From: Candidatus Woesearchaeota archaeon
Lineage (GTDB): Archaea; Nanobdellota; Nanobdellia; SCGC-AAA011-G17; UBA489
DNA: 64,000 nt
Assembly (NCBI GenBank): GCA_964344635.1
Contig: CAYFOE010000004.1
Span: 279 to 64,278 of the forward strand
Direction of reading: 5' to 3'
Part shown: piece after piece, positions 1 to 64,000 of the stretch
Layout of the letters: each line of letters starts with the position of its first letter
Position numbering within the stretch: position 1 is the first letter of the stretch
Notes under the pieces: model-generated
Seen by the model: only the letters and a program-made list of their open reading frames with translations
Database searches by the model: none
Told to the model about the DNA's origin: nothing
Program-made: the position numbers and the translations under genes

Positions 1-1519
1 TAGTCTCATCTTCTTTAACCTCTAACTGTTTCTTCACAAGATCATGTGCTTTGCACTTTCCAACAATCACATCCTCATGATTCTCATATCTTTCAAGCAG
101 AATCGTTTCTTCTTTCAAGTTCTTGATCTGCTTGTCTTTATCATACCTAATTCCCATCTCATTGCAGTAAGCTATGATCTTCTCAATTTTCTTAGAATAT
201 AACAATAAACAACCAGTTTGCCTTGCCCAATCAAACAGTTTTATTCCCATTGGGTTATTCATGATCAAGACAGGCCTTAGAGAATTAAACTGAGGAATCT
301 TTCTCATATCAAATGAATAACCTTGCGACATGCAACCAATCATCGAGGTAATGTATCTCTTTCCTGCCATCCCCAGATATCTGCCTTTCTTATCTCTCTT
401 AATGGAAACTGCATATCCAGAAATAGGAACATCCATGATATCATCATACACATAGATGAGATAATCCACAGGATCATTATCAAACTTCCAAACGTCAACC
501 AAACGCTTACCTTTCTCGTCAGTATACTTATGTATATGGTCTTTATTGAACCAGCTAGGTATCTTCTTAGGGAAGTCAGAATTAAGCCTTATTTGTAGCT
601 TATATCGCTTAATAAGGTACATTACAAAGTAAAATATAGCTTGCTCCTCAAAAGCAAAACCTAAAGTAGAATTATCTAAGATACTCTTAACAACCTCTTT
701 CTGATGAATCTTAGGAACGAGCTCTGCAATAAGATTCTCAGGCCTTGATGGGTTGTAATAATAACGCCTTTGTTTATAACTGTAAATCTTAACCCATCCA
801 ACACTCGCCAAACGATAGATAAACCAAGACTTGACAACATCTTCATCAAGCCTATACTTGATCTTCATTACATCAATCGGATAAATCTCATTAGACTGGA
901 TGATATCAAGATATGCTGTTCTAACCTCTTTTGGCATAAGATCAATAACCTTAAGCCTGACTGCCTCTTCATCCTTACCATAAACATATCCTGGCTTTCT
1001 CCCATGAATCATCTCAGTAGCAGGAATAGTGAACTCGCTTCTGTTGATCTTTCCTGCAGTAAATAACTCTCTGATACACTGGTAAGTGTAATCCCAATTC
1101 TTGTAATCCTCCATTGAAGGATAATCTTTCAATTGATAGAAAACTTCAGCTAAAGTCAGGCCAGTCTTATTGTTTTGAAATATCTCAAATATCTTGCCCT
1201 TGATCCCAACAAACAAATCCTCAATGTCAACTGCATTCTTTAGCTTCTCAATCTTCTTACGAACCTCATCTTTGCTCAGACCATAAACAAAAGATCGAGA
1301 ACACATCCTCTTCTTTGACTGGACTCTTTCGGTACTCTTGACTATGAGTTCATTTTTGAGCAACTGCTTCAAATAACTTGAAACATGATGCTTTTTCAAA
1401 GAAGTATTCTTAAACTCCTCAGCAATCTCAGAAGTAGTTACTGCACGCTTTCTTACAATGTACTTGTAAATCTTATACGTGAATCCTCCCGTATTAAACA
1501 TAACATTTTTGTCTGCCAA
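1..1519 (-). CDS. Partial (runs off left edge) >=506 aa protein: three tandem winged-helix-like repeats plus C-terminal PD-(D/E)xK-like nuclease domain
   Basis: Manual translation gives an open frame from TTG 1519 (GAGGTAGG SD upstream; alternative ATG 1501) to position 2. Helix-rich repeats end in FVYG/YVYG/YYYN wings; GFAFEE (287-292), PVD (D352), SIK (372-374). Confidence 0.8.
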   Translation of the reverse strand, partial: MADKNVMFNTGGFTYKIYKYIVRKRAVTTSEIAEEFKNTSLKKHHVSSYLKQLLKNELIVKSTERVQSKKRMCSRSFVYGLSKDEVRKKIEKLKNAVDIEDLFVGIKGKIFEIFQNNKTGLTLAEVFYQLKDYPSMEDYKNWDYTYQCIRELFTAGKINRSEFTIPATEMIHGRKPGYVYGKDEEAVRLKVIDLMPKEVRTAYLDIIQSNEIYPIDVMKIKYRLDEDVVKSWFIYRLASVGWVKIYSYKQRRYYYNPSRPENLIAELVPKIHQKEVVKSILDNSTLGFAFEEQAIFYFVMYLIKRYKLQIRLNSDFPKKIPSWFNKDHIHKYTDEKGKRLVDVWKFDNDPVDYLIYVYDDIMDVPISGYAVSIKRDKKGRYLGMAGKRYITSMIGCMSQGYSFDMRKIPQFNSLRPVLIMNNPMGIKLFDWARQTGCLLLYSKKIEKIIAYCNEMGIRYDKDKQIKNLKEETILLERYENHEDVIVGKCKAHDLVKKQLEVKEDET

Positions 1520-1578
1520 TTTATCCTACCTCTTACAGTAATTGACAGAATTAGATAGGATAAATAGTTAGTTCGCTA

Positions 1579-1661
1579 ATTTAGTCATCTTTATATCCCA
1601 TTTCGATATATATTTAAACATCAGGGATTTTCAATGGTTAAGACATTGAATATGACTAAAT
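1579..1661. promoter_or_regulatory. Nested inverted repeats around the TATA box of the left-edge gene
   Basis: ATTTAGTCAT 1579-1588 / ATGACTAAAT 1652-1661; TATATC-N7-GATATA 1592-1610; TTCAATG-N7-CATTGAA 1630-1650; minus-strand TTTAAATA at 1618-1611. Confidence 0.45.
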
Positions 1662-1671
1662 AAACTATATC

Positions 1672-2322
1672 TTACTGATCAGAAGATTCTTCTTTAACAG
1701 GCATCACAATTCTTACAAGTGTTTGAAGAACTCTCAATGAGATCTCCAACCCAATCACAAAAGCCAAATAATATGCAAGCTGGGACCAGAATAAAGGTAC
1801 TTGCTTAGCAATCTCAAAAATCGAGCCAATCGAGAAGTAACTTGCATCCACTAAAAAGATACCCAATAATGCAAAAGGCACCATTTTTGCTAAATCTTGA
1901 GAAAGGTTTTCATTATAGTAAGCAGTTATTCTCACAGCACTAACTAGCGCCATCGAAGTTAATATCACTGACCCAACAGATCCGCTCTTTGTAAGGAATA
2001 AGAGGAATGTCGAAAGTATTGCAAACCAAAAGAAAATACAAACCGGAGTTAGTATAATGTTTTCCACCAAATAGATAATACTCTTTCCAAGTTTCTTTAT
2101 CCACCCCAAAAAACCTTGTTCTTTAGTCCAATTGAACTTTACAATATCCTTCCTTGCAAGGAATCTATAGAATTTGAAGATAAATATCGAATAGATTGTA
2201 ACACCTATAATAAATATCAAGAGTGGCTTGACAGTTTGAATAAATTCTGCCAAAGTAAAACTGCTCAAAGAAAAGTCAGGAATAGAATTTGTAAGCTCTG
2301 AAATGCCCGTTAAGTTCACCAT
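1672..2322 (-). CDS. Conserved hypothetical multi-pass membrane protein
   Basis: 216 aa ORF with about 5 hydrophobic helices; TAYYNENLSQDLAKMVPF motif; TATA (2356-2349) about 26 nt before the ATG. Confidence 0.8.
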   Translation of the reverse strand: MVNLTGISELTNSIPDFSLSSFTLAEFIQTVKPLLIFIIGVTIYSIFIFKFYRFLARKDIVKFNWTKEQGFLGWIKKLGKSIIYLVENIILTPVCIFFWFAILSTFLLFLTKSGSVGSVILTSMALVSAVRITAYYNENLSQDLAKMVPFALLGIFLVDASYFSIGSIFEIAKQVPLFWSQLAYYLAFVIGLEISLRVLQTLVRIVMPVKEESSDQ

Positions 2323-2409
2323 CTTCTTTTAAAATAAAGAGTTTAACATATTTAAAGTTATTTAATTGAAAAGCTTTATATTGTTGTTTTTGCGTTTTTT
2401 AGTAGGAAG

Positions 2410-5400
2410 ATGATTCTAGAAAAAAGAGGATACTGGAAGTTTTTGGTATTACTTGCAAGTATGTTTTTGTTTTCAATTTATCCTACCAATGCACAAGAAA
2501 TGGGTTGTTGTGAATATGACGGACAAGGAAGCTACTGTCTGCCAACCACCCAGGCAAATTGCGATCCTAATGCATTATGGACTTCAGTTTCATGCGAACA
2601 AACCAGCTTTTGTTCAGTAGGCTGTTGCATTAATTCCATAGATGGATCCTGTAGTGAAAATGTCCCACAAGCAGCCTGTGAGAACACTCAGAACACTGCA
2701 TTCCATGAAGGAACTAGTTGTGATACAATCTCTTATTGTCAAATGGGTTGTTGTGAACTAGGGAGTAGTTTTATTTTTAATACAAAACAATCCTGTCAAA
2801 GACTAATTGATGAATATTATCCCTCACTAGACATTGAACAATCATGGAATGATCAAATAACCGATGAGTATACCTGTATATCTCAGTCCATACAGGAAGA
2901 CGAAGGATGCTGCGTCGAATCAGACGGAGTTTTCAACTACTGTAATTGGGGAACAAGAGGAACCTGCTCTACTAGCGGAGAAGAAAACAGTGCAGAAAGT
3001 TCCGAAGGATTTTACAAAGACATTTTTTGTAGCAACTCCAACCTAGAATGTAGTACCTGCACAGCTCACGTATACACTGATTGTGGAGGACAGAATAACG
3101 AAGATGTTTATTGGTTTGACTCTTGCGGGAATAGAGAAGAACTAGTGGAATCATGTGACCCGCTTGGAATTTATGGAGCCGGAAGCATCTGTAAAAATGA
3201 TGGAAATAATGCAGCCTGTTCTAGCGTGGACTGTGAAGACACCTCCGATTTTTTGAACAATGTTCACGATCCTGAAATGGGAGGTTATCGGTCCAACGGA
3301 GAGAGTTGGTGTGTAAGGCAGGCCAAAGTAGGCATAGGTTCAGACCTACCAGGAAGTAGACATTATAGATATTCTTGTATTTATGGAGAAGAATTAGTAG
3401 AGTCCTGTGATGAATTCAGGGAAGACATTTGTTTACAGTTTTTACCCAATGAATCATCAGGTATGAATTTTGCAGCATGTGTTGAAAATGAAGGAGCTAA
3501 CTGTGTCAGTGAATGCAACAAAAAACCACTTAATGAAAAAAGAAATCAAAACGAAGCCTGCTGCGAACAATATGACTCCTGTTCTTGGATGAGCTCTGCA
3601 TGCGTTCCGAATGTCCCCCCAGGCTATGCATTCGATGATAGATTTGTTCAAACAACACCAGAATATTCTGCAAAAGACCAATGTAAAGTAGGCAATGCTG
3701 AATGTGAAAGTGTCTGGGTAAAAAATTGGAAATTCCAATGGGAATGTAAAGAAAATTGTCATTGCATGAACGAAGACTGGCCTGCAGACATGAACACATT
3801 CTGTAGAAGTTTAGGAGACTGTGGCGCATGGTATAATCTAGCCGGAGAGTTTACATCTAGTGGCCAAAGAACCGGAGGAAGTGGCCAAACCAAAAATTTG
3901 AATTCTAAAGATTATCAAAAAGATTATCCATTCTCTGAAGTAATCAATGGTGGCGACCAACTAACCATCAATTCCGAGTTATTAAAACACACAACCGCAT
4001 GGGAAATGTATCACTTTTGGAGAGTTGAAGCTATATTTTTATGGCCAATTTGGTTTTTGGAAGATTTTGACAGTGCATTGACATCTTTTTTAAGAGCAGC
4101 AGGCTTTGGTTGGTTATTTGGAATCGGAGACAGGAAAACTAAAACCCATAAATTCTTTTGTTCACCCTGGCAAGCACCTCTAAGATCAGACAGTTGCGAG
4201 CAATGTAGTGACCTGGCACCCGACGGAGTTTGCTATGAATCACTATGTAGGAGCCTAGGAAAGAATTGTGAATTAATTAATGGCGATGATCCAATACTCG
4301 CAGAATGCATTAGTGGAAGTGTTAACGATGTAGTTCCTCCACACATAACACCCTCCTTTGAAATTATTGAAAATCAAAAAGACCAATTTGATGTTAACTA
4401 CCAAGTAAATATCATCTCCGGAGGAAACGGCTTTGTTATAGATCCTGACGTTGACCCCCTGAAAGAATTTGTGATCGGACTAGAAACAAATGAGCCCGCA
4501 CAATGCAGATATGATTTCAGTTTAGATAAAATAAGTTATTATGAAATGGACTATGAATTCGACGAAGGTAGCGCATTAGTTCATGAACACAACCTAAGCC
4601 TAGTCCTGCCTGGAGGAAAAGATTACGAACTCTATGTGAGGTGTATGGACTTCTACGAAAATGGTGAAGATGCCCCACCCTACCTTGTTAAGTTTAATAC
4701 AAAAGATGAACCCGACAATCAACCAGCAATAATTCTTGCAACAGACCCTTGGCAAGGAAGCCCAGTAGCTTACAATGTAAATGAAACCCCACTGATACTA
4801 TACCTGAATGAACCAGTAGAAACATGTAGATGGAGCAATCAAAACATTCCATTCGAACAAATGCATCTAAACAATAGCTTCTTCTGCGGATGTGACGTAG
4901 GAGAATTAAACTCATGTACCGGAACTAGTGCTTCAGGAGGGGAAGATCTTTGCGAGTACTTAGATGAGAACGGCCTATTTGTTTATGATGACTTTGAGTG
5001 CGTCGGATTATTGGAAGGAATACAACCCGAACAAGAAAACGAATTCTTTATCTCATGTGTAGACATTCAAAAGGACGATGGAACTGGTTGTAATTATTTC
5101 TCAAACAATTACAAGTTTAGTCTAATGGGAAGTTCAGAACTAGAAATCATCAGCGCAGAACCAGAAAATGGAACATATTACACACCCTGGTTTGATGTAA
5201 GAATTACCACACTAGGCGGAGCGGATAATGGAAACGCAGTTTGTTATTTAGACGGCATTGAATTCTATGAAACAGGAAGCAATTTGCATATTCAATCACA
5301 AAACAGATCTGCAGGAAGTTACGAGTACGGCATTGAGTGTATGGATGTTGCAGGGAATGTAGCAAGTATAGCGATGGAAATAGAAATTGATATCGATGAC

Positions 5401-5643
5401 AATGCACCCACAGTTGAAAACTTATACCTCCAAGGCGGAATACTCTACTTGATCACTGACGAACCAAGCACTTGCGAATATAGCATAGATAATCCTGAAT
5501 TTTCAATTGGAAACGGATTAGAACTAACCGGAAGAATGGTAAAAGAGCACAGCCTTGCATTTGTTGAAGACGTCTACTACATCAAATGCTATGATTCTTA
5601 TACGAATATAGGAGAAACAATAAGTGTCTATAATGGGGCTTAG
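2410..5643 (+). CDS. Giant secreted Cys-rich protein, paralog 1 (N-terminal CC modules, central hydrophobic insert, C-terminal Ig-like repeats)
   Basis: 1077 aa; signal peptide ending TNA|Q; repeated GCC motifs, YWFDSCGN, LGDCGAWYN, CSPWQAP; acidic C-terminal repeats NEPAQCRY / NEPVETCRW / DEPSTCEY. Confidence 0.85.
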   Translation: MILEKRGYWKFLVLLASMFLFSIYPTNAQEMGCCEYDGQGSYCLPTTQANCDPNALWTSVSCEQTSFCSVGCCINSIDGSCSENVPQAACENTQNTAFHEGTSCDTISYCQMGCCELGSSFIFNTKQSCQRLIDEYYPSLDIEQSWNDQITDEYTCISQSIQEDEGCCVESDGVFNYCNWGTRGTCSTSGEENSAESSEGFYKDIFCSNSNLECSTCTAHVYTDCGGQNNEDVYWFDSCGNREELVESCDPLGIYGAGSICKNDGNNAACSSVDCEDTSDFLNNVHDPEMGGYRSNGESWCVRQAKVGIGSDLPGSRHYRYSCIYGEELVESCDEFREDICLQFLPNESSGMNFAACVENEGANCVSECNKKPLNEKRNQNEACCEQYDSCSWMSSACVPNVPPGYAFDDRFVQTTPEYSAKDQCKVGNAECESVWVKNWKFQWECKENCHCMNEDWPADMNTFCRSLGDCGAWYNLAGEFTSSGQRTGGSGQTKNLNSKDYQKDYPFSEVINGGDQLTINSELLKHTTAWEMYHFWRVEAIFLWPIWFLEDFDSALTSFLRAAGFGWLFGIGDRKTKTHKFFCSPWQAPLRSDSCEQCSDLAPDGVCYESLCRSLGKNCELINGDDPILAECISGSVNDVVPPHITPSFEIIENQKDQFDVNYQVNIISGGNGFVIDPDVDPLKEFVIGLETNEPAQCRYDFSLDKISYYEMDYEFDEGSALVHEHNLSLVLPGGKDYELYVRCMDFYENGEDAPPYLVKFNTKDEPDNQPAIILATDPWQGSPVAYNVNETPLILYLNEPVETCRWSNQNIPFEQMHLNNSFFCGCDVGELNSCTGTSASGGEDLCEYLDENGLFVYDDFECVGLLEGIQPEQENEFFISCVDIQKDDGTGCNYFSNNYKFSLMGSSELEIISAEPENGTYYTPWFDVRITTLGGADNGNAVCYLDGIEFYETGSNLHIQSQNRSAGSYEYGIECMDVAGNVASIAMEIEIDIDDNAPTVENLYLQGGILYLITDEPSTCEYSIDNPEFSIGNGLELTGRMVKEHSLAFVEDVYYIKCYDSYTNIGETISVYNGA

Positions 5644-5697
5644 ATTGGCTAAAAGGAATATTTATATAGGTTGGATGAATAAAATTAGAAAGATGGG

Positions 5698-6504
5698 GTG
5701 TTTTATTTGAGCAAAAAAGAGCAAACTAGTTTTTTTCAAGGAATCAAGTCTAAAAAGGCTCAGGCAACAACCTTTATTGTTCTAGGCTTAGTCATTCTAG
5801 CTGTTGTTGTTTTGTTCGGATTTGTCAGAACCCAGTTTTTATTCGGTCCAGTTTCCATAGACAAATTAAACCAAGTTGGCTTGGAACCAATCAGAGATCA
5901 TGTAGAAGACTGTGTAGAAGAAGTAGCACCAGAATACTTTGACAGAATAGGAATGCAAGGCGGTTATTTGTCTACGCCCGAAGACACATTTAGAAATGTA
6001 AACGGAGTAACCGTAAGCTATCTTTGTTACAATATGGAAGATGTTCCAAACTGTTACAATCGTTATTTGACCTTAAGTGGAATGGAATCACAATTGAGTA
6101 ATGCAATAGTTGATGGGTTAAGCAGTTGTATTAATCTTAAAGGATTTGCAAGAGGGGCAACATTGAACGTTGGAAACTTAGACGTTGAAGTAGACGTAGG
6201 AGATTATGAATCAATCGTAGATGTCAAGATGCCCATCAGAATTTCAAAAGGCGATCTATTTGTTGAAGAAAGTGATTTCAGCACAAGTTTGAAATTACCT
6301 CTTGGAGCACTATATGGGGTTTCAATGGACATTCTAGAGAGTGAAACCACAGTCGGAGAATTTGATCAGTTAGGTTATATGCTAATGCATAGAGGACAAT
6401 ACGTAATCGATAAAAAAAGACCTTATCCTGATAAGTTGTATGTTTTGAAGACTAAAGATGATGACTATATCTTCCAATTTTTTGTACAGGGCGAACCTGC
6501 ATAG
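5698..6504 (+). CDS. Pilin-like protein with class III signal peptide (KKA|QA)
   Basis: SKKAQATTFIVLGLVILAVVVLF fits the archaeal prepilin pattern; true start may be TTG 5707 after the GGGGTG SD. Confidence 0.8.
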   Translation: MFYLSKKEQTSFFQGIKSKKAQATTFIVLGLVILAVVVLFGFVRTQFLFGPVSIDKLNQVGLEPIRDHVEDCVEEVAPEYFDRIGMQGGYLSTPEDTFRNVNGVTVSYLCYNMEDVPNCYNRYLTLSGMESQLSNAIVDGLSSCINLKGFARGATLNVGNLDVEVDVGDYESIVDVKMPIRISKGDLFVEESDFSTSLKLPLGALYGVSMDILESETTVGEFDQLGYMLMHRGQYVIDKKRPYPDKLYVLKTKDDDYIFQFFVQGEPA

Positions 6505-6514
6505 GTGATTAAAT

Positions 6515-9500
6515 TTGTTTAGTAATAAATACACAAAGGAAAAGGCATTGTTCCAGATTTTCCTAATTGTATTTGTAGCATTTACCATTTCTGTTAATGT
6601 GGACAAAGTAGAAGCACAATCCCAAGACGTTTGTTGTGCAGAAACTGTCTCAGGAGAGAGTTGTGTTTATACCTCCTCTGATAATTGTGCTCCCGGATCT
6701 CAGAGTGCCGCAGCTTCATGTGAACAAACTAGCTTCTGTAAACTAGGATGTGGATTTGATCAAGAAGACGGACTATGCTTTAACAATATGCCAAAGTTTT
6801 CCTGTGAAAACAAAGAAGGATGTTCTTGGAGCCCAGAAGCTGATTGCGATATCCCTCAATGTGAAAGAGGATGTTGTGTTTTAAGCAATCAATGCTCATT
6901 TACAACACAAGTTCAATGTAAACAAATAACCTCACAATATGAAGACATTAACATGACATTCGATGAAGGAATCACATCAGAAGTTGCATGTTTGAATCAG
7001 TGTAGGAGCTATGAACGAGGGGCTTGTGTTAGCGATGACGGAAGCTGTAGTTTTACAACCAGGGATGCTTGTACAGAAGAGAATGCAGAAGGCGTTAACG
7101 TCACATTACCTTTAGTTGGATTCCATCCAGGTATGCTATGCAGTAATCCAAGACTCGGAACAGAATGTGCACCACAACACACCACTGCATGTTTAGCTGA
7201 GGCAGACGGAGTTTACTGGTTTGACTCTTGCGGAAACGCAGAAAATGTTTATTCTTCAGACAAAGTTAAAAGTTACAATGGAGGATTTGTCTTAAGCAAA
7301 GAAGAAAGCTGTGGATATGGTAATGCAAATATTGACAGTGAAGTCTGCGGAAATTGTGACTATTCTCTAGGCAGTTTATGCTCAATAGCCGAAGAAGGTG
7401 TTAATCCAGTCTATGGAGACTTTGCATGTAAAAGCCTAGCTTGCGATGGCGAAATTGTAACGGTCGATTTGAATGCACCTGCAACCAGCAACTTGCCCCT
7501 AGCTAATGGAGAAAGCTGGTGTGCATACGATGGATTGGTTGGGGCAAACGAGAATGCAGGACTAGGTCTAGACTTAGTAGGGAGCAGACACTATAGGAGA
7601 ATTTGTATCAATGGCGAAGAATTTACAGAACCTTGTAAAGACTTCAGAGAAGAAATGTGCGTACAGGGAGAAGTTGACCCTAACGTAGATCCAGCATTAC
7701 AACAAATCTTTGGAACCCAAGAAAGTTTTGGAAGTGCAGGCGTAGGGGATAATCTGATTTACGGAGCATGTAGGGAAAATAGATTCCAAGATTGTACATC
7801 CGTTAAAACCAAAGACGCATGCGAAAACAATGCAGTAAGAGATTGTACATGGATACTGGGAAATGAGAAAGAAGTCCCCCAAAACAATAAAGGAATAACA
7901 GCATGTGTTCCACTAGTTTCTCCAGGATTAAAACATTGGAGCGATGAAAGTTCAACCACCTCAAGCAAAGTTGATCCCAAGGCAACTTGTGAAAAAGGAA
8001 ATACTGAATGTACAGTTTATTTTGCAAAAAGTGGATTCGATAACATTCTTGGCGGAGACTGGGAATGTGAAGGTAATTGTGAATGTCTAACTCAAGACTA
8101 TCTACAAGATGCTAATGCAGTTTGTAAAAGTTTAGGAGACTGCGGAGCATGGTATAATATAGCAGGTGACAAAAGTTGTGATGGTTTCGTTGAAAATCTA
8201 AACCAATACACTGATCCAACTGCAAGAAATGATGTAGACGTTTGTAATGCATTAGTTCCATTCGGAGATCTAAGAGGGAAAGGTGGAAGGCATGGAGCAG
8301 ACGTTGCAGGGTTTGACGCATTCTTTAGTCCAGCACTAGGTCCAGCACTAGGGATAACTGCAATCGGAGCAGGATTGAGTTTAGGGGCTGTAGGGGGAGA
8401 ATATAGTCTATTGCAAGGAATCACACATGGTCCGAACTCATTAATATCTTTGACTGAAGGAGGAGCATTTGCGCCCGAAGGCATTGCTGCAGCTGAAGGA
8501 TTACTAGGAACATTGACAACAGTATTCACAGTCGTACAAGTTGCATTATACTTGTACCTAGCATATCAGTTCATCAACACAGTATTCGCAAAAGACAGAG
8601 AAGTTGTAATCGATATCGGATGTAAAGTTTGGCAAGCACCGCCCGGAGGAGAAAACTGTGAACTATGTCAAGAAGATGGAAAAGAGTGTAGCGAGTATAG
8701 ATGTAAGAGTCTGGGTCAAAGTTGTAAACTAGTTAATGAAGGAAGCGAAGATGAAAAATGTATAAGTGCAAACGTTAACGATGTACTGCCTCCATTCGTT
8801 ACAGTGAACAAAGAAAGAACCGTTCATTTGACTGACGGCTTAGACGATATAAGAGACATTACAGAAGTTGAAGGAAAAGGATTTGAAGTAATCCCCAAAA
8901 TTCCACCATTTACAGCAGTCACACTAGTTGTAGACACAAATGAATTTGCACAATGTAAATACGACGTAGAATACGGAAAAGACTTTGACGAAATGGTCCA
9001 ATACTTCGGAGACGGAACATACAACAAAACACACGAAATGTTATTCAGTTTACCTGGAGCTTTAGCAGAACCCGAAGCATTACAATTAACCAACGGCGGC
9101 CAATACCAACTGTATGTTAAATGCCAAGATGGAAACGGCAACCAAAACGAAGCAGACTATTACGCTAAATTCGCAATTGATGACGGTCCAGACTTTACCC
9201 CTCCAATCATAGAAGTTACAAGCATTGCAAATGGAGCATACGTTCCAATGGGCATCAATCAAACTGACTTTTCAATCTATGTAAATGAACCAGCTAATTG
9301 CAAATGGGACGATATTAGCGTTGCATTCGAAGATATGTATCATGAATTTACATGCGATACAAACCCATTCCCAAGTTCCTCACTATATTACGGACTATAT
9401 GAATGCCAAACAGTTTTAGACGGCATCGAAGACATGAGAGACAACGAATACTTCTTCAAATGCGAAGACAAACCCGATAAGCCAAAAGAAGAAAGAAATG

Positions 9501-10069
9501 TTAACATAGAAAGCTACGAATTCCTACTAAGAGGAACTTCCGAATTAGAAATAACAGACGTAGACCCAAGTGGCGGAGAAGAATTAAAATTCAACAGCCC
9601 AACCCTGAAAGTCATTACGGCAGGCGGAGCATATGGCAATGGCGATTCACTTTGTGGATATAACTTCGATACGCCTGGATGGGAAAATGCAATAGAATTC
9701 TTGAACACAAACAGTAGCATTCACGAACAACCATTCTTCAACTTAACTGCAGACGATTACACAATCTACGTAAGTTGCATAGACATTGCAGGAAATATTG
9801 CAGAAGATATTTCCGAATTTAGTGTTATTGTAGATGTCAATGCACCACAAATACAACAAATATATACTTCGCCAGGAATTGTACACATAGTTACAGACGA
9901 ACCAAGCACTTGTGAGTACAGTGTTGAAAGTTCATTTACTTACGGAAACGGAATTCCTATGACTGGAATCATGACTCAAGAACACACTGCAAGTAGGGAA
10001 GGAGATACCTACTACCTGGCATGTATAGATTCATTTGGAAACACTGGAAATTATGTTGTTTTCTTTTAA
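6515..10069 (+). CDS. Giant secreted Cys-rich protein, paralog 2
   Basis: 1184 aa; GGTGAT SD then TTG; collinear with 2410-5643 (YWFDSCGN, NGESWC, GSRHYR, LGDCGAWYN, WQAP, DEPSTCEY); internal Gly/Ala-rich hydrophobic segment. Confidence 0.85.
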   Translation: MFSNKYTKEKALFQIFLIVFVAFTISVNVDKVEAQSQDVCCAETVSGESCVYTSSDNCAPGSQSAAASCEQTSFCKLGCGFDQEDGLCFNNMPKFSCENKEGCSWSPEADCDIPQCERGCCVLSNQCSFTTQVQCKQITSQYEDINMTFDEGITSEVACLNQCRSYERGACVSDDGSCSFTTRDACTEENAEGVNVTLPLVGFHPGMLCSNPRLGTECAPQHTTACLAEADGVYWFDSCGNAENVYSSDKVKSYNGGFVLSKEESCGYGNANIDSEVCGNCDYSLGSLCSIAEEGVNPVYGDFACKSLACDGEIVTVDLNAPATSNLPLANGESWCAYDGLVGANENAGLGLDLVGSRHYRRICINGEEFTEPCKDFREEMCVQGEVDPNVDPALQQIFGTQESFGSAGVGDNLIYGACRENRFQDCTSVKTKDACENNAVRDCTWILGNEKEVPQNNKGITACVPLVSPGLKHWSDESSTTSSKVDPKATCEKGNTECTVYFAKSGFDNILGGDWECEGNCECLTQDYLQDANAVCKSLGDCGAWYNIAGDKSCDGFVENLNQYTDPTARNDVDVCNALVPFGDLRGKGGRHGADVAGFDAFFSPALGPALGITAIGAGLSLGAVGGEYSLLQGITHGPNSLISLTEGGAFAPEGIAAAEGLLGTLTTVFTVVQVALYLYLAYQFINTVFAKDREVVIDIGCKVWQAPPGGENCELCQEDGKECSEYRCKSLGQSCKLVNEGSEDEKCISANVNDVLPPFVTVNKERTVHLTDGLDDIRDITEVEGKGFEVIPKIPPFTAVTLVVDTNEFAQCKYDVEYGKDFDEMVQYFGDGTYNKTHEMLFSLPGALAEPEALQLTNGGQYQLYVKCQDGNGNQNEADYYAKFAIDDGPDFTPPIIEVTSIANGAYVPMGINQTDFSIYVNEPANCKWDDISVAFEDMYHEFTCDTNPFPSSSLYYGLYECQTVLDGIEDMRDNEYFFKCEDKPDKPKEERNVNIESYEFLLRGTSELEITDVDPSGGEELKFNSPTLKVITAGGAYGNGDSLCGYNFDTPGWENAIEFLNTNSSIHEQPFFNLTADDYTIYVSCIDIAGNIAEDISEFSVIVDVNAPQIQQIYTSPGIVHIVTDEPSTCEYSVESSFTYGNGIPMTGIMTQEHTASREGDTYYLACIDSFGNTGNYVVFF

Positions 10070-10106
10070 GGTATATTTAAATATCTAAATCTTGTAACCT
10101 AGTTAG

Positions 10107-18236: not shown

Positions 18237-19532
18237 AGAAGTTTTACTTCTTCTTTCCTTTGATTAATGCATATCCAATAATCAAGATGATAACGATTAC
18301 TGCAAGAGTAACTGTTAATCCGCTCTTGGATTCTACATATTCAGATTCTTCTTCTGCTTCTTCTGTAACGTCTGATGTTTCTTCATCAACAGCTTCAGCT
18401 TCAACAGGTACGCTAATTTGCTTAAAGGTTAAATCTGCGTAAGTGTTTACGAATAGTTTATGGAATGTAACCTCTAGGTCAGATACTCCATCACCATTTA
18501 CATCAACTTCTTCAGATTCGCCTGCAGCAATTGTAACGTCGAAAGGTTCAGATGAAATTGTTAGAACAACATCTTCAGCTGTAACAGCCTTAACTTCGAT
18601 CTTATGTGTTTCTCCACTTATATCGAACTTGATTGCTCCATTCTCATTCATAAGTCTGCTTTCACCTTCAGTAGTCAATCTTCCACCGTCTGAAATTGTT
18701 CCAGATCCGATTTTGATCTTACCTACAGGATTTTCCCATCCCTCAATTATTGCTACGTTGCTTCCACCAACACTTGAACCTGTGCCAATAACTACAGATT
18801 GTGTTGTGAAGTTCAGTACAGTACTAGCACTGTTTCCAGCATTATCTTGTACAAAACAAATAACACTAAATGTTTCTATCTCTCTAGTATGATCTTTAAC
18901 AATCTCAGTAATGATTGCTGTAGTAGAGTTAGTTGATAGTGTTAAGTTATTATCGTAGGCAGTTAGTCCAGGATACATAACAGCAACATATGTTTTACTA
19001 ATATCAATATTTGCAGTAGCATCTGTAGGTGTACAGTTAATATTCATATCTTCACCGTAATCTAGTTTCAACGAACCAGTTAGGTTATTTCCATCATCAT
19101 CTGTGAATTCAAGATTTGCAACAGGATTAGTTGTATCTAGGTTTACAATATTTGCAAGGCTTGTTGTAGCTACTGTATTATTATTCATAGTAACTGTAAC
19201 ATTCAAAGTATAGTTATTATCTGTACTGAAATTGCCTGAAAGAATTGTTTCGTTAAAGAAGTAATCATTAACACTTCCATTTGTTTGATTTGAGACATTT
19301 GTCCATGTTGTCCCTGCATCACTTGAAATGTAAAATGTTGCCCAAATCGCATTATCATTGTTAAATGTTACATTAACAACAACATCTGATGCAGAATTCA
19401 CATAACTTGCAGTTGCTGCAGGTGTATCTATTGTAACTTGTGCTGATACTGTCATAGCACTTAGAATCACAAATAAGCCTAGAATTAAAAGGCCTGTAAC
19501 TTTTTTCATATTCATTTATCTTTCCACCCCAT
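18222..19532. repeat. 13 bp inverted repeat pair flanking the surface-protein gene
   Basis: ATGAGGTGGAAAG at 18222-18234 vs CTTTCCACCCCAT at 19520-19532; 12/13 match, the mismatch is G-U in RNA. Confidence 0.7.
18244..19515 (-). CDS. Asn/Thr-rich, C-terminally anchored surface glycoprotein
   Basis: Signal peptide ending VSA|Q; about 14 N-x-S/T sequons in the first ~235 aa; acidic linker; C-terminal TM followed by KGKKK. Confidence 0.85.
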   Translation of the reverse strand: MNMKKVTGLLILGLFVILSAMTVSAQVTIDTPAATASYVNSASDVVVNVTFNNDNAIWATFYISSDAGTTWTNVSNQTNGSVNDYFFNETILSGNFSTDNNYTLNVTVTMNNNTVATTSLANIVNLDTTNPVANLEFTDDDGNNLTGSLKLDYGEDMNINCTPTDATANIDISKTYVAVMYPGLTAYDNNLTLSTNSTTAIITEIVKDHTREIETFSVICFVQDNAGNSASTVLNFTTQSVVIGTGSSVGGSNVAIIEGWENPVGKIKIGSGTISDGGRLTTEGESRLMNENGAIKFDISGETHKIEVKAVTAEDVVLTISSEPFDVTIAAGESEEVDVNGDGVSDLEVTFHKLFVNTYADLTFKQISVPVEAEAVDEETSDVTEEAEEESEYVESKSGLTVTLAVIVIILIIGYALIKGKKK

Positions 19533-19651
19533 ATGGTTATATTTATATTGTGTAAACTATGTATTTACTTTGTAAATGGGCGAGATTTTATATATAAAGC
19601 TTTCTGAAAAATATATGTTGTTTTACCCTTAAGAAGGAGTATAAAACTCTT

Positions 19652-20680
19652 TTAAACTGCTTTAGATTTTCTGGTACTTTTTTCTACAAGGTATAAATCC
19701 AAGAAAATTGTTAGGATCGAAAGTATTAACGGACCAATTATGATTCCCAAGAATCCAAAGATTTCAATACCGCCCAGAACTCCAAGAAGTACAACTGCAG
19801 GATGAATTTTTGCCCTACTTCCAATGATATTCGGTCTGATTAAATTATCTATCGTACTAATGATTAATGCTCCGTAAAATAAAAGTCCTAATCCATTAAA
19901 AGTTTCCCCTGCTGCCAATTTGAATATTGCTGCAGGTAACCACACTAATGCCGCTCCTACAAAAGGAAGTATTGCAACGATTACTGTAACTAGACCCCAT
20001 AAGATTGGTGACTTAACTCCAAATATCCAAAACCCAAGCGCTCCTATTGCTCCCTGTACAAAAGCTGTAACTATCATCCCATAGATTGAAGCATAAATTA
20101 CATTGCTAAACCTGTTTGCAAGCTCTTCTTTTTGTTTTTTTCTCAAAGGAATGTGCCCCTTTATCTTATCGACTAAGCTTTTACCTTCCATAAATAAGAA
20201 GTACATTAAGAACAGCATTACAAATAGGCTCAAGATTCTTTTAGGTAAACTCACTACAAATTCTGAAGTCTCCCTTGCAATCCCCAACGAAAGCTTGTTT
20301 AAATTATCTGAAACAAACTTTCCAATCTGCACATCCTCTCCAAAGTAACCCGAAAGTTTATTTTCTAAATTCGAAAGATCTATGTTTTTAGTACTGTGGA
20401 AGAATTCAACCGATTCTGAGATTAAAGCATTTGCTGCAAAGATTATAGGAATAATAATGATAAATACAACCAAAAGCGTTGTAAGTAAAGAGCTAAGTTT
20501 CTTGTTCTTAAACTTTCTTCGCATAGCCAAATAAATCGGATAGAACACATAAGCAAGAAGTACAGCCCCTACTATAGTGATGATATAAGATCTTATTAAA
20601 TAGATTGAAAGCAAAATTATTCCTGCAAAACTTGCAAAGAAAAAGAACTTGGAATAGTGCTCAATACTGTTATTTACCAT
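19652..20680 (-). CDS. AI-2E family (PerM/UPF0118) transporter
   Basis: 342 aa polytopic; LPFVGAALVWLP, IDNLIRPNIIG, GGIEIFGFLGIIIGP motifs. Confidence 0.9.
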   Translation of the reverse strand: MVNNSIEHYSKFFFFASFAGIILLSIYLIRSYIITIVGAVLLAYVFYPIYLAMRRKFKNKKLSSLLTTLLVVFIIIIPIIFAANALISESVEFFHSTKNIDLSNLENKLSGYFGEDVQIGKFVSDNLNKLSLGIARETSEFVVSLPKRILSLFVMLFLMYFLFMEGKSLVDKIKGHIPLRKKQKEELANRFSNVIYASIYGMIVTAFVQGAIGALGFWIFGVKSPILWGLVTVIVAILPFVGAALVWLPAAIFKLAAGETFNGLGLLFYGALIISTIDNLIRPNIIGSRAKIHPAVVLLGVLGGIEIFGFLGIIIGPLILSILTIFLDLYLVEKSTRKSKAV

Positions 20681-20756
20681 GTATTTATAAAGAAATCAAG
20701 TGCTTATAAATGTTATTAAAATAAGGCTAAAGTTTTTATAATTTGATGAGGGATTA

Positions 20757-21161
20757 TTGAGTATGACTAACAAAGAAAAAATTGTTGTTGGATTCTATGA
20801 AGACGTAGTAATTTCTGGAAAAACCATCAGGGCAAAAATTGACACCGGTGCAAGTGGAAGTAGCTTAGATAGCAATCTAGTCGAGCTTCTTGGCTTAGGC
20901 CCAGTAGTGGGAAGGAAAGCAATAATCAACACTCACGGCAGAAGAGTTAGACCAGTAATCATGGCCAAAGTTAATATCGCTGGAAAAGAAGTTGAAGCTA
21001 AGTTTAATATCGCAACAAGGGAACATTTAAGATACTCTATTCTGATCGGGAAGAACATTTTGAGACAAGGTTTTTTAATAGACCCTAAAAAAAAATTGAT
21101 TAAATCTGAAAAGAAAATTATTAAAAACACTAAGGATCTGCTTGCAGGAATTAAGGAGTAA
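20757..21161 (+). CDS. Retropepsin-like protease of the RimK-associated (RimB / ATP-dependent Zn protease) family
   Basis: AKIDTGASGSSL catalytic motif, RPVI, R..LRYSILIGKNIL...FLIDP; directly upstream of a RimK gene. Confidence 0.85.
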   Translation: MSMTNKEKIVVGFYEDVVISGKTIRAKIDTGASGSSLDSNLVELLGLGPVVGRKAIINTHGRRVRPVIMAKVNIAGKEVEAKFNIATREHLRYSILIGKNILRQGFLIDPKKKLIKSEKKIIKNTKDLLAGIKE

Positions 21162-21163
21162 CT

Positions 21164-22255
21164 ATGAGACTTTGTGTAATCAGTCTTGGCGGAGAAAGTA
21201 GCAAGAGAATTGCGGAAGAAGCAAAGGCATATTTTGATGATGTCACAGAACTAAGTTTGAAAAACATGGAATTATGTTTGGATGATAAGGGTTTTTTTAT
21301 CAAAGATGACATGAGTCACTTAGAAGATTTTGACGCAATCTATATCCGAGGAAGCCACAGGTATGTATTATTACAAAGAGCACTAACGAGAGCATTATAC
21401 AAAAAAGTTTACATGCCCATAAAACCTAATGCGTTTACATTAGGACATAATAAACTGTTAGGGTCATTAGAACTACAACAGAAAGGAGTAAGCATTCCTA
21501 CTAGTCATTTTGTTATGAACTCTAAACAAGCTAAGACCCTTTTGAAGGAAGTTAATTTTCCCATAATCATTAAAATTCCTGAAGGAACTCAGGGAAAAGG
21601 TGTTATGTTTGCAGATTCCGAAAGCTCAGCTAGATCTATGATCGACGCCTTAGATGTTTTCAAACAACCCTACATCATACAAGAATATATCGAAACAGGA
21701 AATGTGAAGAGTGAAGACATTCGTGTAATTGTTGCAGGAGGAAAAGTTGTAGGTGCAATGAAGAGGATTTCCAACTCTTCAGACGTTAGGGCGAACCTAC
21801 ATGCCAGCGGAAAAGGAGAAGCAATGGACCTAGATGCCGAAACAGAAAAGATGTCTGTGAAAGCAGCCAAAGCTTTAGGGGTGGACATTGCAGGAGTAGA
21901 CATTTTGAAAGGAAGAAAATCTTCTGTTATCGAAGTTAACCTAAGTCCCGGTTTGAAAGGGATCATGAAATACACCGGAAAAAATATCGCTAAACTAGTT
22001 GCAAAATCATTGTATGATCAAACATTGGAATTCAAAAAGAAAAAAAACTCTAAAATTTCTAAACCTAAAGAGGTAGACGAAAATGGTTTCGACGAACATT
22101 ACGTTGAAGCACACATCGAAAGAGGCAATCTCTGCCTGCCCAGATTTGTAACCAAAGGCGTAGGTTATGTTAATGGGGACGACCTAGTTGTCAATCTAAA
22201 AAAAGGCGAACTGAGAATCACAAAACATAATATTAGAAAAGACGATGATGAATGA
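21164..22255 (+). CDS. rimK: RimK-family ATP-grasp glutamate ligase with extra C-terminal AbrB-like domain
   Basis: IIKIPEGTQGKGV, IIQEYI, DIRVIV, RANLHASG, GVDIL, EVNLSPG; C-terminal GNLCLPRFV...GDDLVV. Confidence 0.8.
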   Translation: MRLCVISLGGESSKRIAEEAKAYFDDVTELSLKNMELCLDDKGFFIKDDMSHLEDFDAIYIRGSHRYVLLQRALTRALYKKVYMPIKPNAFTLGHNKLLGSLELQQKGVSIPTSHFVMNSKQAKTLLKEVNFPIIIKIPEGTQGKGVMFADSESSARSMIDALDVFKQPYIIQEYIETGNVKSEDIRVIVAGGKVVGAMKRISNSSDVRANLHASGKGEAMDLDAETEKMSVKAAKALGVDIAGVDILKGRKSSVIEVNLSPGLKGIMKYTGKNIAKLVAKSLYDQTLEFKKKKNSKISKPKEVDENGFDEHYVEAHIERGNLCLPRFVTKGVGYVNGDDLVVNLKKGELRITKHNIRKDDDE

Positions 22256-22305
22256 TAAACTAAAGATATATAAATAGTCTTTTTCTTTTCCAATTAGGTG
22301 ATTAA

Positions 22306-23175
22306 ATGGTTTTAGAGTCTTTGTTATCCCCACAAAAAGCAGAAGAAAAACCGTGGAATCTATTTTTTTTAGGAGCAATCTATGCATTCCTAGGTGTGTT
22401 TCTTTCACTATGGGTTTTTGCAGAACAATCAACCATAGTAATGGTATTGTTGACTGTCATGGCATGCGTTCCTTTGATGTACAATACACTAAAGTTAGAA
22501 GAGAAAAAAGATCTTGAAATAAAAAATGAAAAAAATTTATTGAAAGAACATTCTAAAGCACTAATTGCATTCCTATTTTTGTTCATGGGTATGACACTTG
22601 CATTTTCTTTAGCCTATTTATTCCTACCCGGAGGTACGGTGGAAACACTATTCTCATCCCAAATAGATACAATAACCGAAATCAATTCAAAAGTTACAGA
22701 AGAATCAATATCCGGAAATACCTATTCAGAAGGTTTATTGTTAAGAATATTAAGTAACAATGTTAAAGTAATGTTGTTTTGTGTATTCTTTAGTTTTTTC
22801 TATGGAGCCGGAGCAATATTCATACTCACATGGAATGCTACAGTTATCGCAGCCGCAATTGGGAATTTTGTCAGAACGCACCTGAGCTCATATGCCAGTC
22901 AGCTAGGCCTTATCGGAATCGGGTCTTATTTGCAAGTTTATGGACTTAGCCTTTTGAGGTATTTTATACATGGCTTGCCAGAAATCTTCTCATATATTGT
23001 CGGAGGAATGGCCGGTGGACTGATTAGTGTTGCAGTCATTAAACACGACTTTTCGAGTGAATCCTTCGGAAGAGTACTAAAAGATGCTACTAGCCTGATA
23101 ATTCTTGCAGTAGCAATATTAGTAGTTGCCGCATTAATTGAGGTATACGTGACTCCAAATGTAATTCCATTATAA
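22306..23175 (+). CDS. SpoIIM / DUF95 family membrane protein
   Basis: ILSNNVKV, GAIFILTWNA, HGLPEIFSY motifs. Confidence 0.85.
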   Translation: MVLESLLSPQKAEEKPWNLFFLGAIYAFLGVFLSLWVFAEQSTIVMVLLTVMACVPLMYNTLKLEEKKDLEIKNEKNLLKEHSKALIAFLFLFMGMTLAFSLAYLFLPGGTVETLFSSQIDTITEINSKVTEESISGNTYSEGLLLRILSNNVKVMLFCVFFSFFYGAGAIFILTWNATVIAAAIGNFVRTHLSSYASQLGLIGIGSYLQVYGLSLLRYFIHGLPEIFSYIVGGMAGGLISVAVIKHDFSSESFGRVLKDATSLIILAVAILVVAALIEVYVTPNVIPL

Positions 23176-23213
23176 ATAGGAATTTTTTTAAAAGAGCAAT
23201 CTAGGAAGAATTT

Positions 23214-24218
23214 ATGGATTATTCACTATTAATAGCAATAATTGTATCCGTAGTAATCACCTATAAAATTACTAAATGGCTTATCGAGTTTTTCAGAGAA
23301 GTAGGTCTGGTTGTTAAAGACCAAAACAAAGAAAAAAAGCCATTAATTCCATTATCTGGAGGAATTCCAGTTTTCTTAGGATTCTTCATAGGAATCTTAG
23401 TTTACTCATTATTTAACGCAATAGTTGGCGAAGGAAGCTATTTTGGAGTTTTCGGAGATTATGAAATTGCAGTGATCTATGCTTCACTATTTTCAATACT
23501 ATGGGCAACAATAATTGGCTTTTTTGATGACGCATTCATTTACAAATCCAATGAAAAATCATACGGACTAAAACAATGGCAAAAACCACTGATTACATTA
23601 ATCGGAGCCTTACCACTAATGTTAGTTCTATTAAACAGATCTACAATAGGAATTCCCTATTTTGGAGAGGTTTCAGTAGGGTGGCTTTATCCCCTACTTC
23701 TGATACCTATAGGTTATGTCGGCGCAACTAACATGGTGAATCTTCTTGCAGGATTTAACGGATTAGAAGCAGGACTGGGAATGATCTATGTACTATCTTT
23801 AGGACTTTATGCATATGTTTCGCAAAGCTTTGTTGCCGCATTAATTGCAATGATTGCATTTCCCTGCATTGCAGTATTTTACTTTTTCAACAGATTTCCC
23901 GCTAAAATTTTTCCAGGAGACTCGTTAACATATTTCATGGGCAGTGTTTTTGCAATACTTGCAATCGTAGGAGAACTAGAAGTTTTAGCACTAATTGTTG
24001 CAATACCCTACTTTGTTGAATTTTTATTAAAGTGGAGAAGCAAGTTTACTGCAGATTCATTTGGCATCTGGATCAATGGGAAGATCCTATCAAAATATGA
24101 AAAAATTTATGCAATCCCTCACATATTCACTAGATCAGGAAACTATAATGAGAAACAAATTGTTAATTTTATACTATTAATTCAATTATTCTTCGCACTA
24201 ATCATTTGGTTTATATAA
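23214..24218 (+). CDS. aglH: UDP-GlcNAc:polyprenyl-phosphate GlcNAc-1-P transferase (AglH/Alg7/MraY-like)
   Basis: PLSGG, GFFDD, NMVNLLAGFNGL, IFPGD motifs; about 10 TMs; adjacent to aglB. Confidence 0.8.
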   Translation: MDYSLLIAIIVSVVITYKITKWLIEFFREVGLVVKDQNKEKKPLIPLSGGIPVFLGFFIGILVYSLFNAIVGEGSYFGVFGDYEIAVIYASLFSILWATIIGFFDDAFIYKSNEKSYGLKQWQKPLITLIGALPLMLVLLNRSTIGIPYFGEVSVGWLYPLLLIPIGYVGATNMVNLLAGFNGLEAGLGMIYVLSLGLYAYVSQSFVAALIAMIAFPCIAVFYFFNRFPAKIFPGDSLTYFMGSVFAILAIVGELEVLALIVAIPYFVEFLLKWRSKFTADSFGIWINGKILSKYEKIYAIPHIFTRSGNYNEKQIVNFILLIQLFFALIIWFI

Positions 24219-24575
24219 TCTCTTAAGATCTAGATCCTGGTCCTGAGTGTATTCCAAATCATTGTGCAAGGCAATATATGCCTTCTCTAATTCAGATCCC
24301 ATGTATGCCGCATGTTCTTCTTTTGAAATCAAATTCATTCTAGAGATAGTATAAAATATTTCTACAGGCGTTTTTCCAATTATTTTTTTAATTAATTTGT
24401 TTTCAGGAGTGCAATATCCAACTTCTAAATTTTTATTTTCACGGTCAAGCTTAATCAAGAAATAACCTGAAGGGTCATTGGAATACTCAGAATGTGACCT
24501 CGTAGCAGATATTTCTTCCAAGTTATCAGAGATAGTAATATCCCTAAAATGTCCCCGAATCTTTTGTTTTTCCAT
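24198..24575 (-). CDS. DUF4346-domain protein
   Basis: DPSGYFLI and EHAAYMGSELEKA...YTQD motifs. Confidence 0.75.
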   Translation of the reverse strand: MEKQKIRGHFRDITISDNLEEISATRSHSEYSNDPSGYFLIKLDRENKNLEVGYCTPENKLIKKIIGKTPVEIFYTISRMNLISKEEHAAYMGSELEKAYIALHNDLEYTQDQDLDLKRLYKPND

Positions 24576-24652
24576 GTTTTTGAGTTTAAACCTGGCTTTT
24601 TAAACTGTTTGGAATAGTTACTTATTTAAATAGTTCACAGAATAGATAGACT

Positions 24653-27286
24653 ATGGGTTTTGAAGGATTTAAAGGAGAATCTTTGAATAAGGGTTTGTCA
24701 TTGTTTAAATTCTTAAACTCTAAAGCAAATTGGATTATTTATTTTCTAACCGCTTTTTTTGTAGTTCTCGCAACAAAGATGAGAACTGCCAATCTAGACT
24801 TTTTGAAAGACGTTACAACCGGCAAGTACATCTCACTTGCACTAGACCCATACCTGTTTCAAAGATATGGCCAAGACCTAGCCCAGACAGGATCCTTGAT
24901 AATTCCAGACATGTTAAGATCTGCACCTATCGGGGCAGACATCCCTGCAAACATTTCTTTAATTCCCTACATGAATTACTTCATTTACAAAATATCCAGC
25001 TTTTTCAACCCATCAATTACATTCGATTTCATCCATGTAATCTACCCAGTGATATTCTTCTTTTTATCAATGATAGTCTTCTTCTTATTAGTAGACAGAT
25101 TATTCAATAAAAGAACTGCAATGATTGCAACTGCATTACTAGCATTCTTCCCATCATTCCTGTATAGGACAACTGCAGGATTTTCGGACAAAGAGCCAAT
25201 GGGTGTTTTCTTTATGTTTACAGCATTTTATCTATTTGTCCTTTCTTGGCAGGCTAGAAGTAATAAATTAACAATTTTATTAGGCGCCCTTTCAGGTTTA
25301 TCAACAATATTACTTTGGTTAACCTGGGGAGGAGTTAAGTTTGTATTCTTGATATTTGGATTATACATGATTGTGGAATTTTTCTTAGGAAAAGTTGAGA
25401 AAAAAGACATCCTTTCATATAGTTCTTGGTTCTTAGTTTCAATATTAACTCTAGTGTTCATGTTTGGCCAAAGTGTCACAGGATTATTCACCTCCATAAC
25501 TACTGCATTTTCTGTTTTTGCTTTCTTTTTGATAACTGTAGACTGGTTAGTCTTCAAGAAAAATTTGTGGAGATTGGGCAGGGGGATCGAAAGTTTTGTT
25601 AAAGGCAGATTGCCTATGCCAATAGTCACTCTTTGTTTGACCCTTATCTTTGCATTAGTAATGTTATTTGTATTTTTAGGACCCTCAACAATCGCAGATA
25701 TTTTCAGAAGCATTTACAGCGGATTATTAGAAACAATGCAAGTTGGCCGTGTAGCAGTGACAGTTGCAGAACAGAGGCAGCCATACATCATTGATTGGAT
25801 AAATGAGTTTGGAGCATTATTCTTTTGGATGTTCTTCTTAGGATCGATATTATTGTTCAACGAGATGCTAAAACCTCTTAAAAAGTATGCAAAGTATTTG
25901 ACAATAGGTTATACATTATTCTTATTTGCATTCATATTCAGTAGATATTCTTCTGGATCAAACGTCTTGAATGGTTCAACACCATTTTCAAAATTCCTTT
26001 ACCTGGGATCTTTGATTGCATTTGCATTATTGATTGTAGGAGCTTACCTAATTGCATATTACAAGAAGAATAAGGTTTTAAGTAAAATCTCTAAGATTGA
26101 TAAAAAATACACATTTGTATTCATTTGGTTCCTATTACTGATTGTAGCTGCAAGAAGTGCAATAAGATTAATATTTATTTTTAGTCCAATCATTTGCCTG
26201 ATTGCCGCACACTTCATTAGTTCATTATACGAAAAAGGAAAATCTGCAAGCAACAAATATGTGAAAATTTTGTTGATTTTATCAGTAATACTGTTGTTAG
26301 TCTTACCTGTGAGGGGAACACTAGTTAATTATATGGGTCAAACCAACAATGCAGTCAGTGTTTCTGGTCCGAGTTATGGCATTCAGTGGCAACACGGGAT
26401 GGAATGGGTGAGAGATAATACTCTAGAAGATGCAATCTTTGCACATTGGTGGGATTACGGATACTGGATACAAACAGGGGGAAGAAGAGCGACTATAACC
26501 GACGGAGGACATAATGTAGGTTATTGGGATTATCTTGTAGGAAGGCATGTATTAACAGCCCAAAATGAAACCGAAGCCCTGGAGTTTTTAATAAGTCATA
26601 ATGCCACACACCTCCTGATTATTAGCGACGAAATTGGGAAATATTCTGCATATTCAAGTATTGGATCTGATGAAAGTTATGACAGATTTAGTTGGTTATC
26701 CACATTCCATTTAGATAACTCCAGATCTGTTGAAAGAAGAGACGATAGTCTACTGTTCTATGGCGGAGGATTTGTCCTGGATGAAGACTTGATATGGGAA
26801 GACGAATTATACCCAAAAAATAGTGCAGGTATTGGAGCTTTCTTACTTCCAGCAGTAATGTCGAATGAAGGAGGATCTGTCGGTCAACCAATCGCAATCA
26901 TAGTTTATTCAGGAAAGCAAGTTCAAATTCCGGTTAAATGCGTATATGTTGAAGGACAAGAAATCAACTTCCCCGGAGAAGGACTAGATGGTTGTTTAAA
27001 GTTGATCATGAGAGTTGACGGTAATATTCAAGAACCTATCGGAGCAGCAATTTATATCAGCGAAAGAGTAAAGAGAACATTGTTCTCAGACTTATTTTTG
27101 CTTGAAAGAAAAAGTGAAAATTTCAAATTAGCATACGATGACGAACAGAGAATACTCTCATACAACGGTCGTTTAATTGGTCCTTTAAAGATGTGGGAAA
27201 TTAGTTATCCTGAGGACATAAAGCCCAAGGATGAGTATATACAGACTACAATCCCTGAAGAGTTAATTGCTGTGACTCAAAGGTAG
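24653..27286 (+). CDS. aglB: Oligosaccharyltransferase AglB (STT3)
   Basis: WWDYG (26447-26461), LDPY, GFSDKE, TVAEQ, DEIGK motifs; about 13 TMs. Confidence 0.95.
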   Translation: MGFEGFKGESLNKGLSLFKFLNSKANWIIYFLTAFFVVLATKMRTANLDFLKDVTTGKYISLALDPYLFQRYGQDLAQTGSLIIPDMLRSAPIGADIPANISLIPYMNYFIYKISSFFNPSITFDFIHVIYPVIFFFLSMIVFFLLVDRLFNKRTAMIATALLAFFPSFLYRTTAGFSDKEPMGVFFMFTAFYLFVLSWQARSNKLTILLGALSGLSTILLWLTWGGVKFVFLIFGLYMIVEFFLGKVEKKDILSYSSWFLVSILTLVFMFGQSVTGLFTSITTAFSVFAFFLITVDWLVFKKNLWRLGRGIESFVKGRLPMPIVTLCLTLIFALVMLFVFLGPSTIADIFRSIYSGLLETMQVGRVAVTVAEQRQPYIIDWINEFGALFFWMFFLGSILLFNEMLKPLKKYAKYLTIGYTLFLFAFIFSRYSSGSNVLNGSTPFSKFLYLGSLIAFALLIVGAYLIAYYKKNKVLSKISKIDKKYTFVFIWFLLLIVAARSAIRLIFIFSPIICLIAAHFISSLYEKGKSASNKYVKILLILSVILLLVLPVRGTLVNYMGQTNNAVSVSGPSYGIQWQHGMEWVRDNTLEDAIFAHWWDYGYWIQTGGRRATITDGGHNVGYWDYLVGRHVLTAQNETEALEFLISHNATHLLIISDEIGKYSAYSSIGSDESYDRFSWLSTFHLDNSRSVERRDDSLLFYGGGFVLDEDLIWEDELYPKNSAGIGAFLLPAVMSNEGGSVGQPIAIIVYSGKQVQIPVKCVYVEGQEINFPGEGLDGCLKLIMRVDGNIQEPIGAAIYISERVKRTLFSDLFLLERKSENFKLAYDDEQRILSYNGRLIGPLKMWEISYPEDIKPKDEYIQTTIPEELIAVTQR

Positions 27287-27322
27287 GGGAATGTATTTAA
27301 ATTAGGATTCTAGCGTTAATTT

Positions 27323-28432
27323 ATGATAGCAATCGTTTTAGGAACCAGAGCAGAACTCATAAAATCCTTCCCTGTAATATGGGAATTAAATAAGCGCAAG
27401 ATCCCTTATGAATTAATCCATACTGGACAGCATAATCTCGGAGATCTGTGTGATAAATTCAAAATTAAAAGGCCGGATTTGATTGTTACTAAAGAGCCCA
27501 AGAAGAGTTCTAAATTTTATTCCAAAATTGGAAAAGCATTATTTTGGAATCTGATTATCGTGTTTAAACTATGGAACCTAGTTAGAAAAAGAAAATACAG
27601 CCATGTAATATACCATGGAGACACGATGACTACTGCCTCCATTGCATTTGCATCGTCCGGTTTATTGAACCCCCTCAGGAAATATAAAGCAGTTCATTTA
27701 GAGGCAGGTTTGAGAAGTGAAAGTTTACTTGAACCATTTCCTGAAGAAATATCTAGAAAAATTGCAGACAGATTCTCAGACATCCTTTTAGCAGTTTCAG
27801 ATAGATCCGAGGAGAACCTGAAGAAAGCAAGACTGAAAGGAAAAATTTTCAATGTAGGAAATACAGTCGTAGATTCCGCCCTAATCGCAGTAGATCTCGC
27901 TGAAAAGGCAAAATTAAAACCCTTAAGAAAAGGAAAATTTGGACTGATCTCCATTCACAGGCATGAAAACATAAAAAATAAAAAAAGATTGTCTAAGATT
28001 GTAGACATTTTATGTGAAGTGAAAATGCCATCCTACTTTTCATTACACGACAATACAAAGAAAAAGTTAATTGACTACGGACTTTATGAAAAATTAAAAA
28101 GTAACAAGAATATTATTTTGTTAGAACCCCTAGACTATGTTAATTACTCCTACCAAATCAAAAATTGTTCAATGTTAATTACTGATGGCGGATCCATACA
28201 AGAAGAAAGTTTGATCTTTAAGAAACCATGCGTACTTTTAAGAAAATTCACAGAAAGGCAAGAAGGTCTAAGCACCGGACTTAACTTTTTAACAAAGCTG
28301 GATTTTGATTATTCTGTTGAGAAGATAAGGCTAATTGAAGAAGGGAAAATAAAAATTAAGAAATTTAAAAATCCTTACGGTGAAAAAAACATCAGTAAAA
28401 AAATTGTGGAGGTTTTGTTAAATGAAAATTAG
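27323..28432 (+). CDS. wecB: Non-hydrolysing UDP-GlcNAc 2-epimerase
   Basis: GTRAELIK, HTGQH, HLEAGLRS, PFPEE, TDGGSIQEE, TERQEG. Confidence 0.9.
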   Translation: MIAIVLGTRAELIKSFPVIWELNKRKIPYELIHTGQHNLGDLCDKFKIKRPDLIVTKEPKKSSKFYSKIGKALFWNLIIVFKLWNLVRKRKYSHVIYHGDTMTTASIAFASSGLLNPLRKYKAVHLEAGLRSESLLEPFPEEISRKIADRFSDILLAVSDRSEENLKKARLKGKIFNVGNTVVDSALIAVDLAEKAKLKPLRKGKFGLISIHRHENIKNKKRLSKIVDILCEVKMPSYFSLHDNTKKKLIDYGLYEKLKSNKNIILLEPLDYVNYSYQIKNCSMLITDGGSIQEESLIFKKPCVLLRKFTERQEGLSTGLNFLTKLDFDYSVEKIRLIEEGKIKIKKFKNPYGEKNISKKIVEVLLNEN

Positions 28433-29540
28433 AGTGAAGCCGGTTTTTGGAGCACACCAGATTTATCAAGAAATTGTAAATTACCCTCCAAAAAACGTAG
28501 AATATGTTGGAGTTTCCAGTCAAACCTCTGAAGGAAACTATTATCAAAATAAAAAATGGAAGGAATTTTTAAACAGAGTTTCACAGAGACTCAACATTCC
28601 TCGGATGATCTTCGTCAAAGGAGAGGATTATGATATAATACACACATCTAGAGGGATAATTCCCTTAAATCGTAAACCCTGGGTTATGGATGTGGAACAT
28701 TTCTATTCCTTTATGGGATTACACTCAAAAGCTGTTGAAAATAAATTTATCAAAAAATTCATTGAGTGGAGACTTGGATCAAAATATTGCAAGGCAATCC
28801 TATGCCATTGCGATGCCACACTTAAAGGATTCTTGAAACACTTCAATTGTGAAAAGTTTAAGCATAAGCTGAAAGTAGTTTACCCTTCATCCCATCTAAC
28901 TGAAATCAAAAAAGAAAAGCATAATAAAATTAGAATCTTATGCGTTTTAAGTCTGTTTGAACAAAAAGGCGGAGTTCAGGTTCTTGACGCCTTTTCAAAA
29001 CTCGAAAAAAAACACAAAAACATCGAGCTATGGATGAGGGCAGATGTGCCTGAAGGAACGAAGAGAAAGTATAACTCTAAGAATATTAAATATTCAAGTT
29101 ATTCCGGAGACATCATACCAAGAGAAGAATTAATAAAAAAAGTTTATTCTAAATGTGACATTTTCCTATATCCTACATTATGCGATAGTTTTGGTTATAG
29201 TTTAATGGATGGAATGGTTGCAGGATTGCCCATAATCGGGACCAATCTATTTGCAGTTCCAGAAGTTGTAGAACATGGAAAAACTGGTTTGATAGTTGAC
29301 ATTCCAGGATATGATCTACATAAAAACTATATTCAAGAACATCCAGTTGCAGAATTAGTTGGAAAAAGCAACGAAAAATTCATTGAAGACCTGGAAAAAG
29401 CAATGGAGAAATTAATATCAAATAGTACATTGAGAAAGAAAATGGCGAAAGCAAGTTATGAAAGGGTCAAATCTGGAGAATTTTCCATTGATTTTAGAAA
29501 TAAACAAATAATCAAAGCATATGAAACCTGCCTAAAATGA
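28422..29540 (+). CDS. GT4 glycosyltransferase
   Basis: KGG, DIFLYP, DSFGYSLMDGMVAGLPII (D-for-E variant of the EX7E motif). Confidence 0.85.
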   Translation: MKIRVKPVFGAHQIYQEIVNYPPKNVEYVGVSSQTSEGNYYQNKKWKEFLNRVSQRLNIPRMIFVKGEDYDIIHTSRGIIPLNRKPWVMDVEHFYSFMGLHSKAVENKFIKKFIEWRLGSKYCKAILCHCDATLKGFLKHFNCEKFKHKLKVVYPSSHLTEIKKEKHNKIRILCVLSLFEQKGGVQVLDAFSKLEKKHKNIELWMRADVPEGTKRKYNSKNIKYSSYSGDIIPREELIKKVYSKCDIFLYPTLCDSFGYSLMDGMVAGLPIIGTNLFAVPEVVEHGKTGLIVDIPGYDLHKNYIQEHPVAELVGKSNEKFIEDLEKAMEKLISNSTLRKKMAKASYERVKSGEFSIDFRNKQIIKAYETCLK

Positions 29541-30610
29541 AAATTGAATTATTAAATGAAGAAAACAAAGAACTTTTGGAAGATTTCCTAAATAAGAATA
29601 AGGATAAAAGAGTTCAACATTCCCTAAAGTTTAGGGACGTCATTAAAAAAACCTACAAAAATTGCAAAGATTATTATTTTTTAGTTATTGAGAAAAAAAA
29701 GGTTGTAGGTTATGCTCCATTTATTTTAGTAAAAAGCAGATTATTCGGCAATAGATTAATTTCAATTCCTTTTTTAGATGTAGGAGGTTTTTTAGGGAAA
29801 GTTGATGATCACTGCTTAGAAGAAATTATTCGTTTTGCAAAAAATCTAGAAAACATAAAGTATTTGGAAGTAAGATTGAATGAATCCATTAAAGATTTTG
29901 AGAGCTACATTGGTTTGCTTAAAAGAGGAAATTTTGTTTCCTTCGAAGATAAAAAACAATCCATTGTAGAACTCAGCTCTGAAGAGGAAATGTGGTCTAA
30001 ATTTCACAAACATACTAGAAATGATGTTAGAATGTCTGAAAAATCCGGTTTAGAACTAAAAGAAATTGATTCTAGCAAGGAAATGAGAAGGTTTTATGCA
30101 CTCTACTCGAAACAAATGAAGTATTTTGGAACACCGCCTCATTCTAAAAATTACTTCATGAATTTATTGGACAAAAAAGAACATATATTCAAAGGATTTA
30201 ACTGCTACAAAGACAACAAGATTGCAGGATCCATCATTCTTCTACACTATGGAATTGAAGGTTATGTTGCATTCAATGTTTCTGAACCAAAATTTAGATC
30301 ATGTAGGCCTAATGATCTGCTTTATTGGAACGCCATAAAGTGGTGTATTTCTAAGGGAATAAAAAATCTTGACATGGGACAAATCAATCCAGACTTCGAC
30401 ACAGATCCTCGTTCTAAAGGATTGTACAAATTTAAGAGAAAATGGATGTCTGAATTATACACAAGAAAATATTATAGGTATAATTTTGGAAAAGAATCTA
30501 GTGTTTCTGGAAAAAACAAGTTGAAGAAACTTAGGAATATCTGGAAACTCTTACCTAATTTCCTGACTAAAATAATTGGCCCCAAGATCTGTTCTGAGAT
30601 GGGAATTTAA
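29537..30610 (+). CDS. FemAB-like GNAT (aminoacyl)transferase
   Basis: Tandem GNAT pattern; HTRNDVRMSEK, FGTPPHSKNYF, PNDLLYW, GLYKFKRKW. Confidence 0.8.
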   Translation: MKIELLNEENKELLEDFLNKNKDKRVQHSLKFRDVIKKTYKNCKDYYFLVIEKKKVVGYAPFILVKSRLFGNRLISIPFLDVGGFLGKVDDHCLEEIIRFAKNLENIKYLEVRLNESIKDFESYIGLLKRGNFVSFEDKKQSIVELSSEEEMWSKFHKHTRNDVRMSEKSGLELKEIDSSKEMRRFYALYSKQMKYFGTPPHSKNYFMNLLDKKEHIFKGFNCYKDNKIAGSIILLHYGIEGYVAFNVSEPKFRSCRPNDLLYWNAIKWCISKGIKNLDMGQINPDFDTDPRSKGLYKFKRKWMSELYTRKYYRYNFGKESSVSGKNKLKKLRNIWKLLPNFLTKIIGPKICSEMGI

Positions 30611-30612
30611 AA

Positions 30613-31200
30613 TTATTCTTCAAACCCTGGCCTAGAGACGTAACCTTTTTTTATTTTTTCCTGATCTTTCTTTTTTGCCCTTAGAATTAGTCTAATTTCA
30701 GCAATCCCTCCAATCAATGAACCAAATCTATCTGAAATAATGTAGTTTCTATTAATCAACCAATCTAATATCTTCCAAAGGAAAGGATGATTGTTATGCG
30801 GAGAATACTTTAATCTCTTATATATACAATCAAACTGATTATGGAAGTAATCAAAACTAATTGTAGTAAATGTTTTGTAATGTTCCGGACAACTCCAGCT
30901 TGTGAACCCAGTGTAATGGGGAACAATGATTTTTACTTTTGCTTTGTCTTTACAAACTCTCCAAATTTCATTCATTATAGCACAAGTATCTGGGAGATGT
31001 TCAATTATGTTTTCTGCATAAACCATGTCGAATTGGTTATCTTTAATCGGCCAAGGAGTTTTTCTTAAATCCCAAACCAAATCAGGATTTGACGCAGGAT
31101 TAAGATCTATCCTAAACTCATGGTCTTTGTGGTAATCCATTTCACCACAACCTAGGTTCAGTACAGTTTTTTTAGTTGCAATCGGTTTTTTTGCTTTCAT
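30613..31200 (-). CDS. Small class I SAM-dependent methyltransferase
   Basis: LNLGCG, DLVWDL, AENIIEHL, EIWRVCK. Confidence 0.8.
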   Translation of the reverse strand: MKAKKPIATKKTVLNLGCGEMDYHKDHEFRIDLNPASNPDLVWDLRKTPWPIKDNQFDMVYAENIIEHLPDTCAIMNEIWRVCKDKAKVKIIVPHYTGFTSWSCPEHYKTFTTISFDYFHNQFDCIYKRLKYSPHNNHPFLWKILDWLINRNYIISDRFGSLIGGIAEIRLILRAKKKDQEKIKKGYVSRPGFEE

Positions 31201-31253
31201 CTTTTTAGACCGGGATTAGTTAGATTTAAAAATATTCCTCCTGTTTTAAAATT

Positions 31254-32048
31254 ATGTCTTTTGTTTTTAGAGTGGATTTAGAATCGTCTAAAGGTATCTC
31301 TGAAGGGCTGCCAAGGCTGTTGGACCTATTGAAAGAATATGATTTTAAAGCTAGTTTCTACTTAACCATGGGCGGCGAATCCAATTTATTCGAGATCCTG
31401 AAGTATAGGGGTGGAAACAAAGGATTTAGTGAAAGAAAGATTAAAGTGTTTAGTTTTTTTGAGAAACTGAGAATGGTTTTGTTTCCAAGAGACTTTGTTA
31501 AAAATAATAGCTCTATTCTGAAAAGAATTATTGAAGAAGGACACGAATTAGGAATCCATGGATGGAAACATAGAAGATGGACAAGAGGCCTAGAAAAGAT
31601 AAATATTGCAAAAGATTTAGATTTAGCTATAGAAAAGTATACTTCTCTATTTGGGAAAAAACCTACTAGTTTTGCATCTCCTGCATTTAGGATAAATGAA
31701 CAAGTGCTAAGTGAATTAAAAAAGCGAAATATAAATATCATAAGTCATTCTTCTTCAGACATAAAAGTTCCTAAAGGTATGATTAACATTCCAGTTACAA
31801 TTAAAGGAAGGAATAATTCTCCGATTATTGAGAGCATGACTGAAGAAAATTATTCAGATGTTGAAATTTTAGGCTACATCAAAAGTGAAATTAAAAAAAA
31901 TAAAATATCTGTGGTGTATGTTCACGGATTGTATGAATGCATACAAAGGCTAGATCTGATAAAAAACATTCTTGAACATTTAAAGAACTCTAAAACACCC
32001 GTTAAAACTATTGAGGAGATTGCAAATGAAAATCCTACAAATAACTAG
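31254..32048 (+). CDS. Polysaccharide deacetylase (ArnD/NodB-like)
   Basis: RVDLE, ASFY, HELGIHGWKH, FASPAF, VYVHG motifs. Confidence 0.85.
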   Translation: MSFVFRVDLESSKGISEGLPRLLDLLKEYDFKASFYLTMGGESNLFEILKYRGGNKGFSERKIKVFSFFEKLRMVLFPRDFVKNNSSILKRIIEEGHELGIHGWKHRRWTRGLEKINIAKDLDLAIEKYTSLFGKKPTSFASPAFRINEQVLSELKKRNINIISHSSSDIKVPKGMINIPVTIKGRNNSPIIESMTEENYSDVEILGYIKSEIKKNKISVVYVHGLYECIQRLDLIKNILEHLKNSKTPVKTIEEIANENPTNN

Positions 32049-33150
32049 CAGCTTCTTACCTGTACTAGGCGGTCAGGAAAAAGTAGTTTTTGAAACCGCA
32101 AAAAGACTCACGAAACTAGGACACGAAGTTACAGTTTTAACCACAGATCTTTTTTGTGAAGGCGAAAATTTACCCATTAAAGAAACAATGGATGGATTTA
32201 ATATAATTCGTCTTAAAAATAAATTTTTATTGAAAGGTTATGGTTATTCGTCTGAGGCAAAAAAATGGTTGAAGGAAAATTGGAAAAATTACGATTTAGT
32301 TCATTCTCATGGTTATAATCGCTTTTTGAGCGAGTGGGCTATATTTTATTTGCGTAACAAATTACCCTTGGTTTTTTCCCCTCATGGATTTAGGCATACA
32401 AAAAAAAATTTTCTGGCAAAATCATTACATGACTGTACTGTTGGGAGATTTGTGAAATTTGCAGATAAATGTACAGCATTAACAGAAAAAGATTACGAGT
32501 TTTATAATGGCCTAGGAATCTCAGAGAAGAATATTGTAGACTTACACAACGGTGTAGACATAGAAAAATTTGATGAAAAAAATCAAAATCTTATCAATAA
32601 ACTAAGAAAAAAATACAACCTGATGGGTCAAACGTTACTGTATGTTGGAAGAATTCATGAAAGCAAAGGATTGCAATATGTAATCAAAACATTGAGATCT
32701 CTAGATTGCAAACTTCTTATTGTTGGAAAAGACTACGGATACAAGAGTGAACTTGAAAAACAAATTAAGATCGAAAAAGTTCAAGATAAGGTAGTTTTTG
32801 CAGGACAAATGTCCGACGAAGAGCTTATCGCATCATACCACCTTTCAGATATTTTTGTTTTATTTTCGGAATGGGAAGGATTTGGAATAGTGATTGTAGA
32901 GGCAATGGCTGCAGGAATCCCCTTAGTGGTAAGTAATAGAGGTTCTTTACCGAGCCTTGTGGGGGATGGTGTTGAAGGCTTTGTAGTTCCTTTTAAAGAC
33001 GTAGGATTGCTTGAAGACAGATTAAAGATCTTGTTAAATTCTAAAAAGAAAATGCAAGAGTTGGGGGCGAAAGCTAAACTTTCTTCTAAAAATTATTCAT
33101 GGGATAAAATAATAAAAAATCTGTTGAAAATCTACGATTCTGTAAAATAG
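32026..33150 (+). CDS. GT4 glycosyltransferase
   Basis: GGQE, YVGRI...KGL, EGFGIVIVEAMAAG; start set at ATG 32026 after GAGGAG. Confidence 0.9.
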   Translation: MKILQITSSFLPVLGGQEKVVFETAKRLTKLGHEVTVLTTDLFCEGENLPIKETMDGFNIIRLKNKFLLKGYGYSSEAKKWLKENWKNYDLVHSHGYNRFLSEWAIFYLRNKLPLVFSPHGFRHTKKNFLAKSLHDCTVGRFVKFADKCTALTEKDYEFYNGLGISEKNIVDLHNGVDIEKFDEKNQNLINKLRKKYNLMGQTLLYVGRIHESKGLQYVIKTLRSLDCKLLIVGKDYGYKSELEKQIKIEKVQDKVVFAGQMSDEELIASYHLSDIFVLFSEWEGFGIVIVEAMAAGIPLVVSNRGSLPSLVGDGVEGFVVPFKDVGLLEDRLKILLNSKKKMQELGAKAKLSSKNYSWDKIIKNLLKIYDSVK

Positions 33151-33225
33151 TTGTTTCTTCTTAGTAGTTACAGATGGAAAAACTTATAAACAAGAATTTC
33201 ATTCTTAGAGCCATAGGAGCGACCT

Positions 33226-33876
33226 ATGAAGATAATTACGTTGGGAGCAGGTGAACAAGGAAGAGTTGTTAAGGACCTGCTAGAGGACATTGCAGAGCAT
33301 GAATTTTATGGTTTTTTAGACGACAGTCTAAAAGGCAAAGTTGACGGAGCACCCATTCTAGGAAAATCCGACAATATTGAAAATTACCTAGGTTCAGATT
33401 ATTCATTTATCATAGCATTAGGAAACAACCATCACAGAGCCAAACTTTTTGAAAGAATAGAAAAACTGGGAGGAAACCTTGAAACAATAATTCATCCCAC
33501 AGCAAGAATCTCCAAAGACGCACACCTTGAGAAAGGGTGTTTCTTAGGCTATCAAGCATTTGTAGCTAACGGAGTTCGTGTTGGAAAAGGAGCAATACTA
33601 GACAACCGTTCAACAATAGAGCATGACTGTAACATTGGAGACTACGTAAACATCTCTCCTGGAAGCCTACTGGTTAGCGGAAACAACAGAGGCAGATATT
33701 CACACACAGGAGCAAGCTCAACTATCGGCGAAGATGTCTCAGTTGGTGAAAACTGCATTATAGGTACCGGTTCTTTAGTTCTTAGTGATGTTCCGGACTC
33801 CCGTGTTGCTTTTGGCCACCCCGCCAAAATCAAAGGAGAAGTAAGCCCTACAGGCGAGCATAGATTGTATAAGTAA
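33226..33876 (+). CDS. PglD/NeuD-type sugar O/N-acetyltransferase
   Basis: GAGEQG Rossmann start, ALGNN..R, IIHP, EHD, hexapeptide repeats, GHPAK. Confidence 0.9.
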   Translation: MKIITLGAGEQGRVVKDLLEDIAEHEFYGFLDDSLKGKVDGAPILGKSDNIENYLGSDYSFIIALGNNHHRAKLFERIEKLGGNLETIIHPTARISKDAHLEKGCFLGYQAFVANGVRVGKGAILDNRSTIEHDCNIGDYVNISPGSLLVSGNNRGRYSHTGASSTIGEDVSVGENCIIGTGSLVLSDVPDSRVAFGHPAKIKGEVSPTGEHRLYK

Positions 33877-33907
33877 AATTTATATACCCTATAGGAAGCG
33901 TTATTTT

Positions 33908-35056
33908 ATGACCTGGTCAATTCCCTTATTTAAATCTTGGTCAGACGAGCAAGATGTTGAAAGTGTTTCAGAAGTTATTAGAAGAGCAACCTACTGGGCA
34001 GTCGGTCCAGAAATAGACTCCTTTGAAAAATCAATAGCAGACTACACTAAAACAAACTATGCACTATCTTACAATTCCGGAACTTCAGCTTTAACCTCCG
34101 CATTCTTAGCAATAGATATCAAAGATAAAGAAGTGATTGTACCCTCATTTACATTTGTATCCAACGTTAGTCCAGTTGTTTTAGCTGGAGGAATCCCAGT
34201 ATTTGCAGACTCAGAAAAAGACACATTTGGTTTGAGTTATGAAGATGTAAAAAATAAAATCACCGATAAGACCTGTGCAATCGTAGCATTCCATTACGGA
34301 GGAATTCCTTCAAAAGACATTGAAAAAATAAGAGACCTTGCCAAAGAAAAAAACATCTTATTGGTCGAAGATGCAGCAGAATCAATTGGATCATTAGTGA
34401 ACGGTAAAATGGTTGGTTCCTTCGGAGATATTGGAATGTTTAGTTTATGCCAGAATAAAGTTATTTCCTCAGGCGAAGGCGGACTTTTAGTAACATCTTC
34501 CAAAGAACTATATGAAAAATGCAAACTTTTGAGATCACACGGAAGATTAGAACACGCAGAAGATTACTTTTCAACAAACGAAGACAACGACTATGTTTGT
34601 TTTGGCCACAATTACAGAATGTCATCTATATCTGCAACCCTAGGAAACTCTCAATTGAAAAAAATAGACATGCTAATTGAAAAAAGAAGAGAGATTGCAC
34701 AAAAATACGACGAAGGCTTTTCAGAAATAACAGAAATAACAGTTCCGAAAAGATTAGACGGACACTTCCAAGTTTTTCAAATGTACTCGATTAGGTTACT
34801 CGACCAAAAAATAAGAGACGGACTACAAAATTACCTTACTGAAAAAGGAATCATGTCCAAAGTCTACTTTAATCCCGTGCACCTCAAAACAGCATTTGTA
34901 AAAAATTATCCAGCACCAGAATGTGGACTCCCAGTAGTTATGGAATTGTCCCAGACTGTATTGAATATTCCTCTTTATCCAAGTATGACTTCGGATGAGG
35001 TAAAAACTGTGATCGAAACGGTTTGTAACTACTTTAAGAATGGCGGTGAAAAATAA
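33908..35056 (+). CDS. DegT/DnrJ/EryC1/StrS sugar aminotransferase
   Basis: NSGTSAL, VPSFTF, EDAAES, FSLCQNKVISSGEGG (PLP Lys), GHNYRM. Confidence 0.9.
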   Translation: MTWSIPLFKSWSDEQDVESVSEVIRRATYWAVGPEIDSFEKSIADYTKTNYALSYNSGTSALTSAFLAIDIKDKEVIVPSFTFVSNVSPVVLAGGIPVFADSEKDTFGLSYEDVKNKITDKTCAIVAFHYGGIPSKDIEKIRDLAKEKNILLVEDAAESIGSLVNGKMVGSFGDIGMFSLCQNKVISSGEGGLLVTSSKELYEKCKLLRSHGRLEHAEDYFSTNEDNDYVCFGHNYRMSSISATLGNSQLKKIDMLIEKRREIAQKYDEGFSEITEITVPKRLDGHFQVFQMYSIRLLDQKIRDGLQNYLTEKGIMSKVYFNPVHLKTAFVKNYPAPECGLPVVMELSQTVLNIPLYPSMTSDEVKTVIETVCNYFKNGGEK

Positions 35057-36453
35057 TGATATCAGTTGAAGAAAGAAAAAAAAGATTTGAAAGTTCCATG
35101 GTCAGCCAAGACTTTTCTGTAAAAGAAGTAATGGCCCAAATAGACAGATCAGGATTCAAAACATCCTTTATTGTAGATGGCAACAAAAAATTACTCGGAG
35201 TAGTTACCGATGGAGACATCAGAAGATTTTTATTAAAAGGAGGAAGTTCAGAAAGCAAAATTAACGAAGTAATGAACACCTCTTTTTATTCCGTTAAGAG
35301 TAAAAACGAGATTGATAGTGCTCGTGTCGGAGACTTAGCGGTTACAGCACTACCTCAGATAAATAACGAAGGCCAGCTGATCGATTTTTTTGTTTTCTCA
35401 TATGACACTAAAGAATTCTTAAGCTACCTTAATGACTCTATTCAAGAAAGACCAATAAACAAAGTGTTAGTAGTCGGAGGAGCAGGATACCTCGGATCAA
35501 TCTTATGTAAAAAATTACTAGGGAAAGGATACTCAGTTAGAGTTTTAGATTCATTATTATTTGGGGACGAGTCAATAAAAGACTTAACAGATAACCCCCA
35601 ATTTGAATTAATAGTAGGAGACATGAGAGATATAAGTGTGGTAATGCAATCAGTAGAGGGCGTTGACGCAGTAGTCCATCTTGCAGCAATAGTTGGAGAT
35701 CCAGCTTCAGCACTTAACCCTGCAAAAACTATTGAAGTAAACTATCTTGCAACAAAGCTAATCGCAGATGTTTGTAAGTATAGCCAGATTAACAAATTCA
35801 TCTTTGCTTCAACATGCAGTGTTTACGGTGCACAGCTACCAGAAGATGAAGGATTCTTGACCGAAGAATCTTCATTAAATCCAGTTTCATTATATGCAGA
35901 AATGAAAATTATGTCTGAAAAAGCATTAATGGAAATGAGAGATAGAAATTTTGCACCCACTATTTTGAGAATGGGAACACTCTACGGTTTATCTCCCAGA
36001 ATGAGATTCGATCTTGTAGTAAATATTTTGACTGCAAAAGCAAAATTTGACGGAGAATTCACTATCATGGGTGGCGATCAATGGAGGCCGTTTGTGGAAG
36101 TTGGAGATGCAGCAGATGCTTATGTGAAATGTATAGAAGCTCCTTTCGAAAAAGTTGGCGGAGAAAGTTTTAACGTAGGCGGCGACAAGCAAAACATGAT
36201 GATTAAAGAAGTTGGAGACTTAGTTAAGAACCTGATACCCACTGCAAAATTGAACACTAATAAAACTGATGTAGACAGAAGAGACTACAAAGTTTCCTTT
36301 AAAAAAATTACAGATATTCTAGACTACATTCCTAAAAAAAGCATGGAAGAGTCAATAAAAGAAATGGAAGCAGCTATAGACTCTAAGAAAATTGTAGACT
36401 ATACTCTAAAAATCTACAACAACTACCATCACTTAAAGAACGAGGCAGAGTGA
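35056..36453 (+). CDS. CBS-pair plus extended SDR NDP-sugar epimerase/dehydratase fusion
   Basis: N-terminal LLGVVTDGDIRR CBS domains; GGAGYLGS, HLAAIVGD, STCSVYG, YAEMK, QWRPF. Confidence 0.85.
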   Translation: MISVEERKKRFESSMVSQDFSVKEVMAQIDRSGFKTSFIVDGNKKLLGVVTDGDIRRFLLKGGSSESKINEVMNTSFYSVKSKNEIDSARVGDLAVTALPQINNEGQLIDFFVFSYDTKEFLSYLNDSIQERPINKVLVVGGAGYLGSILCKKLLGKGYSVRVLDSLLFGDESIKDLTDNPQFELIVGDMRDISVVMQSVEGVDAVVHLAAIVGDPASALNPAKTIEVNYLATKLIADVCKYSQINKFIFASTCSVYGAQLPEDEGFLTEESSLNPVSLYAEMKIMSEKALMEMRDRNFAPTILRMGTLYGLSPRMRFDLVVNILTAKAKFDGEFTIMGGDQWRPFVEVGDAADAYVKCIEAPFEKVGGESFNVGGDKQNMMIKEVGDLVKNLIPTAKLNTNKTDVDRRDYKVSFKKITDILDYIPKKSMEESIKEMEAAIDSKKIVDYTLKIYNNYHHLKNEAE

Positions 36454-36454
36454 A

Positions 36455-37891
36455 GTGGACTTCAAAGAGATAAGATCTCTAGAGAGGCACTTTGGAAAAC
36501 ACCTTAATTACAAAGGACTAAATCTTTGGAAATTCATTGATGTTGCATTGTACTACAAATTTCTCTCTGAGGAAAATTCTCCCAATATTGCCGAAAGATT
36601 AATGGCAAAACTGACACCCATCTTGTTTAAGATACAACAAACAAAAAGAAGTCGCTTCAAAACTCCACCTAACAAATCCAAAAGCGAAGTTCTTTTTTTA
36701 CCCTTTGCCAAAACCCATTTAGGGACGTTTAAGCCAGTTCTAGAAAAGTTAGACTCATACAAAGTTGTGATAAAAGATAGTCTAGCGAATTATAATACTC
36801 GAGATTATATTGAAGAATTAGGCATACCCTATTCCTGGATCGAATTTTATGCAGACAGGACATTTAATGACGAAATCAAAAAAATAAAAAAATGGGTTAA
36901 ATCTGCATGGAATGACATTTCAAATGATAAAAAAATAAGAGAACTTTTTGATAAAAAATCCTATTTGGAAGGAGCATTAAAATATTTCCTAGTTGATCGG
37001 AAACGTTTGGTCGAGATCATAAGTTACATAGAACTTATTGAAAGAATGTATTCAAAAGAAAAACCTAAGTTGGTGGTGGTTGCAGACGAACATACAGATT
37101 TTGGAAACATCGCAATAACTCTCGCAAAAAAAAGGGGTATCAAAACCTTAAACATACAACACGGTTCAATAATCAACAATGAAATTGTAAAATCTGAACT
37201 AAAACCGGACCTCACAGCAGTCTTTAGTCCAAAAGATAAGCAATTTTTAGTTGATCAAGGCTTAGATGCTAAAAAAATAAAGGTTACAGGCAAGCCAGAA
37301 TATGATGCTTTGCTAGATAAAAATTTAGATAGATCTAAAGAATGTAAGAGATTTGGATTAAACCCTAACAAAAAGATCTGCCTTTTTGCCACACAGTATG
37401 GAATTAACAAACAAGACGAGATTGCTATCAAAAAAATTAAAAACTTCGTTTTTGAAACCTTTCAGAAAAGAGACGATTTACAACTAATAATTAAAACTCA
37501 CCCTTCAGATAAACAAGATTATTCTCCTTATATCTCAGATAGGGTCAAAGTGGTAAATAACTCAGAATTTAACAAAATCTTGTTAAACTTAAGCGATGTA
37601 ATAATGACTGTTTCATCAACTATCGCTCTTGAAGGAGTTATTTGTGACAAACCATTAATCATTGTTAATCGAGGCCAAGACATTTACTATGTCGATGAAG
37701 GTGTGGCTTTGAAAGCAACAAATGGAAACGAATTAAGTGAATCATTGGACTTTGTTTTTAAAGACAGAAAGACCGCAAGGGATTTAAAGAAGAATAGGAC
37801 TATCTTCAAATACAACTATGCATACAAACTCGATGGAAAAACTGTCGAAAGAGTTTTAGGTTTAATTAAAAAACTTGTAAAAAATGATTGA
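36455..37891 (+). CDS. GT-B fold transferase, candidate CMP-nonulosonate transferase
   Basis: IQHG, TGKPEYD, IKTHP (HP motif as in sialyltransferases), SSTIALEG; immediately upstream of neuA. Confidence 0.6.
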   Translation: MDFKEIRSLERHFGKHLNYKGLNLWKFIDVALYYKFLSEENSPNIAERLMAKLTPILFKIQQTKRSRFKTPPNKSKSEVLFLPFAKTHLGTFKPVLEKLDSYKVVIKDSLANYNTRDYIEELGIPYSWIEFYADRTFNDEIKKIKKWVKSAWNDISNDKKIRELFDKKSYLEGALKYFLVDRKRLVEIISYIELIERMYSKEKPKLVVVADEHTDFGNIAITLAKKRGIKTLNIQHGSIINNEIVKSELKPDLTAVFSPKDKQFLVDQGLDAKKIKVTGKPEYDALLDKNLDRSKECKRFGLNPNKKICLFATQYGINKQDEIAIKKIKNFVFETFQKRDDLQLIIKTHPSDKQDYSPYISDRVKVVNNSEFNKILLNLSDVIMTVSSTIALEGVICDKPLIIVNRGQDIYYVDEGVALKATNGNELSESLDFVFKDRKTARDLKKNRTIFKYNYAYKLDGKTVERVLGLIKKLVKND

Positions 37892-38612
37892 CGGAAAAAA
37901 AATTATATCAATAATTCCTGCAAGAGGTGGCTCAAAAAGAATAATTGGAAAAAACATAATTAAAATCGGAGGGAAACCCTTAGTATACCACTCCATCAGG
38001 CATTCTCTTCAATCAGAATTTATTGATAGAACAATTGTATCTACAGACGATCCTGAAATAAAAAAAATAGCATTAAAATACGGTGCAGAAGTTTTTGATC
38101 GCCCAAGAAAATATTCAGGAGATAAAGCAAGCACATTAAGTGTTTTGAAAAACGTGATATCTCAACTTAGAACTAAGGAAAAATATGATCCTGACATGGT
38201 GGTGTTACTGCAACCAACTTCTCCTATCAGGCAAGAAGGTCGCATAGATCAAGCAATAAGACTCTACATTTCTAAAGGCGCAGATATGGTTGTTTCTGTT
38301 GAAGAAAGATCACTAGAACCTAGATGGATTTTGAAAGAAGAATCTAACCGCCAACTAGGATTTATGCAAAAGAACGATTTTTCTAGAGTGAGAGAACAAG
38401 ATCAGAAAAAATATTATGAGTTGAATGGTTCTATAACTATGTACTCCACAGAATTAATGATGAGTACCGAAAAATATGTTTTTGGAAAGAAAACCTATCC
38501 CTTAGTGATGTCTAAGATTGAATCTTTTCAATTAGATACTCAAGAAGATTTGAAAATAATCAGAAAATTTTTAGGCCATTTTTGGAAGAAAAAGTTTATA
38601 AGCAATCAATAG
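37884..38612 (+). CDS. neuA: CMP-nonulosonate synthetase (acylneuraminate cytidylyltransferase)
   Basis: IIPARGGSKRI.GKN, VSTDD, LQPTSP.R, YELNGS, LDTQED. Confidence 0.9.
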   Translation: MIDGKKIISIIPARGGSKRIIGKNIIKIGGKPLVYHSIRHSLQSEFIDRTIVSTDDPEIKKIALKYGAEVFDRPRKYSGDKASTLSVLKNVISQLRTKEKYDPDMVVLLQPTSPIRQEGRIDQAIRLYISKGADMVVSVEERSLEPRWILKEESNRQLGFMQKNDFSRVREQDQKKYYELNGSITMYSTELMMSTEKYVFGKKTYPLVMSKIESFQLDTQEDLKIIRKFLGHFWKKKFISNQ

Positions 38613-38624
38613 AGACTCTCTACT

Positions 38625-39281
38625 ATGAAAGTATTGTGTATAGTGGCTCATCCAGATGATGAAGTTTTAGGCATTGGAGGAACAATATCAAAACATGTCA
38701 AGGATGGAGACGAGGTATTCATAGCAATAGTTAGCGAAGGCGTCAGTGCACAATACAAAGATTCTGAAAAATATTTAGAACTGAGAAGGAAAGCCTGTAA
38801 AGATGCTGCAGATTTTTTAGGTGTTAAAGAAGTAATCTTTGGAGAATTTCCTGATGCTAAATTAGATACAGTTTCCTCTTTTGAGATCAATAAATTCATC
38901 GAAGAAATAATTGATAAAACCTCTCCAGATAGAATTTATACTCACCATTGGGGAGATAATCACAAAGACCACAAAATTGTTCACGAATCCGTATTAGTGG
39001 CTGCAAGAAACTCCTTATGTGACATATACTGTTGCGAAATAGCGAGTTCTGGCGATAAAACCGGGATTCCTACTAATTTATTCTGTCCTAATTTTTACGT
39101 TGACATCTCAGATCACCTAAAGAACAAACTTAAAGCCCTGAGTTTTTATTCCACTGAATTAAAAGAATACCCTCACCCAATTTCAGAAAAAGCTATCGAG
39201 GCTTTAGCAATGGTTAGAGGGTTTAAAGTAAATATTAAACTTGCAGAAGCATTTGTTTGTTTGAGAAAAATTGAGAGATAG
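38625..39281 (+). CDS. PIG-L family N-acetyl deacetylase
   Basis: AHPDDE, D.H.DH, YVDIS motifs. Confidence 0.9.
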   Translation: MKVLCIVAHPDDEVLGIGGTISKHVKDGDEVFIAIVSEGVSAQYKDSEKYLELRRKACKDAADFLGVKEVIFGEFPDAKLDTVSSFEINKFIEEIIDKTSPDRIYTHHWGDNHKDHKIVHESVLVAARNSLCDIYCCEIASSGDKTGIPTNLFCPNFYVDISDHLKNKLKALSFYSTELKEYPHPISEKAIEALAMVRGFKVNIKLAEAFVCLRKIER

Positions 39282-39284
39282 AAA

Positions 39285-39830
39285 ATGAAAAAAATACTTG
39301 TTCTTGGATCCACTAAAGAATTAGAAGAAAAAAAACTTTCACAGCATTGCACAAGCGATGAATATCCTCTCGGAACCAAATTCGAATTTGCTAATTTTCC
39401 CGAAGTAGACTTGAATGTTCTGCCATTACCCTTTAAGACAAATGAATTTGATGGGATTTTTGCAAGCCATATCTTAGAACACACAATACCCTACCAGTTT
39501 TTAGACTTGATGAAAGAAATAAACAGAATAACTAAACCTGGAAGCGAAATAAAAATCTACGTTCCTCATTTTAGTAATGAATCAGCCTTAGCACCAATAA
39601 CTCACTATACCGTTTTTGGAAAAGACACATTTAATGAAATTTGTGATAATGTCAGCGGTTGGCAAAGATACATGAGTGGCTGTTTTAACCTCAAATGCTC
39701 TGAAATCCAGATCCCTGGACGATTCTTTTTTTGCAAATGGGTTTCCCAATCAACATATGAAGCAAAATTTGCAAGATTTTTCCCCTCCAGCGAAATAAGG
39801 TTTGTTCTAGAAAATATAAAGAAAAAATAA
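39285..39830 (+). CDS. Methyltransferase-like protein, paralog of 30613-31200 with degenerate SAM motif
   Basis: DLNVLPLPF, ASHILEH, EINRITKPG, VPHFS; motif I reads LVLGS. Confidence 0.7.
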   Translation: MKKILVLGSTKELEEKKLSQHCTSDEYPLGTKFEFANFPEVDLNVLPLPFKTNEFDGIFASHILEHTIPYQFLDLMKEINRITKPGSEIKIYVPHFSNESALAPITHYTVFGKDTFNEICDNVSGWQRYMSGCFNLKCSEIQIPGRFFFCKWVSQSTYEAKFARFFPSSEIRFVLENIKKK

Positions 39831-39908
39831 GCTTTATAATGGTAATATCGCTTACCGTAATACTTTTATGCATACAATATTCCTTTTTTGAGACAATAGG
39901 TCGTTAAA

Positions 39909-41036
39909 ATGAAATCTAAAGACAATCTGGACTTTGCAAACAGAGCTAAGAGCTATATCATAGCCGAAGCTGGAGTAAACCATGACGGTAGCCTTGAGAA
40001 AGCAAAAAAGTTAGTGGATGCAGCAATTTTTGCAGGTGTTGACGCAGTTAAATTTCAGACATTTAAAACAGAAAAAATTGTCACTGAAGACACTAAGCAA
40101 GCAGATTATCAAATAGAAAATCTGGGAAAAGACGAAGGCCAATTCAAGATGTTAAAAAGACTAGAGTTAGCTGAATCTGATTTTAAAGAAATAAAAAATT
40201 ATTGTGGTGAAAAAGGAATCACCTTTTTATCTACGCCACACAGCGGAATCTGGAGTGTAAATATTTTAGAAAACTTAGATATAGATTTTTACAAAATAAG
40301 TTCAGGAGATTTGAACAATAAACCCTTACTAGATCATATTTCAAAATTAAAAAAACCAATCGTACTTTCTACAGGAATGGCAACTATGGAGGAAATATCT
40401 GAAACACTGAATTGGATAAAATCTGTGCCTAAAAATCAAATTGTAGTCCTTCATTGTACTTCAAGCTATCCCAGTTCCGAAGAAAGAGTTAACTTAAATG
40501 CAATGGTGACCATCCGGGAAGATCTTGACTGTGTAGTTGGTTATTCGGACCATACAATGGGGTTAGAAACAGCAGCTATTGCTACATGTCTTGGATCGAA
40601 AGTTTACGAAAAACATCTTACATTAGATAGAAATGATGTCGGTCCAGACCATAAAGCCTCATTAGAGCCAAACGAATTTAAGAAAATGGTAGAAATCATT
40701 AGGTTAATTGAAGAAAATGATTTGAGAAATCCAAAAGAAGCCTTTGAATTCTTGAATTCTAAAGGATTTGAACTAAATGAAGAATTAATTGATACAATCT
40801 TAGGGAAATCTGAAAAATTCCCAGATGAACTAGAACTAGAGATTGCAAAAGTTTCAAGAAAAAGTTTAGTTGCGTTAAAAGATCTGAAAGCCGGAGAAAC
40901 ATTGAATGAAGAAAATATGGGTATTAGAAGGCCTGGAGAAGGATTACCTCCAAAATTTTATGGGAAACTGTTAGGATTAGTTTTAGCAAAGGACGTAAAA
41001 AAAGGAAAATACATATTAGAAGGAGATGCAAAATGA
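39909..41036 (+). CDS. neuB: Nonulosonic acid synthase (NeuB/LegI family) with SAF domain
   Basis: IAEAGVNHDG, AVKFQTF, KISSGD, LHCTSSYP, GYSDHT, EKHLTLDR, GPDH, RRPGEG. Confidence 0.92.
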   Translation: MKSKDNLDFANRAKSYIIAEAGVNHDGSLEKAKKLVDAAIFAGVDAVKFQTFKTEKIVTEDTKQADYQIENLGKDEGQFKMLKRLELAESDFKEIKNYCGEKGITFLSTPHSGIWSVNILENLDIDFYKISSGDLNNKPLLDHISKLKKPIVLSTGMATMEEISETLNWIKSVPKNQIVVLHCTSSYPSSEERVNLNAMVTIREDLDCVVGYSDHTMGLETAAIATCLGSKVYEKHLTLDRNDVGPDHKASLEPNEFKKMVEIIRLIEENDLRNPKEAFEFLNSKGFELNEELIDTILGKSEKFPDELELEIAKVSRKSLVALKDLKAGETLNEENMGIRRPGEGLPPKFYGKLLGLVLAKDVKKGKYILEGDAK

Positions 41037-41968
41037 CAAAAAAAATTAAGATATTAAGATCTGCAGTGGGAAGCTCTCCATCTTTAGGTTTGATTAAAGA
41101 ATTACAAGCTAACAATTTTGAAATTATAGGACTAGATTGTGACCCCAATTCATTCGGTCTATTCTATCTAGAAAAAGGTTATGTTATACCTTTAGGAAAA
41201 AGCGAACAATTTATTCCCAAACTGAAAGAAATTATAGAGAAAGAAAAACCACAAGCAATACTTCAGGGTCCAGAGGAAGAGATGGAAGCATTAGCAATGA
41301 ATAAAAAAGCCCTTAAAGAATTGGGTATGAAAGTGTTATTGCCAGACATAGAATCTGTAAAAATATGTACCGATAAATTAGAAACTAAAAAGTTATTTGA
41401 TAAAATTAATATCCCTCAACCGGAAACTTATTCTGAAACAAACATTAAATTTCCATGTATCCTAAAACCAAAAAAAGGAAGAGGTGGAACAGGAATATAC
41501 AAAATCGAAAGCAAAAGCGAATATGAAATCTTAAAAAATAGAGAAAAAGATTACATAATTCAAGAATTTGTAGATGGAGAAGAATACACTGTAGATTTAT
41601 TATCCGGAAATGAAGGAGAAGTTTTGTCAATTGTTCCAAGAAAAAGAGTTTGCATTGAGTCCGGCGTGGTTTCAAAAGCAATCACTTGCAACGATGAAGA
41701 AATCATTAAATATTGTAAAAAAATATCTCAAGAATTAAAGTTATTTGGCCCTTCATGCATTCAATGCATAAAAGGAAAAAATGGGGTTAAATTTTTAGAG
41801 ATTAATCTAAGATTCGGTGGAGGTTCAATCTTATCTGTTAAATCTGACCCCAGCTTTATTGAAAATTTAAAAGCATTAATCTTAGAAGAGCCAGTTAAAA
41901 CAAGCAAGGGTTTTAAAGAAAACCTTATGATGTTAAGAAATTATCAGGAGATTTATGTACAAAAATGA
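41033..41968 (+). CDS. ATP-grasp ligase (carbamoyl-phosphate-synthase-like)
   Basis: DK..TK, ILKPKKGRGG, IIQEFVDGEEYTVD, EINLRFGG. Confidence 0.85.
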   Translation: MTKKIKILRSAVGSSPSLGLIKELQANNFEIIGLDCDPNSFGLFYLEKGYVIPLGKSEQFIPKLKEIIEKEKPQAILQGPEEEMEALAMNKKALKELGMKVLLPDIESVKICTDKLETKKLFDKINIPQPETYSETNIKFPCILKPKKGRGGTGIYKIESKSEYEILKNREKDYIIQEFVDGEEYTVDLLSGNEGEVLSIVPRKRVCIESGVVSKAITCNDEEIIKYCKKISQELKLFGPSCIQCIKGKNGVKFLEINLRFGGGSILSVKSDPSFIENLKALILEEPVKTSKGFKENLMMLRNYQEIYVQK

Positions 41969-42618
41969 AAAAGGCTATCTTCTTTGATTTAGATTACACC
42001 CTATTTGATACCGAAGACTATTATTCTGCAGGCTTAAAGGCAGTTTCTGAATATCTGGAATCCGAAAACTCAGTAGATTCTTCAGTCACTTTTGAATTCT
42101 TATTAGGTCTGTGGAAAGAAAAAACTAGCAGATATGCATCCCTTTTTGACGATGTTATAGAAAAATTTAACCTAGAAGTTGATGCTAAAAAGTTAGTCGA
42201 AATATTTAACTCAGTCAGTCCTGATCTGAAACCCTATGACGATGCTACCGAAATTCTAGACTTATTGGAAAATAAACATTACCTAGGTATAATTACTGAT
42301 GGAAACTCTAAACGCCAAAAAAGAAAAATAGATATTCTTTTTGGCAATAAATATTTCGATAAAATTATTTGTAGTGGAGATCTTGATTCAGACAAATCTT
42401 CCACTAAACCCTTCAAATTAGCTAAATCTTGTTGTGATGAGGGAGTTAATTTTTATTATGTAGGGGATAATCCAGTTATAGATTTTAAATCTGCAAAAGA
42501 GGAAGGATTTACAACCATAAGAATCCTAAGAGGAGAATACGGAAAAGAAAATGTAGGTCAAGAATGGATCGACCACAGTATAGAAACACTAACAGAGGTT
42601 GCAGAAATTATAAAATGA
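41965..42618 (+). CDS. HAD-superfamily hydrolase
   Basis: FDLDYTL, ITDG, KP, YVGDNPVID. Confidence 0.9.
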   Translation: MKKAIFFDLDYTLFDTEDYYSAGLKAVSEYLESENSVDSSVTFEFLLGLWKEKTSRYASLFDDVIEKFNLEVDAKKLVEIFNSVSPDLKPYDDATEILDLLENKHYLGIITDGNSKRQKRKIDILFGNKYFDKIICSGDLDSDKSSTKPFKLAKSCCDEGVNFYYVGDNPVIDFKSAKEEGFTTIRILRGEYGKENVGQEWIDHSIETLTEVAEIIK

Positions 42619-43748
42619 AAATTGGAATAGTCACAGGGACAAGGGCAGAGTTTGGAATACTGAAACCACTAATAAAAAAAATAGAACACTCAAAGAAGTT
42701 AGACCTCCAATTATACGTTACAGGCCTACACCTTGAGAAAGCCTACGGCAATACTGGAAAAGAAGTAAAACGTGAATTCAGAAATGTAAAAAGTGTTAAG
42801 ATGTACTGCAAGGCAAAAGAAAGTCAATATCACGCAAAAGGACTCTCTGAGGGGATAAGCAACCTATCCAAGGTATTTGAAAGAGACAATATTGATATAG
42901 TAATGATCCTAGGAGACAGGCTTGAAGCTTTGGCTGCGACACTTGCTGCAGCATTACAAAACATCCTTATTGCCCACATTCATGGAGGAGACAAAACAGA
43001 TAGCGGTCACATTGACGAGAATATTAGACACTCAATAAGCAGGTTCGCACACATTCATTTTGTTGCTACAAAAGAACACGGATTAAGGTTGGTTAAAATG
43101 GGAGAAGAGAGAAAAAGAATTTACAATGTTGGCGCTCTAGGCATCGATTCATTAATTGAGCTGAAAACTATCTCTAAAGATAACCTTAGGAAAAAACTCG
43201 ATGTAGATTTTGAAAAACAAGTTATTCTTTGCATATTCCACCCATTTATGTTAGAATCAGCTAAATCAGGCATATACATGAAGAGAATTGTTAAGGCATT
43301 AAAGAATGTAAGAGAACAAGCAATAATCATTTATCCAAACAATGATGCAGGAAGTAAAGATATCATCAAAGAAATAAAAAAAATTGATGACGAACACATA
43401 AAAGTGTTTAAGAATCTAGACCACGATATCTACGCTAACTTGATGAAGCACAGCTCAATAATCATTGGAAACTCAAGCAGTGGAATAATTGAAGCAGCAA
43501 CATTCGATTTACCGGTGTTGAATATTGGAATGAGAAACGTAGGAAGAGCATACGGAACCAATGTTTCTTTTTGTGATGTCAATGAAAAAGAAATCACTAA
43601 ATCAATCAATAAACTCCTAAATCTAAAAAAGAATGGAAAAAAGTTTAGAAACATTTATGGAGATGGAAAAACCAGCGATAAAATAGTTGAAATCTTAGAA
43701 TCCCTAAAGATTGACGATTCTTTGTTTAGAAAAAAAATAACCTACTGA
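42615..43748 (+). CDS. neuC: Hydrolysing NDP-GlcNAc(diNAc) 2-epimerase (NeuC/LegG)
   Basis: GTRAEFG, LGDRLE, HIHGG, GNSSSGIIEA, YGDG; start at the ATGA overlap, 42615. Confidence 0.9.
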   Translation: MKIGIVTGTRAEFGILKPLIKKIEHSKKLDLQLYVTGLHLEKAYGNTGKEVKREFRNVKSVKMYCKAKESQYHAKGLSEGISNLSKVFERDNIDIVMILGDRLEALAATLAAALQNILIAHIHGGDKTDSGHIDENIRHSISRFAHIHFVATKEHGLRLVKMGEERKRIYNVGALGIDSLIELKTISKDNLRKKLDVDFEKQVILCIFHPFMLESAKSGIYMKRIVKALKNVREQAIIIYPNNDAGSKDIIKEIKKIDDEHIKVFKNLDHDIYANLMKHSSIIIGNSSSGIIEAATFDLPVLNIGMRNVGRAYGTNVSFCDVNEKEITKSINKLLNLKKNGKKFRNIYGDGKTSDKIVEILESLKIDDSLFRKKITY

Positions 43749-43764
43749 AAAGATTTGATTTAAA

Positions 43765-44826
43765 TTGAAAGATAAACAACCCAAAATACTGTTTGTGTGC
43801 GGAAAACCCCCACACCCACTGCATAAGGCATTTGCAGAGTCCATAGGAGCTGATTTTTTTCATGCAGGAGATGCAGGATTAAAATATATTCTAACTAATT
43901 TAAATAAAATTCCTAAAAACTATGATATTTACTTCACAGAAGGCTTATTTGTTTATACAGTCCTGAGCAGATGGCTAGGATTTATTAAAAAATCTGCAAA
44001 AATCATAAACATTTTTTCAGACCCAAGAATTTACCAACTCTGGTCCGGAAAGAAATTTGACTTTAAAACTAATTCTGTGAAAAAATTCCCCTCACTAAAG
44101 AAATGGCTTTTGAAAAAGATTATTTCCAAGGTAGACGCAGGAATCTGTGTGGGTAAATTTGAGAAAGACATTTTAAACTCCCTTTTTCCAAAAATGCCTT
44201 CAAAAAGTGTTAAACCCTGCATCAATAAAACATTTTTTAATCTAAAGCCTCAAGAATATAATAAAAATAACATATTATTTGTTGGAGGAGGTCCAGACTT
44301 TGACTATAAGGGCCTGGATTTTTTAATTGAAACTTTTGCAAAATTAAGGGAAGACTGTTCCTGGAAAATTAAACCTGAATTATATGTTGTGGGTTCTAAC
44401 TGGGAAAAATTCCAAAAAAGTCATAGCATACCCAGAGGCGTTAAATTTTTAGGCGGAAAATCACCTGAAGAAATCATTAAACTCTCAAAAAATTGTTCAG
44501 TTTACTGCCATTTTGGTAGAGGTGAAGCATATGGTTTAGTGGTCTTGGAAGCGATGGCAATGGGCTTATACCCTATTGTTTCAGATTTGACTGGAGCAAA
44601 AGAAGCAGTAGAAGATGTAGGACTCAGACCATATTCCTTCGACGATCAGAAAGGAATCCTCAAAACTATCAAAAACCAACTGAATGCCTCCAAGAAAGAC
44701 AAGAAAAAACTTGGAAAGAAATTTATGGACTACGCTGGAGACTACACCTTAAAATCCAGTTTAGTAAGTTTTAAAAGTGAATTTTTCAAGCTGGTTAAGG
44801 AGCTAGAAAAAAATGAAAAATCCTAA
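43765..44826 (+). CDS. GT4-like glycosyltransferase
   Basis: KGLDFLI, EAYGLVVLEAMAMG. Confidence 0.85.
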   Translation: MKDKQPKILFVCGKPPHPLHKAFAESIGADFFHAGDAGLKYILTNLNKIPKNYDIYFTEGLFVYTVLSRWLGFIKKSAKIINIFSDPRIYQLWSGKKFDFKTNSVKKFPSLKKWLLKKIISKVDAGICVGKFEKDILNSLFPKMPSKSVKPCINKTFFNLKPQEYNKNNILFVGGGPDFDYKGLDFLIETFAKLREDCSWKIKPELYVVGSNWEKFQKSHSIPRGVKFLGGKSPEEIIKLSKNCSVYCHFGRGEAYGLVVLEAMAMGLYPIVSDLTGAKEAVEDVGLRPYSFDDQKGILKTIKNQLNASKKDKKKLGKKFMDYAGDYTLKSSLVSFKSEFFKLVKELEKNEKS

Positions 44827-45772
44827 AATCTCTGTAGTAATTCCTGCACGTAATGAAGAAGAAGATATAGTTGATACATTGAACGCAGTGGCTAAACAGG
44901 AATATCCAAATAAAGAAGTGATAGTTGTTAATGATGGATCTACAGATAAAACCCAAAAACTAGTTGAAGACTTCTCAAAAAAACACAAATATGTTAAACT
45001 AATCAACTATGAAAAAGGACACTCAGCAGCATTTGCAAGAAATCGCGGAGCAGAAAATGCAAAAGGTGAGATCATAGTTTTCCTAGACGCAGATACAGGG
45101 ATCAATGAAGGTTTTTTGAAATATATTGCTGAAGATTTTTCAGACTTTGACGTTCAAGCAGTAGGCAACGGTAAGCAAAATACCTATACCAATCTTCTTT
45201 CCCACTTACTTGCACTACTTGCATACACTCCTAAAAAAAGTAGGATGGGTAAGAAAAGGAGACTAGTAAATGAATTCGTAGGCTTTAATGCATTCGTAAT
45301 CAAAAGAAAACCCTTTATTAAAATCGGAGGCTTTAACGAAAAAGTATTCTACTATGAAGACGAAGAGATGACTAGAAGGTTCTTTTCAAATGGTTTCAAA
45401 GCAGTATGGGACCCCAGACCCTTGTTTTATTCTCTACAACCCTCAACTTGGAAAGGATTTTACAGACAATATGCTTGGTCAGGTAAAGGCATTGCTACAA
45501 TAAAAAATAAAAAATTAAGACGCAAGAGATCCATATACTGCTTAATAAAAGTTTTATTCGTATTCTTTCCATTCTTACTAATGGCATTCTCTTTAAAACT
45601 AGGAATTAGTGCACTTTTGGCATTTTACGCCATCACATATTTTTATGCACTAAGAGCAAGCAAAAATGCAATACTTTCTTTTTTGATAGTGCCCATAATG
45701 TATATAAAAAATATCTTCGAACTATATAATCTAATTAAATTTACCATTCTTAAGAAAAATGAAAAATCCTAA
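44813..45772 (+). CDS. GT2 glycosyltransferase (tandem copy 1)
   Basis: VVIPARNEE, VNDGSTD, FLDAD, YEDEE; C-terminal TMs. Confidence 0.9.
   Translation: MKNPKISVVIPARNEEEDIVDTLNAVAKQEYPNKEVIVVNDGSTDKTQKLVEDFSKKHKYVKLINYEKGHSAAFARNRGAENAKGEIIVFLDADTGINEGFLKYIAEDFSDFDVQAVGNGKQNTYTNLLSHLLALLAYTPKKSRMGKKRRLVNEFVGFNAFVIKRKPFIKIGGFNEKVFYYEDEEMTRRFFSNGFKAVWDPRPLFYSLQPSTWKGFYRQYAWSGKGIATIKNKKLRRKRSIYCLIKVLFVFFPFLLMAFSLKLGISALLAFYAITYFYALRASKNAILSFLIVPIMYIKNIFELYNLIKFTILKKNEKS
44908..45063. repeat. 156 bp exact direct repeat, copy 1
   Basis: Identical to 45854-46009 by manual comparison; offset 946 bp. Confidence 0.9.
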
Positions 45773-46700
45773 AATAACAGTAATAATCCCTGCACACAAC
45801 GAAGATGAAATCATCCTGGATTGTTTAAACAGTGTAGCTTCTAACAATTACAAAAATAAAGAAGTGATAGTTGTTAATGATGGATCTACAGATAAAACCC
45901 AAAAACTAGTTGAAGACTTCTCAAAAAAACACAAATATGTTAAACTAATCAACTATGAAAAAGGACACTCAGCAGCATTTGCAAGAAATCGCGGAGCAGA
46001 AAATGCAAACGGAGACATATTTATCTTTTTAGATGCAGACACAGTAGTTAATTCTATTTTTTTAGAAGAAATCTCAAAAAATTATTTAGTTGCAGACGGA
46101 TTTTCTACAATGAACGTTTCACTGAAAACAAAAATTTTGCCAAAAATCCTCTCTGCGTTCGTAGGGCCCTCAGATAAGCTGAACTTAGAAAATGGAACCA
46201 TCTCAGATTCCCCTGGCTTTGTGAAACCAATGTTCTTTGCAATGTCCGCAAAAGCTTATAGAAAAATAGGCGGTTATGACGAAGAAATATTCTACTATGA
46301 AGATGAAGATCTTACAAAAAGATTCTATGATTCTGGCTTCAAATCAGTCCTAGTTAAGAACGCCATACAATCCTTTGAGTTGCCAGCAGACCTAGGCGGA
46401 TTTTATAGACAATGTAAGTGGATAGGTTTTGGAACAAACACAATAAAGGACACCCAACTTAAGAAATCTCTTTTCAAAAGCTGGACATTGAAATTTTTCT
46501 ATGTTATATCTCCCTTATTATTCCTATTCAACAAAAACTTCTTTTTTACAATACTTATAGCCAACTTGTTGTTAGTCTATCTAAGCCTGGTCAAGAGAAA
46601 TCACAATCCCCTCATCTCAATATTTGCATTGCCTTTCTTTTACATAAAAACAGCGCTAGTATTTTTTGGCCTCATTTCCAAGAGAAAAAAGTCTTCCTAA
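45759..46700 (+). CDS. GT2 glycosyltransferase (tandem copy 2)
   Basis: IIPAHNED, VNDGSTD, FLDAD, YEDED. Confidence 0.9.
   Translation: MKNPKITVIIPAHNEDEIILDCLNSVASNNYKNKEVIVVNDGSTDKTQKLVEDFSKKHKYVKLINYEKGHSAAFARNRGAENANGDIFIFLDADTVVNSIFLEEISKNYLVADGFSTMNVSLKTKILPKILSAFVGPSDKLNLENGTISDSPGFVKPMFFAMSAKAYRKIGGYDEEIFYYEDEDLTKRFYDSGFKSVLVKNAIQSFELPADLGGFYRQCKWIGFGTNTIKDTQLKKSLFKSWTLKFFYVISPLLFLFNKNFFFTILIANLLLVYLSLVKRNHNPLISIFALPFFYIKTALVFFGLISKRKKSS
45854..46009. repeat. 156 bp exact direct repeat, copy 2
   Basis: Identical to 44908-45063. Confidence 0.9.
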
Positions 46701-48196
46701 TTTTTTCCCGAATTTCTAATTAGATCTAAATCTTCTATTGTAAGCTCTTTTAGCATAAAGAGTAAAGCTGCATAAGTTATTATTCCCAAGATGACTAAAA
46801 TTGAATTTCCAAGAATAGAACTTTCCGAGATAAATTTTTTCAAGTTAAAAATGACTGCAAACATAGCAATACTTGAAAGAGAAATTTTGAAAAGTGAAAC
46901 TTTCTTTACCTTTATTCTTAAACTATCATCCGCACTGAAGACTAGCAAGATCAGTAGAATTGCCCAGCTAAGTATAGTAGCTATCCCTGCGCCCATTGTA
47001 GAATAAATCTGTCCAAACTTGAGGAGACCTTTTATCAGATAATAGTTAAGGGCAATGTTTGCAATTAATGCAACTATCGTACATATGGCAAGGCTCTTTA
47101 TCTTGCCCTTTGCCTGGTATAAGCTGGAATAAAACGAAACAAATGGGAAAATAATTATCAATGGAGCCATTATTGACACAATTTTATATGCTTGAAAATA
47201 ATCCATGCCAAAAACAATAGTTATTACACCTTGAGCTACACTTACAATCCCCAGTGTTGCAGGTATTGAAAGAATTAAGAGATACCTTGAAATATCCTTT
47301 GAAGTTTCAGAAAAACTTGTTTTTTTAAGTTGAGTAAATACCGGTAACAAAACATTAGAAAATGCAAACAGTGAAGATATTGTAAGTATCAAACTCAACC
47401 CTGCACGATATATTCCAATGTACTCTGCATTCAAGAACTTTCCCAACATTAACGTATCAACTGATGCAAAAAATGCCAATGAAAATCCAGTTATTCCTAA
47501 AAGACTGATATATGTAACTAATTTTCTTTTAAGAATTGGCTCCCTAGGCCCTAAAAATAAATACTTTCTTTTTCTTAAGAAGAAAAAAGTCGTAATTATT
47601 GAAGCAAGAATAGCAAGTGCAAATCCTAAAAACAAACCAGCTAGCTTCCATTCATCTGAAAGATAAGTTATTGCTAAAAACGACAAAACTATTTTTGTAA
47701 ATTGATTGCTCATCTCGATTAAAGGAGTTTTATTAACCTCCTTCAATGCGTAGATCATTGTAAGGAACAGATCTTTTACAGAAATGAAGATTATATAGAA
47801 CCCAGATAAAACTAAAGGAAGCACAATTTCTGGCTTTTCAAATACAGTAAATGCAAGATACTTAGTTAGTGCCAACAATATGGCAATTATAGTCAAACTT
47901 ATCGAAATTTTTAATTTAAACAAGTAAGAGAAATAACCTCTAAGCTTAGAAAAATTCTTTTTACCCAAAGTTTTTGAAAAATACCTTAGTGCCGCACCAT
48001 TAATTCCCATATCTGTGAATGTTATTGCAATTAGAACAATGGACAAAACCAAGTTGTAAATACCGAATAATTCTGGAAGAAGTAATCTCGCAATTAATAC
48101 AGTAAAAATTAAACCACCAAGTTTACCAACTATAACAGACAATAAACTAAATATAGAATTTTTGAAGATTAAATTCTTAACCTTACCTTTTTCCAT
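46697..48196 (-). CDS. Wzx/MOP-family oligosaccharide flippase
   Basis: 499 aa, about 14 TMs; IARLLLPELFGIY, DTLMLGKFL, GIYRA motifs; closes the glycan locus. Confidence 0.88.
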   Translation of the reverse strand: MEKGKVKNLIFKNSIFSLLSVIVGKLGGLIFTVLIARLLLPELFGIYNLVLSIVLIAITFTDMGINGAALRYFSKTLGKKNFSKLRGYFSYLFKLKISISLTIIAILLALTKYLAFTVFEKPEIVLPLVLSGFYIIFISVKDLFLTMIYALKEVNKTPLIEMSNQFTKIVLSFLAITYLSDEWKLAGLFLGFALAILASIITTFFFLRKRKYLFLGPREPILKRKLVTYISLLGITGFSLAFFASVDTLMLGKFLNAEYIGIYRAGLSLILTISSLFAFSNVLLPVFTQLKKTSFSETSKDISRYLLILSIPATLGIVSVAQGVITIVFGMDYFQAYKIVSIMAPLIIIFPFVSFYSSLYQAKGKIKSLAICTIVALIANIALNYYLIKGLLKFGQIYSTMGAGIATILSWAILLILLVFSADDSLRIKVKKVSLFKISLSSIAMFAVIFNLKKFISESSILGNSILVILGIITYAALLFMLKELTIEDLDLIRNSGKN

Positions 48197-49930
48197 TTAT
48201 TTCACCAACTTTTCTATCATTGCAGCGAAAGCAGGCCTTGTAATCAAAACTCCGATTGTAACCCCAGTCATAGTAGTTAGTGCGAATCCCTTGATTAATC
48301 CTGCACCTGCAAACATTAAAGGGAACATGGCAACCATAGTAGTTGCGTATGCACTGAAGATTATGAAGAACGCTCTCTTTATTTTTTGTTTCCAGTTTAA
48401 GTTTACCTTTCGGGACTTAAGAGTTTCATCTGTAATCACGATTTGATCATCTACACCCGTTCCTACAGCAGCAATGATTCCTGCAATTGCAGCAAGATCT
48501 AGATTCCACCTTGCAAGCGCTGCAAACCCTAAAATAATTATTACCTCTGAAAGACTTGTAATCACCATAGGAATCACAATTTTGAAGTTTCTATACCTTG
48601 CAAAAATAACAACTCCGACAACCAAAATTGCTAAGATTCCCGCTAAAAATGCATTCTTTATGAATTCTTGACCCATCGCAGGAGAAATTGTATCCATTTT
48701 TACAATCTCTAACTTTAGTGGAAGCGATCCTGTAATCAGAACAGTTTGAAGATTGTTCATATTAGCGATTGCGTCAGTGTATGCTAGATTCTCATCCGAT
48801 CCATAACCCGGTCCTGAAATTGCAATCTGTGTTGTTTCCTGCCCCTTTAAGTCTGAAGAAATTAAAAGAGTGTCAACTAATTTTCCATCCAAGTATAAAT
48901 CTAATGGCTTTTCTAAATATGCTCCACTGGCAGAATGATTGACTTCTAATTTGCCAGTTATTTCTGCATGTCTCTTTGCAGCTTCAGGCGAAAGAGAAAT
49001 TGAGAACCTAAAAGTACATTGAGCTTGTTCAGGTCCAATTGTTGAACAGGACTCAACCACTGCACAAGATCCATCATCTCTACACACATAAGGGACATCC
49101 TTTTTACCGCCCTCAAAAACTACATCTTCTCCAATCTTTGCTTCGAAAACACCCTGATTCGAGATTAAATTTCTAACCTCTTCACGAGTAGCTCCAGCGA
49201 TTTCAATTAATATGAACTGTTTACCCTCTAAGTCTTTTGCAGATCTTATCTTAATATCTGCAAGACCATACACATTTAGACGTTTATTCATAACATCAAT
49301 TATGTTATTAATATCATTGAGGGTTATCTCTTCCTCAGAAACCGGCTCTAAAAGTACCCTAGTTCCACCCTGTAATTCTAGTCCTTTTTCGATATTGCTC
49401 TTCTTTGCTTCCTGTACAGAAATTCCAATGTCTCCAGTTGTTAGGAATGCATATTCATCTGAGTCTGTTTGAATTACAACCTTCTTCTTTTCAAACAATT
49501 CAGATTGAACCTTGTTAAACCCTTCTAAGCTATTTATTTCATTATCATTGATCGAGATTAGTTTAGCGTTAATTGATAAAGGCGTAAAACCTTCTGCAGA
49601 AATTACTGTAGAATTACTATCAATACTGAACCCAATTTCGGACGTTACAGTATACGTGAATTCCTCTTCGGAAGTTTGAACTGTTATCTCCTGAGATTCA
49701 GGAATTAATTTATTTATTTCATTTGTAAAATCAGTTAAGTCTTTAATGTCAACCCCATTTATGGAAGTAATTATTTCACCTGCTTCAATCCCAGAAGATA
49801 ACGCAGGAGAAGTAGAATCAATCTGTTTTATTTCCACACCTTTTGCAAGAGGTGAAGGATCAATCACTAATAGTGATGCAAATAGAAAGAACACCAAAAT
49901 CCAAACTCGAGTGCTAAATATCTTTGCCAT
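48197..49930 (-). CDS. secD: SecD with two PDZ-like repeats in the extracellular region
   Basis: GLELQGG, LDLAAIAGIIAAVGTGVDDQI, GLIKGFA; start at ATG 49930 after a GGGGGG SD. Confidence 0.88.
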   Translation of the reverse strand: MAKIFSTRVWILVFFLFASLLVIDPSPLAKGVEIKQIDSTSPALSSGIEAGEIITSINGVDIKDLTDFTNEINKLIPESQEITVQTSEEEFTYTVTSEIGFSIDSNSTVISAEGFTPLSINAKLISINDNEINSLEGFNKVQSELFEKKKVVIQTDSDEYAFLTTGDIGISVQEAKKSNIEKGLELQGGTRVLLEPVSEEEITLNDINNIIDVMNKRLNVYGLADIKIRSAKDLEGKQFILIEIAGATREEVRNLISNQGVFEAKIGEDVVFEGGKKDVPYVCRDDGSCAVVESCSTIGPEQAQCTFRFSISLSPEAAKRHAEITGKLEVNHSASGAYLEKPLDLYLDGKLVDTLLISSDLKGQETTQIAISGPGYGSDENLAYTDAIANMNNLQTVLITGSLPLKLEIVKMDTISPAMGQEFIKNAFLAGILAILVVGVVIFARYRNFKIVIPMVITSLSEVIIILGFAALARWNLDLAAIAGIIAAVGTGVDDQIVITDETLKSRKVNLNWKQKIKRAFFIIFSAYATTMVAMFPLMFAGAGLIKGFALTTMTGVTIGVLITRPAFAAMIEKLVK

Positions 49931-49931
49931 A

Positions 49932-50816
49932 TTATTGTCCCCCCTTCTTTTTTGCATAAAGTGCTAACATTGGAGCGTTTAGTAAGTATGTAAGAATCAC
50001 ATCAACCACCAAACCTATAATTATAATGGAAAACATTTGTTTCAATACAAAAGATGTTGAAACAAGATATGCAACACCCAGTGCCGCAACTGTTGTAAAA
50101 GTCATAGTTAGACCGGTTTTCAGAGAGCTAAAGACGCCTTCTAAAATAGTATTCTCTTTGCTTTTGAGGATTCTGGTAGTTAACAATACATCAGTGTCAA
50201 TGGAATAACCTACCAATAATAATAGTGCCGCAATTCCTGCAGACGAAAGCCTCACTCCCAAGAAATTTAAGATACTTAGAGTAATTGCAAGATCTCCCAG
50301 AGCAACAATAACTACTGCAAAAGAAGGTAACGGTTTCCTAAAGATGAAAAAAATCACTGCCGACATAAAAATGAATGCAACAATCAATGCCTTAATCATC
50401 TGTTGATAGAATGAATCCCCCAGAGACGAACCCACAACCTCAATCGAAAGGTTTTCTTCTGAAAGGACTATCCCTGTTGTTTCAGCAATAGTTGTTTTGA
50501 TTAGTTCTTCGTTGATTTCAGGTGTTTCTATTACAATTCCGATTTCCTTATTTGTTCCAAATTCCGAAATGCCCCTCAAGGAGATTTCTGAAAACTGCTT
50601 CTTCAATTCTGATTCTAGAAGTTCATTATCTATCTGTTCCTCAGTGTACAAAGTTATAGTCATACCCCCACTTAAAGAAACATCTTTCTGAATCAATTCA
50701 CCAGTTTGGGAATAAGTAATTGAAAGGAAAACTAATGAAGCTAAGATCAGTAAAATTGGCAGAACCATCATTTTTTTCTGATTCTTTTCAAATAATACTT
50801 TTAACTTGGATTCCAT
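49932..50816 (-). CDS. secF: Protein translocase subunit SecF
   Basis: DVSLSGG, VGSSLG, GYSIDTDVLLTTR. Confidence 0.9.
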   Translation of the reverse strand: MESKLKVLFEKNQKKMMVLPILLILASLVFLSITYSQTGELIQKDVSLSGGMTITLYTEEQIDNELLESELKKQFSEISLRGISEFGTNKEIGIVIETPEINEELIKTTIAETTGIVLSEENLSIEVVGSSLGDSFYQQMIKALIVAFIFMSAVIFFIFRKPLPSFAVVIVALGDLAITLSILNFLGVRLSSAGIAALLLLVGYSIDTDVLLTTRILKSKENTILEGVFSSLKTGLTMTFTTVAALGVAYLVSTSFVLKQMFSIIIIGLVVDVILTYLLNAPMLALYAKKKGGQ

Positions 50817-50937
50817 AGGCTCGAATTGAATTAAGGCTATTAAAAACCTTTTTATTATGCTTTTTCAATAAGTTTAAATACTTTAAAAAGGATTTTAAAA
50901 TAAATAGCCCTATCGGCATTTTAAAAAAAGAGGTAAA

Positions 50938-53475
50938 ATGGTTGGAAAATCTAAAATTCTTGGTCTTTTTGCAATATTTATAGTTTTTTTAGGAAGTTTA
51001 GTGTATGCAAATAGCGCAATTGAGCCTATCTCCATAAATATTAATGAAAGCAATGCGACTTATGTGGTTGGCGAAGAAATAACCTTGGATTTCGAGGCTG
51101 AATTTGGTGGCCCTTTCTCTTCATTGACCAATCTGGAAGTTTCTCTAGCAGACTTAAATTTCTCTGGACGATTCTTGGAAGTACTGGACGCACAAGGAAT
51201 AAGTTATGCGGTAGAGAATGGAACTAGCTCCCTGAGTGGAAGTACCGATGAAGCACATTTTGCATTCAATGACCTAGGCGAACAAATAATCTACCTGAGA
51301 GTAGACAGTAATGAAGACACCTTCAGTGATCTAGACTTTGAAGTTTTAGGAAGTGAAGATATTAAACTACCCTACCTTGATTTTGGAGCAGACGGAATCG
51401 TCGAATGGAAATTCTTTGGAGACTTCTTAGGATTTAGTTCAGACTATTTATTATCTGAAACACTAACAGAAGATGATGGTGGGGACATAATTATTACAAA
51501 TGAAAAATCAAATTATTGGTGTGAACAAATTGATTTACCCCTAACCAGAGATTTACAAGTCTATGTTAAGATGGAAGAACTAGATGTTAATGAAAACATT
51601 TCAGCAACACTAATACAACTTAGTGATCTAGAATGTAAATCTGATTGTGAAGGTTTTGGAGGACAATACACTTGTGATGTAGATATAGGAAGTTCTTTGG
51701 ATTATTATAGTTGTGATTTGAGTGCAGAGTACACTCTAGAAGGTGAATTTTTAGTGTGTATATACAATGAAGTCCAAGGCGACGGACAAACCCAACAAGC
51801 TAAACTGAGAATCGAGAGCAATAGCCCTAATTCTGCATACGTTTGTAATGTTGACGGGGATTCATATGATTGCAATTCTCAAGGCTCTGATGACTTTCTG
51901 ATCAAAGTCAAGGCAGGAGATTACAACGAAGTTTTGAACGGAAATGCAAACTTCATGGCAGGACTAATAAACAATTATGAGGCCTTTATCACAGTACTAA
52001 ATTATGAAATCTCAAACTGCATGGAGTTGGATGACGGAAAATGTGCGATTCCATTGAAAGTTGGAAGCTCTTCCAGCGGAGTTTTAACATTAAAAGATTT
52101 GAATATGGAATACAATACTGCAAGCGGACTGAAATCAACCAACAACTTCTACATGGGCATTGACATTGGACAAGGTCTGGTTTATGAATTGGGCGAGTTT
52201 AACTTAACAGACTTGAATGAGAGCATAGTTCTGAACATGAGTACTGAAGGACTGTACATCTATGCTCCTGAAGTAAATTTTTCAGGAAACTATAACCTGG
52301 AACTTTCATTTAATCCGGGGCCGAGTGATTCAATCAGCGTAGAGATCAGCACATTTACCGAAGGTTTGATGGACAGTGAAGGAGCTAGAAGCACCATACA
52401 AGAACACATCGATTTCCTAGAATCTGAAGAGACAAATTATGGAGACGTTTTAGAAGTAATGGGCTTGAATAGTGACGTCTCATTTGCATTATCCGGATTG
52501 AATGATTATCTGAATGAGTTAGATATGTTGAACGGGACAAATCAAAGTGAAATGGATTCGTTTATAGAAGATTTAAATCAGAACATTGATACCCTAATGG
52601 AAAATACTCCAAAGGTAATAAGTGTACTCTCTAGCTTAGACGACGAAGTAGTTATAGAACCCAGCGACGTTTTAGCAGAAATGGTTCCCACAGGTGATTT
52701 GAACGACGCATATTATTTACAAAATGATTTCAATGTTAAATCAAATGCAAGATATGTTGAAGTCGTTTTATTCAACGATATCGAAATAAAAGGGTCAATT
52801 ATTCGGAAGGAAGTAAGTGGCTCAGGAAGTAACTATTATGTCTATGAAACGATACCTGCCTTCGTCTCAACCAATGAGCCCAGTTTTATCGACGGATTTA
52901 GTCAAGTGAAAAGCGGAAACATAAATCTATACCGATCAGAATATTCCAACGTAATGGGTGCGAGCTACAACTATTTCTTCGAGAATGAAGACGTAACTCT
53001 TGGTTTGAAAGATATGAAAACAGTACTAATCCCAAAAGCAGGAGTCATGCCCAGAGGAAGTGAAGAAATTCCAGTTTGCGGAGATAATAAGTGCGCAGTA
53101 TTAATGGTCGACGGAGAAAAAATTTACCTCGAAGATGCAATCTCTTGCCCCCAAGATTGTGCCAAGAAAGTTAACTGGGGTGGAATCTTAATGGTTTTCA
53201 TGATCGGTGTCTTGATCATAGTTGCAGTAGCAGTCTATTTTAGATTTATGAAAAAGAAAGTCGGCGGAAAAGGAGACACCGTGAAAAAATCTCAATTTGC
53301 AAGTGAGAAAGATGAAACACAATTAAGAGAATATATTTCTAAATCTATTGCTTCCGGAGCAACTAGAGAAAAAATCACCAAAATTCTATTAGAAAGAGGT
53401 TGGAAGAAGGAGCAAATCGATTATGCATTTAAACCAAAAATTGGGAAACCCAAAAACGGAAAGAATATCAAGTAG
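50938..53475 (+). CDS. Large acidic secreted protein with C-terminal TM and conserved-looking cytoplasmic tail
   Basis: Signal peptide, acidic ectodomain, CGDNKC..E...CPQDC, TM, then LREYI...LLERGWKKEQIDYAF. Confidence 0.8.
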   Translation: MVGKSKILGLFAIFIVFLGSLVYANSAIEPISININESNATYVVGEEITLDFEAEFGGPFSSLTNLEVSLADLNFSGRFLEVLDAQGISYAVENGTSSLSGSTDEAHFAFNDLGEQIIYLRVDSNEDTFSDLDFEVLGSEDIKLPYLDFGADGIVEWKFFGDFLGFSSDYLLSETLTEDDGGDIIITNEKSNYWCEQIDLPLTRDLQVYVKMEELDVNENISATLIQLSDLECKSDCEGFGGQYTCDVDIGSSLDYYSCDLSAEYTLEGEFLVCIYNEVQGDGQTQQAKLRIESNSPNSAYVCNVDGDSYDCNSQGSDDFLIKVKAGDYNEVLNGNANFMAGLINNYEAFITVLNYEISNCMELDDGKCAIPLKVGSSSSGVLTLKDLNMEYNTASGLKSTNNFYMGIDIGQGLVYELGEFNLTDLNESIVLNMSTEGLYIYAPEVNFSGNYNLELSFNPGPSDSISVEISTFTEGLMDSEGARSTIQEHIDFLESEETNYGDVLEVMGLNSDVSFALSGLNDYLNELDMLNGTNQSEMDSFIEDLNQNIDTLMENTPKVISVLSSLDDEVVIEPSDVLAEMVPTGDLNDAYYLQNDFNVKSNARYVEVVLFNDIEIKGSIIRKEVSGSGSNYYVYETIPAFVSTNEPSFIDGFSQVKSGNINLYRSEYSNVMGASYNYFFENEDVTLGLKDMKTVLIPKAGVMPRGSEEIPVCGDNKCAVLMVDGEKIYLEDAISCPQDCAKKVNWGGILMVFMIGVLIIVAVAVYFRFMKKKVGGKGDTVKKSQFASEKDETQLREYISKSIASGATREKITKILLERGWKKEQIDYAFKPKIGKPKNGKNIK

Positions 53476-54493
53476 TTTGTTATGTCTATTTTTTTTAATA
53501 CAACTAACAATTGTAGTTTCTGCAAGTTGCTCTGAAGGTGATGTTAGATCTTGTGGAGAATATTCTGAAGGAGAGTGTAAGCAAGGCTTACAATTTTGTG
53601 AAAACGGAGTCTGGGGATTTTGTACCGGACAAGTCTTACCTGAAAATGAAATTTGTAATGACTCAAGAGATAACGATTGTGACGGTCTTGTCGACGAAGG
53701 CTGCGAATGTGTTTTAGGAGATAGCAGATCCTGCGGGCCATTGAATGAAACCGGAATCTGTCAAAAAGGTTTGGAATTTTGCACTGAACTCGGAGAATGG
53801 TCTGGCGATTGTTTAAACTCTACAATGCCCGATGTTGAGAAATGTGGTTCTGGCAGCGGAAACGGTCTAGATGATAACTGTGATGGGATTATTGATGAAG
53901 GGTGTAGTTTGAACAATGAAACGGAAATCCCTGTGACCTGCACAAACAGGGTTAAAGATGCAGGCGAAGAAGGAATTGACTGTGGAGGGCCCTGTGCAAT
54001 TAAGTGCACCGTAGAAGAAGACCTTGACGAAGACAAAGATGGCCTCACTTTAGCTATGGAACTTGAAAGAGGAACAGACCCATTAATGGAAGACACAGAC
54101 TTTGACGGCATTAATGATTATGATGACCAATACCTTCTATGCCCAAACAATTTTTGTGATATACTAAAAGGAGAAAATCATGAAAACTGTCCCACAGATT
54201 GTGAAAAAGAAGGCGGAAACCCTTCATGGATACTATTAATCATAGTAATATCATTTTTAGGGATCGGTTTATTTTTCTATATCCAATTCAAAAAATCAAC
54301 CGGAAAAATTCAAGACGAGAAGAAAGAAAAACCCAAAGCTTGGAAAGGCTTAGACGAAAGCTATACACCTGAAAAAAAATCTTACACTCGGAAAAGAGTC
54401 TATGTTAGAGACAAAAAGAAACCCTTTGATGAAACCGAAACAGAAAAAATGCTCAGAGAGTCTTTAGAATCTGTAAAAAAAGGAAGGATCTAG
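53423..54493 (+). CDS. Cys-rich membrane-anchored protein with MopE-like and Ca-binding DxDxDG repeats
   Basis: EICNDSRDNDCDGLVDEG, GLDDNCDGIIDEG, DEDKDGL, DTDFDGIND; C-terminal TM; start uncertain. Confidence 0.8.
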   Translation: MHLNQKLGNPKTERISSSLLCLFFLIQLTIVVSASCSEGDVRSCGEYSEGECKQGLQFCENGVWGFCTGQVLPENEICNDSRDNDCDGLVDEGCECVLGDSRSCGPLNETGICQKGLEFCTELGEWSGDCLNSTMPDVEKCGSGSGNGLDDNCDGIIDEGCSLNNETEIPVTCTNRVKDAGEEGIDCGGPCAIKCTVEEDLDEDKDGLTLAMELERGTDPLMEDTDFDGINDYDDQYLLCPNNFCDILKGENHENCPTDCEKEGGNPSWILLIIVISFLGIGLFFYIQFKKSTGKIQDEKKEKPKAWKGLDESYTPEKKSYTRKRVYVRDKKKPFDETETEKMLRESLESVKKGRI

Positions 54494-54494
54494 T

Positions 54495-56378
54495 TTGCAA
54501 AAAGGTCAGGCAGCCATGGAATTTGTATTCAGCTATGGTTGGGCGCTAGTTGTGATGATGGTTGCTGTTGCAAGCCTTAGCTTATTTGTCTTTGACGGAG
54601 GAGACAATTTAGTTTCCACAGTGTGTAATTTCGGACCAGGACTTTTTTGTAACGAGTTTCAAGTATCTGCCAAGGTAAATGGAGGGACTTACAATTCTAA
54701 CGTACCAGACATCCCACAAAAGTTTTTGAACATGGCAAGCTATTCCCCCATTAGGAATTATTATATTGCAATCAATGAACCCTGCGCAAACAATTCCAAT
54801 GACGGACTATCATATACCTGCGATGGACAAGGCGGAGGGCCCTGGAAAGATTTTGAAGCATTGAATGTTAGATTTAACCAAGGCTTTTTATTTGAACCAG
54901 GCGATGCTTTAGTCTTTAGAAGTGGAATTTATGAACTGTCCAGTTCTGGACTGAACCTAAAAAATGACGGTCTCGAAAATGCACCAATCAAGTTTATGGC
55001 ATTTACCGGAGATAACGTAGTTATGAGAGTTAACCAAAATCCACTATTGCTCGCAGGAAAATATACCGTATTGGAAGGATTGAAAATTGAATGCAATGTA
55101 TTGAAAGAATGTATAGTCGTATTCGACCAAAATGATTCTGCAGACCATATAGTGGTGTATAACAATGAGATCATTGGTGCCACTGAAGACGGAATAAAGT
55201 CTACGAATAAGTCTTCCAACTTGTTCGTGTATAGAAATAAATTCTACGATACCCGCGGTGCCGGAGAATCTATCGACGCCTTCGGAGTTCAAGAAGCATG
55301 GATTGTCGAAAATGAATTCTACGAAGAAAACCTTCAAGGAAGCAACCCAGGCGCAGTTATGTGGACTAAAGGTGGTGCGAAAGACATCTACTACATTAGA
55401 AATCATTTCCACGATTTTACTGTAGAAAACCATGCAGTAATTTTGGGTGGTTGTTGTTGGGAAAATTGGAACGGCGTTCCAGGAGTGGACTATGTTGCAG
55501 AAAGAGTTTACGCCTACGATAACATATTTGAAAGAATAAACATTAGTGGATCTTATGCATATAGGGGAGTGATAGGTGTTTCAGGTTGCAAAGATTGTAT
55601 TGTCGAGGGCAACGTTTTGAACGAAGTCGATGACGTGATCGGAATCCATAGCTCCGAAGACGGACCAATTAAACTAGCCTCCAAGAACGTGGTTATCAGG
55701 AATAATAAAGAAAGCAATGTAAATAACGACAGAGTGTTGAATCTCCATGCAGACTCTACAGATGGATTGTTAATCGAAGGAAACGAATACTGCGTTAATG
55801 ACCCTCACGTGTACTATGGAGGGAACCTAATGGCCTTACCAGACTTCATGAACTACGGTTTTGAATTAAATTACAATGCCTGTGGATCGAATAGTTCTTC
55901 AGGAGTTAACGGATTGAATTTAGTCGTGACTAACTCACTAGGCAAGGACATTGATGAATTTTTTGTTTACGTTAAAGAAGGAACCGGTGAATCCTGTAGT
56001 GGGAATTATGGAATCTTAGCATCCAAAACTCTAGCCGACCAAGGCTACTATCCTATTGATAACTTTGAAAAAGATGCAAAACTAAGACTAGGGACCTTTG
56101 ATTTAGCAGGGATAGACAATGAAATGAACTCTTTAGTCTGTGAAGAACACAGCGCAGTTTTTGACAATTCAGTTACTAACTGTTGCAATACCTTTGGAGA
56201 CTTGGATAACCTAGTTAGTTTCGGCAATCTTCCTCCAGTTGAATGTTCAAGTGCCTGCTCATCAAGCAGCTTAGAAAGAGGAGATCTATTCTCTCAAGAA
56301 CTAGTTTTAGTTTACAAATTCAGAAACTCTGAAATCTTTCATGTAAAACACGTCGAAACTAGAAGTTTAGTTGAATAA
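54495..56378 (+). CDS. Archaeal pilin (KG|QAAMEF) with inserted right-handed beta-helix domain
   Basis: QKGQAAMEFVFSYGWALVV N-terminus; YYIA..NDGLS..GPWK..PGD.LVFRSGIY followed by Asn/Ile-ladder repeats; pilin-type LVVTNSLGKDI resumes afterwards. Confidence 0.8.
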   Translation: MQKGQAAMEFVFSYGWALVVMMVAVASLSLFVFDGGDNLVSTVCNFGPGLFCNEFQVSAKVNGGTYNSNVPDIPQKFLNMASYSPIRNYYIAINEPCANNSNDGLSYTCDGQGGGPWKDFEALNVRFNQGFLFEPGDALVFRSGIYELSSSGLNLKNDGLENAPIKFMAFTGDNVVMRVNQNPLLLAGKYTVLEGLKIECNVLKECIVVFDQNDSADHIVVYNNEIIGATEDGIKSTNKSSNLFVYRNKFYDTRGAGESIDAFGVQEAWIVENEFYEENLQGSNPGAVMWTKGGAKDIYYIRNHFHDFTVENHAVILGGCCWENWNGVPGVDYVAERVYAYDNIFERINISGSYAYRGVIGVSGCKDCIVEGNVLNEVDDVIGIHSSEDGPIKLASKNVVIRNNKESNVNNDRVLNLHADSTDGLLIEGNEYCVNDPHVYYGGNLMALPDFMNYGFELNYNACGSNSSSGVNGLNLVVTNSLGKDIDEFFVYVKEGTGESCSGNYGILASKTLADQGYYPIDNFEKDAKLRLGTFDLAGIDNEMNSLVCEEHSAVFDNSVTNCCNTFGDLDNLVSFGNLPPVECSSACSSSSLERGDLFSQELVLVYKFRNSEIFHVKHVETRSLVE

Positions 56379-56419
56379 TAAAGGAAACATATAAATAAAC
56401 TTTAGGCTGTTAAGAAATT

Positions 56420-57931
56420 ATGGCAAGATTGGCTGTAGATTTACCCAAAATGGCAAGAGTTGTTAATTTAGCAATTCCTCTATTGTTCTTATTATTTGGA
56501 TTTTTAGGATTTAATTACAATGGCGCGTACCACCTTGGAACCGCACTATTTTTAGTATTAACACTAATGAATTTTTATTACAGACATTTGCAAGTAAAGC
56601 ATACACTTCTTAGAAATTTTGGAATTATTGGTCAGATGAGATATATGATCGAGAGCATCGGCCCAGAGTTCAGACAGTATTTATATGCAAGCGATACCGA
56701 AGAGAAGCCATTCAGTAGGGTTGAAAGGGCAGAAGTTTATAGAAAATCAAAGAATGCCGACTCTTCAGAAGCCTTTGGTTCTTTGATGAATTTTGACGAT
56801 GAAGAAATTAAGATTAGACATTCCATGTACCCTGTTGACAAAAGAGATATGAAAAAATTTTCTTTGGTATTTGGTGAGGAAAGAGGGATTAAGAATCAAT
56901 ATGTAATGAAAAAACCCTTCTTGATTAGTGCAATGTCCTTTGGAGCACTAGGACAAAATGCAGTAAGGGCTCTTGCAAGAGGAGCAAAAGCTGGAGGAAT
57001 TATAATGAACACAGGTGAAGGGGGCTATCCCAAGTATCACCTAGCAGAAGGTTGCGATTTAATATTTCAAATAGGAACTGCAAAGTTTGGGGTTAGGAAT
57101 GACGATAGCTCCCTAAATGATGAAAAATTAAGAAAATTAGCACTAAAACCTCAAATAAAAATGATAGAAATTAAATTTTCACAAGGTGCAAAACCGGGAA
57201 AAGGAGGACTGTTGCCCAAAGAAAAAATCACCAAGGAAATTTCAGAATTGAGGCATGTGCCTTTAGGCGTGGATGTTATTTCCCCACCACACCATATCGA
57301 ATGCGTGGATGCTGAAAGTACAGTAAAATTTATTGGAAGAGTTCAAAATGTTTCCCAATTGCCCGTAGGGATCAAGATGTGTTTTGGCTGTGAAGGAGAA
57401 TTCAGAAAACTCATCAAAGAAATGAAAAGGCAGAAAATTTTCCCAGACTATATCTCCATCGATGGTTCCGAAGGAGGAACAGGAGCAGCACCAAAAAGTT
57501 TCATGGACAATGTAGGTGTTCCATTATTCAAAGCATTGCCAATTGTACAAAAAGTATTAGTTGAAGAAAGAGTTAGAAAAAAAATGAAACTATTATGTGC
57601 AGGAAAACTAATCAATCCAGGAAAACAATTAACAGCAATGGCATTAGGGGCAGACGCCGTCTATACTGCAAGAGGATTCATGTTAGCGTTAGGATGTATC
57701 CAGGCACTACAATGTAACAAAAACACTTGCCCAGTAGGAATCACAAGCCACGATCCTCAGTTCCAAAAAGGATTAGTTGTTGAAGACAAATCAAAAAGAG
57801 TTGCAAATTATGTAAACAATTTAGAACACGACTTTTATGAACTATTAGCATCAACAGGTTCAAGATCGATAAAAGAGTTAACTCCCGACAAAGTATACAT
57901 CCCAAAAAACGCACCATGCGTAGACAAATAA
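56420..57931 (+). CDS. FMN-binding glutamate synthase family protein with N-terminal TMs
   Basis: SAMSFGAL, NTGEGG, EIKFSQGAKPGKGG, DGSEGGTGAAP, CIQALQCNKNTCPVG Fe-S motif. Confidence 0.9.
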   Translation: MARLAVDLPKMARVVNLAIPLLFLLFGFLGFNYNGAYHLGTALFLVLTLMNFYYRHLQVKHTLLRNFGIIGQMRYMIESIGPEFRQYLYASDTEEKPFSRVERAEVYRKSKNADSSEAFGSLMNFDDEEIKIRHSMYPVDKRDMKKFSLVFGEERGIKNQYVMKKPFLISAMSFGALGQNAVRALARGAKAGGIIMNTGEGGYPKYHLAEGCDLIFQIGTAKFGVRNDDSSLNDEKLRKLALKPQIKMIEIKFSQGAKPGKGGLLPKEKITKEISELRHVPLGVDVISPPHHIECVDAESTVKFIGRVQNVSQLPVGIKMCFGCEGEFRKLIKEMKRQKIFPDYISIDGSEGGTGAAPKSFMDNVGVPLFKALPIVQKVLVEERVRKKMKLLCAGKLINPGKQLTAMALGADAVYTARGFMLALGCIQALQCNKNTCPVGITSHDPQFQKGLVVEDKSKRVANYVNNLEHDFYELLASTGSRSIKELTPDKVYIPKNAPCVDK

Positions 57932-57935
57932 GATA

Positions 57936-58007
57936 TGCGCCGGCCGGGATTCGAACCCGGATCAAGAGCTTGGAAGGCTCCTATGCTAGCCATTACACTA
58001 CCAACGC
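57936..58007 (-). tRNA. tRNA-Gly(UCC)
   Basis: GCGTTGG/CCGGCGC acceptor (two G-U pairs), GGAGC-CTTCCAA-GCTCT, TTCGAAT. Confidence 0.95.
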
Positions 58008-58107
58008 TTAGCTCAAAAGTGAGATGATTGCTTTTTAAAGATTTCTCAAGATTCAACACTCATAATAGTTTTAAATTACAAGATATTTCTAACTTTAGGG
58101 ATTTTAT

Positions 58108-58482
58108 ATGAAGGGCAGCAGTTTCAGTAAGACAGAGAAAGGAAGGCTCGAAGAACTTGCAAGAACCCTCGCAAGAGAGACAAACTGTGGACTGAAGGCT
58201 GGAGGATTTGACTATGGTGCAGATCTAGCAAGCATCGCCGAATACGATATTTCTTTAATCAACAAAGATTTTGACGAATTTGATTCAATGTTTGTATGGG
58301 CATGCGATGACCTTTCATTAGAGAGAAATTATTCAATACCTGTAGAAATAGAAAGCTTTCCCCGACATAACTTTGTTCTTTTTGCCAATGTTAAAGATCC
58401 CCACAGACCTGAGAAGTTTAGGTTATGTTATTGTCCTCTATCAGAAGATAAAGAAGCTGCCAAAGAAGTTCTACGTTACTAA
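58108..58482 (+). CDS. Hypothetical protein between two tRNA genes
   Basis: 124 aa ORF with its own TATA (~58070-58078); fills the gap exactly; no motif recognised. Confidence 0.65.
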   Translation: MKGSSFSKTEKGRLEELARTLARETNCGLKAGGFDYGADLASIAEYDISLINKDFDEFDSMFVWACDDLSLERNYSIPVEIESFPRHNFVLFANVKDPHRPEKFRLCYCPLSEDKEAAKEVLRY

Positions 58483-58485
58483 TAG

Positions 58486-58560
58486 CGGATCCGACAGGAT
58501 TCGAACCTGCGACCTTTTCCTTAGGAGGGAAACGCTCTATCCAAACTGAGCTACGGACCC
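58486..58560 (-). tRNA. tRNA-Arg(CCU)
   Basis: GGGTCCG/CGGATCC acceptor, TTTCC-CTCCTAA-GGAAA, TTCGAAT. Confidence 0.95.
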
Positions 58561-58593
58561 ATAAGTGAGTTGTAGAATTTGTTTTTAAAAACC

Positions 58594-59577
58594 TTATTGT
58601 GTCTCTGTAGAGTTCAATACATATTTGATTATTGCCAATGCAGTGCTTTTTGGATTGTGTCTTAGGATATCCTTTTCTAAAATTAAGTTCTCTTCAATGA
58701 CCTTGACCCCTAAAGCTTCAAGTGTCTCTTTATCATAATCTACTAAGTCAGCCGATTCCTTATGGTATTCGCCTATTAATTTTTCTGAAGGAGCCTTTTT
58801 ATTTACAATTATACAATCTACCTTTTTATGTTGAAGATACTTGTTCAAAACATTGATAAAATCCTCTGCCTTAAAATTATCTGTTTCTCCTTTTTTTGTC
58901 ATAAGATTTGAAATATAGATGATCTTTGCATTTGAATTTTTTATTGCTTCAGGGATCCCCTCCACCAACAAAATTGGAACAATACTAGTGTATAAGTCTC
59001 CAGCACTCAAGATTAAATGAGTTGCATTCTCTATCGCCTCCTTTGTCGGAGGATAAATCTCAGCACTAGGTTCCAAATGAACCTTAGTAATCTTCCCATG
59101 ACTATCATCATTCAAGGTATCTATTTTTGATTCACCTCGTAGAGACATACCGCTCTCATACTCTGCAATCAACTTAACCTTGTCCAAAGATGCAGGCAGA
59201 ACCAAACTCTCATTTGTCTTGAAAATATGATTCATCTCACTAATCGCACCTGCATCAGACCCAGTTATTTTTGCAAGAGCAGTGTAAATCAAATTTCCCA
59301 AAGAATGATCCCTAACCGAAGGACTATCCTTGAATCTAAAATTAAGGAGTTCAACCATCTTTTCAGAAGACTCAGACAGAGCCGCAATATGCCTCCTTAG
59401 ATCCCCCGGAGGAAGTATTCCAAACTCACTTCTCAACACCCCACTTGACCCTCCATCATCGGCAATAGTAAATACAGAAGAAATGTTTGCAAGACTTGAG
59501 AACTTTTTCAGACCCCGAAGTATTGAAAAACAACCACTTCCTCCTCCAAATACTACAAAATTGTAAGGTTTTTCCAT
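58594..59577 (-). CDS. yvcK: YvcK/GlmR (CofD-superfamily) UDP-GlcNAc-binding protein
   Basis: GGGSG, DDGGSSGVLR, LPPGDLR, HSLGNL, GDLYTSIVP, LRHNP. Confidence 0.85.
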   Translation of the reverse strand: MEKPYNFVVFGGGSGCFSILRGLKKFSSLANISSVFTIADDGGSSGVLRSEFGILPPGDLRRHIAALSESSEKMVELLNFRFKDSPSVRDHSLGNLIYTALAKITGSDAGAISEMNHIFKTNESLVLPASLDKVKLIAEYESGMSLRGESKIDTLNDDSHGKITKVHLEPSAEIYPPTKEAIENATHLILSAGDLYTSIVPILLVEGIPEAIKNSNAKIIYISNLMTKKGETDNFKAEDFINVLNKYLQHKKVDCIIVNKKAPSEKLIGEYHKESADLVDYDKETLEALGVKVIEENLILEKDILRHNPKSTALAIIKYVLNSTETQ

Positions 59578-59578
59578 T

Positions 59579-61363
59579 TTAGCCTCTAACCTCTAAGTTA
59601 CATCTCTTTTTATTTAATGCCTTTAGGAGATCTTTCCCTTGAAGACTTTTCTTATTGATTTTTAACTCTCCTTTCTTACTTGTTATCGCAGATGCAATGA
59701 ACTTTCCATTAGCATAAATTTCCAAAGTTTTTCCAGGCTCAGCATAAAAAGTTATACTCTTCTTATCCTCTTTAATAGTATAATCTATTTTATTCTTTTC
59801 TAGTTTAACCTTCCTGACATCTATACCAATACCTAATTCCTTTTCACACTTTTCAATGTTTTTCCCAGCATTTCCAATTATCTTTGCAATTAAATCTTCG
59901 GGCACATAGATTGCCACCTTTGATGAATTCAATAGTTCAGCTTTAATTGCAGAAGAATACTTTGAAAAATATTTTTCAACTTCCTTTTCAGCAAGTTTAT
60001 TCGCGCCAGAAGACTTTTTACTAGAGGTTACAGGGATAACTATAGTCTGCTCTCCATAACTATAGATCTCATAATCGAGCTTATTGGTATTGTAATCTCT
60101 CACCTCAATTACCGGCCTTGCTAAATCAGACTCAGTCATGCCACTAGGAACCTTAACCATCATCTTAAGAGTCAGAACCTTTTCTATTTTACCTGCCTCC
60201 ATGAAAATAATCGTATCTACCACATTAGGAATAACTCCTGTGTCAAGACGCGCAATGAATCTCTGCACTGCATCAATTGCCTGAGCTGCATGGAGAACAC
60301 CAATCATATTAGATCCAGCCAACCTTAAATCTGTATACAAAGTAAAATCTGGCGTGGACCTCATCTCATCAAATAAAATATTGTCCGGCCTTGAGAGGAA
60401 TAAAATGTCATGCATTTCCCCCTCACTAGCAAAATTCTTAGAGTACTGCGTGACCGATTCCGGAAGTTGAAGGTCCCTTGGAGATTCAACAGTTTTAACA
60501 ACCCTATTGTCTCTCACATACCACTCAGCAACCGCCTGAGCTAAAGTAGTTTTACCCGAGCCCGTCTCCCCACAAATAATTATCCCCCTTGCTTGGCGTT
60601 CAATCCTTTCCTCAAGTTCTTCGGGAAGTTTATAATCCTCAAGATTTAGCTTAGTCAACGGATGTACAACAGTTATCTCCCAACCATTTGCTATAGGGGG
60701 TTTAACAATCACAATCCTAAGATTCTTGTACTGGACAACAGTCGTACATTTTTTAGAAATCTCAGTGTAAGATTTTTTATCCAACCTCGTTTTTTCAATA
60801 ATCTCCTGTGCATAAGTTTGCATTTGTTCAGGTGTTAATTTAGTTTTAGTGACCTGTTCTAACTGCCAATTACCTGGCGCACCCTTTTTAGCCATCACAT
60901 AATTACCTTCCTTTAAGTGAAGAGACATGGTTTGATTGTCAAGGTACTTCTGTAAAGTTAGTTCTTCCTGATATTTTACGACTTCTATGAAATCTACAGA
61001 AATTCCCAAGGCCTTTGCTGACTTTGCCTGAACTATGTCTGCAGTAATTAACGTAGCATCATTCTGGAATGCAAGATCTCTGATGTACGCATCTATTTCG
61101 CCAGATTTAGCGTGCTTTATTTGATGTTCAGAAGGTCTATCTCCAATGAACTCTAAGGTGAGTGTTTTCTTTGTCAGATCTCTTATCTCTTGAATTTCTT
61201 CTAGACCAATCAAGCCTATTTCTTTCCCCCTATTTGCCTGATTTTCTAATTCTGCAATCACTGCATGAGGAATTAGAATTTGCCCCTTGGTTATTTTTTT
61301 ATTCTTTATTTTAGATGAAACTATCTTCTCTATGATCGCTGAAGTGTCAATTACATATTTCAT
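59579..61363 (-). CDS. PIN-ATPase-KH protein (PINA-type Holliday junction branch-migration ATPase)
   Basis: N-terminal DTS PIN domain, GETGSGKTT Walker A, LSRPDNILFDEMR, KH motif IIGNAGKNI. Confidence 0.9.
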   Translation of the reverse strand: MKYVIDTSAIIEKIVSSKIKNKKITKGQILIPHAVIAELENQANRGKEIGLIGLEEIQEIRDLTKKTLTLEFIGDRPSEHQIKHAKSGEIDAYIRDLAFQNDATLITADIVQAKSAKALGISVDFIEVVKYQEELTLQKYLDNQTMSLHLKEGNYVMAKKGAPGNWQLEQVTKTKLTPEQMQTYAQEIIEKTRLDKKSYTEISKKCTTVVQYKNLRIVIVKPPIANGWEITVVHPLTKLNLEDYKLPEELEERIERQARGIIICGETGSGKTTLAQAVAEWYVRDNRVVKTVESPRDLQLPESVTQYSKNFASEGEMHDILFLSRPDNILFDEMRSTPDFTLYTDLRLAGSNMIGVLHAAQAIDAVQRFIARLDTGVIPNVVDTIIFMEAGKIEKVLTLKMMVKVPSGMTESDLARPVIEVRDYNTNKLDYEIYSYGEQTIVIPVTSSKKSSGANKLAEKEVEKYFSKYSSAIKAELLNSSKVAIYVPEDLIAKIIGNAGKNIEKCEKELGIGIDVRKVKLEKNKIDYTIKEDKKSITFYAEPGKTLEIYANGKFIASAITSKKGELKINKKSLQGKDLLKALNKKRCNLEVRG

Positions 61364-61461
61364 TTTTATTCTCCGAAACCCTTTTAAGAAAGGGATATTT
61401 GATACATTTGTACTAGATGATTAATAGAATAAGCCCTAATAGTTATCTAGTACACCGGTTT

Positions 61462-62172
61462 TTAATACTTTCTAAGGAACACTAAGAATGCTGTGTGGCC
61501 TAACATTTGATGCTGAGGCCTACAAACCTTCTCTGAAATAGTCCATTCCCTTTCAATTGTCTCGATTATCTTCTCAACTAAAAGATCTTCTTCCTTTGCA
61601 GCCCTAACCAGACTTTGTACCTGAGTAATATTAGGAAGATAACAAACCAAATAAGCTCCAGGTTTTAACGAATCTTTTATCTTGACAAGAATTTTGTCCG
61701 GGTCAGGCAAATCTAGAGTTATTAGATCAAGGCCTGTCTCGTCTATCCCTTCGAAGACGTCTTTATTCTTTATTTTAACCTTCGGTGCAATCTTTTTCAA
61801 ATTTTCTTTTGCTATCCTAAAATGTTCCTTGTTCTTCTCGTAAGTAGTTATATTATCCGTTATATTTGAGAGATATGCTGAAAGAAATCCCGAACCAGAA
61901 CCTGCATCCACTATTTTACTTTCTTCATCAATTCCAGTATGGGCAATTATCGGCCCCGCATCCTTTGCATTAATAACTGCAGGGCCCCTCTTCAGAGTTG
62001 ATAAGATGTCTTGAAACTTTGCATCAAACTTGATCAATTCTTTCCCAATATTAGTTTCAAGCTTAGATTGTTTATTTGAAATATCTTCTTCTTTGGAAAT
62101 TCCATCTTCAGTGTGAAGATCGCCTTTTCTCCAAAAAAACCGTTTACCCTTTGAATTGATAAGAACCTTCAT
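61462..62172 (-). CDS. trmI: tRNA (adenine-N1)-methyltransferase
   Basis: KRGPA, DAGSGSG, TYE, LDLPDP, RPQHQMLGHTAFL. Confidence 0.9.
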   Translation of the reverse strand: MKVLINSKGKRFFWRKGDLHTEDGISKEEDISNKQSKLETNIGKELIKFDAKFQDILSTLKRGPAVINAKDAGPIIAHTGIDEESKIVDAGSGSGFLSAYLSNITDNITTYEKNKEHFRIAKENLKKIAPKVKIKNKDVFEGIDETGLDLITLDLPDPDKILVKIKDSLKPGAYLVCYLPNITQVQSLVRAAKEEDLLVEKIIETIEREWTISEKVCRPQHQMLGHTAFLVFLRKY

Positions 62173-63002
62173 TTTATAAAATCCAAAATCTCCTTATTTA
62201 CTTCCTTACGATACTTATCCAATATAAAAACATGATACGATTCAGGAACAGTCACTATGCTTTTCTGTTTTGAAGCTATATGGCGCATTATGTAATCCCC
62301 ACTATCCTCTCTCACCACCGAATCTTTCTCAGTTTGCATCACCATTATCGGAGACTTTATCTTAGGCAAGCTTTTTTTCGAGAGTTCTATAATTCTAAGT
62401 ACATGATTCAATGATTTCAAAGGAATAGTATTATATGAAACCCTCTTTTTGTCGATTTCTTCTCTGTCTTTGTCCCTCTTCTTTTTTTGAAACAACTTTA
62501 TTCTTTTCAGTATCGGAAATATCAAATATCTAGTAATCTTTTCCCTTCTAAAGTGAATTGGCGTCCCCAAAGTAATTATTCCCTTAATCTTCTTAGACTT
62601 GTTTGCAGAAATCAATGCAAGATTTCCCCCAAAAGAAGAACCAATTAGGTAAATCTCCTTATGATCTTTCTCTAAATTCTCGATTGATTCATTAACAGCC
62701 TCAATCCATTGATAATATTTAGTCACTGCAAGCCTTTCAGGAGAAGTCCCATGTCCTGGAAGTAACGGTGCGTGAGTCGTAATATTGTTCTTAGACAAAT
62801 AAGAAGTTAACTCTTCGAATACCTTTGGACTACTGGTGAACCCGTGAAGAAGCAATGCAGCCTTAGACCCTTTCTTCTTGAAAATAGAATTAGCCCCCTT
62901 CATGATCTTTACAGGGCCCTTTACTTTTCTTTTTATCAGAAAGAAATTAATCTCTGTGTAGATTCTCAGGAATGCAAAGAATCCAATAATATATTCTATC
63001 AT
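62169..63002 (-). CDS. Alpha/beta hydrolase (carboxylesterase/monoacylglycerol lipase type) with N-terminal TM
   Basis: LLHGF, LPGHG, GSSFGG nucleophile, D (EKDSVV), H (SYHV); start moved to ATG 63002 because the longer ORF runs through tRNA-Leu. Confidence 0.88.
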   Translation of the reverse strand: MIEYIIGFFAFLRIYTEINFFLIKRKVKGPVKIMKGANSIFKKKGSKAALLLHGFTSSPKVFEELTSYLSKNNITTHAPLLPGHGTSPERLAVTKYYQWIEAVNESIENLEKDHKEIYLIGSSFGGNLALISANKSKKIKGIITLGTPIHFRREKITRYLIFPILKRIKLFQKKKRDKDREEIDKKRVSYNTIPLKSLNHVLRIIELSKKSLPKIKSPIMVMQTEKDSVVREDSGDYIMRHIASKQKSIVTVPESYHVFILDKYRKEVNKEILDFIK

Positions 63003-63010
63003 TTTAATTA

Positions 63011-63094
63011 TGTGGGAGCAAGGGTTCGAACCTTGGTAGGCACTAAGCCAACGGCTCTTGAGGCCGTCCCGTTTGACCACTCCGGCACTCCCAC
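63011..63094 (-). tRNA. tRNA-Leu(CAA)
   Basis: GTGGGAG/CTCCCAC acceptor, ACGGC-CTCAAGA-GCCGT, long variable arm, TTCGAAC, discriminator A. Confidence 0.95.
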
Positions 63095-63301
63095 GAGTGA
63101 TTTTAACTTGAGAAAGCCCTTTCTTAAATCTTTGTGTTAGGCATTTGGGGAGGAACTAGCTCAATCTTTTCGAAATTACAAGAATTGTTGTGCTTTATTA
63201 ATGAAAGTTAATATGGTTTTATCTGTGATCAACTTAGCACTAAGAAAACTATTCACTGAAAAAAAGTAATATATTTAACTAACACTAAATTATGGGTAAA
63301 A

Positions 63302-63616
63302 ATGAGCGAGGTTCTTAAAAGCATATCGGAGTTGATCAATCTAGATAGGTATTACAAGATCATCCCGCTTGGAGGATTAGCTTTTTCTTTTATGGGAGCA
63401 ATTTATAGTCAGCCTAAGCTTATTAGTGCAGGAATTTTAACTTTCCTTTATGGATTATGGGCTTGGATGATGGGAGCAGGATTTCACATAAAGGCCGATA
63501 TAAAGCTTAGTGTTTTTAGTAAATGGAAACCGGTACATTACATGTTCATTTGGATGGTTCTAATGGCACTGTCTTTTGGAGTATACTTTGTATGGATGTT
63601 TAAAATATTTTTTTAG
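63302..63616 (+). CDS. Small hypothetical membrane protein (3 TMs)
   Basis: 104 aa hydrophobic ORF; TATA about 22 nt upstream. Confidence 0.65.
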   Translation: MSEVLKSISELINLDRYYKIIPLGGLAFSFMGAIYSQPKLISAGILTFLYGLWAWMMGAGFHIKADIKLSVFSKWKPVHYMFIWMVLMALSFGVYFVWMFKIFF

Positions 63617-63719
63617 ACACTTTCTGGACAAATTTGAAAGTTTAAAGACAATCAATTATTTTATGGCCTGGGTTTATTTAATCAAAAAGCTTATAAATAA
63701 TTTTAGGGTTATTGTTGGT

Positions 63720-64000
63720 ATGGTGATAAGAGAGGTTAGTCTTTTTAAGAAAGGTGTACTGCCATTATTAATTGCTTTTAGTTTTAGTATAGCTTTAGTT
63801 TCAGCAGCAATTGTTACTGTTGATACTCCTTCTGCTGCAACTTATGGAAATACAGGTTTGACAATGGGAGTTACATTCGATCCTTCCGGATTGGACAATG
63901 CAACAGGAGCTAATTATTCAGTCAAATTAAATAGTGCAACCTCTTGGACTGTTGTGAGTACTACAATAGTAAATACCTCAGATGGTCAAGCTCTTTGGAA
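63720..64000 (+). CDS. Partial secreted protein, probable paralog of 18244-19515
   Basis: Open to the right edge: MVIREVSLFKKGVLPLLIAFSFSIALVSAAIVTVDTPSAATY...SWTVVS resembles AQVTIDTPAATASY...TWTNVS; TTATAAAT at 63691-63698. Confidence 0.75.
   Translation, partial: MVIREVSLFKKGVLPLLIAFSFSIALVSAAIVTVDTPSAATYGNTGLTMGVTFDPSGLDNATGANYSVKLNSATSWTVVSTTIVNTSDGQALW

Follow-up and report, generated by a model that had tools for sequence, protein, structure and literature searches.

A hypervariable hydrophobic slot in paired giant surface proteins of a woesearchaeal genome and its possible role at the membrane

In a 64,000-nucleotide stretch of a Candidatus Woesearchaeota genome (the window), two giant paralogous surface proteins, here P1 and P2, each interrupt a disulfide-rich architecture with a central slot. 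In 311 of 321 homologs this slot is the sole hydrophobic region past the signal peptide, and no other part of the giants can touch a membrane. We tentatively read it as a shallow membrane-association module at the archaeon's own cell surface, a reading that we favor without holding it firmly.

Giant paralogs and their gene cluster

The giants belong to a very large, unnamed family of two-lobed surface proteins of Woese- and Pacearchaeota-type DPANN archaea, in which each member has the central slot. The family comprises 2879 representative clusters, occurs in 36 of the 37 genomes sampled from the window's order and includes more than 1134 homologs of P2. A description of the family was not found in the literature search, and neither the giants nor their pilin-like neighbours carry a name in the databases searched. 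Searches against Pfam, NCBIfam and PDB sequences yielded nothing beyond weak Ig-like matches for the giants and only weak pilin N-terminal matches for the pilin-like proteins. The cluster in the window is composed as follows (a slash marks the signal-peptide boundary):

2410..5643, + strand: P1, upstream giant paralog, 1077 aa (open reading frame and translation; orthologs found), with signal peptide, Cys-rich N-lobe, central slot, Cys-knuckle and four Ig-like domains
5698..6504, + strand: pilin-like protein between the giants, class III signal peptide ...KKA/QATTFIVLGLV
6515..10069, + strand: P2, downstream giant paralog, 1184 aa counted from a TTG start (open reading frame and translation)
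10107..12591, + strand: four small pilin-like genes (10107-10646, 10636-11637, 11637-12170, 12172-12591)
12853..15471, + strand: S-layer protein gene at the end of the conserved cluster (PF05124 S_layer_C, E 1.2e-15)

P1 and P2 are collinear paralogs with 29% identity across their full length, and their BLASTP alignment collapses exactly between LGDCGAWYN (P1 468, P2 540) and CxxWQAP (P1 584, P2 703). Both are acidic (D+E 174-181 versus K+R 56-69), contain 66-68 Cys each and start with N-terminal Sec-type signal peptides ending in ...TNA/Q and ...VEA/Q. Because these signal peptides are of the Sec type and not of class III, the giants are not filament subunits. Hydropathy revealed a C-terminal hydrophobic segment or anchor in none of the 321 homologs, and over the last 40 residues the Kyte-Doolittle value peaks at 0.19 in P1 and at 0.67 in P2. 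The C-terminal half of the giants is a chain of Ig-like domains. The initial annotation had described acidic, disulfide-bonded ectodomains that lack a C-terminal anchor; the acidic character, the many Cys and the missing anchor are confirmed.

The order giant, pilin-like gene, giant, four pilin-like genes and S-layer gene is kept in a locus at 46% identity, including the position of the pilin-like gene between the giants, and is the same in locus L001. The small pilin-like proteins have the N-termini KKRGQ/, KKGD/ and KKGQ/, followed by strongly hydrophobic helices, and the pilin-like proteins show weak N-terminal matches to UpsA and archaellin. Prepilin peptidase and secretion ATPases are encoded in this genome of 658 kb, of which the two giant genes and their pilin-like neighbours occupy about 1.5%.

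Anatomy and variability of the central slot

The slot and its parts map to the following positions:

3814..4161, + strand: central slot of P1, bounded by GDCG (aa 469) and the Cys of CSPWQAP (aa 584), placed by motif positions
3997..4128, + strand: aromatic helix pair of P1, aa 530-573, consisting of AWEMYHFWRVEAIFLWPIWFL, EDFDS and ALTSFLRAAGFGWLFGIG
8135..8623, + strand: central slot of P2, bounded by GDCG (aa 541) and the Cys of CKVWQAP (aa 703), placed by motif positions
8294-8587, + strand: hydrophobic stretch of P2, aa 594-691
8318..8398, + strand: segment 1 of P2, aa 602-628, Gly/Ala-rich, a 27-residue uncharged run
8399..8497, + strand: linker of P2, aa 629-661, acidic, with no Lys/Arg and no sequon
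8498..8590, + strand: segment 2 of P2, aa 662-692, a 31-residue uncharged run forming the terminal helix that enters the first C-lobe strand

The bounding motifs GDCG and CxxW(Q)AP are invariant, the slot between them, the hypervariable centre of the family's proteins, ranges from 109 to 493 aa, and HMMER alignments split there. The variability of the insert among homologs, which the initial annotation had proposed to check, is thereby evident. In the giants of the window the slot is a 111-158-residue excursion with helices predicted at low confidence. The longest Cys-free run of P1 (aa 472-583) lies in the slot region, and that of P2 (aa 578-702) contains the flagged stretch. Across the family, slots consist of 13.8% Ala, 14.0% Gly and 0.4% Cys, and the lobes contain 9.0% and 3.9% Cys. 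Since 19-mers with a Kyte-Doolittle value of at least 1.6 fall within the slot in 227 of 321 homologs versus elsewhere past the signal peptide in 10 of 321, the flagged hydrophobic stretch is not a product of chance. A usable hydrophobic segment is absent altogether from 19 of the 321. Slots most often hold two uncharged hydrophobic runs, and their helices are separated by a linker of up to about 300 residues; counts of hydrophobic segments, ranging from 0 to 6 with simple scales, are too noisy to be examined for even numbers.

The idea of a swapped insert is wrong. The two paralogs share a single homologous, hypervariable slot, each in the form typical of its own lineage: the FDAFF... start and the terminal helix are retained in P2, and the ...FGIGDRKTK end in P1. 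A foreign cassette is ruled out by the third-codon-position GC of the P1 and P2 stretches, which equals the respective gene background, and by the same slot being kept in relatives.

Both stretches had been placed correctly, at aa 594-691 of P2 and aa 530-573 of P1. The P2 stretch is Gly/Ala-rich as annotated (32% Gly+Ala versus 15% in the remainder of P2), contains no Cys versus 66 elsewhere and has 6% charged residues versus 22% elsewhere. The two longest uncharged runs of P2, segments 1 and 2, both lie within or at it. Segment 1 (Kyte-Doolittle 1.61, Hessa sum +4.0) opens with the final residues of the FDAFF motif, which is conserved among homologs, and its helices are predicted at 600-607 and 611-622 with pLDDT below 50. 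The linker, with four Glu in 33 residues, is the shortest version of the hypervariable linker, at which relatives with 72-78% identity have about 80 residues more. Segment 2 (Kyte-Doolittle 1.68, Hessa sum +2.3) is predicted as a helix at 667-690 with pLDDT 62-80, followed by a strand at 693-703. The family motif of this terminal helix is N/W/Y/Y/D, and in P2 three of these positions are occupied by Q, Y and N.

The P1 stretch contains 5 Trp and 7 Phe, and its Trp/Phe content of 12 in 44 residues, the family maximum, agrees with the initial annotation. The hydrophobic character ascribed to both stretches is borne out in P2 but not in P1, where the aromatic-rich sequence is broken by the residues E, H, R, E and R and reaches a Kyte-Doolittle maximum of 1.07. 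The two P1 segments have Hessa sums of +10.2 and +5.2, and their Wimley-White interfacial energies of -7.4 and -5.5 kcal/mol are strongly favourable, which favours the membrane interface. A frameshift or assembly artefact was rejected as the origin of the Trp/Phe stretch: the other two frames are filled with stops, and P0125 and P0126 are aromatic in frame. P1 orthologs, at up to 49% identity, have true hairpins in the same slot. Judged by sequence, the P1 pair is a decayed version of the tight transmembrane hairpin of most positional orthologs.

Such hairpins mark an asymmetry between the paralogs in other genomes. In 18 of 19 loci, the slot of one paralog, usually the upstream one, holds a tight transmembrane hairpin of 45-60 uncharged residues with a Pro/Gly turn, the best 19-mer of which has a Hessa sum of 0 or below (lowest -5.7). 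The downstream paralogs of the 19 loci score from -1.0 to +6.7, mostly above +2. In the slot of the downstream type, a variable linker connects a weak Gly/Ala segment with a conserved helix that has N (75%), W (74%), Y (64% and 77%) and D (87%) at fixed positions and a median uncharged length of 27 residues. Calibrated on the real and likely transmembrane helices checked in the window's genome, which score from -6.1 to about +3.7, the P2 segments sit at the weak edge of the range and the P1 segments beyond it. Both giant copies are weak here, and no segment matches the hydrophobicity of the relatives' anchors, suggesting that anchoring in this genome is weaker than the family norm. A rule of one or more strong anchors per locus, although valid in 18 of the 19 other loci, has exceptions in this genus and in locus L015 and hence cannot be used as proof. 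The plain internal transmembrane anchor that the initial annotation offered as an alternative suits the strong-hairpin paralog of those 18 loci and is doubtful for the window's two copies.

Topology and candidate roles of the slot

AlphaFold models have a pLDDT of 79.8 for P2 and of 85 for P1 aa 29-650, which covers the N-lobe and slot, with about 92 for the Cys-rich N-lobe. In both models the slot flanks are well folded (pLDDT 85-95) and slot helices fall below 50; in P1 such values occur at 509-515, 527-555, 560-562 and 564-566. Since the slot has no confident fold in either model, nothing places it in a globular core, where the initial annotation had considered that it might be buried.

In our preferred reading, a membrane-association module on the archaeon itself, the chain would exit the compact Cys-rich domain past GDCG, cross a Cys-free, glycan-free excursion with the giant's only hydrophobic helices and come back at CxxW(Q)AP to continue as the Ig-like C-lobe. 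As the chain returns at this motif, both lobes would lie outside the cell. The slot would most likely fix the giant to the external side of the archaeon's own membrane, or against membrane-embedded partner helices, for example those of the five pilin-like proteins. Insertion depth would differ by paralog. In most genera one paralog, usually the upstream one, is strong, and its 45-60 uncharged residues would, on this reading, allow nothing but a tight transmembrane hairpin. The Trp/Tyr-rich helix of the downstream paralog is too short for two membrane crossings and is therefore probably located at the interface. Both copies in this genome would be shallow, P2 with two marginal helices and P1 with a hairpin decayed to a charge-interrupted Trp/Phe pair. 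A single-pass topology with the C-lobe in the cytoplasm, considered for the Lys-rich flanks past the last helix of the upstream type, was rejected: the Cys pairs conserved per Ig-like domain, the extracellular-type domain families and the invariant motifs on both sides would argue against it.

Glycosylation sequons bear on the location of the linker. The family linkers contain 9 N-x-S/T sequons versus 151 expected; the reverse motif and Q/D analogues give ratios of 0.92-1.07 and cytoplasmic proteins of this genome 0.95. Because these controls lie near 1, the purge suggests that the glycosylation machinery has access to the linker. The test operates at the level of the family, as the P2 loop with its 33 residues is too short to test alone. 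It argues that the linker lies outside the cell and is not a cytoplasmic loop. This affects the reading of the P2 slot as an ordinary two-pass anchor, in which segment 1 would stop transfer, the loop would be cytoplasmic and segment 2 would restart export of the C-lobe. That topology would accommodate the uncharged runs of 27 and 31 residues on either side of a short loop, the overlap of their Hessa sums with the weak end of the genome's real transmembrane helices, the lack of any other anchor in the giants and the family mode of two uncharged runs. Besides the sequon purge, it is opposed by Cys-rich domains inserted into the linker in one subfamily, with an even Cys number in 9 of 10, by the four Glu and missing Lys/Arg of the P2 loop, and by Arg or other charges inside segment 2 of many homologs. 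Moreover, there is no family-wide positive-inside signal, the flanks carrying more Lys/Arg than the loop, which is uninformative or mildly against a cytoplasmic loop. Of an ordinary two-pass anchor, the family shows the conserved sole hydrophobic region but not the cytoplasmic loop, and we consider this topology unlikely for P2.

The slot might also be a protein-protein element that makes no lipid contact, packing with the pilin-like N-terminal helices or forming a homo-oligomer, with the linker as a hinge between the lobes. The polar and aromatic positions conserved in the terminal helix of the downstream type resemble a specific interface, the genes of five pilin-like proteins whose N-terminal helices are very hydrophobic always adjoin, the 19 homologs devoid of a hydrophobic segment are readily accommodated, and a buried interface would also account for selection against glycans. 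However, the hairpins in most loci match the strongest transmembrane helices of the genome in hydrophobicity, the Sec-type giants are not filament subunits, and AlphaFold shows no confident packing of the helices on folded domains. We regard this possibility as quite improbable.

Even less probable is an offensive element that is glycan-free on the outside and inserts into a host membrane as a junction, pore or fusion intermediate. The membrane role envisaged in the initial annotation stays plausible, given a sole hydrophobic region without a confident fold, and its host-directed form appears very unlikely. The sequon purge indicates outside exposure of the linker and flanks, which fits host-membrane engagement equally well, and the hydrophobicity of P2-type segments is too low for the producer's translocon to trap them. 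The Gly/Ala-rich and Trp-rich segments of the slot resemble viral fusion peptides and membrane-proximal regions, and the 658-kb genome suggests a host-dependent lifestyle. On the other hand, the matches listed in the fold searches showed no likeness to class II fusogens or viral proteins, and a C-terminal anchor for drawing two membranes together is absent. In line with established Sec biology, the paralog with the 45-60-residue hairpin, in most genera usually the upstream one, would enter the producer's own membrane while being exported. The sequon-free zone is also unspecific to the hydrophobic part, as it takes in the folded Cys-rich core as well (P2 residues 230-760), and the cluster includes the cell's own S-layer gene.

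A related and similarly remote reading combines the slot with this core (P2 about 230-760) into the glycan-free working face of a contact machine, whose Gly/Ala-rich and Trp/Tyr/Phe-rich helices would engage the membrane of a host or pass through the host's envelope, with the giant kept on the symbiont by its glycosylated Ig-like stalk and by the pilin-like proteins; if it were true, the loss of the self-anchoring hairpin of P1 in this genus would signal that both paralogs have turned to outward action.

The giants and their pilin-like neighbours are prime candidates for the structure that ties these ultra-small archaea to their surroundings or hosts, and the function of the slot is the shortest route to that of the whole apparatus. 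Experimental handles are offered by the asymmetry between deep and shallow paralogs, the hairpin decay in this genus and the motif-specific sequon purge, the last of which gives a cheap topology test.

Comparison with known systems

The initial annotation compared the slot with class II fusogens and HAP2-fusexins. Archaeal relatives of class II fusogens exist, as exemplified by Fsx1 (PMC9259645). The giants share with HAP2, EFF-1 and Fsx1 an acidic, disulfide-rich ectodomain followed by Ig-like domains and an uncharged element, in the giants a putatively membrane-facing one. However, the three-domain beta-rich fold of these proteins was not recovered for the giants by Foldseek. The model of the N-lobe and slot found no match (best PDB E 0.2, best BFVD E 0.02), the full-length model matched only tandem Ig/FN3 adhesion chains in the PDB, and class II fusogens, HAP2 and Fsx1 are absent among the 50 best matches listed per search. 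Class II fusogens furthermore possess a C-terminal transmembrane anchor, which the giants lack, and a short tip loop (about six residues at the tip of a beta-sheet in Fsx1; PMC9259645) in place of a helical excursion of 109-493 residues. The giants are part of a core operon present in almost all of the order's genomes, and not of mobile elements. The fusogen analogy is therefore not supported.

The same applies to the proposed analogy with translocators or pore formers. In colicins, the diphtheria T-domain and T3SS translocators the hairpin is shielded in an amphipathic helix bundle, whereas the AlphaFold models show beta-rich, Cys-knotted domains flanking the slot and no helical bundle around it; no pore former or translocator occurs among the fold-search matches listed. 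The four C-terminal domains of the giants match Big_13 (PF19077), DUF4625 and Y_Y_Y at sub-threshold to threshold level, and these families cover only the stalk, leaving the slot and the 500-residue Cys-rich head outside.

Helical-hairpin membrane anchors resemble the strong paralog, with its 45-60 uncharged residues, Pro/Gly turn and flanking domains on the same side. The copies in the window differ from them, P1 by charges inside both helices and P2 by two marginal helices, and helices in the family can lie up to about 300 residues apart with an exposed linker between them.

The closest contextual parallel is found in archaeal type IV pilus loci, which encode large signal-peptide proteins described as 'adhesin or minor pilin' (Makarova et al., 2016; PMC4858521). 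Searches of Pfam, NCBIfam and PDB sequences gave no sequence or family match for the giants, their cluster contains no ATPase or platform gene, and the pilus-locus proteins have a C-terminal transmembrane segment or none instead of a mid-chain hydrophobic slot. Nevertheless, those proteins are likewise large, Cys-rich and Sec-exported and are encoded beside several class III signal-peptide genes, sometimes with an S-layer-like gene. In their Sec-type signal peptide, their size and their class III neighbours, the giants have the features of large pilus-locus surface proteins, a likeness in which function is read from gene context only.

Two giant paralogs and their central slot

The analysed genome (658 kb, 95% complete) belongs to a low-GC archaeon whose relatives carry the labels Woesearchaeota or Nanoarchaeota. 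It encodes two collinear giant surface proteins, P1 and P2, which share 29% identity from end to end. The features needed here are:

2410-5643, plus strand: P1, 1077 aa
6515-10069, plus strand: P2, 1184 aa
4159-4329, plus strand: Cys-knuckle of P1 (aa 584-640)
8621-8794, plus strand: Cys-knuckle of P2 (aa 703-760)

Both proteins have one Sec-type signal peptide, 66-68 cysteines and a strong acidic excess, and a sequence scan found no hydrophobic C-terminus in either. A TTG start at 6515 gives P2 the N-terminus KEKALFQIFLIVFVAF...VEA|Q, which agrees with conserved homolog N-termini; the version in our protein collection (P0004, 1156 aa) begins 28 codons further downstream, omitting 6515-6598 and hence the signal peptide. 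The invariant motifs GDCG (P1 469, P2 541) and CxxWQAP (P1 584, P2 703) enclose a Cys-free stretch, the slot, in which the alignment of P1 and P2 breaks down. Right after it lies the Cys-knuckle, a small, confidently modelled domain (CxxWQAP..DCExC..C....C......C...........C). Its invariant cysteines number seven, and this odd count suggests a disulfide to a cysteine outside the domain, possibly near GDCG.

The stretches flagged in the initial annotation are correctly positioned at 8294-8587 (P2 aa 594-691) and 3997-4128 (P1 aa 530-573). Their description as hydrophobic is borne out for P2, where the stretch contains 32% Gly+Ala, 6% charged residues and no Cys; P2 has no uncharged runs longer than the two within it (602-628 and 662-692). 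For P1 it holds only partly: the stretch is aromatic-rich (Trp+Phe 12/44, the densest among 368 fetched family proteins), E, H, R, E and R lie inside its two helices, and the Kyte-Doolittle maximum is only 1.07. Inspection of the P1 and P2 genes ruled out a frameshift artefact. Opposite the Gly/Ala-rich part of P2, the minus strand holds a 143-codon ORF (8098-8529), most likely a by-product of GC-richer Gly/Ala codons and no gene.

The slot across the family

Searches with P2 returned >1134 homologous proteins (word-indexed) and 2879 representative clusters, 1483 of them at <1e-30 (exhaustive); no homolog found has an informative name, source names never going beyond 'hypothetical protein'. 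Of 37 genomes sampled from the window's order, 36 encode the family, mostly as neighbouring paralogs, and the rest of the class yields more distant, partial matches. HMMER alignments of the family split at the slot, which measures 109-493 aa (median 228, 321 homologs); on the same measure, the slots of the window (115 and 162 aa) are among the shortest. Strong hydrophobic 19-mers lie within the slot in 227 of the 321 homologs and elsewhere in the mature protein in only 10. Ala makes up 13.8% of the slot, Gly 14.0% and Cys 0.4%, compared with 9.0% and 3.9% Cys in the lobes on either side.

The inserts had been regarded as swapped. Each copy, however, keeps its family pattern: P2 retains the entry motif ...FDAFF..P plus the terminal helix, its relatives at 72-78% identity differing mainly by ~80 additional Ala-rich linker residues, and P1 retains the ending ...FGIGDRKTK..F.C.PWQAP typical of upstream paralogs. 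Moreover, neither stretch differs from its own gene in third-codon-position GC. These sequence patterns indicate a family-wide slot, not a swapped insert.

Sequon depletion and the location of the linker

Between its hydrophobic segments the slot carries a variable linker. Across 263 homologs (29,897 linker residues), N-x-S/T sequons occur 9 times, where per-protein shuffles predict 151 +/- 11, and the purge is specific to this motif.

Table. Observed/expected ratios (O/E); the family profile is in P2 numbering.
Linker, N-x-S/T: 0.06
Linker, S/T-x-N (reverse): 0.93
Linker, Q-x-S/T: 0.92
Linker, D-x-S/T: 1.07
Linker, N-S/T (adjacent): 0.94
Sequons, 190 proteins of this genome without hydrophobic segments: 0.95
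Sequons, 112 membrane or secreted proteins of this genome: 1.02
Sequons, S-layer protein of this genome: 1.29
Sequons, family, 36-100: 0.13
Sequons, family, 100-230: 0.94-1.23
Sequons, family, 230-600: 0.08-0.21
Sequons, family, slot (600-703): 0.27
Sequons, family, Cys-knuckle (703-760): 0.31
Sequons, family, Ig-like domains 1-3: 0.90-1.48
Sequons, family, Ig-like domain 4: 0.43

The Cys-rich core, slot and Cys-knuckle form one contiguous purged zone family-wide (O/E 0.08-0.31), corresponding to 7202-8794 in P2 (aa 230-760; 0 sequons vs 3.9 expected, p 0.0135) and 3007-4329 in P1 (aa 200-640; 1 vs 4.0 expected). Archaeal AglB is an oligosaccharyltransferase of the outer membrane face, and selection on sequons is possible only where the chain meets the enzyme. 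From this we infer that the linker is extracytoplasmic and that it forms part of a wider central region which has to be kept without glycans. Consistent with an outside location, Lys/Arg are not enriched on the loop side in family sequences, and one subfamily (P0103, P0105, P0109, P0113, P0116, P0119, P0122, P0161, P0243, P0253) carries Cys-rich domains between the hydrophobic segments, with an even Cys number in 9/10. These insertions are unannotated, hold 6-14 Cys and have no Pfam matches; some members also contain Lys/Glu/Ala-rich coiled-coil-like stretches. The sequon result weakens the idea that the P2 slot is a classical two-pass anchor, which we consider unlikely. It fits the producer's own membrane, a host membrane and partner helices alike. 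For downstream paralogs in general, the analysis speaks against a simple hairpin whose loop is cytoplasmic.

Proposed membrane association and comparison with known folds

Paralogs at 19 loci, taken from other genomes of the same order and class, were scored by their best 19-mer (plain Hessa biological scale sum, no position terms); real and likely transmembrane helices checked in this genome score -6.1 to about +3.7. In 18 of the 19, one or more of the paralogs have a score of 0 or below (lowest -5.7), usually the upstream, shorter one, the order being reversed in one locus (L009). The strong segment is part of an unbroken uncharged unit, 45-60 residues long and with a Pro/Gly turn, that is predicted to be a tight transmembrane hairpin. 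From what is established about Sec export, the machinery would insert this form into the membrane of the producer itself. Downstream, longer paralogs score -1.0 to +6.7, mostly >+2; their final helix has a median of 27 uncharged residues and fixed positions (N 75%, W 74%, Y 64% and 77%, D 87%), with Q, Y and N replacing N, W and D in P2. Exceptions among the loci compared are the window's genus and locus L015, where neither giant has a strong transmembrane segment. P1 scores +5.2 and P2 +2.3, the nearest sister pair 7.6 and 2.7, indicating that in this genus the upstream hairpin decayed to an aromatic, charge-interrupted pair of helices. On the Wimley-White interfacial scale the P1 pair is very favourable (-7.4 and -5.5 kcal/mol).

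AlphaFold2 models, built on 62-sequence alignments, contain no confident slot fold for P2 or P1 aa 29-650, and hence nothing places the slot in a globular core. The P2 model (overall pLDDT 79.8) falls below 50 at 580-599 and 605-668 and has slot helices at 600-607, 611-622 and 667-690, the last at pLDDT 62-80 and continuing into strand 693-703. The P1 model (pLDDT 85; N-lobe >90) falls below 50 at 509-515, 527-555, 560-562 and 564-566, with helices at 522-537 and 551-563.

The gene order giant, pilin-like, giant, four pilin-like, S-layer gene and three small membrane proteins recurs at locus L001, where the giant shares just 46% identity. The final trio occupies the same position there and seems part of the conserved cluster:

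15588-17279: small genes for products of 154, 193 and 214 aa, located behind the S-layer gene; the second and third products each have a single N-terminal TM helix

A single A24 prepilin peptidase and four secretion ATPases of the T2SSE type are also encoded in this genome, with one of the ATPases inside the window; none adjoins the giant/pilin-like cluster:

59579-61363, minus strand, in the window; contig C3, 67166-67510 and 49732-50340; C1, 55514-56029; C8, 17983-18705: prepilin peptidase/secretion ATPase set

A membrane role of the slot is likely. We tentatively favour, at somewhat below even probability, the slot as the family's membrane-association module. Both giants of this genome would represent a shallow form, in which a weak Gly/Ala segment is joined by an exposed linker to a single helix rich in Trp/Tyr. 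As no helix could cross twice and the loop is apparently outside, the most likely position of the helices is at the cell's own membrane, on its outer interface, or next to the very hydrophobic helices that adjacent pilin-like proteins carry. A pure protein-protein or hinge element is rather improbable, and engagement of a host membrane, as initially proposed, slightly more so. A wholly uncharacterised, very widespread DPANN surface apparatus contains this putative mid-chain hydrophobic anchor module.

Among the 50 best matches listed, Foldseek paired the full-length model solely with tandem Ig/FN3 adhesion chains. A class II-like nature is not supported; the N-lobe plus slot model had no match in PDB (best E 0.2) or BFVD (best E 0.02). 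In the archaeal fusexin Fsx1, three domains make up the class II fold, the fusion loop counts six residues and the C-terminus carries three TM helices (PMC9259645); P1 and P2 share none of these traits.

What the first reader, a model, noticed from the sequence alone, without database searches (positions are those of the whole stretch)
35056..36453. LegX/PtmE-type CBS pair fused to an SDR instead of a nucleotidyltransferase
Seen: the N-terminal ~130 aa (IVDGNKKLLGVVTDGDIRRFLLKG...EVMN) continue directly into VLVVGGAGYLGS. Known: in Leg clusters this CBS pair normally heads the LegX/PtmE nucleotidyltransferase, whose catalytic domain begins with a similar strand-Gly motif. No such nucleotidyltransferase is in the cluster. 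Inference: a domain swap has put adenylate sensing on the sugar dehydratase step, and the pathway may run on UDP- rather than GDP-sugars.
Basis: partly seen in the sequence, partly recalled or inferred. Interest (0 to 1): 0.6.

Follow-up and report, generated by a model that had tools for sequence, protein, structure and literature searches.

The report
Common CBS-sensor sugar oxidoreductase fusion
The gene is a real fusion of a small-molecule sensor (CBS pair) to the first enzyme of a sialic-acid-like sugar pathway in a tiny archaeon, but the same fusion occurs in hundreds of archaeal and bacterial species, so it is a widespread, unstudied family, not a local domain swap.

Summary
ORF 35056-36453 (+, 465 aa) is an N-terminal CBS pair, a 12-residue linker and an extended SDR. 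The AlphaFold2 model has pLDDT 91.

The CBS pair is of the LegX/PtmE and KpsF type. It shares their GhhTDGDIRR signature, and a profile of it ranks a CBS-nucleotidyltransferase first.

No sugar-1-phosphate nucleotidyltransferase was found in the window or in the 95%-complete, 658-kb genome.

The fusion is neither rare nor a chimera:
- All 120 best database relatives are full-length; about 112 carry a CBS hit.
- At least 589 species genomes encode the SDR family.
- Of the 80 best loci, 43 of 43 archaeal and 17 of 37 bacterial ones carry the CBS part.
- The order aminotransferase then CBS-SDR, with NeuB and NeuC nearby, is kept across phyla.
- This scan has also flagged the fusion on other genomes.

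The SDR is not a canonical LegB, PseB or PglF dehydratase. Its closest solved relative is Cj1427, a C4-dehydrogenase. An invariant Thr-Cys-Ser replaces the dehydratase acid/base pair.

My best reading is that it performs the first, 4-keto-forming step, probably a non-canonical 4,6-dehydration of UDP-GlcNAc, under CBS control. A UDP-linked route without LegX is already known in Bacillus subtilis. Interest is modest.

The parts
35056..36453 (+). CBS-SDR fusion gene, 465 aa plus stop (protein P0001)
   Evidence: ORF list and translation; Pfam CBS + Epimerase; AF2 model pLDDT 91.2
35095..35424 (+). CBS pair (Bateman module), residues about 14-123
   Evidence: Secondary structure of the models; Z 13.3 to solved CBS pairs 3kpb and 4o9k; the profile's best PDB sequence matches are the CBS pairs of KpsF/GutQ arabinose-5-phosphate isomerases
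35197..35226 (+). CBS1 ligand-site signature GVVTDGDIRR (G48-R57)
   Evidence: G48 and R56 are invariant and T51, D52, G53, D54, I55 nearly invariant in 60 family members. The same signature appears in the consensus of the nucleotidyltransferase-linked and DegT-linked modules and in a SIS+CBS, KpsF-like protein (P0143).
35425..35460 (+).
   Evidence: No regular secondary structure in the model; poorly conserved; no compositional break
35461..36450 (+). Extended SDR (NAD-dependent epimerase/dehydratase fold), residues 136-465
   Evidence: PF01370 E 2e-46; PDB 6vo6 Cj1427 E 1e-49 over residues 135-458; Foldseek TM 0.91-0.93 normalised to the target
35476..35499 (+). Rossmann NAD motif GGAGYLGS (G141-S148)
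   Evidence: Invariant or nearly invariant columns
35809..35829 (+). Catalytic block S-T253-C254-S255-V-Y-G. Cys-Ser stands where 4,6-dehydratases have Asp-Glu, Ser-Glu or Asp-Lys.
   Evidence: S252, C254, S255, V256, Y257 and G258 are invariant and T253 nearly invariant in the family. The pattern FASTCSVYG helped retrieve at least 589 species genomes. The assignment of dehydratase residues rests on established knowledge of RmlB, GMD and PglF.
35893..35907 (+). SDR catalytic Y280-x3-K284
   Evidence: Invariant columns Y280 and K284
33908..35056 (+). DegT/PseC/LegC-type aminotransferase, translationally coupled partner (TAATG overlap)
   Evidence: PF01041 E 9e-97; overlap; DegT lies within 6 kb in 65 of 80 related loci
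33226..33876 (+). NeuD/PglD-type N-acetyltransferase
   Evidence: TIGR03570 at 188 bits, above its cut-off of 160.8
36455..37891 (+). GT-B-like transferase (BFO_1060-family, Glyphos_transf or Capsule_synth-like); candidate nonulosonate transferase
   Evidence: A PF05159 protein of the same size sits next to the fusion in a Woesearchaeota contig.
37884..38612 (+). CMP-nonulosonate synthetase (CTP_transf_3)
   Evidence: PF02348 E 3e-27; PseF-like, 144 bits
39909..41036 (+). NeuB-family nonulosonate synthase
   Evidence: PF03102 E 3e-85; TIGR03569 at 398.6 bits against a cut-off of 399.65
42564..43748 (+). NeuC/LegG-type hydrolysing 2-epimerase
   Evidence: TIGR03568 at 407 bits, above its cut-off of 235.9

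Best explanation
The gene encodes the first committed enzyme of a legionaminic-acid-type nonulosonate branch. That branch is built into the archaeal N-glycosylation locus of a DPANN-size archaeon.

The C-terminal extended SDR oxidises C4 of a nucleotide-GlcNAc, most likely UDP-GlcNAc. It hands the 4-keto sugar to the translationally coupled DegT aminotransferase. N-acetylation (NeuD/PglD type), hydrolysing 2-epimerisation (NeuC type), condensation with PEP (NeuB type) and CMP activation then follow.

I think the SDR most likely also removes the C6 hydroxyl. That would make it a non-canonical 4,6-dehydratase, an 'archaeal-type LegB', with the invariant Cys254 taking the acid/base role.

The N-terminal CBS pair is an allosteric ligand-binding module of the KpsF/PtmE subtype. 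It gates entry into the pathway. In GDP-linked Leg pathways the same module sits on the dedicated nucleotidyltransferase LegX/PtmE. Here UDP-GlcNAc is a shared metabolite, so the first dedicated enzyme is the SDR, and the module sits there.

Shown: the architecture, the homology of both parts, the wide distribution and the conserved gene neighbourhood. Inferred: substrate, dehydration, ligand and direction of regulation.
For: Architecture and fold.

Only candidate enzyme: it is the only extended SDR in the 95%-complete genome. Any 4-keto sugar for the aminotransferase must therefore come from it.

Conserved neighbourhood:
- The gene order acetyltransferase, DegT, CBS-SDR, with NeuB, NeuC-type and CTP_transf_3 genes nearby, is kept in marine Euryarchaeota, in Woesearchaeota and in a further contig.
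- DegT lies within 6 kb in 65 of 80 named species loci.
- Nonulosonate genes lie within 6 kb of 31 of 60 CBS-bearing loci and of 0 of 20 CBS-less loci.

The CBS module is of the PtmE/KpsF subtype.

Placement of the module:
- CBS-nucleotidyltransferases sit in Leg clusters whose dehydratase carries no CBS hit.
- No CBS-nucleotidyltransferase lies within 6 kb of any of the 60 CBS-SDR loci.

For dehydration:
- Bacterial members replace the CBS pair with a four-helix membrane N-terminus, as in PglF/WbpM-type UDP-GlcNAc 4,6-dehydratases, and keep DegT, sometimes with an acetyltransferase, beside them.
- Many cultured haloarchaea carry the fusion.
- The two published primers inside Halorubrum sp. 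PV6 legB (PMC6137143) encode VTVTDP and VLKMPTF. These match the family motifs GTVTDGD and ILRMPTLFG at the right places. That organism makes N-formyl-legionaminic acid, a 9-deoxy sugar.

For UDP: there is no LegX/PtmE in the genome, and a UDP-linked Leg pathway without LegX exists in B. subtilis (PMC7439481).
Against: - The SDR fails the curated LegB, PseB and dTDP-glucose dehydratase models.
- The positions after the catalytic Thr are Cys-Ser, not an acidic pair.
- The closest solved enzyme, Cj1427, oxidises C4 without dehydrating. It uses alpha-ketoglutarate to reoxidise tightly bound NADH, and it acts on a GDP-sugar (PMC10680097).
- The genome as assembled has no enzyme to make UDP-GlcNAc or GDP-GlcNAc, so the substrate's origin is unknown.
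- No ligand of this CBS subtype has been established here.
- In several haloarchaeal orthologues the TDGD signature has decayed, so ligand sensing is not universal in the family.
- The link to Halorubrum legB rests on two short primer-encoded peptides, not on the full sequence.
Confidence: 0.6

Rival explanations
1. The SDR is a Cj1427-like C4-dehydrogenase that does not dehydrate. It makes NDP-4-keto-GlcNAc, and the coupled DegT turns that into a 4-amino-4-deoxy sugar. The alpha-ketoglutarate released by the aminotransferase could reoxidise the enzyme's NADH, as in the WbpB/WbpE pair. The final nonulosonate would then keep its C9 hydroxyl (a 5,7-diamino-3,5,7-trideoxy acid). The CBS pair would regulate as in the main explanation.
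For: - Cj1427 is the best sequence match (E 1e-49) and the best fold match (TM 0.91-0.93, 34% identity).
- Its ping-pong mechanism is documented (PMC10680097).
- The family shares the SPRMR-DL-VN segment with Cj1427.
- The family lacks the dehydratase acid/base pair.
- Pairing with an aminotransferase is tight and conserved.
Against: - 4-amino sugars that keep O6 are rare, whereas 4-amino-4,6-dideoxy sugars are common (general knowledge).
- Cj1427 has Asn where this family has an invariant Cys, a residue that serves as acid/base in other 4-keto-sugar enzymes (general knowledge of GDP-mannose 3,5-epimerase and GDP-fucose synthase).
- Bacterial members have PglF-like membrane anchors.
- The probable Halorubrum orthologue works in an organism that makes a 9-deoxy acid (PMC6137143).
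Confidence: 0.25
2. A recent, lineage-specific domain swap moved the CBS pair from LegX/PtmE onto a LegB dehydratase. That created a new regulatory design and switched the pathway from GDP- to UDP-sugars.
For: - The window's own CBS pair is more similar to some nucleotidyltransferase-linked CBS pairs (37-42% identity) than to most CBS pairs of its own family (21-34%).
- In a quick tree it fell next to nucleotidyltransferase-linked modules, with SH-aLRT 81.
Against: - The fusion is present across many archaeal phyla and several bacterial phyla, with conserved synteny.
- The nucleotidyltransferase-linked sequences in the tree had been selected as hits to this very CBS pair.
- A tree with all single SDR-linked modules held together scored 89.9 log-likelihood units better than the free quick tree and is not rejected (p-AU 0.92).
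- The SDR is not of the LegB family.
Confidence: 0.05
3. The SDR is a plain UDP-GlcNAc/UDP-GalNAc 4-epimerase, or a 4-reductase, that serves the glycan and not the nonulosonate branch. The nonulosonate made here would then be a Neu5Ac-type acid that needs no 4-keto step.
For: - The second-best structural relatives are UDP-GlcNAc and UDP-hexose 4-epimerases (PelX 6wjb, GalE).
- The catalytic block resembles those of epimerases.
- The NeuB and NeuC genes alone could make Neu5Ac.
Against: - An epimerase does not explain the one-base overlap with a 4-aminotransferase, nor the conserved trio of acetyltransferase, aminotransferase and SDR.
- The aminotransferase would have no 4-keto substrate, because this is the only extended SDR in the genome.
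Confidence: 0.05
4. Assembly or gene-calling artefact: two separate genes (CBS protein and SDR) were joined by a misassembly or a sequencing error near 35440.
For: None found. Read coverage could not be examined.
Against: - The reading frame is continuous, with no compositional break.
- The two-domain model is confident (pTM 0.85).
- The same fusion is seen in hundreds of independent assemblies, including complete genomes of cultured haloarchaea.
Confidence: 0.01

Closest known systems
LegX/PtmE (Cj1329, Bresu_3267): CBS-pair + nucleotidyltransferase that makes GDP-GlcNAc for legionaminic acid
   Same: The N-terminal tandem CBS module is of the same subtype, with the GhhTDGDIRR..MN..P signature. 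It sits at the entry of a nonulosonate pathway (bioRxiv 10.1101/2022.03.25.485807).
   Different: The catalytic domain is an extended SDR, not an NTP_transferase. No NTP_transferase domain was found in the protein, the window or the genome.
Cj1427 of Campylobacter jejuni (PDB 6vo6/6vo8): GDP-D-glycero-D-manno-heptose C4-dehydrogenase
   Same: It is the best sequence and fold match of the SDR part (E 1e-49; TM 0.91-0.93). It shares the SPRMR-DL-VN segment and lacks the dehydratase acid/base pair.
   Different: Cj1427 has no CBS pair. It has Thr-Asn-Ser where this family has invariant Thr-Cys-Ser. It acts in heptose modification without an aminotransferase partner (PMC10680097). Identity is only about 34-40%.
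LegB, PglF, PseB and SpsM: NDP-GlcNAc 4,6-dehydratases that open the Leg, bacillosamine and Pse pathways
   Same: The pathway position is the same: directly before the DegT-type aminotransferase and the NeuD/PglD-type acetyltransferase. Bacterial members of this SDR family even carry a PglF-like membrane N-terminus.
   Different: It scores far below the curated cut-offs (LegB 84 against 475; PseB 45 against 408). The Polysacc_synt_2 match covers only the Rossmann half. The catalytic acid/base residues are not conserved.
KpsF/GutQ arabinose-5-phosphate isomerases (SIS + CBS pair) of Kdo biosynthesis
   Same: They are the closest solved CBS pairs by sequence profile (3fna, 4o9k, 3k2v, E about 1e-9). 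4o9k is the top Foldseek match and ties for first place by Z. They share the TDGDhRR signature, and they too are the first committed enzyme of an ulosonic-acid pathway.
   Different: The CBS pair is C-terminal to a SIS isomerase domain, not N-terminal to an SDR. The pathway is different.
Halorubrum sp. PV6 LegB (HrrPV6_1047), predicted first enzyme of the only studied archaeal legionaminic acid pathway (PMC6137143)
   Same: It has the same legC-legB gene order, in a cluster with NeuA, NeuC, a formyltransferase, NeuD and NeuB. Primer-encoded peptides match the family's CBS and SDR motifs. Many other haloarchaea have full-length orthologues.
   Different: Its activity was never assayed, and the paper does not mention a CBS domain.

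Membership tests
CBS pair (Bateman module), Pfam PF00571 | Two tandem CBS repeats forming one compact module | tested here: met
   Pfam scores one repeat above its cut-off (28.8 against 24). The models show both repeats. Z 13.3, rmsd 2.3 A, over 108-111 residues to 3kpb and 4o9k.
KpsF/PtmE-subtype CBS pair | Signature G-h-h-T-D-G-D-h-R-R in CBS1, followed by MN..P | tested here: met
   GVVTDGDIRR at residues 48-57. The same consensus is found in SDR-, nucleotidyltransferase- and DegT-linked modules, and the core TDGDIRR also in a SIS-linked protein. The best PDB profile matches are KpsF/GutQ CBS pairs.
LegX/PtmE nucleotidyltransferase | NTP_transferase (PF00483) catalytic domain after the CBS pair | tested here: not met
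   No PF00483 hit in the protein or anywhere in the genome.
Extended SDR (PF01370 Epimerase family) | GxxGxxG NAD motif and Ser/Thr-Tyr-Lys catalytic triad | tested here: met
   PF01370 over its full length, E 2e-46. G141-S148, T253, Y280 and K284 are invariant or nearly so.
LegB (NCBIfam TIGR04180) | Score above the curated cut-off | tested here: not met
   84.1 bits against a cut-off of 475.
PseB (TIGR03589) / PglF-CapD type (PF02719) | Score above the PseB cut-off; Polysacc_synt_2 match over the catalytic half | tested here: not met
   PseB 45.3 bits against 407.75. The PF02719 match covers only profile positions 1-128 of 293.
NDP-hexose 4,6-dehydratases in general (RmlB, GMD, CDP-glucose dehydratase, PglF) | Acid/base pair directly after the catalytic Thr (Asp-Glu, Ser-Glu or Asp-Lys) | tested here: not met
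   Thr253 is followed by invariant Cys254-Ser255. The dTDP-glucose dehydratase model scores 91.6 bits against a cut-off of 365. This lowers the claim of family membership. It does not exclude dehydration by other residues.
Cj1427-type ping-pong C4-dehydrogenase | Close sequence and fold similarity | tested here: met
   E 1e-49 over residues 135-458; TM 0.91-0.93 normalised to the target.
Cj1427-type ping-pong C4-dehydrogenase | Tightly bound NADH reoxidised by alpha-ketoglutarate; no dehydration | not testable with these tools
   This is a biochemical property (PMC10680097). The +1 residue differs: Asn in Cj1427, Cys here.
Legionaminic-acid-type nonulosonate cluster | SDR + aminotransferase + N-acetyltransferase + hydrolysing 2-epimerase + NeuB-type synthase + CMP-synthetase in one locus | tested here: met
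   All six are present between 33226 and 43748. The stereochemistry of the product is not testable here.

The most novel reading that the evidence does not exclude
The KpsF/PtmE-type CBS pair is a mobile end-product sensor, for example for the CMP-activated sugar acid. Evolution attaches it to whichever enzyme is the first committed step of an ulosonic-acid pathway. Seen here: the nucleotidyltransferase in GDP routes, the SDR in UDP routes, and sometimes the aminotransferase. Other notes of this scan report it on the synthase as well. In addition, the STCSVYG SDR family would be a new mechanistic class of first-step enzyme. It could be a Cys-dependent 4,6-dehydratase. Or it could be a Cj1427-like dehydrogenase that is redox-coupled to its aminotransferase and yields a 9-hydroxy diamino nonulosonate not yet described.
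Probability: 0.25. Interest if true: 0.6.

Novelty: new member of a known kind. Interest (0 to 1): 0.3.

Why it matters
For this window it matters little. The gene is one more member of a very common, generically annotated family ('nucleoside-diphosphate-sugar epimerase/CBS domain-containing protein').

The family itself deserves a biochemist's attention, for three reasons:
- It appears to be the standard first enzyme of nonulosonate (sialic-acid-like) pathways in Archaea and in some uncultured bacteria.
- It does not look like any characterised LegB, PseB or PglF, so the identity of the sugar made by hundreds of archaeal N-glycosylation loci rests on an untested step.
- The same CBS module sits on three different enzymes of these pathways. 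That points to a shared, still unknown allosteric signal for surface-sugar production.

Tried and rejected
1. Assembly chimera: rejected because the fusion recurs in independent assemblies.

2. Fetching Halorubrum sp. PV6 legB with a published primer: there was no exact match in genome contigs. Only indirect support came from translating the two primers. A search with the Halomarina orthologue listed many haloarchaea but no named Halorubrum among the best 120.

3. CBS-module tree to test for a swap: the 137-column tree was poorly resolved. The window's module fell beside nucleotidyltransferase-linked ones (SH-aLRT 81). The constrained tree with SDR-linked modules together was better by 89.9 log-likelihood units and was not rejected (p-AU 0.92). 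So there is no evidence for a recent exchange, and a single origin is not shown either.

4. Literature:
- No paper holds both 'legionaminic acid' and 'CBS domain'.
- 'PtmE' + 'CBS' gave only unrelated papers.
- '4O9K', 'CMP-Kdo' + 'CBS' + 'arabinose 5-phosphate isomerase', and 'CMP-Kdo' + 'CBS domain' gave nothing.
- The archaeal fusion survey PMC11237513 does not mention CBS.
- The two Cj1427 primary papers are not held.

5. Ligand of the CBS pair: I recall that PDB 4o9k is a complex with CMP-Kdo. Both tool outputs cut the title short, so this remains an unverified recollection and is not used as evidence.

6. UDP against GDP preference from sequence: not attempted, because no reliable specificity determinants were at hand.

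7. A homodimer or complex prediction was not run, because no binding claim is made.


Full report
**What is there**

Window 35056-36453 (+) is one open frame of 465 codons. Pfam finds a CBS domain at residues 16-60 and a full-length NAD-dependent epimerase/dehydratase domain (PF01370) at residues 137-375.

An AlphaFold2 model built on 60 relatives is confident (pLDDT 91.2, pTM 0.85). It shows:
- a complete two-repeat CBS pair at about residues 14-123;
- a 12-residue linker;
- an extended SDR that starts with strand 136-140 and GGAGYLGS.

The CBS part folded alone (pLDDT 92.7) superposes on solved CBS pairs at Z 13.3. The start codon overlaps the stop of the upstream aminotransferase gene by one base (TAATG). 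The next gene begins one base after the stop. Base composition does not change at the domain junction.

**Surroundings**

The gene lies in a long same-strand block. In order, the block holds:
- a GT4 phosphosugar transferase;
- an 877-aa AglB/STT3 oligosaccharyltransferase;
- a WecB-type 2-epimerase;
- glycosyltransferases, a FemAB-like protein and a deacetylase;
- a NeuD/PglD-type acetyltransferase (33226);
- a DegT aminotransferase (33908);
- the CBS-SDR itself;
- a GT-B-like transferase (36455);
- a CMP-sugar synthetase (37884);
- a PIG-L deacetylase, a methyltransferase-like protein, a NeuB synthase (39909), an ATP-grasp ligase and a HAD protein;
- a NeuC-type hydrolysing 2-epimerase (42564);
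- more glycosyltransferases and, on the other strand, a flippase.

This is a legionaminic-acid-type nonulosonate branch inside an archaeal N-glycosylation locus.

The assembly is 657,721 bp in 39 contigs and is estimated 95.4% complete. That is DPANN-size. The closest named relatives, and earlier notes of this scan, say Woesearchaeota-type.

In this genome the target is the only extended SDR. There is no NTP_transferase-fold sugar-1-phosphate nucleotidyltransferase at all. The only weak NTP_transf_3 hit is the CMP-sugar synthetase.

**How common is the fusion?**

It is very common.
- The 120 best clusters in the 5.8-billion-protein collection all cover at least 78% of the query (119 of them at least 90%) at 46-65% identity. 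About 112 of them carry both PF00571 and PF01370. Some are already named 'nucleoside-diphosphate-sugar epimerase/CBS domain-containing protein'.
- Of the best 80 loci, all 43 archaeal ones carry the CBS module in the same frame. They come from Thermoplasmatota, Methanosarcinales, Halobacteria, Woese-, Micr-, Aenigmat-, Iain-, Undin- and Helarchaeota and Desulfurococcales. So do 17 of 37 bacterial ones, from Saccharibacteria and other CPR, Acidobacteriota, Bacteroidota, Gemmatimonadota and a Dehalococcoidales bin.
- Cultured haloarchaea have it too: Halomarina, Haloarcula halophila, Halobaculum, Natrinema, Natronorubrum, Natronococcus and others.
- Within the window's own phylum it is patchy. 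Full-length matches occur in 4 of 151 sampled genomes, and not in the one same-genus genome. This fits a variable surface-glycan island.

An assembly chimera is excluded. This scan has also flagged the same fusion on other genomes.

**The CBS half**

Outside its own family, residues 1-132 are most similar to CBS+DegT fusions and to CBS+NTP_transferase proteins of about 350 aa (37-42% identity, E 1e-12 to 1e-9).

A profile of 60 family CBS modules was scored against 1.84 billion representatives. It finds 12,274 proteins. The top hit is a double-CBS nucleotidyltransferase at E 1e-46. Among the full-length proteins in the best 150, SDR, nucleotidyltransferase and DegT partners are all present.

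One CBS-nucleotidyltransferase sits in a textbook bacterial Leg cluster whose dehydratase is a CBS-less Polysacc_synt_2 protein. One CBS-DegT sits beside NeuB and a CMP-synthetase.

The module consensus is nearly the same for all partners: GvVTDGDIRRAiL..G.....MN..P. A SIS+CBS, KpsF-like protein shares the TDGDIRR core. Among solved structures, the best profile matches are the CBS pairs of KpsF/GutQ arabinose-5-phosphate isomerases. LegX/PtmE is published as tandem CBS plus nucleotidyltransferase and as a marker of GDP-linked Leg pathways (bioRxiv 10.1101/2022.03.25.485807).

The idea of a recent swap is not supported. The tree of modules is poorly resolved, and a single clade of SDR-linked modules is not rejected (p-AU 0.92).

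**The SDR half**

It is not a member of the curated dehydratase families:

| Model | Score (bits) | Cut-off (bits) |
|---|---|---|
| LegB | 84 | 475 |
| PseB | 45 | 408 |
| dTDP-glucose dehydratase | 92 | 365 |

The closest solved protein by sequence (E 1e-49) and by fold (TM 0.91-0.93) is Cj1427. This C. jejuni enzyme only oxidises C4 of GDP-heptose and reoxidises its bound NADH with alpha-ketoglutarate (PMC10680097). UDP-GlcNAc and UDP-hexose 4-epimerases come next.

The catalytic block is S-T-C-S-V-Y-G with Y280-x3-K284, invariant or nearly so across the family. The pair of residues after the Thr is Asp-Glu, Ser-Glu or Asp-Lys in known 4,6-dehydratases (established knowledge). Here it is Cys-Ser.

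**What does it do?**

Position in the pathway is clear. It is the only enzyme that can give the coupled aminotransferase a 4-keto sugar. The trio of acetyltransferase, aminotransferase and SDR, with NeuB, NeuC and a CMP-synthetase nearby, is conserved in distant lineages. DegT is within 6 kb in 65 of 80 loci.

Three indirect points make me favour dehydration, at about 60:25 over plain oxidation.

1. The 20 bacterial members without CBS carry an N-terminal four-helix membrane domain of about 170 aa. One has a weak CoA_binding_3 hit. This is the PglF/WbpM layout. They keep DegT in 19 of 20 cases and an acetyltransferase in 8 of 20, as in bacillosamine-type pathways.
2. The invariant Cys is a plausible acid/base. 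This is an inference.
3. Halorubrum sp. PV6 makes N-formyl-legionaminic acid, a 9-deoxy sugar, and its predicted legB follows legC (PMC6137143). The two published primers inside that gene translate to VTVTDP and VLKMPTF. These line up with the family motifs GTVTDGD (CBS1) and ILRMPTLFG (SDR). The second primer aligns best at the position corresponding to that SDR motif in five of eight haloarchaeal orthologues. This is circumstantial, because the full sequence could not be fetched.

**Role of the CBS pair**

Nonulosonate genes lie within 6 kb of 31 of 60 CBS-bearing loci and of none of the 20 membrane-anchored ones. No CBS-nucleotidyltransferase lies near any CBS-SDR. These loci are related, so the counts are descriptive and not a statistical test.

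The simplest reading is that this CBS subtype is the regulatory module of ulosonic-acid pathways. It sits on the first dedicated enzyme. That is the nucleotidyltransferase where GDP-GlcNAc must be made specially, and the SDR where the shared pool of UDP-GlcNAc is tapped.

A UDP-linked Leg pathway without LegX has been shown in B. subtilis (PMC7439481).

The ligand is unknown. CBS pairs bind adenylates, SAM, c-di-AMP and other ligands (titles). In some haloarchaeal orthologues the TDGD signature has decayed.

**Open problem**

The genome as assembled cannot make any nucleotide-GlcNAc. The substrate may come from a host or from an unrecognised enzyme.

**Verdict**

The gene is an ordinary member of a large, uncharacterised family. 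The interesting questions concern the family as a whole: its chemistry and the signal sensed by its CBS pair.

Noticed in passing
whole genome G000 (window = C4:279-64278): A 658-kb, 95%-complete genome carries a glycosylation block of more than 20 kb, yet no NTP_transferase-fold sugar-1-phosphate nucleotidyltransferase was found (PF00483: 0 hits; the only PF12804-like hit is the CMP-sugar synthetase). The source of UDP- or GDP-GlcNAc is unexplained.
   Followed up: partly
G063 (same genus) and 150 other genomes of the phylum: The full-length CBS-SDR was found in only 4 of 151 sampled genomes of the phylum, and not in the one same-genus genome. The nonulosonate branch looks like a variable island.
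   Followed up: partly
L051, L053, L062, L069, L070, L078, L082 (bacterial loci, SDR ORF around 5500-7100): Bacterial members of the same STCSVYG SDR family replace the CBS pair with a four-helix membrane N-terminus of about 170 aa (PglF/WbpM-like layout). They sit next to DegT, with or without an acetyltransferase, and have no NeuB or NeuC within 6 kb.
   Followed up: partly
L085:5485-7437 and L057:5524-7941: Two of those membrane-anchored SDRs carry further C-terminal modules. One (Bacteroidota MAG) has a response-regulator receiver domain. The other has TPR repeats and a weak effector-associated-domain hit.
   Followed up: no
P0184 (1425 aa), P0190 (3237 aa), P0202 (2354 aa), P0211, P0241: Giant proteins contain 6-10 copies of this same CBS-module subtype, with E 1e-25 to 1e-31 against the module profile. 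Their partner domains were not identified.
   Followed up: no
P0109, P0162, P0181, P0183, P0216 (564-585 aa); P0153, P0166, P0168, P0182, P0199 (471-535 aa): Variants carry two CBS pairs in tandem before the SDR or before the nucleotidyltransferase. P0038 (804 aa) adds radical-SAM/SPASM domains to the CBS-SDR.
   Followed up: no
L093:2555-4027 (P0121): A CBS pair is fused to a DegT aminotransferase. The cluster also holds NeuB, a GNAT, an AP_endonuc_2 TIM-barrel protein, a CMP-synthetase and a polysialyltransferase-like gene. This is a third enzyme of such pathways that carries the module.
   Followed up: partly
window 36455-37891: A 478-aa GT-B-like protein directly follows the fusion. It has weak Glyphos_transf, Capsule_synth and BFO_1060-family hits. 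A PF05159 protein of the same size is its neighbour in a Woesearchaeota contig (L010). It is a candidate nonulosonate transferase.
   Followed up: no
L055, L058, L059, L061, L079, L088 (Natronorubrum, Natrinema, Natronococcus): In these haloarchaeal orthologues the CBS1 signature has decayed (TDERLRQ, TDHRLRQ, TSERLR, PSEQLR), although the domain is retained. Halomarina and Halomontanus keep TDGDIRR.
   Followed up: no
window 38625-42618: PIG-L deacetylase, methyltransferase-like, ATP-grasp and HAD genes are interleaved with the NeuA, NeuB and NeuC genes. Relatives have formyltransferase/PIG-L or WbqC/radical-SAM sets at the same place. This suggests variable N-acyl tailoring of the nonulosonate.
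   Followed up: no

What the first reader, a model, noticed from the sequence alone, without database searches (positions are those of the whole stretch)
54495..56378. Pilin with a ~400 aa beta-helix (polysaccharide lyase-like) domain spliced into its globular head
Seen: prepilin start QKG|QAAMEFVFSYGW and C..GPGLFC, then a YYIA..NDG..PWK..PGD cap and parallel beta-helix repeats, then the pilin-type LVVTNSLGKDI strand and a RGDLFSQELVLVY..HV C-terminus. Known: this beta-helix fold binds or cleaves polysaccharides (pectate lyase/chondroitinase-like). Inference: a glycan-binding or glycan-degrading domain displayed on a pilus, suited to recognising or breaching a host glycocalyx.
Basis: partly seen in the sequence, partly recalled or inferred. 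Interest (0 to 1): 0.75.

Follow-up and report, generated by a model that had tools for sequence, protein, structure and literature searches.

The report
Archaeal pilin with inserted beta-helix module
A tiny uncultured archaeon (Woesearchaeota, DPANN) encodes a pilus subunit whose head is split by a complete sugar-polymer-lyase-like beta-helix domain, an arrangement seen once in a bacterium (ComZ) but, in the paper library searched here, not reported for archaea or with an enzyme-like module.

Summary
Window 54495-56378 (+) is one intact 627-aa ORF.

- **Pilin flanks.** Residues 1-61 and 471-627 together form a complete pilin of a ~210-aa Woesearchaeota family. The signal is class III, MQKG|QAAMEF, with Gln+1 and Glu+5.
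- **Insert.** Residues 72-460 are a right-handed parallel beta-helix (AlphaFold pLDDT 93). About 10-residue linkers join it into the hairpin between the first two head strands.
- **Relatives of the fold.** The closest structures are PL6 and PL9 polysaccharide lyases, GH136, RbmB and phage tailspikes. Sequence identity is only 10-16%, so no CAZy family membership is shown.
- **Rarity.** No other protein among 1.84 billion representatives, 60 related genomes or 448 pilin loci combines the two parts.
- **Not an artefact.** The identical gene, with the same neighbours, was assembled from four separate sequencing runs. Three same-genus genomes have an empty site there.
- **Origin.** The module clusters with an internal module of secreted beta-helix proteins with a weakly GH39-like C-terminal domain from congeners.
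- **Context.** Two paralogous pilins in this genome carry C-terminal lectin and lyase modules.

Best reading: a tip-located minor pilin that presents a glycan-binding, probably glycan-cleaving, module. Catalysis and filament incorporation are inferred, not shown. It is a new variant of the bacterial modular or domain-inserted pilins such as ComZ and GspK.

The parts
54495..56378 (+). Whole gene: 627-aa prepilin with an inserted beta-helix. TTG start, TAA stop.
   Evidence: The same 627-aa product was called independently in other assemblies (P0155).
54482..54488 (+). Shine-Dalgarno-like GGAAGGA, 6 nt upstream of the TTG start. The upstream gene's stop codon is at 54491-54493.
   Evidence: read directly from the sequence.
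54495..54506 (+). Class III signal-peptide leader MQKG. Predicted cleavage is after Gly4, which gives Gln+1 and Glu+5.
   Evidence: The motif fits that of pilins processed by EppA in Methanococcus maripaludis (PMC3875500).
54507..54602 (+). N-terminal hydrophobic alpha-helix (residues 5-36), the part that would form the filament core.
   Evidence: AlphaFold models a helix at residues 2-32 with pLDDT 77-89. Y14, G15 and W16 are invariant in the family.
54603..54677 (+). Pilin head, first piece (residues 37-61): the C44-x7-C52 loop and strand beta-1 (residues 50-61).
   Evidence: pLDDT 86-89 for residues 41-60.
54678..54707 (+). N-side linker NGGTYNSNVP (residues 62-71).
   Evidence: Homology to the beta-helix family starts at residues 63-72. 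pLDDT is lower here (69).
54708..55874 (+). Right-handed parallel beta-helix module (residues 72-460), with an N-terminal cap helix and about 12 rungs.
   Evidence: AlphaFold pLDDT 93.2, pTM 0.93. Foldseek matches PL6, PL9, GH136, RbmB and tailspikes. Stand-alone and multidomain homologs at E 1e-113 to 1e-10.
55185..55370 (+). Family-conserved polar residues on successive rungs: E231, D232, K235 / D261 / K292. This is the candidate substrate groove or active site. It is followed by N303, G318-G319 and C320-C321.
   Evidence: These columns are 81-100% conserved among 37 homologs. The residues fall in strands spaced 26-31 residues apart in the model. Their role is inferred.
55875..55904 (+). C-side linker NACGSNSSSG (residues 461-470).
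   Evidence: Homology to the module ends at residues 466-473. pLDDT is below 50 for the last 5 residues of the module model.
55905..56375 (+). Pilin head, second piece (residues 471-627): strands beta-2 onward, the Cys-rich subdomain (C501, C549, C563, C564, C584, C588) and the C-terminal strands ending in ...HV..E.
   Evidence: pLDDT 74-96, except 51-65 for residues 551-590.
50938..54493 (+). Two upstream surface-protein genes in the same orientation. The first (845 aa) has a signal peptide and a C-terminal TM helix. The second (356 aa) is Cys-rich with a C-terminal TM helix. They overlap each other by 53 nt, and the second ends 1 nt before the pilin gene, so the three are probably co-transcribed.
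   Evidence: The 356-aa gene is conserved in the same-genus genomes (in G001 only a weak partial match, E 1.7e-6).

Best explanation
**What it is.** The gene encodes a minor type IV pilin of a Woesearchaeota (DPANN) archaeon. The scaffold is a complete member of a ~210-aa Cys-rich pilin subfamily, here called 'CC-type'.

A complete ~390-aa right-handed parallel beta-helix module is inserted in the hairpin between the first two strands of the head. The module brings its own ~10-residue Gly/Ser/Asn linkers. It belongs to a clade of modules that sit internally in secreted Woesearchaeal proteins of the layout signal peptide, N-region, beta-helix, weakly GH39-like domain.

**Proposed working (inferred).**
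1. The preprotein is cleaved at MQKG|Q by the genome's single A24 prepilin peptidase.
2. Its hydrophobic N-terminal helix is taken up by one of the two type IV filament machines.
3. A 45-kDa domain on the head cannot pack along the shaft, so the subunit most likely sits at the filament tip, as argued for ComZ, GspK and PilB.
4. There the beta-helix exposes a groove lined by conserved E231/D232/K235, D261 and K292. The groove binds, and more likely than not cleaves, a polysaccharide of another cell's envelope or of the surrounding matrix.
5. This helps a 0.66-Mb, presumably host-dependent archaeon to recognise, hold or dig through glycan layers.

**Shown:** the ORF, the split-pilin architecture, the fold, the origin of the module, the presence of the machinery, and that the gene is real. 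**Inferred:** processing, filament or tip location, glycan specificity and catalysis.
For: **Architecture**
- Two-stretch matches to contiguous pilins.
- An alignment with essentially one gap that keeps all 16 invariant pilin columns.
- Pilin flanks modelled at pLDDT 74-96, apart from residues 31-40 and 551-590 at 51-65.
- Insert modelled as a beta-helix at pLDDT 93.

**Glycan-directed fold**
- Foldseek top hits are PL6 alginate lyases and chondroitinase B, PL9 lyases, GH136, RbmB, AlgE4 and tailspikes (E 1e-7 to 1e-4).
- A family profile hits the PL6 lyase Pedsa0632 at 1.6e-18 and a GH136 enzyme at 8.8e-13.
- Homologs pass Pfam Beta_helix and NosD. They carry lipobox-like signals or T9SS sorting domains, so they are secreted.
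- The query keeps 34 of 36 family-conserved positions. These include the D/K residues on successive rungs.

**Context**
- The same genome has pilins with C-terminal PF14099 polysaccharide lyase (E 1e-31) and LamG modules.
- It also has two ATPase-plus-platform loci and one prepilin peptidase.

**The gene is real**
- Identical DNA with identical neighbours occurs on contigs from four runs, ERR2281800, ERR2281804, ERR2281805 and ERR2281807.

**Precedent for tip placement of bulky pilins**
- PMC6561018 (ComZ) and PMC8179133 (PilB).
Against: - The query itself gets no Pfam or NCBIfam hit.
- Similarity to characterised lyases is 10-16% identity with TM-scores of 0.4-0.55. The strongest profile match covers only the N-terminal cap, so no catalytic residue could be mapped.
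- Beta-helices can also be pure adhesins. PfbA is among the hits.
- The pilin family itself is in no curated library and has no solved relative. 'Pilin' therefore rests on the signal-peptide motif, family size and the machinery.
- The gene is a singleton, with no ortholog in 8 congeners or 60 relatives. Purifying selection could not be measured.
- The termini of a beta-helix normally lie at opposite ends of the solenoid, so the geometry of an insertion into a hairpin is untested. No model coordinates were available, and no single model covered both parts.
Confidence: 0.6

Rival explanations
1. The architecture and location are the same, but the beta-helix is a non-catalytic adhesin or lectin. 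It only binds a surface polymer, as the PfbA-type beta-helix adhesins do.
For: No known catalytic motif could be aligned. PfbA and non-enzymatic beta-helix proteins are among the structural hits. A sister pilin carries a lectin-type LamG module.
Against: Asp and Lys columns on consecutive rungs are 94-97% conserved across 37 proteins that share only 20-47% identity with the query. That is more typical of an active site. The best structural and profile hits are enzymes. In congeners the module is fused to a weakly GH39-like domain.
Confidence: 0.25
2. The protein is not polymerised into a filament. The class III signal and hydrophobic helix serve only as a membrane anchor or short pseudopilus stalk that displays the module at the cell surface. 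From my own knowledge, this resembles the Sulfolobus sugar-binding proteins that have pilin-type signals (the 'bindosome').
For: The gene lies far from both filament-machine loci. It sits in an operon with two membrane-anchored surface proteins. The bulky head is hard to pack in a shaft.
Against: It keeps a full pilin head with every family-invariant residue, not just the signal peptide. Stand-alone pilin genes are common in archaea (PMC13705601). Bulky inserted pilins are tip subunits in bacteria (PMC6561018).
Confidence: 0.15
3. The gene is a young, non-functional chimera. An accidental recombination product is being carried by one clonal population.
For: It is a singleton, absent from all 8 congeners, and three of them have an empty site between the same two neighbouring genes. 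All four assemblies are clonal, and one has a P116L change at an invariant Pro.
Against: The 1884-nt frame is intact, and both junctions are in frame. All 16 invariant pilin residues and 34 of 36 conserved beta-helix positions are retained, although the module has diverged to 43-49% identity from its nearest relatives. That leaves ample time for decay if the gene were unselected. A proper SD-plus-TTG start is present.
Confidence: 0.07
4. The pilin is a DNA receptor like ComZ, and the inserted solenoid binds extracellular DNA.
For: ComZ is the only solved pilin with an inserted beta-solenoid, and it binds DNA (PMC6561018).
Against: ComZ's solenoid has the ice-binding-protein fold, and ComZ is not among the 50 matches listed by Foldseek. 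The module here is homologous to secreted carbohydrate-active-type beta-helices.
Confidence: 0.03

Closest known systems
ComZ of Thermus thermophilus (competence pilus tip pilin; PMC6561018)
   Same: A ~380-400-residue beta-solenoid is inserted through two short linkers into the beta-sheet of a pilin fold. The bulk argues for a tip location. It shows how a pilin gains a function by domain insertion.
   Different: ComZ is bacterial and has a GspK-like pseudopilin scaffold. [quoted passage not shown] Its solenoid has a triangular ice-binding-protein fold that binds DNA, whereas here the fold is pectate-lyase-like with homologs among secreted glycan enzymes. No sequence or fold match was found between the two.
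Bacterial modular pilins: Streptococcus sanguinis PilB (vWA) and PilC (ConA-like lectin) (PMC8179133, PMC9934059)
   Same: A pilin module plus a functional module for adhesion to proteins or glycans, with a predicted tip location. The paralogs in this genome (pilin + LamG, pilin + PF14099) have exactly this end-grafted layout.
   Different: In those pilins the extra module is appended after the pilin module. Here it interrupts the pilin module. The organism here is archaeal, with a class III signal of the EppA type (Gln+1).
GspK (type II secretion tip pseudopilin)
   Same: An extra domain is inserted within the pilin beta-sheet, and the subunit sits at the tip (as summarised in PMC8179133 and PMC6561018).
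   Different: The inserted domain is alpha-helical and of unclear function. The system is a bacterial T2SS, and there is no homology.
Right-handed beta-helix polysaccharide lyases and hydrolases: PL6 (Pedsa0632, AlyGC, chondroitinase B), PL9 (Pel9A, BT4170), GH136 lacto-N-biosidase, Vibrio cholerae RbmB
   Same: The overall fold is shared (Foldseek probability 1.0, E 1e-7 to 1e-5). The N-terminal cap region is shared at sequence-profile level (E 1.6e-18 to PL6, 8.8e-13 to GH136). Polar residues lie on successive rungs.
   Different: Identity is 10-16% and TM-scores are 0.4-0.55. No catalytic or Ca2+ ligands could be aligned. The family has its own signature (EDGIK, E[SA]IDxFG, WxKGG, LGGCCW). 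None of these enzymes is part of a pilin.
Phage tailspike depolymerases
   Same: A beta-helix glycan-directed module carried at the end of a fibre to reach a cell surface. Structural hits include phi29 gp12 and CBA120 TSP3, and BFVD tailspikes at E 1e-8 to 1e-4.
   Different: Tailspikes are trimeric and viral. The module here is predicted as a monomer tethered at both ends to a pilin. The query has no PHROG hit.

Membership tests
Archaeal type IV pilin (class III signal peptide, EppA-type) | Short basic leader ending in Gly, Gln at +1, Glu at +5, followed by a ~20-30-residue hydrophobic helix | tested here: met
   MQKG|QAAME-FVFSYGWALVVMMVAVASLSLFVF. The criteria are those stated in PMC3875500. 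A helix is modelled at residues 2-32.
Archaeal type IV pilin (class III signal peptide, EppA-type) | Globular head homologous to other pilins of the lineage | tested here: met
   Residues 1-61 plus 471-627 match more than 20 contiguous ~200-230-aa pilins end to end, and 16 invariant columns are kept. No curated family or solved structure covers this pilin family.
Archaeal type IV pilin (class III signal peptide, EppA-type) | Prepilin peptidase, assembly ATPase and platform protein encoded in the genome | tested here: met
   Peptidase_A24 at C3:67166. T2SSE at C1:55514 and C8:17983. T2SSF at C1:56788 and 57605, and at C8:15618 and 16339.
Archaeal type IV pilin (class III signal peptide, EppA-type) | Cleavage by the peptidase and incorporation into a filament | not testable with these tools
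   Needs biochemistry or microscopy.
Right-handed parallel beta-helix (pectate-lyase-like fold) | Stack of about 10 or more three-stranded rungs with an Asn ladder and an N-terminal cap helix | tested here: met
   AlphaFold pLDDT 93.2 and pTM 0.93, with short strands repeating every 25-31 residues. Conserved N303, N343, N373, N404 and N430. Foldseek probability 1.0 to many such structures.
Right-handed parallel beta-helix (pectate-lyase-like fold) | Pfam Beta_helix (PF13229) match | tested here: not met
   The query gets no hit even at E <= 10. Homologs P0003, P0004, P0015, P0016, P0019, P0024, P0031 and P0041 pass the cut-off.
Polysaccharide lyase family 6 | Sequence-level membership across the catalytic core, with the Ca2+ site and the catalytic Lys/Arg pair | tested here: inconclusive
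   The family profile hits Pedsa0632 at E 1.6e-18, but through the N-terminal cap (profile 100-206) and a C-terminal rung. The catalytic core is not aligned. Chondroitinas_B gives a sub-threshold hit in homolog P0004 only.
Polysaccharide lyase family 9 | Asp cluster binding Ca2+ and a catalytic Lys on successive rungs (Pel9A; from my own knowledge) | tested here: inconclusive
   The fold matches 5olq, 5olr and 1ru4 (E 1e-7 to 2e-6). A D232 / D261 / K292 series exists, but no residue-level superposition was possible.
Modular pilins (sensu Raynaud et al. 2021) | N-terminal pilin module plus a module not specific to pilus biology | tested here: met

The most novel reading that the evidence does not exclude
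DPANN archaea have rebuilt the phage-tailspike principle on a type IV filament. A fast-evolving, cassette-like beta-helix depolymerase module is shuffled between secreted glycosidases and pilin loops. Mounted at the pilus tip, it enzymatically opens the glycan layer (capsule, EPS or S-layer glycans) of a specific host cell so that the symbiont can dock. The lectin- and lyase-bearing sister pilins would then form a host-range-determining tool kit.
Probability: 0.25. Interest if true: 0.8.

Novelty: new variant of a known kind. Interest (0 to 1): 0.6.

Why it matters
DPANN archaea make up a large share of archaeal diversity and are thought to live attached to other cells, yet how they recognise and breach a partner's envelope is largely unknown.

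A pilin that carries an enzyme-like glycan module gives a concrete hypothesis that can be tested with recombinant protein, for an organism that cannot be cultured. The lectin- and lyase-tipped sister pilins in the same 0.66-Mb genome add to it.

The finding also extends pilin diversification by domain insertion. Until now this was documented structurally only in bacteria (ComZ and GspK). Here it appears in archaea and with the pectate-lyase fold.

Finally, the same module occurs inside two unrelated host proteins. That makes it a clean natural case of domain shuffling into a loop.

Tried and rejected
1. **Mixed alignment failed.** A joint MAFFT alignment of the query, pilins and beta-helix proteins (A1, with local variants) mis-aligned the pilins inside the beta-helix. 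Both families carry a vicinal 'CC' motif. I therefore ran two separate alignments and two separate AlphaFold jobs, so no single model shows both parts well and their relative geometry is unknown.
The Foldseek search with the full-length model, whose insert was unfolded, gave only meaningless Ig-like hits (E > 0.2).
3. **'Cut and paste' hypothesis.** This genome's ortholog of the secreted protein (N-region, beta-helix, weakly GH39-like domain) is a 691-aa form that lacks exactly the module. I tested whether the module had moved from that gene into the pilin.
   - The idea is weakened. Congener G008 also has the short form but no beta-helix pilin.
   - The pilin's module is only 43-49% identical to the long-form modules, while the C-terminal domains are 65-71% identical.
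   - What stands is that the module belongs to that clade (SH-aLRT 95).
4. **False lead L038.** It appeared to span residues 1-627 but is two adjacent pilin genes.
5. **P0007.** This is a pilin with a repeat-rich C-terminal region. It shows no relation to the beta-helix family by hhalign (probability 2%).
6. **Searches with no result.**
   - PHROGs gave no hit for the query module.
   - PDB sequence searches gave no hit for the pilin profile or for the weakly GH39-like domain.
   - NCBIfam gave nothing significant for the 19 members of alignment A2: no pilin family and no match at E below 0.01.
   - No paper mentions PRJEB17505.
   - Three full-text searches of the held library and two papers read turned up no archaeal pilin with an inserted domain.
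7. Independent assemblies were used instead.
Full report
**The object**

Window 54495-56378 (+) is a single open frame of 627 codons. It begins with TTG, one base after the stop codon of the upstream gene, and GGAAGGA lies 6 nt before it. No other start codon lies upstream of the conserved cleavage motif. The TTG start is therefore correct, and the 620-aa database version that starts at the internal Met (P0001) lacks its signal peptide. Another gene caller produced the same 627-aa product elsewhere (P0155).

**Organism**

- The genome holds 0.66 Mb in 39 contigs and is 95% complete.
- The contig of a same-genus genome (G003:C8, 117,735 bp) has the same length as JABIKK010000013.1, titled 'Candidatus Woesearchaeota archaeon SI054_bin47', and one of its pilin matches has the same coordinates in both (G003:C8:2-208).
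- The pilin family was found in 448 loci. Most of the 80 best are titled Woesearchaeota, Nanoarchaeota or Nanoarchaeia; about a dozen are titled 'uncultured Methanosarcinales archaeon'.
- So this is a DPANN archaeon.

**The flanks are one pilin**

The N-terminus MQKG|QAAMEF has a short basic leader ending in Gly, Gln at +1 and Glu at +5, followed by a hydrophobic helix. This fits the description of EppA-processed pilins of Methanococcus maripaludis, whose leaders are 5-13 residues against 4 here (PMC3875500).

An exhaustive HMMER search of 1.84 billion representative proteins returned 574 hits. They fall into two classes with no overlap: beta-helix proteins that match residues 62-475, and pilins. 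Re-mapping the listed hits showed the split:
- More than 20 pilins of ~200-230 aa match the query in two stretches, residues 1-60 and residues 470-618.
- These stretches adjoin in the pilin itself. For example, P0040 residues 2-58 and 63-208.
- MAFFT of the query with 18 of them opens essentially one ~405-column gap, apart from four stray residues of P0049.
- All 16 invariant columns are present in the query: Y14, G15, W16, L28, C44, G49, C52, N480, G483, G503, C549, C563, G596, Y607, H616 and E627.

In those pilins the gap position is a hairpin loop of about 4-15 residues, variable in length, between the first and second head strands. AlphaFold2 run on this alignment models the helix (residues 2-32) and the head pieces at pLDDT 74-96 over most of their length, with residues 31-40 and 551-590 at 51-65. 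Strands lie at residues 50-61 and 471-480, on either side of the insert.

**The insert is a beta-helix**

- Stand-alone homologs align from residues 62-72 to residues 455-475. They carry lipobox-like signals or T9SS sorting domains.
- Several of them pass the Pfam Beta_helix and NosD cut-offs, although the query itself does not.
- With 36 homologs as the alignment, AlphaFold2 gives pLDDT 93.2 and pTM 0.93 for residues 62-470. The model has an N-terminal helix and then short strands that recur every 25-31 residues. Confidence is low only in the first ~10 and last ~5 residues, which are the linkers.
- Foldseek against the PDB returns PL6 alginate lyases and chondroitinase B, PL9 rhamnogalacturonan and pectate lyases, GH136 lacto-N-biosidases, the Vibrio cholerae RbmB lyase, the AlgE4 epimerase, phage tailspikes and the adhesin PfbA. 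E-values run from 1e-7 to 1e-4, TM-scores from 0.4 to 0.55, and identity from 10 to 16%.
- Foldseek against viral models returns tailspike-type proteins at the same level.
- A profile of the family hits the PL6 lyase Pedsa0632 at E 1.6e-18 and a GH136 enzyme at 8.8e-13, mainly through the N-terminal cap region.
- The family has its own conserved set: E231, D232, K235, then D261, then K292, then N303 and G318-G319-C320-C321, plus an Asn ladder. The acidic and basic residues sit in strands one rung apart. The query keeps 34 of the 36 conserved positions.

This pattern looks like an active-site or ligand groove. However, no catalytic residue of a characterised family could be aligned, so catalysis is an inference and CAZy membership is not shown.

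**Uniqueness and reality**

No other protein joins the two parts. The checks were:
- all top hits of the 1.84-billion-protein search;
- six-frame searches of 60 related genomes;
- the 80 best of 448 pilin loci from 185,579 species genomes.

The one apparent full-span locus (L038) is two adjacent pilin genes.

The gene is not an assembly artefact. Identical DNA with the same neighbours occurs on contigs assembled separately from runs ERR2281800, ERR2281804 and ERR2281805. A contig from ERR2281807 differs only by a P116L change.

**Origin**

*Locus.* In three congeners (G003, G005, G008) the upstream Cys-rich gene is followed after ~49 nt by the downstream glutamate-synthase-domain gene. Homology to the window stops at the upstream stop codon and resumes just after the pilin's stop codon. 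The whole 1.9-kb gene is therefore an addition in this species.

*Pilin scaffold.* Seven of the eight congeners lack the CC-type pilin head, and the eighth (G002) has only a marginal partial match (E 9.8e-4). The head occurs in four other genera of the family at 26-35% identity (one partial match at 47%).

*Module.* The module groups with internal modules of ~1100-aa secreted proteins of congeners and unsampled relatives (G003, G005, P0002, P0010), with SH-aLRT support of 95. Those proteins have the layout signal peptide, N-region, beta-helix, weakly GH39-like domain. The genome's own stand-alone paralog is the next branch out.
- The moved piece includes that module's native Gly-rich linkers.
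- That protein is polymorphic for the module. G003 and G005 carry it, while this genome and G008 have ~690-aa forms that lack exactly it.
- The module diverges faster than its neighbouring domain. P0010 and G005 are 51% identical in the module but 79% identical in the C-terminal domain.
- The module therefore behaves as a mobile, fast-evolving cassette. A simple recent 'cut and paste' within this genome is not supported.

**Context**

- The genome has two loci with a T2SSE ATPase and T2SSF platform genes, one A24 prepilin peptidase, and a 139-aa short pilin of the same N-terminal type.
- Two further paralogs have a contiguous pilin head followed by a C-terminal PF14099 polysaccharide-lyase domain (E 1e-31) or a LamG lectin-type domain.
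- Long pilins with C-terminal modules are common in the genus.
- The gene is third in a tight same-strand array, after two membrane-anchored surface-protein genes.

**Interpretation**

The best-supported reading is a minor pilin, probably at the filament tip, that displays a glycan-directed beta-helix. I favour cleavage over mere binding. The reasons are the invariant D/K rung residues, the enzyme identity of the nearest folds, and the (sub-threshold) glycosidase-like partner domain in the module's other host protein.

Tip placement follows the steric argument made for ComZ and PilB. Two ~10-residue linkers could together span about 70 Å at full stretch, and a ~12-rung helix is about 58 Å long (my estimates). 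The insertion is therefore geometrically possible even if the module's ends lie far apart, but this was not modelled.

The rivals are a binding-only adhesin, surface display without polymerisation, a young non-functional chimera, and a ComZ-like DNA receptor.

**Comparison with the known**

This is the archaeal counterpart of bacterial modular pilins (PMC8179133). In topology it is closest to ComZ, which has a ~380-residue solenoid inserted in the pilin sheet (PMC6561018), and to GspK. It differs from these in domain of life, insertion site, fold and presumed ligand.

A 2026 survey of archaeal type IV filaments has no occurrence of 'modular' or 'fused' and no pilin-fusion passage among the terms I searched. 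My literature searches found none either.

I classify the finding as a new variant of a known kind, with interest 0.6.

Noticed in passing
window 54495-54517; also P0001, P0156, P0066, P0069, P0097, P0098: Gene callers often start these Woesearchaeal pilin genes at an internal Met (MEF... or MTYGW...), which cuts off the class III signal peptide. Here the true start is a TTG. Pilins of this lineage are probably under-recognised for this reason.
   Followed up: partly
own genome C1:107394-109466 (outside the window); G008:C19:16188-18224; G003:C13 (about 81574-84852); G005:C1 (about 98368-101655): A secreted protein (signal peptide, N-region, weakly GH39-like domain) exists with the internal beta-helix module (~1100 aa in G003 and G005) and without it (~690 aa in this genome and G008). 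The module diverges much faster than the C-terminal domain: 50% versus 77-79% identity between P0010 and G3/G5.
   Followed up: yes
window 54663-54683 and 55902-55916: The tripeptide V-N-G occurs at both junctions of the insert (KVNGG... and ...GVNGL), with different synonymous codons. Some uninterrupted pilins have VNG or NG right before strand 2. This may be a remnant of microhomology or a short duplication from the insertion event, or it may be chance.
   Followed up: partly
window 54479-54488 and 56382-56388: An AAAGGAA motif lies on both sides of the inserted gene, whereas congeners have one CAAGGAAAG at the empty site. The upstream protein's C-terminus is changed from ...IRKK* to ...VKKGRI*.
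   Followed up: partly
L097 (ERR2281807 assembly), codon 116 of the gene: The only difference among the four independent assemblies is C>T, giving P116L. It falls at a Pro that is 100% conserved in the beta-helix family.
   Followed up: no
window 50938-53475 and 53423-54493: Two surface-protein genes overlap by 53 nt. One encodes an 845-aa protein with a signal peptide, a C-terminal TM helix and a basic tail. The other encodes a 356-aa Cys-rich protein with a MopE-like motif (sub-threshold), DxDxD-type acidic repeats and a C-terminal TM helix. The second is conserved in the same-genus genomes but is 45-75 residues longer there; G001 has only a weak partial match.
   Followed up: partly
L038:427-1650 (JAUXTV010000194.1): In another Woesearchaeote, a short (~145 aa) pilin gene is directly followed by a CC-type (~215 aa) pilin gene. 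This suggests that CC-type pilins are minor partners of the short pilins.
   Followed up: no
residues 320-321 and 563-564 of the protein (window 55452-55457 and 56181-56186): Both the beta-helix family (LGGCCW) and the pilin family (NCC) have conserved vicinal cysteines. Each part has an even number of Cys (10 in the module with its C-side linker, 8 in the pilin), consistent with separate disulfide sets. The shared CC misleads MAFFT when the two families are mixed.
   Followed up: partly
P0087 (342 aa) and P0141 (306 aa), from the representative search: These pilins of the same family seem to carry smaller (~130-170 aa) insertions at a different place in the head, between the strand-2 region and the C-terminal strands. 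Head loops may be general insertion sites.
   Followed up: no
I did not examine them.
   Followed up: no
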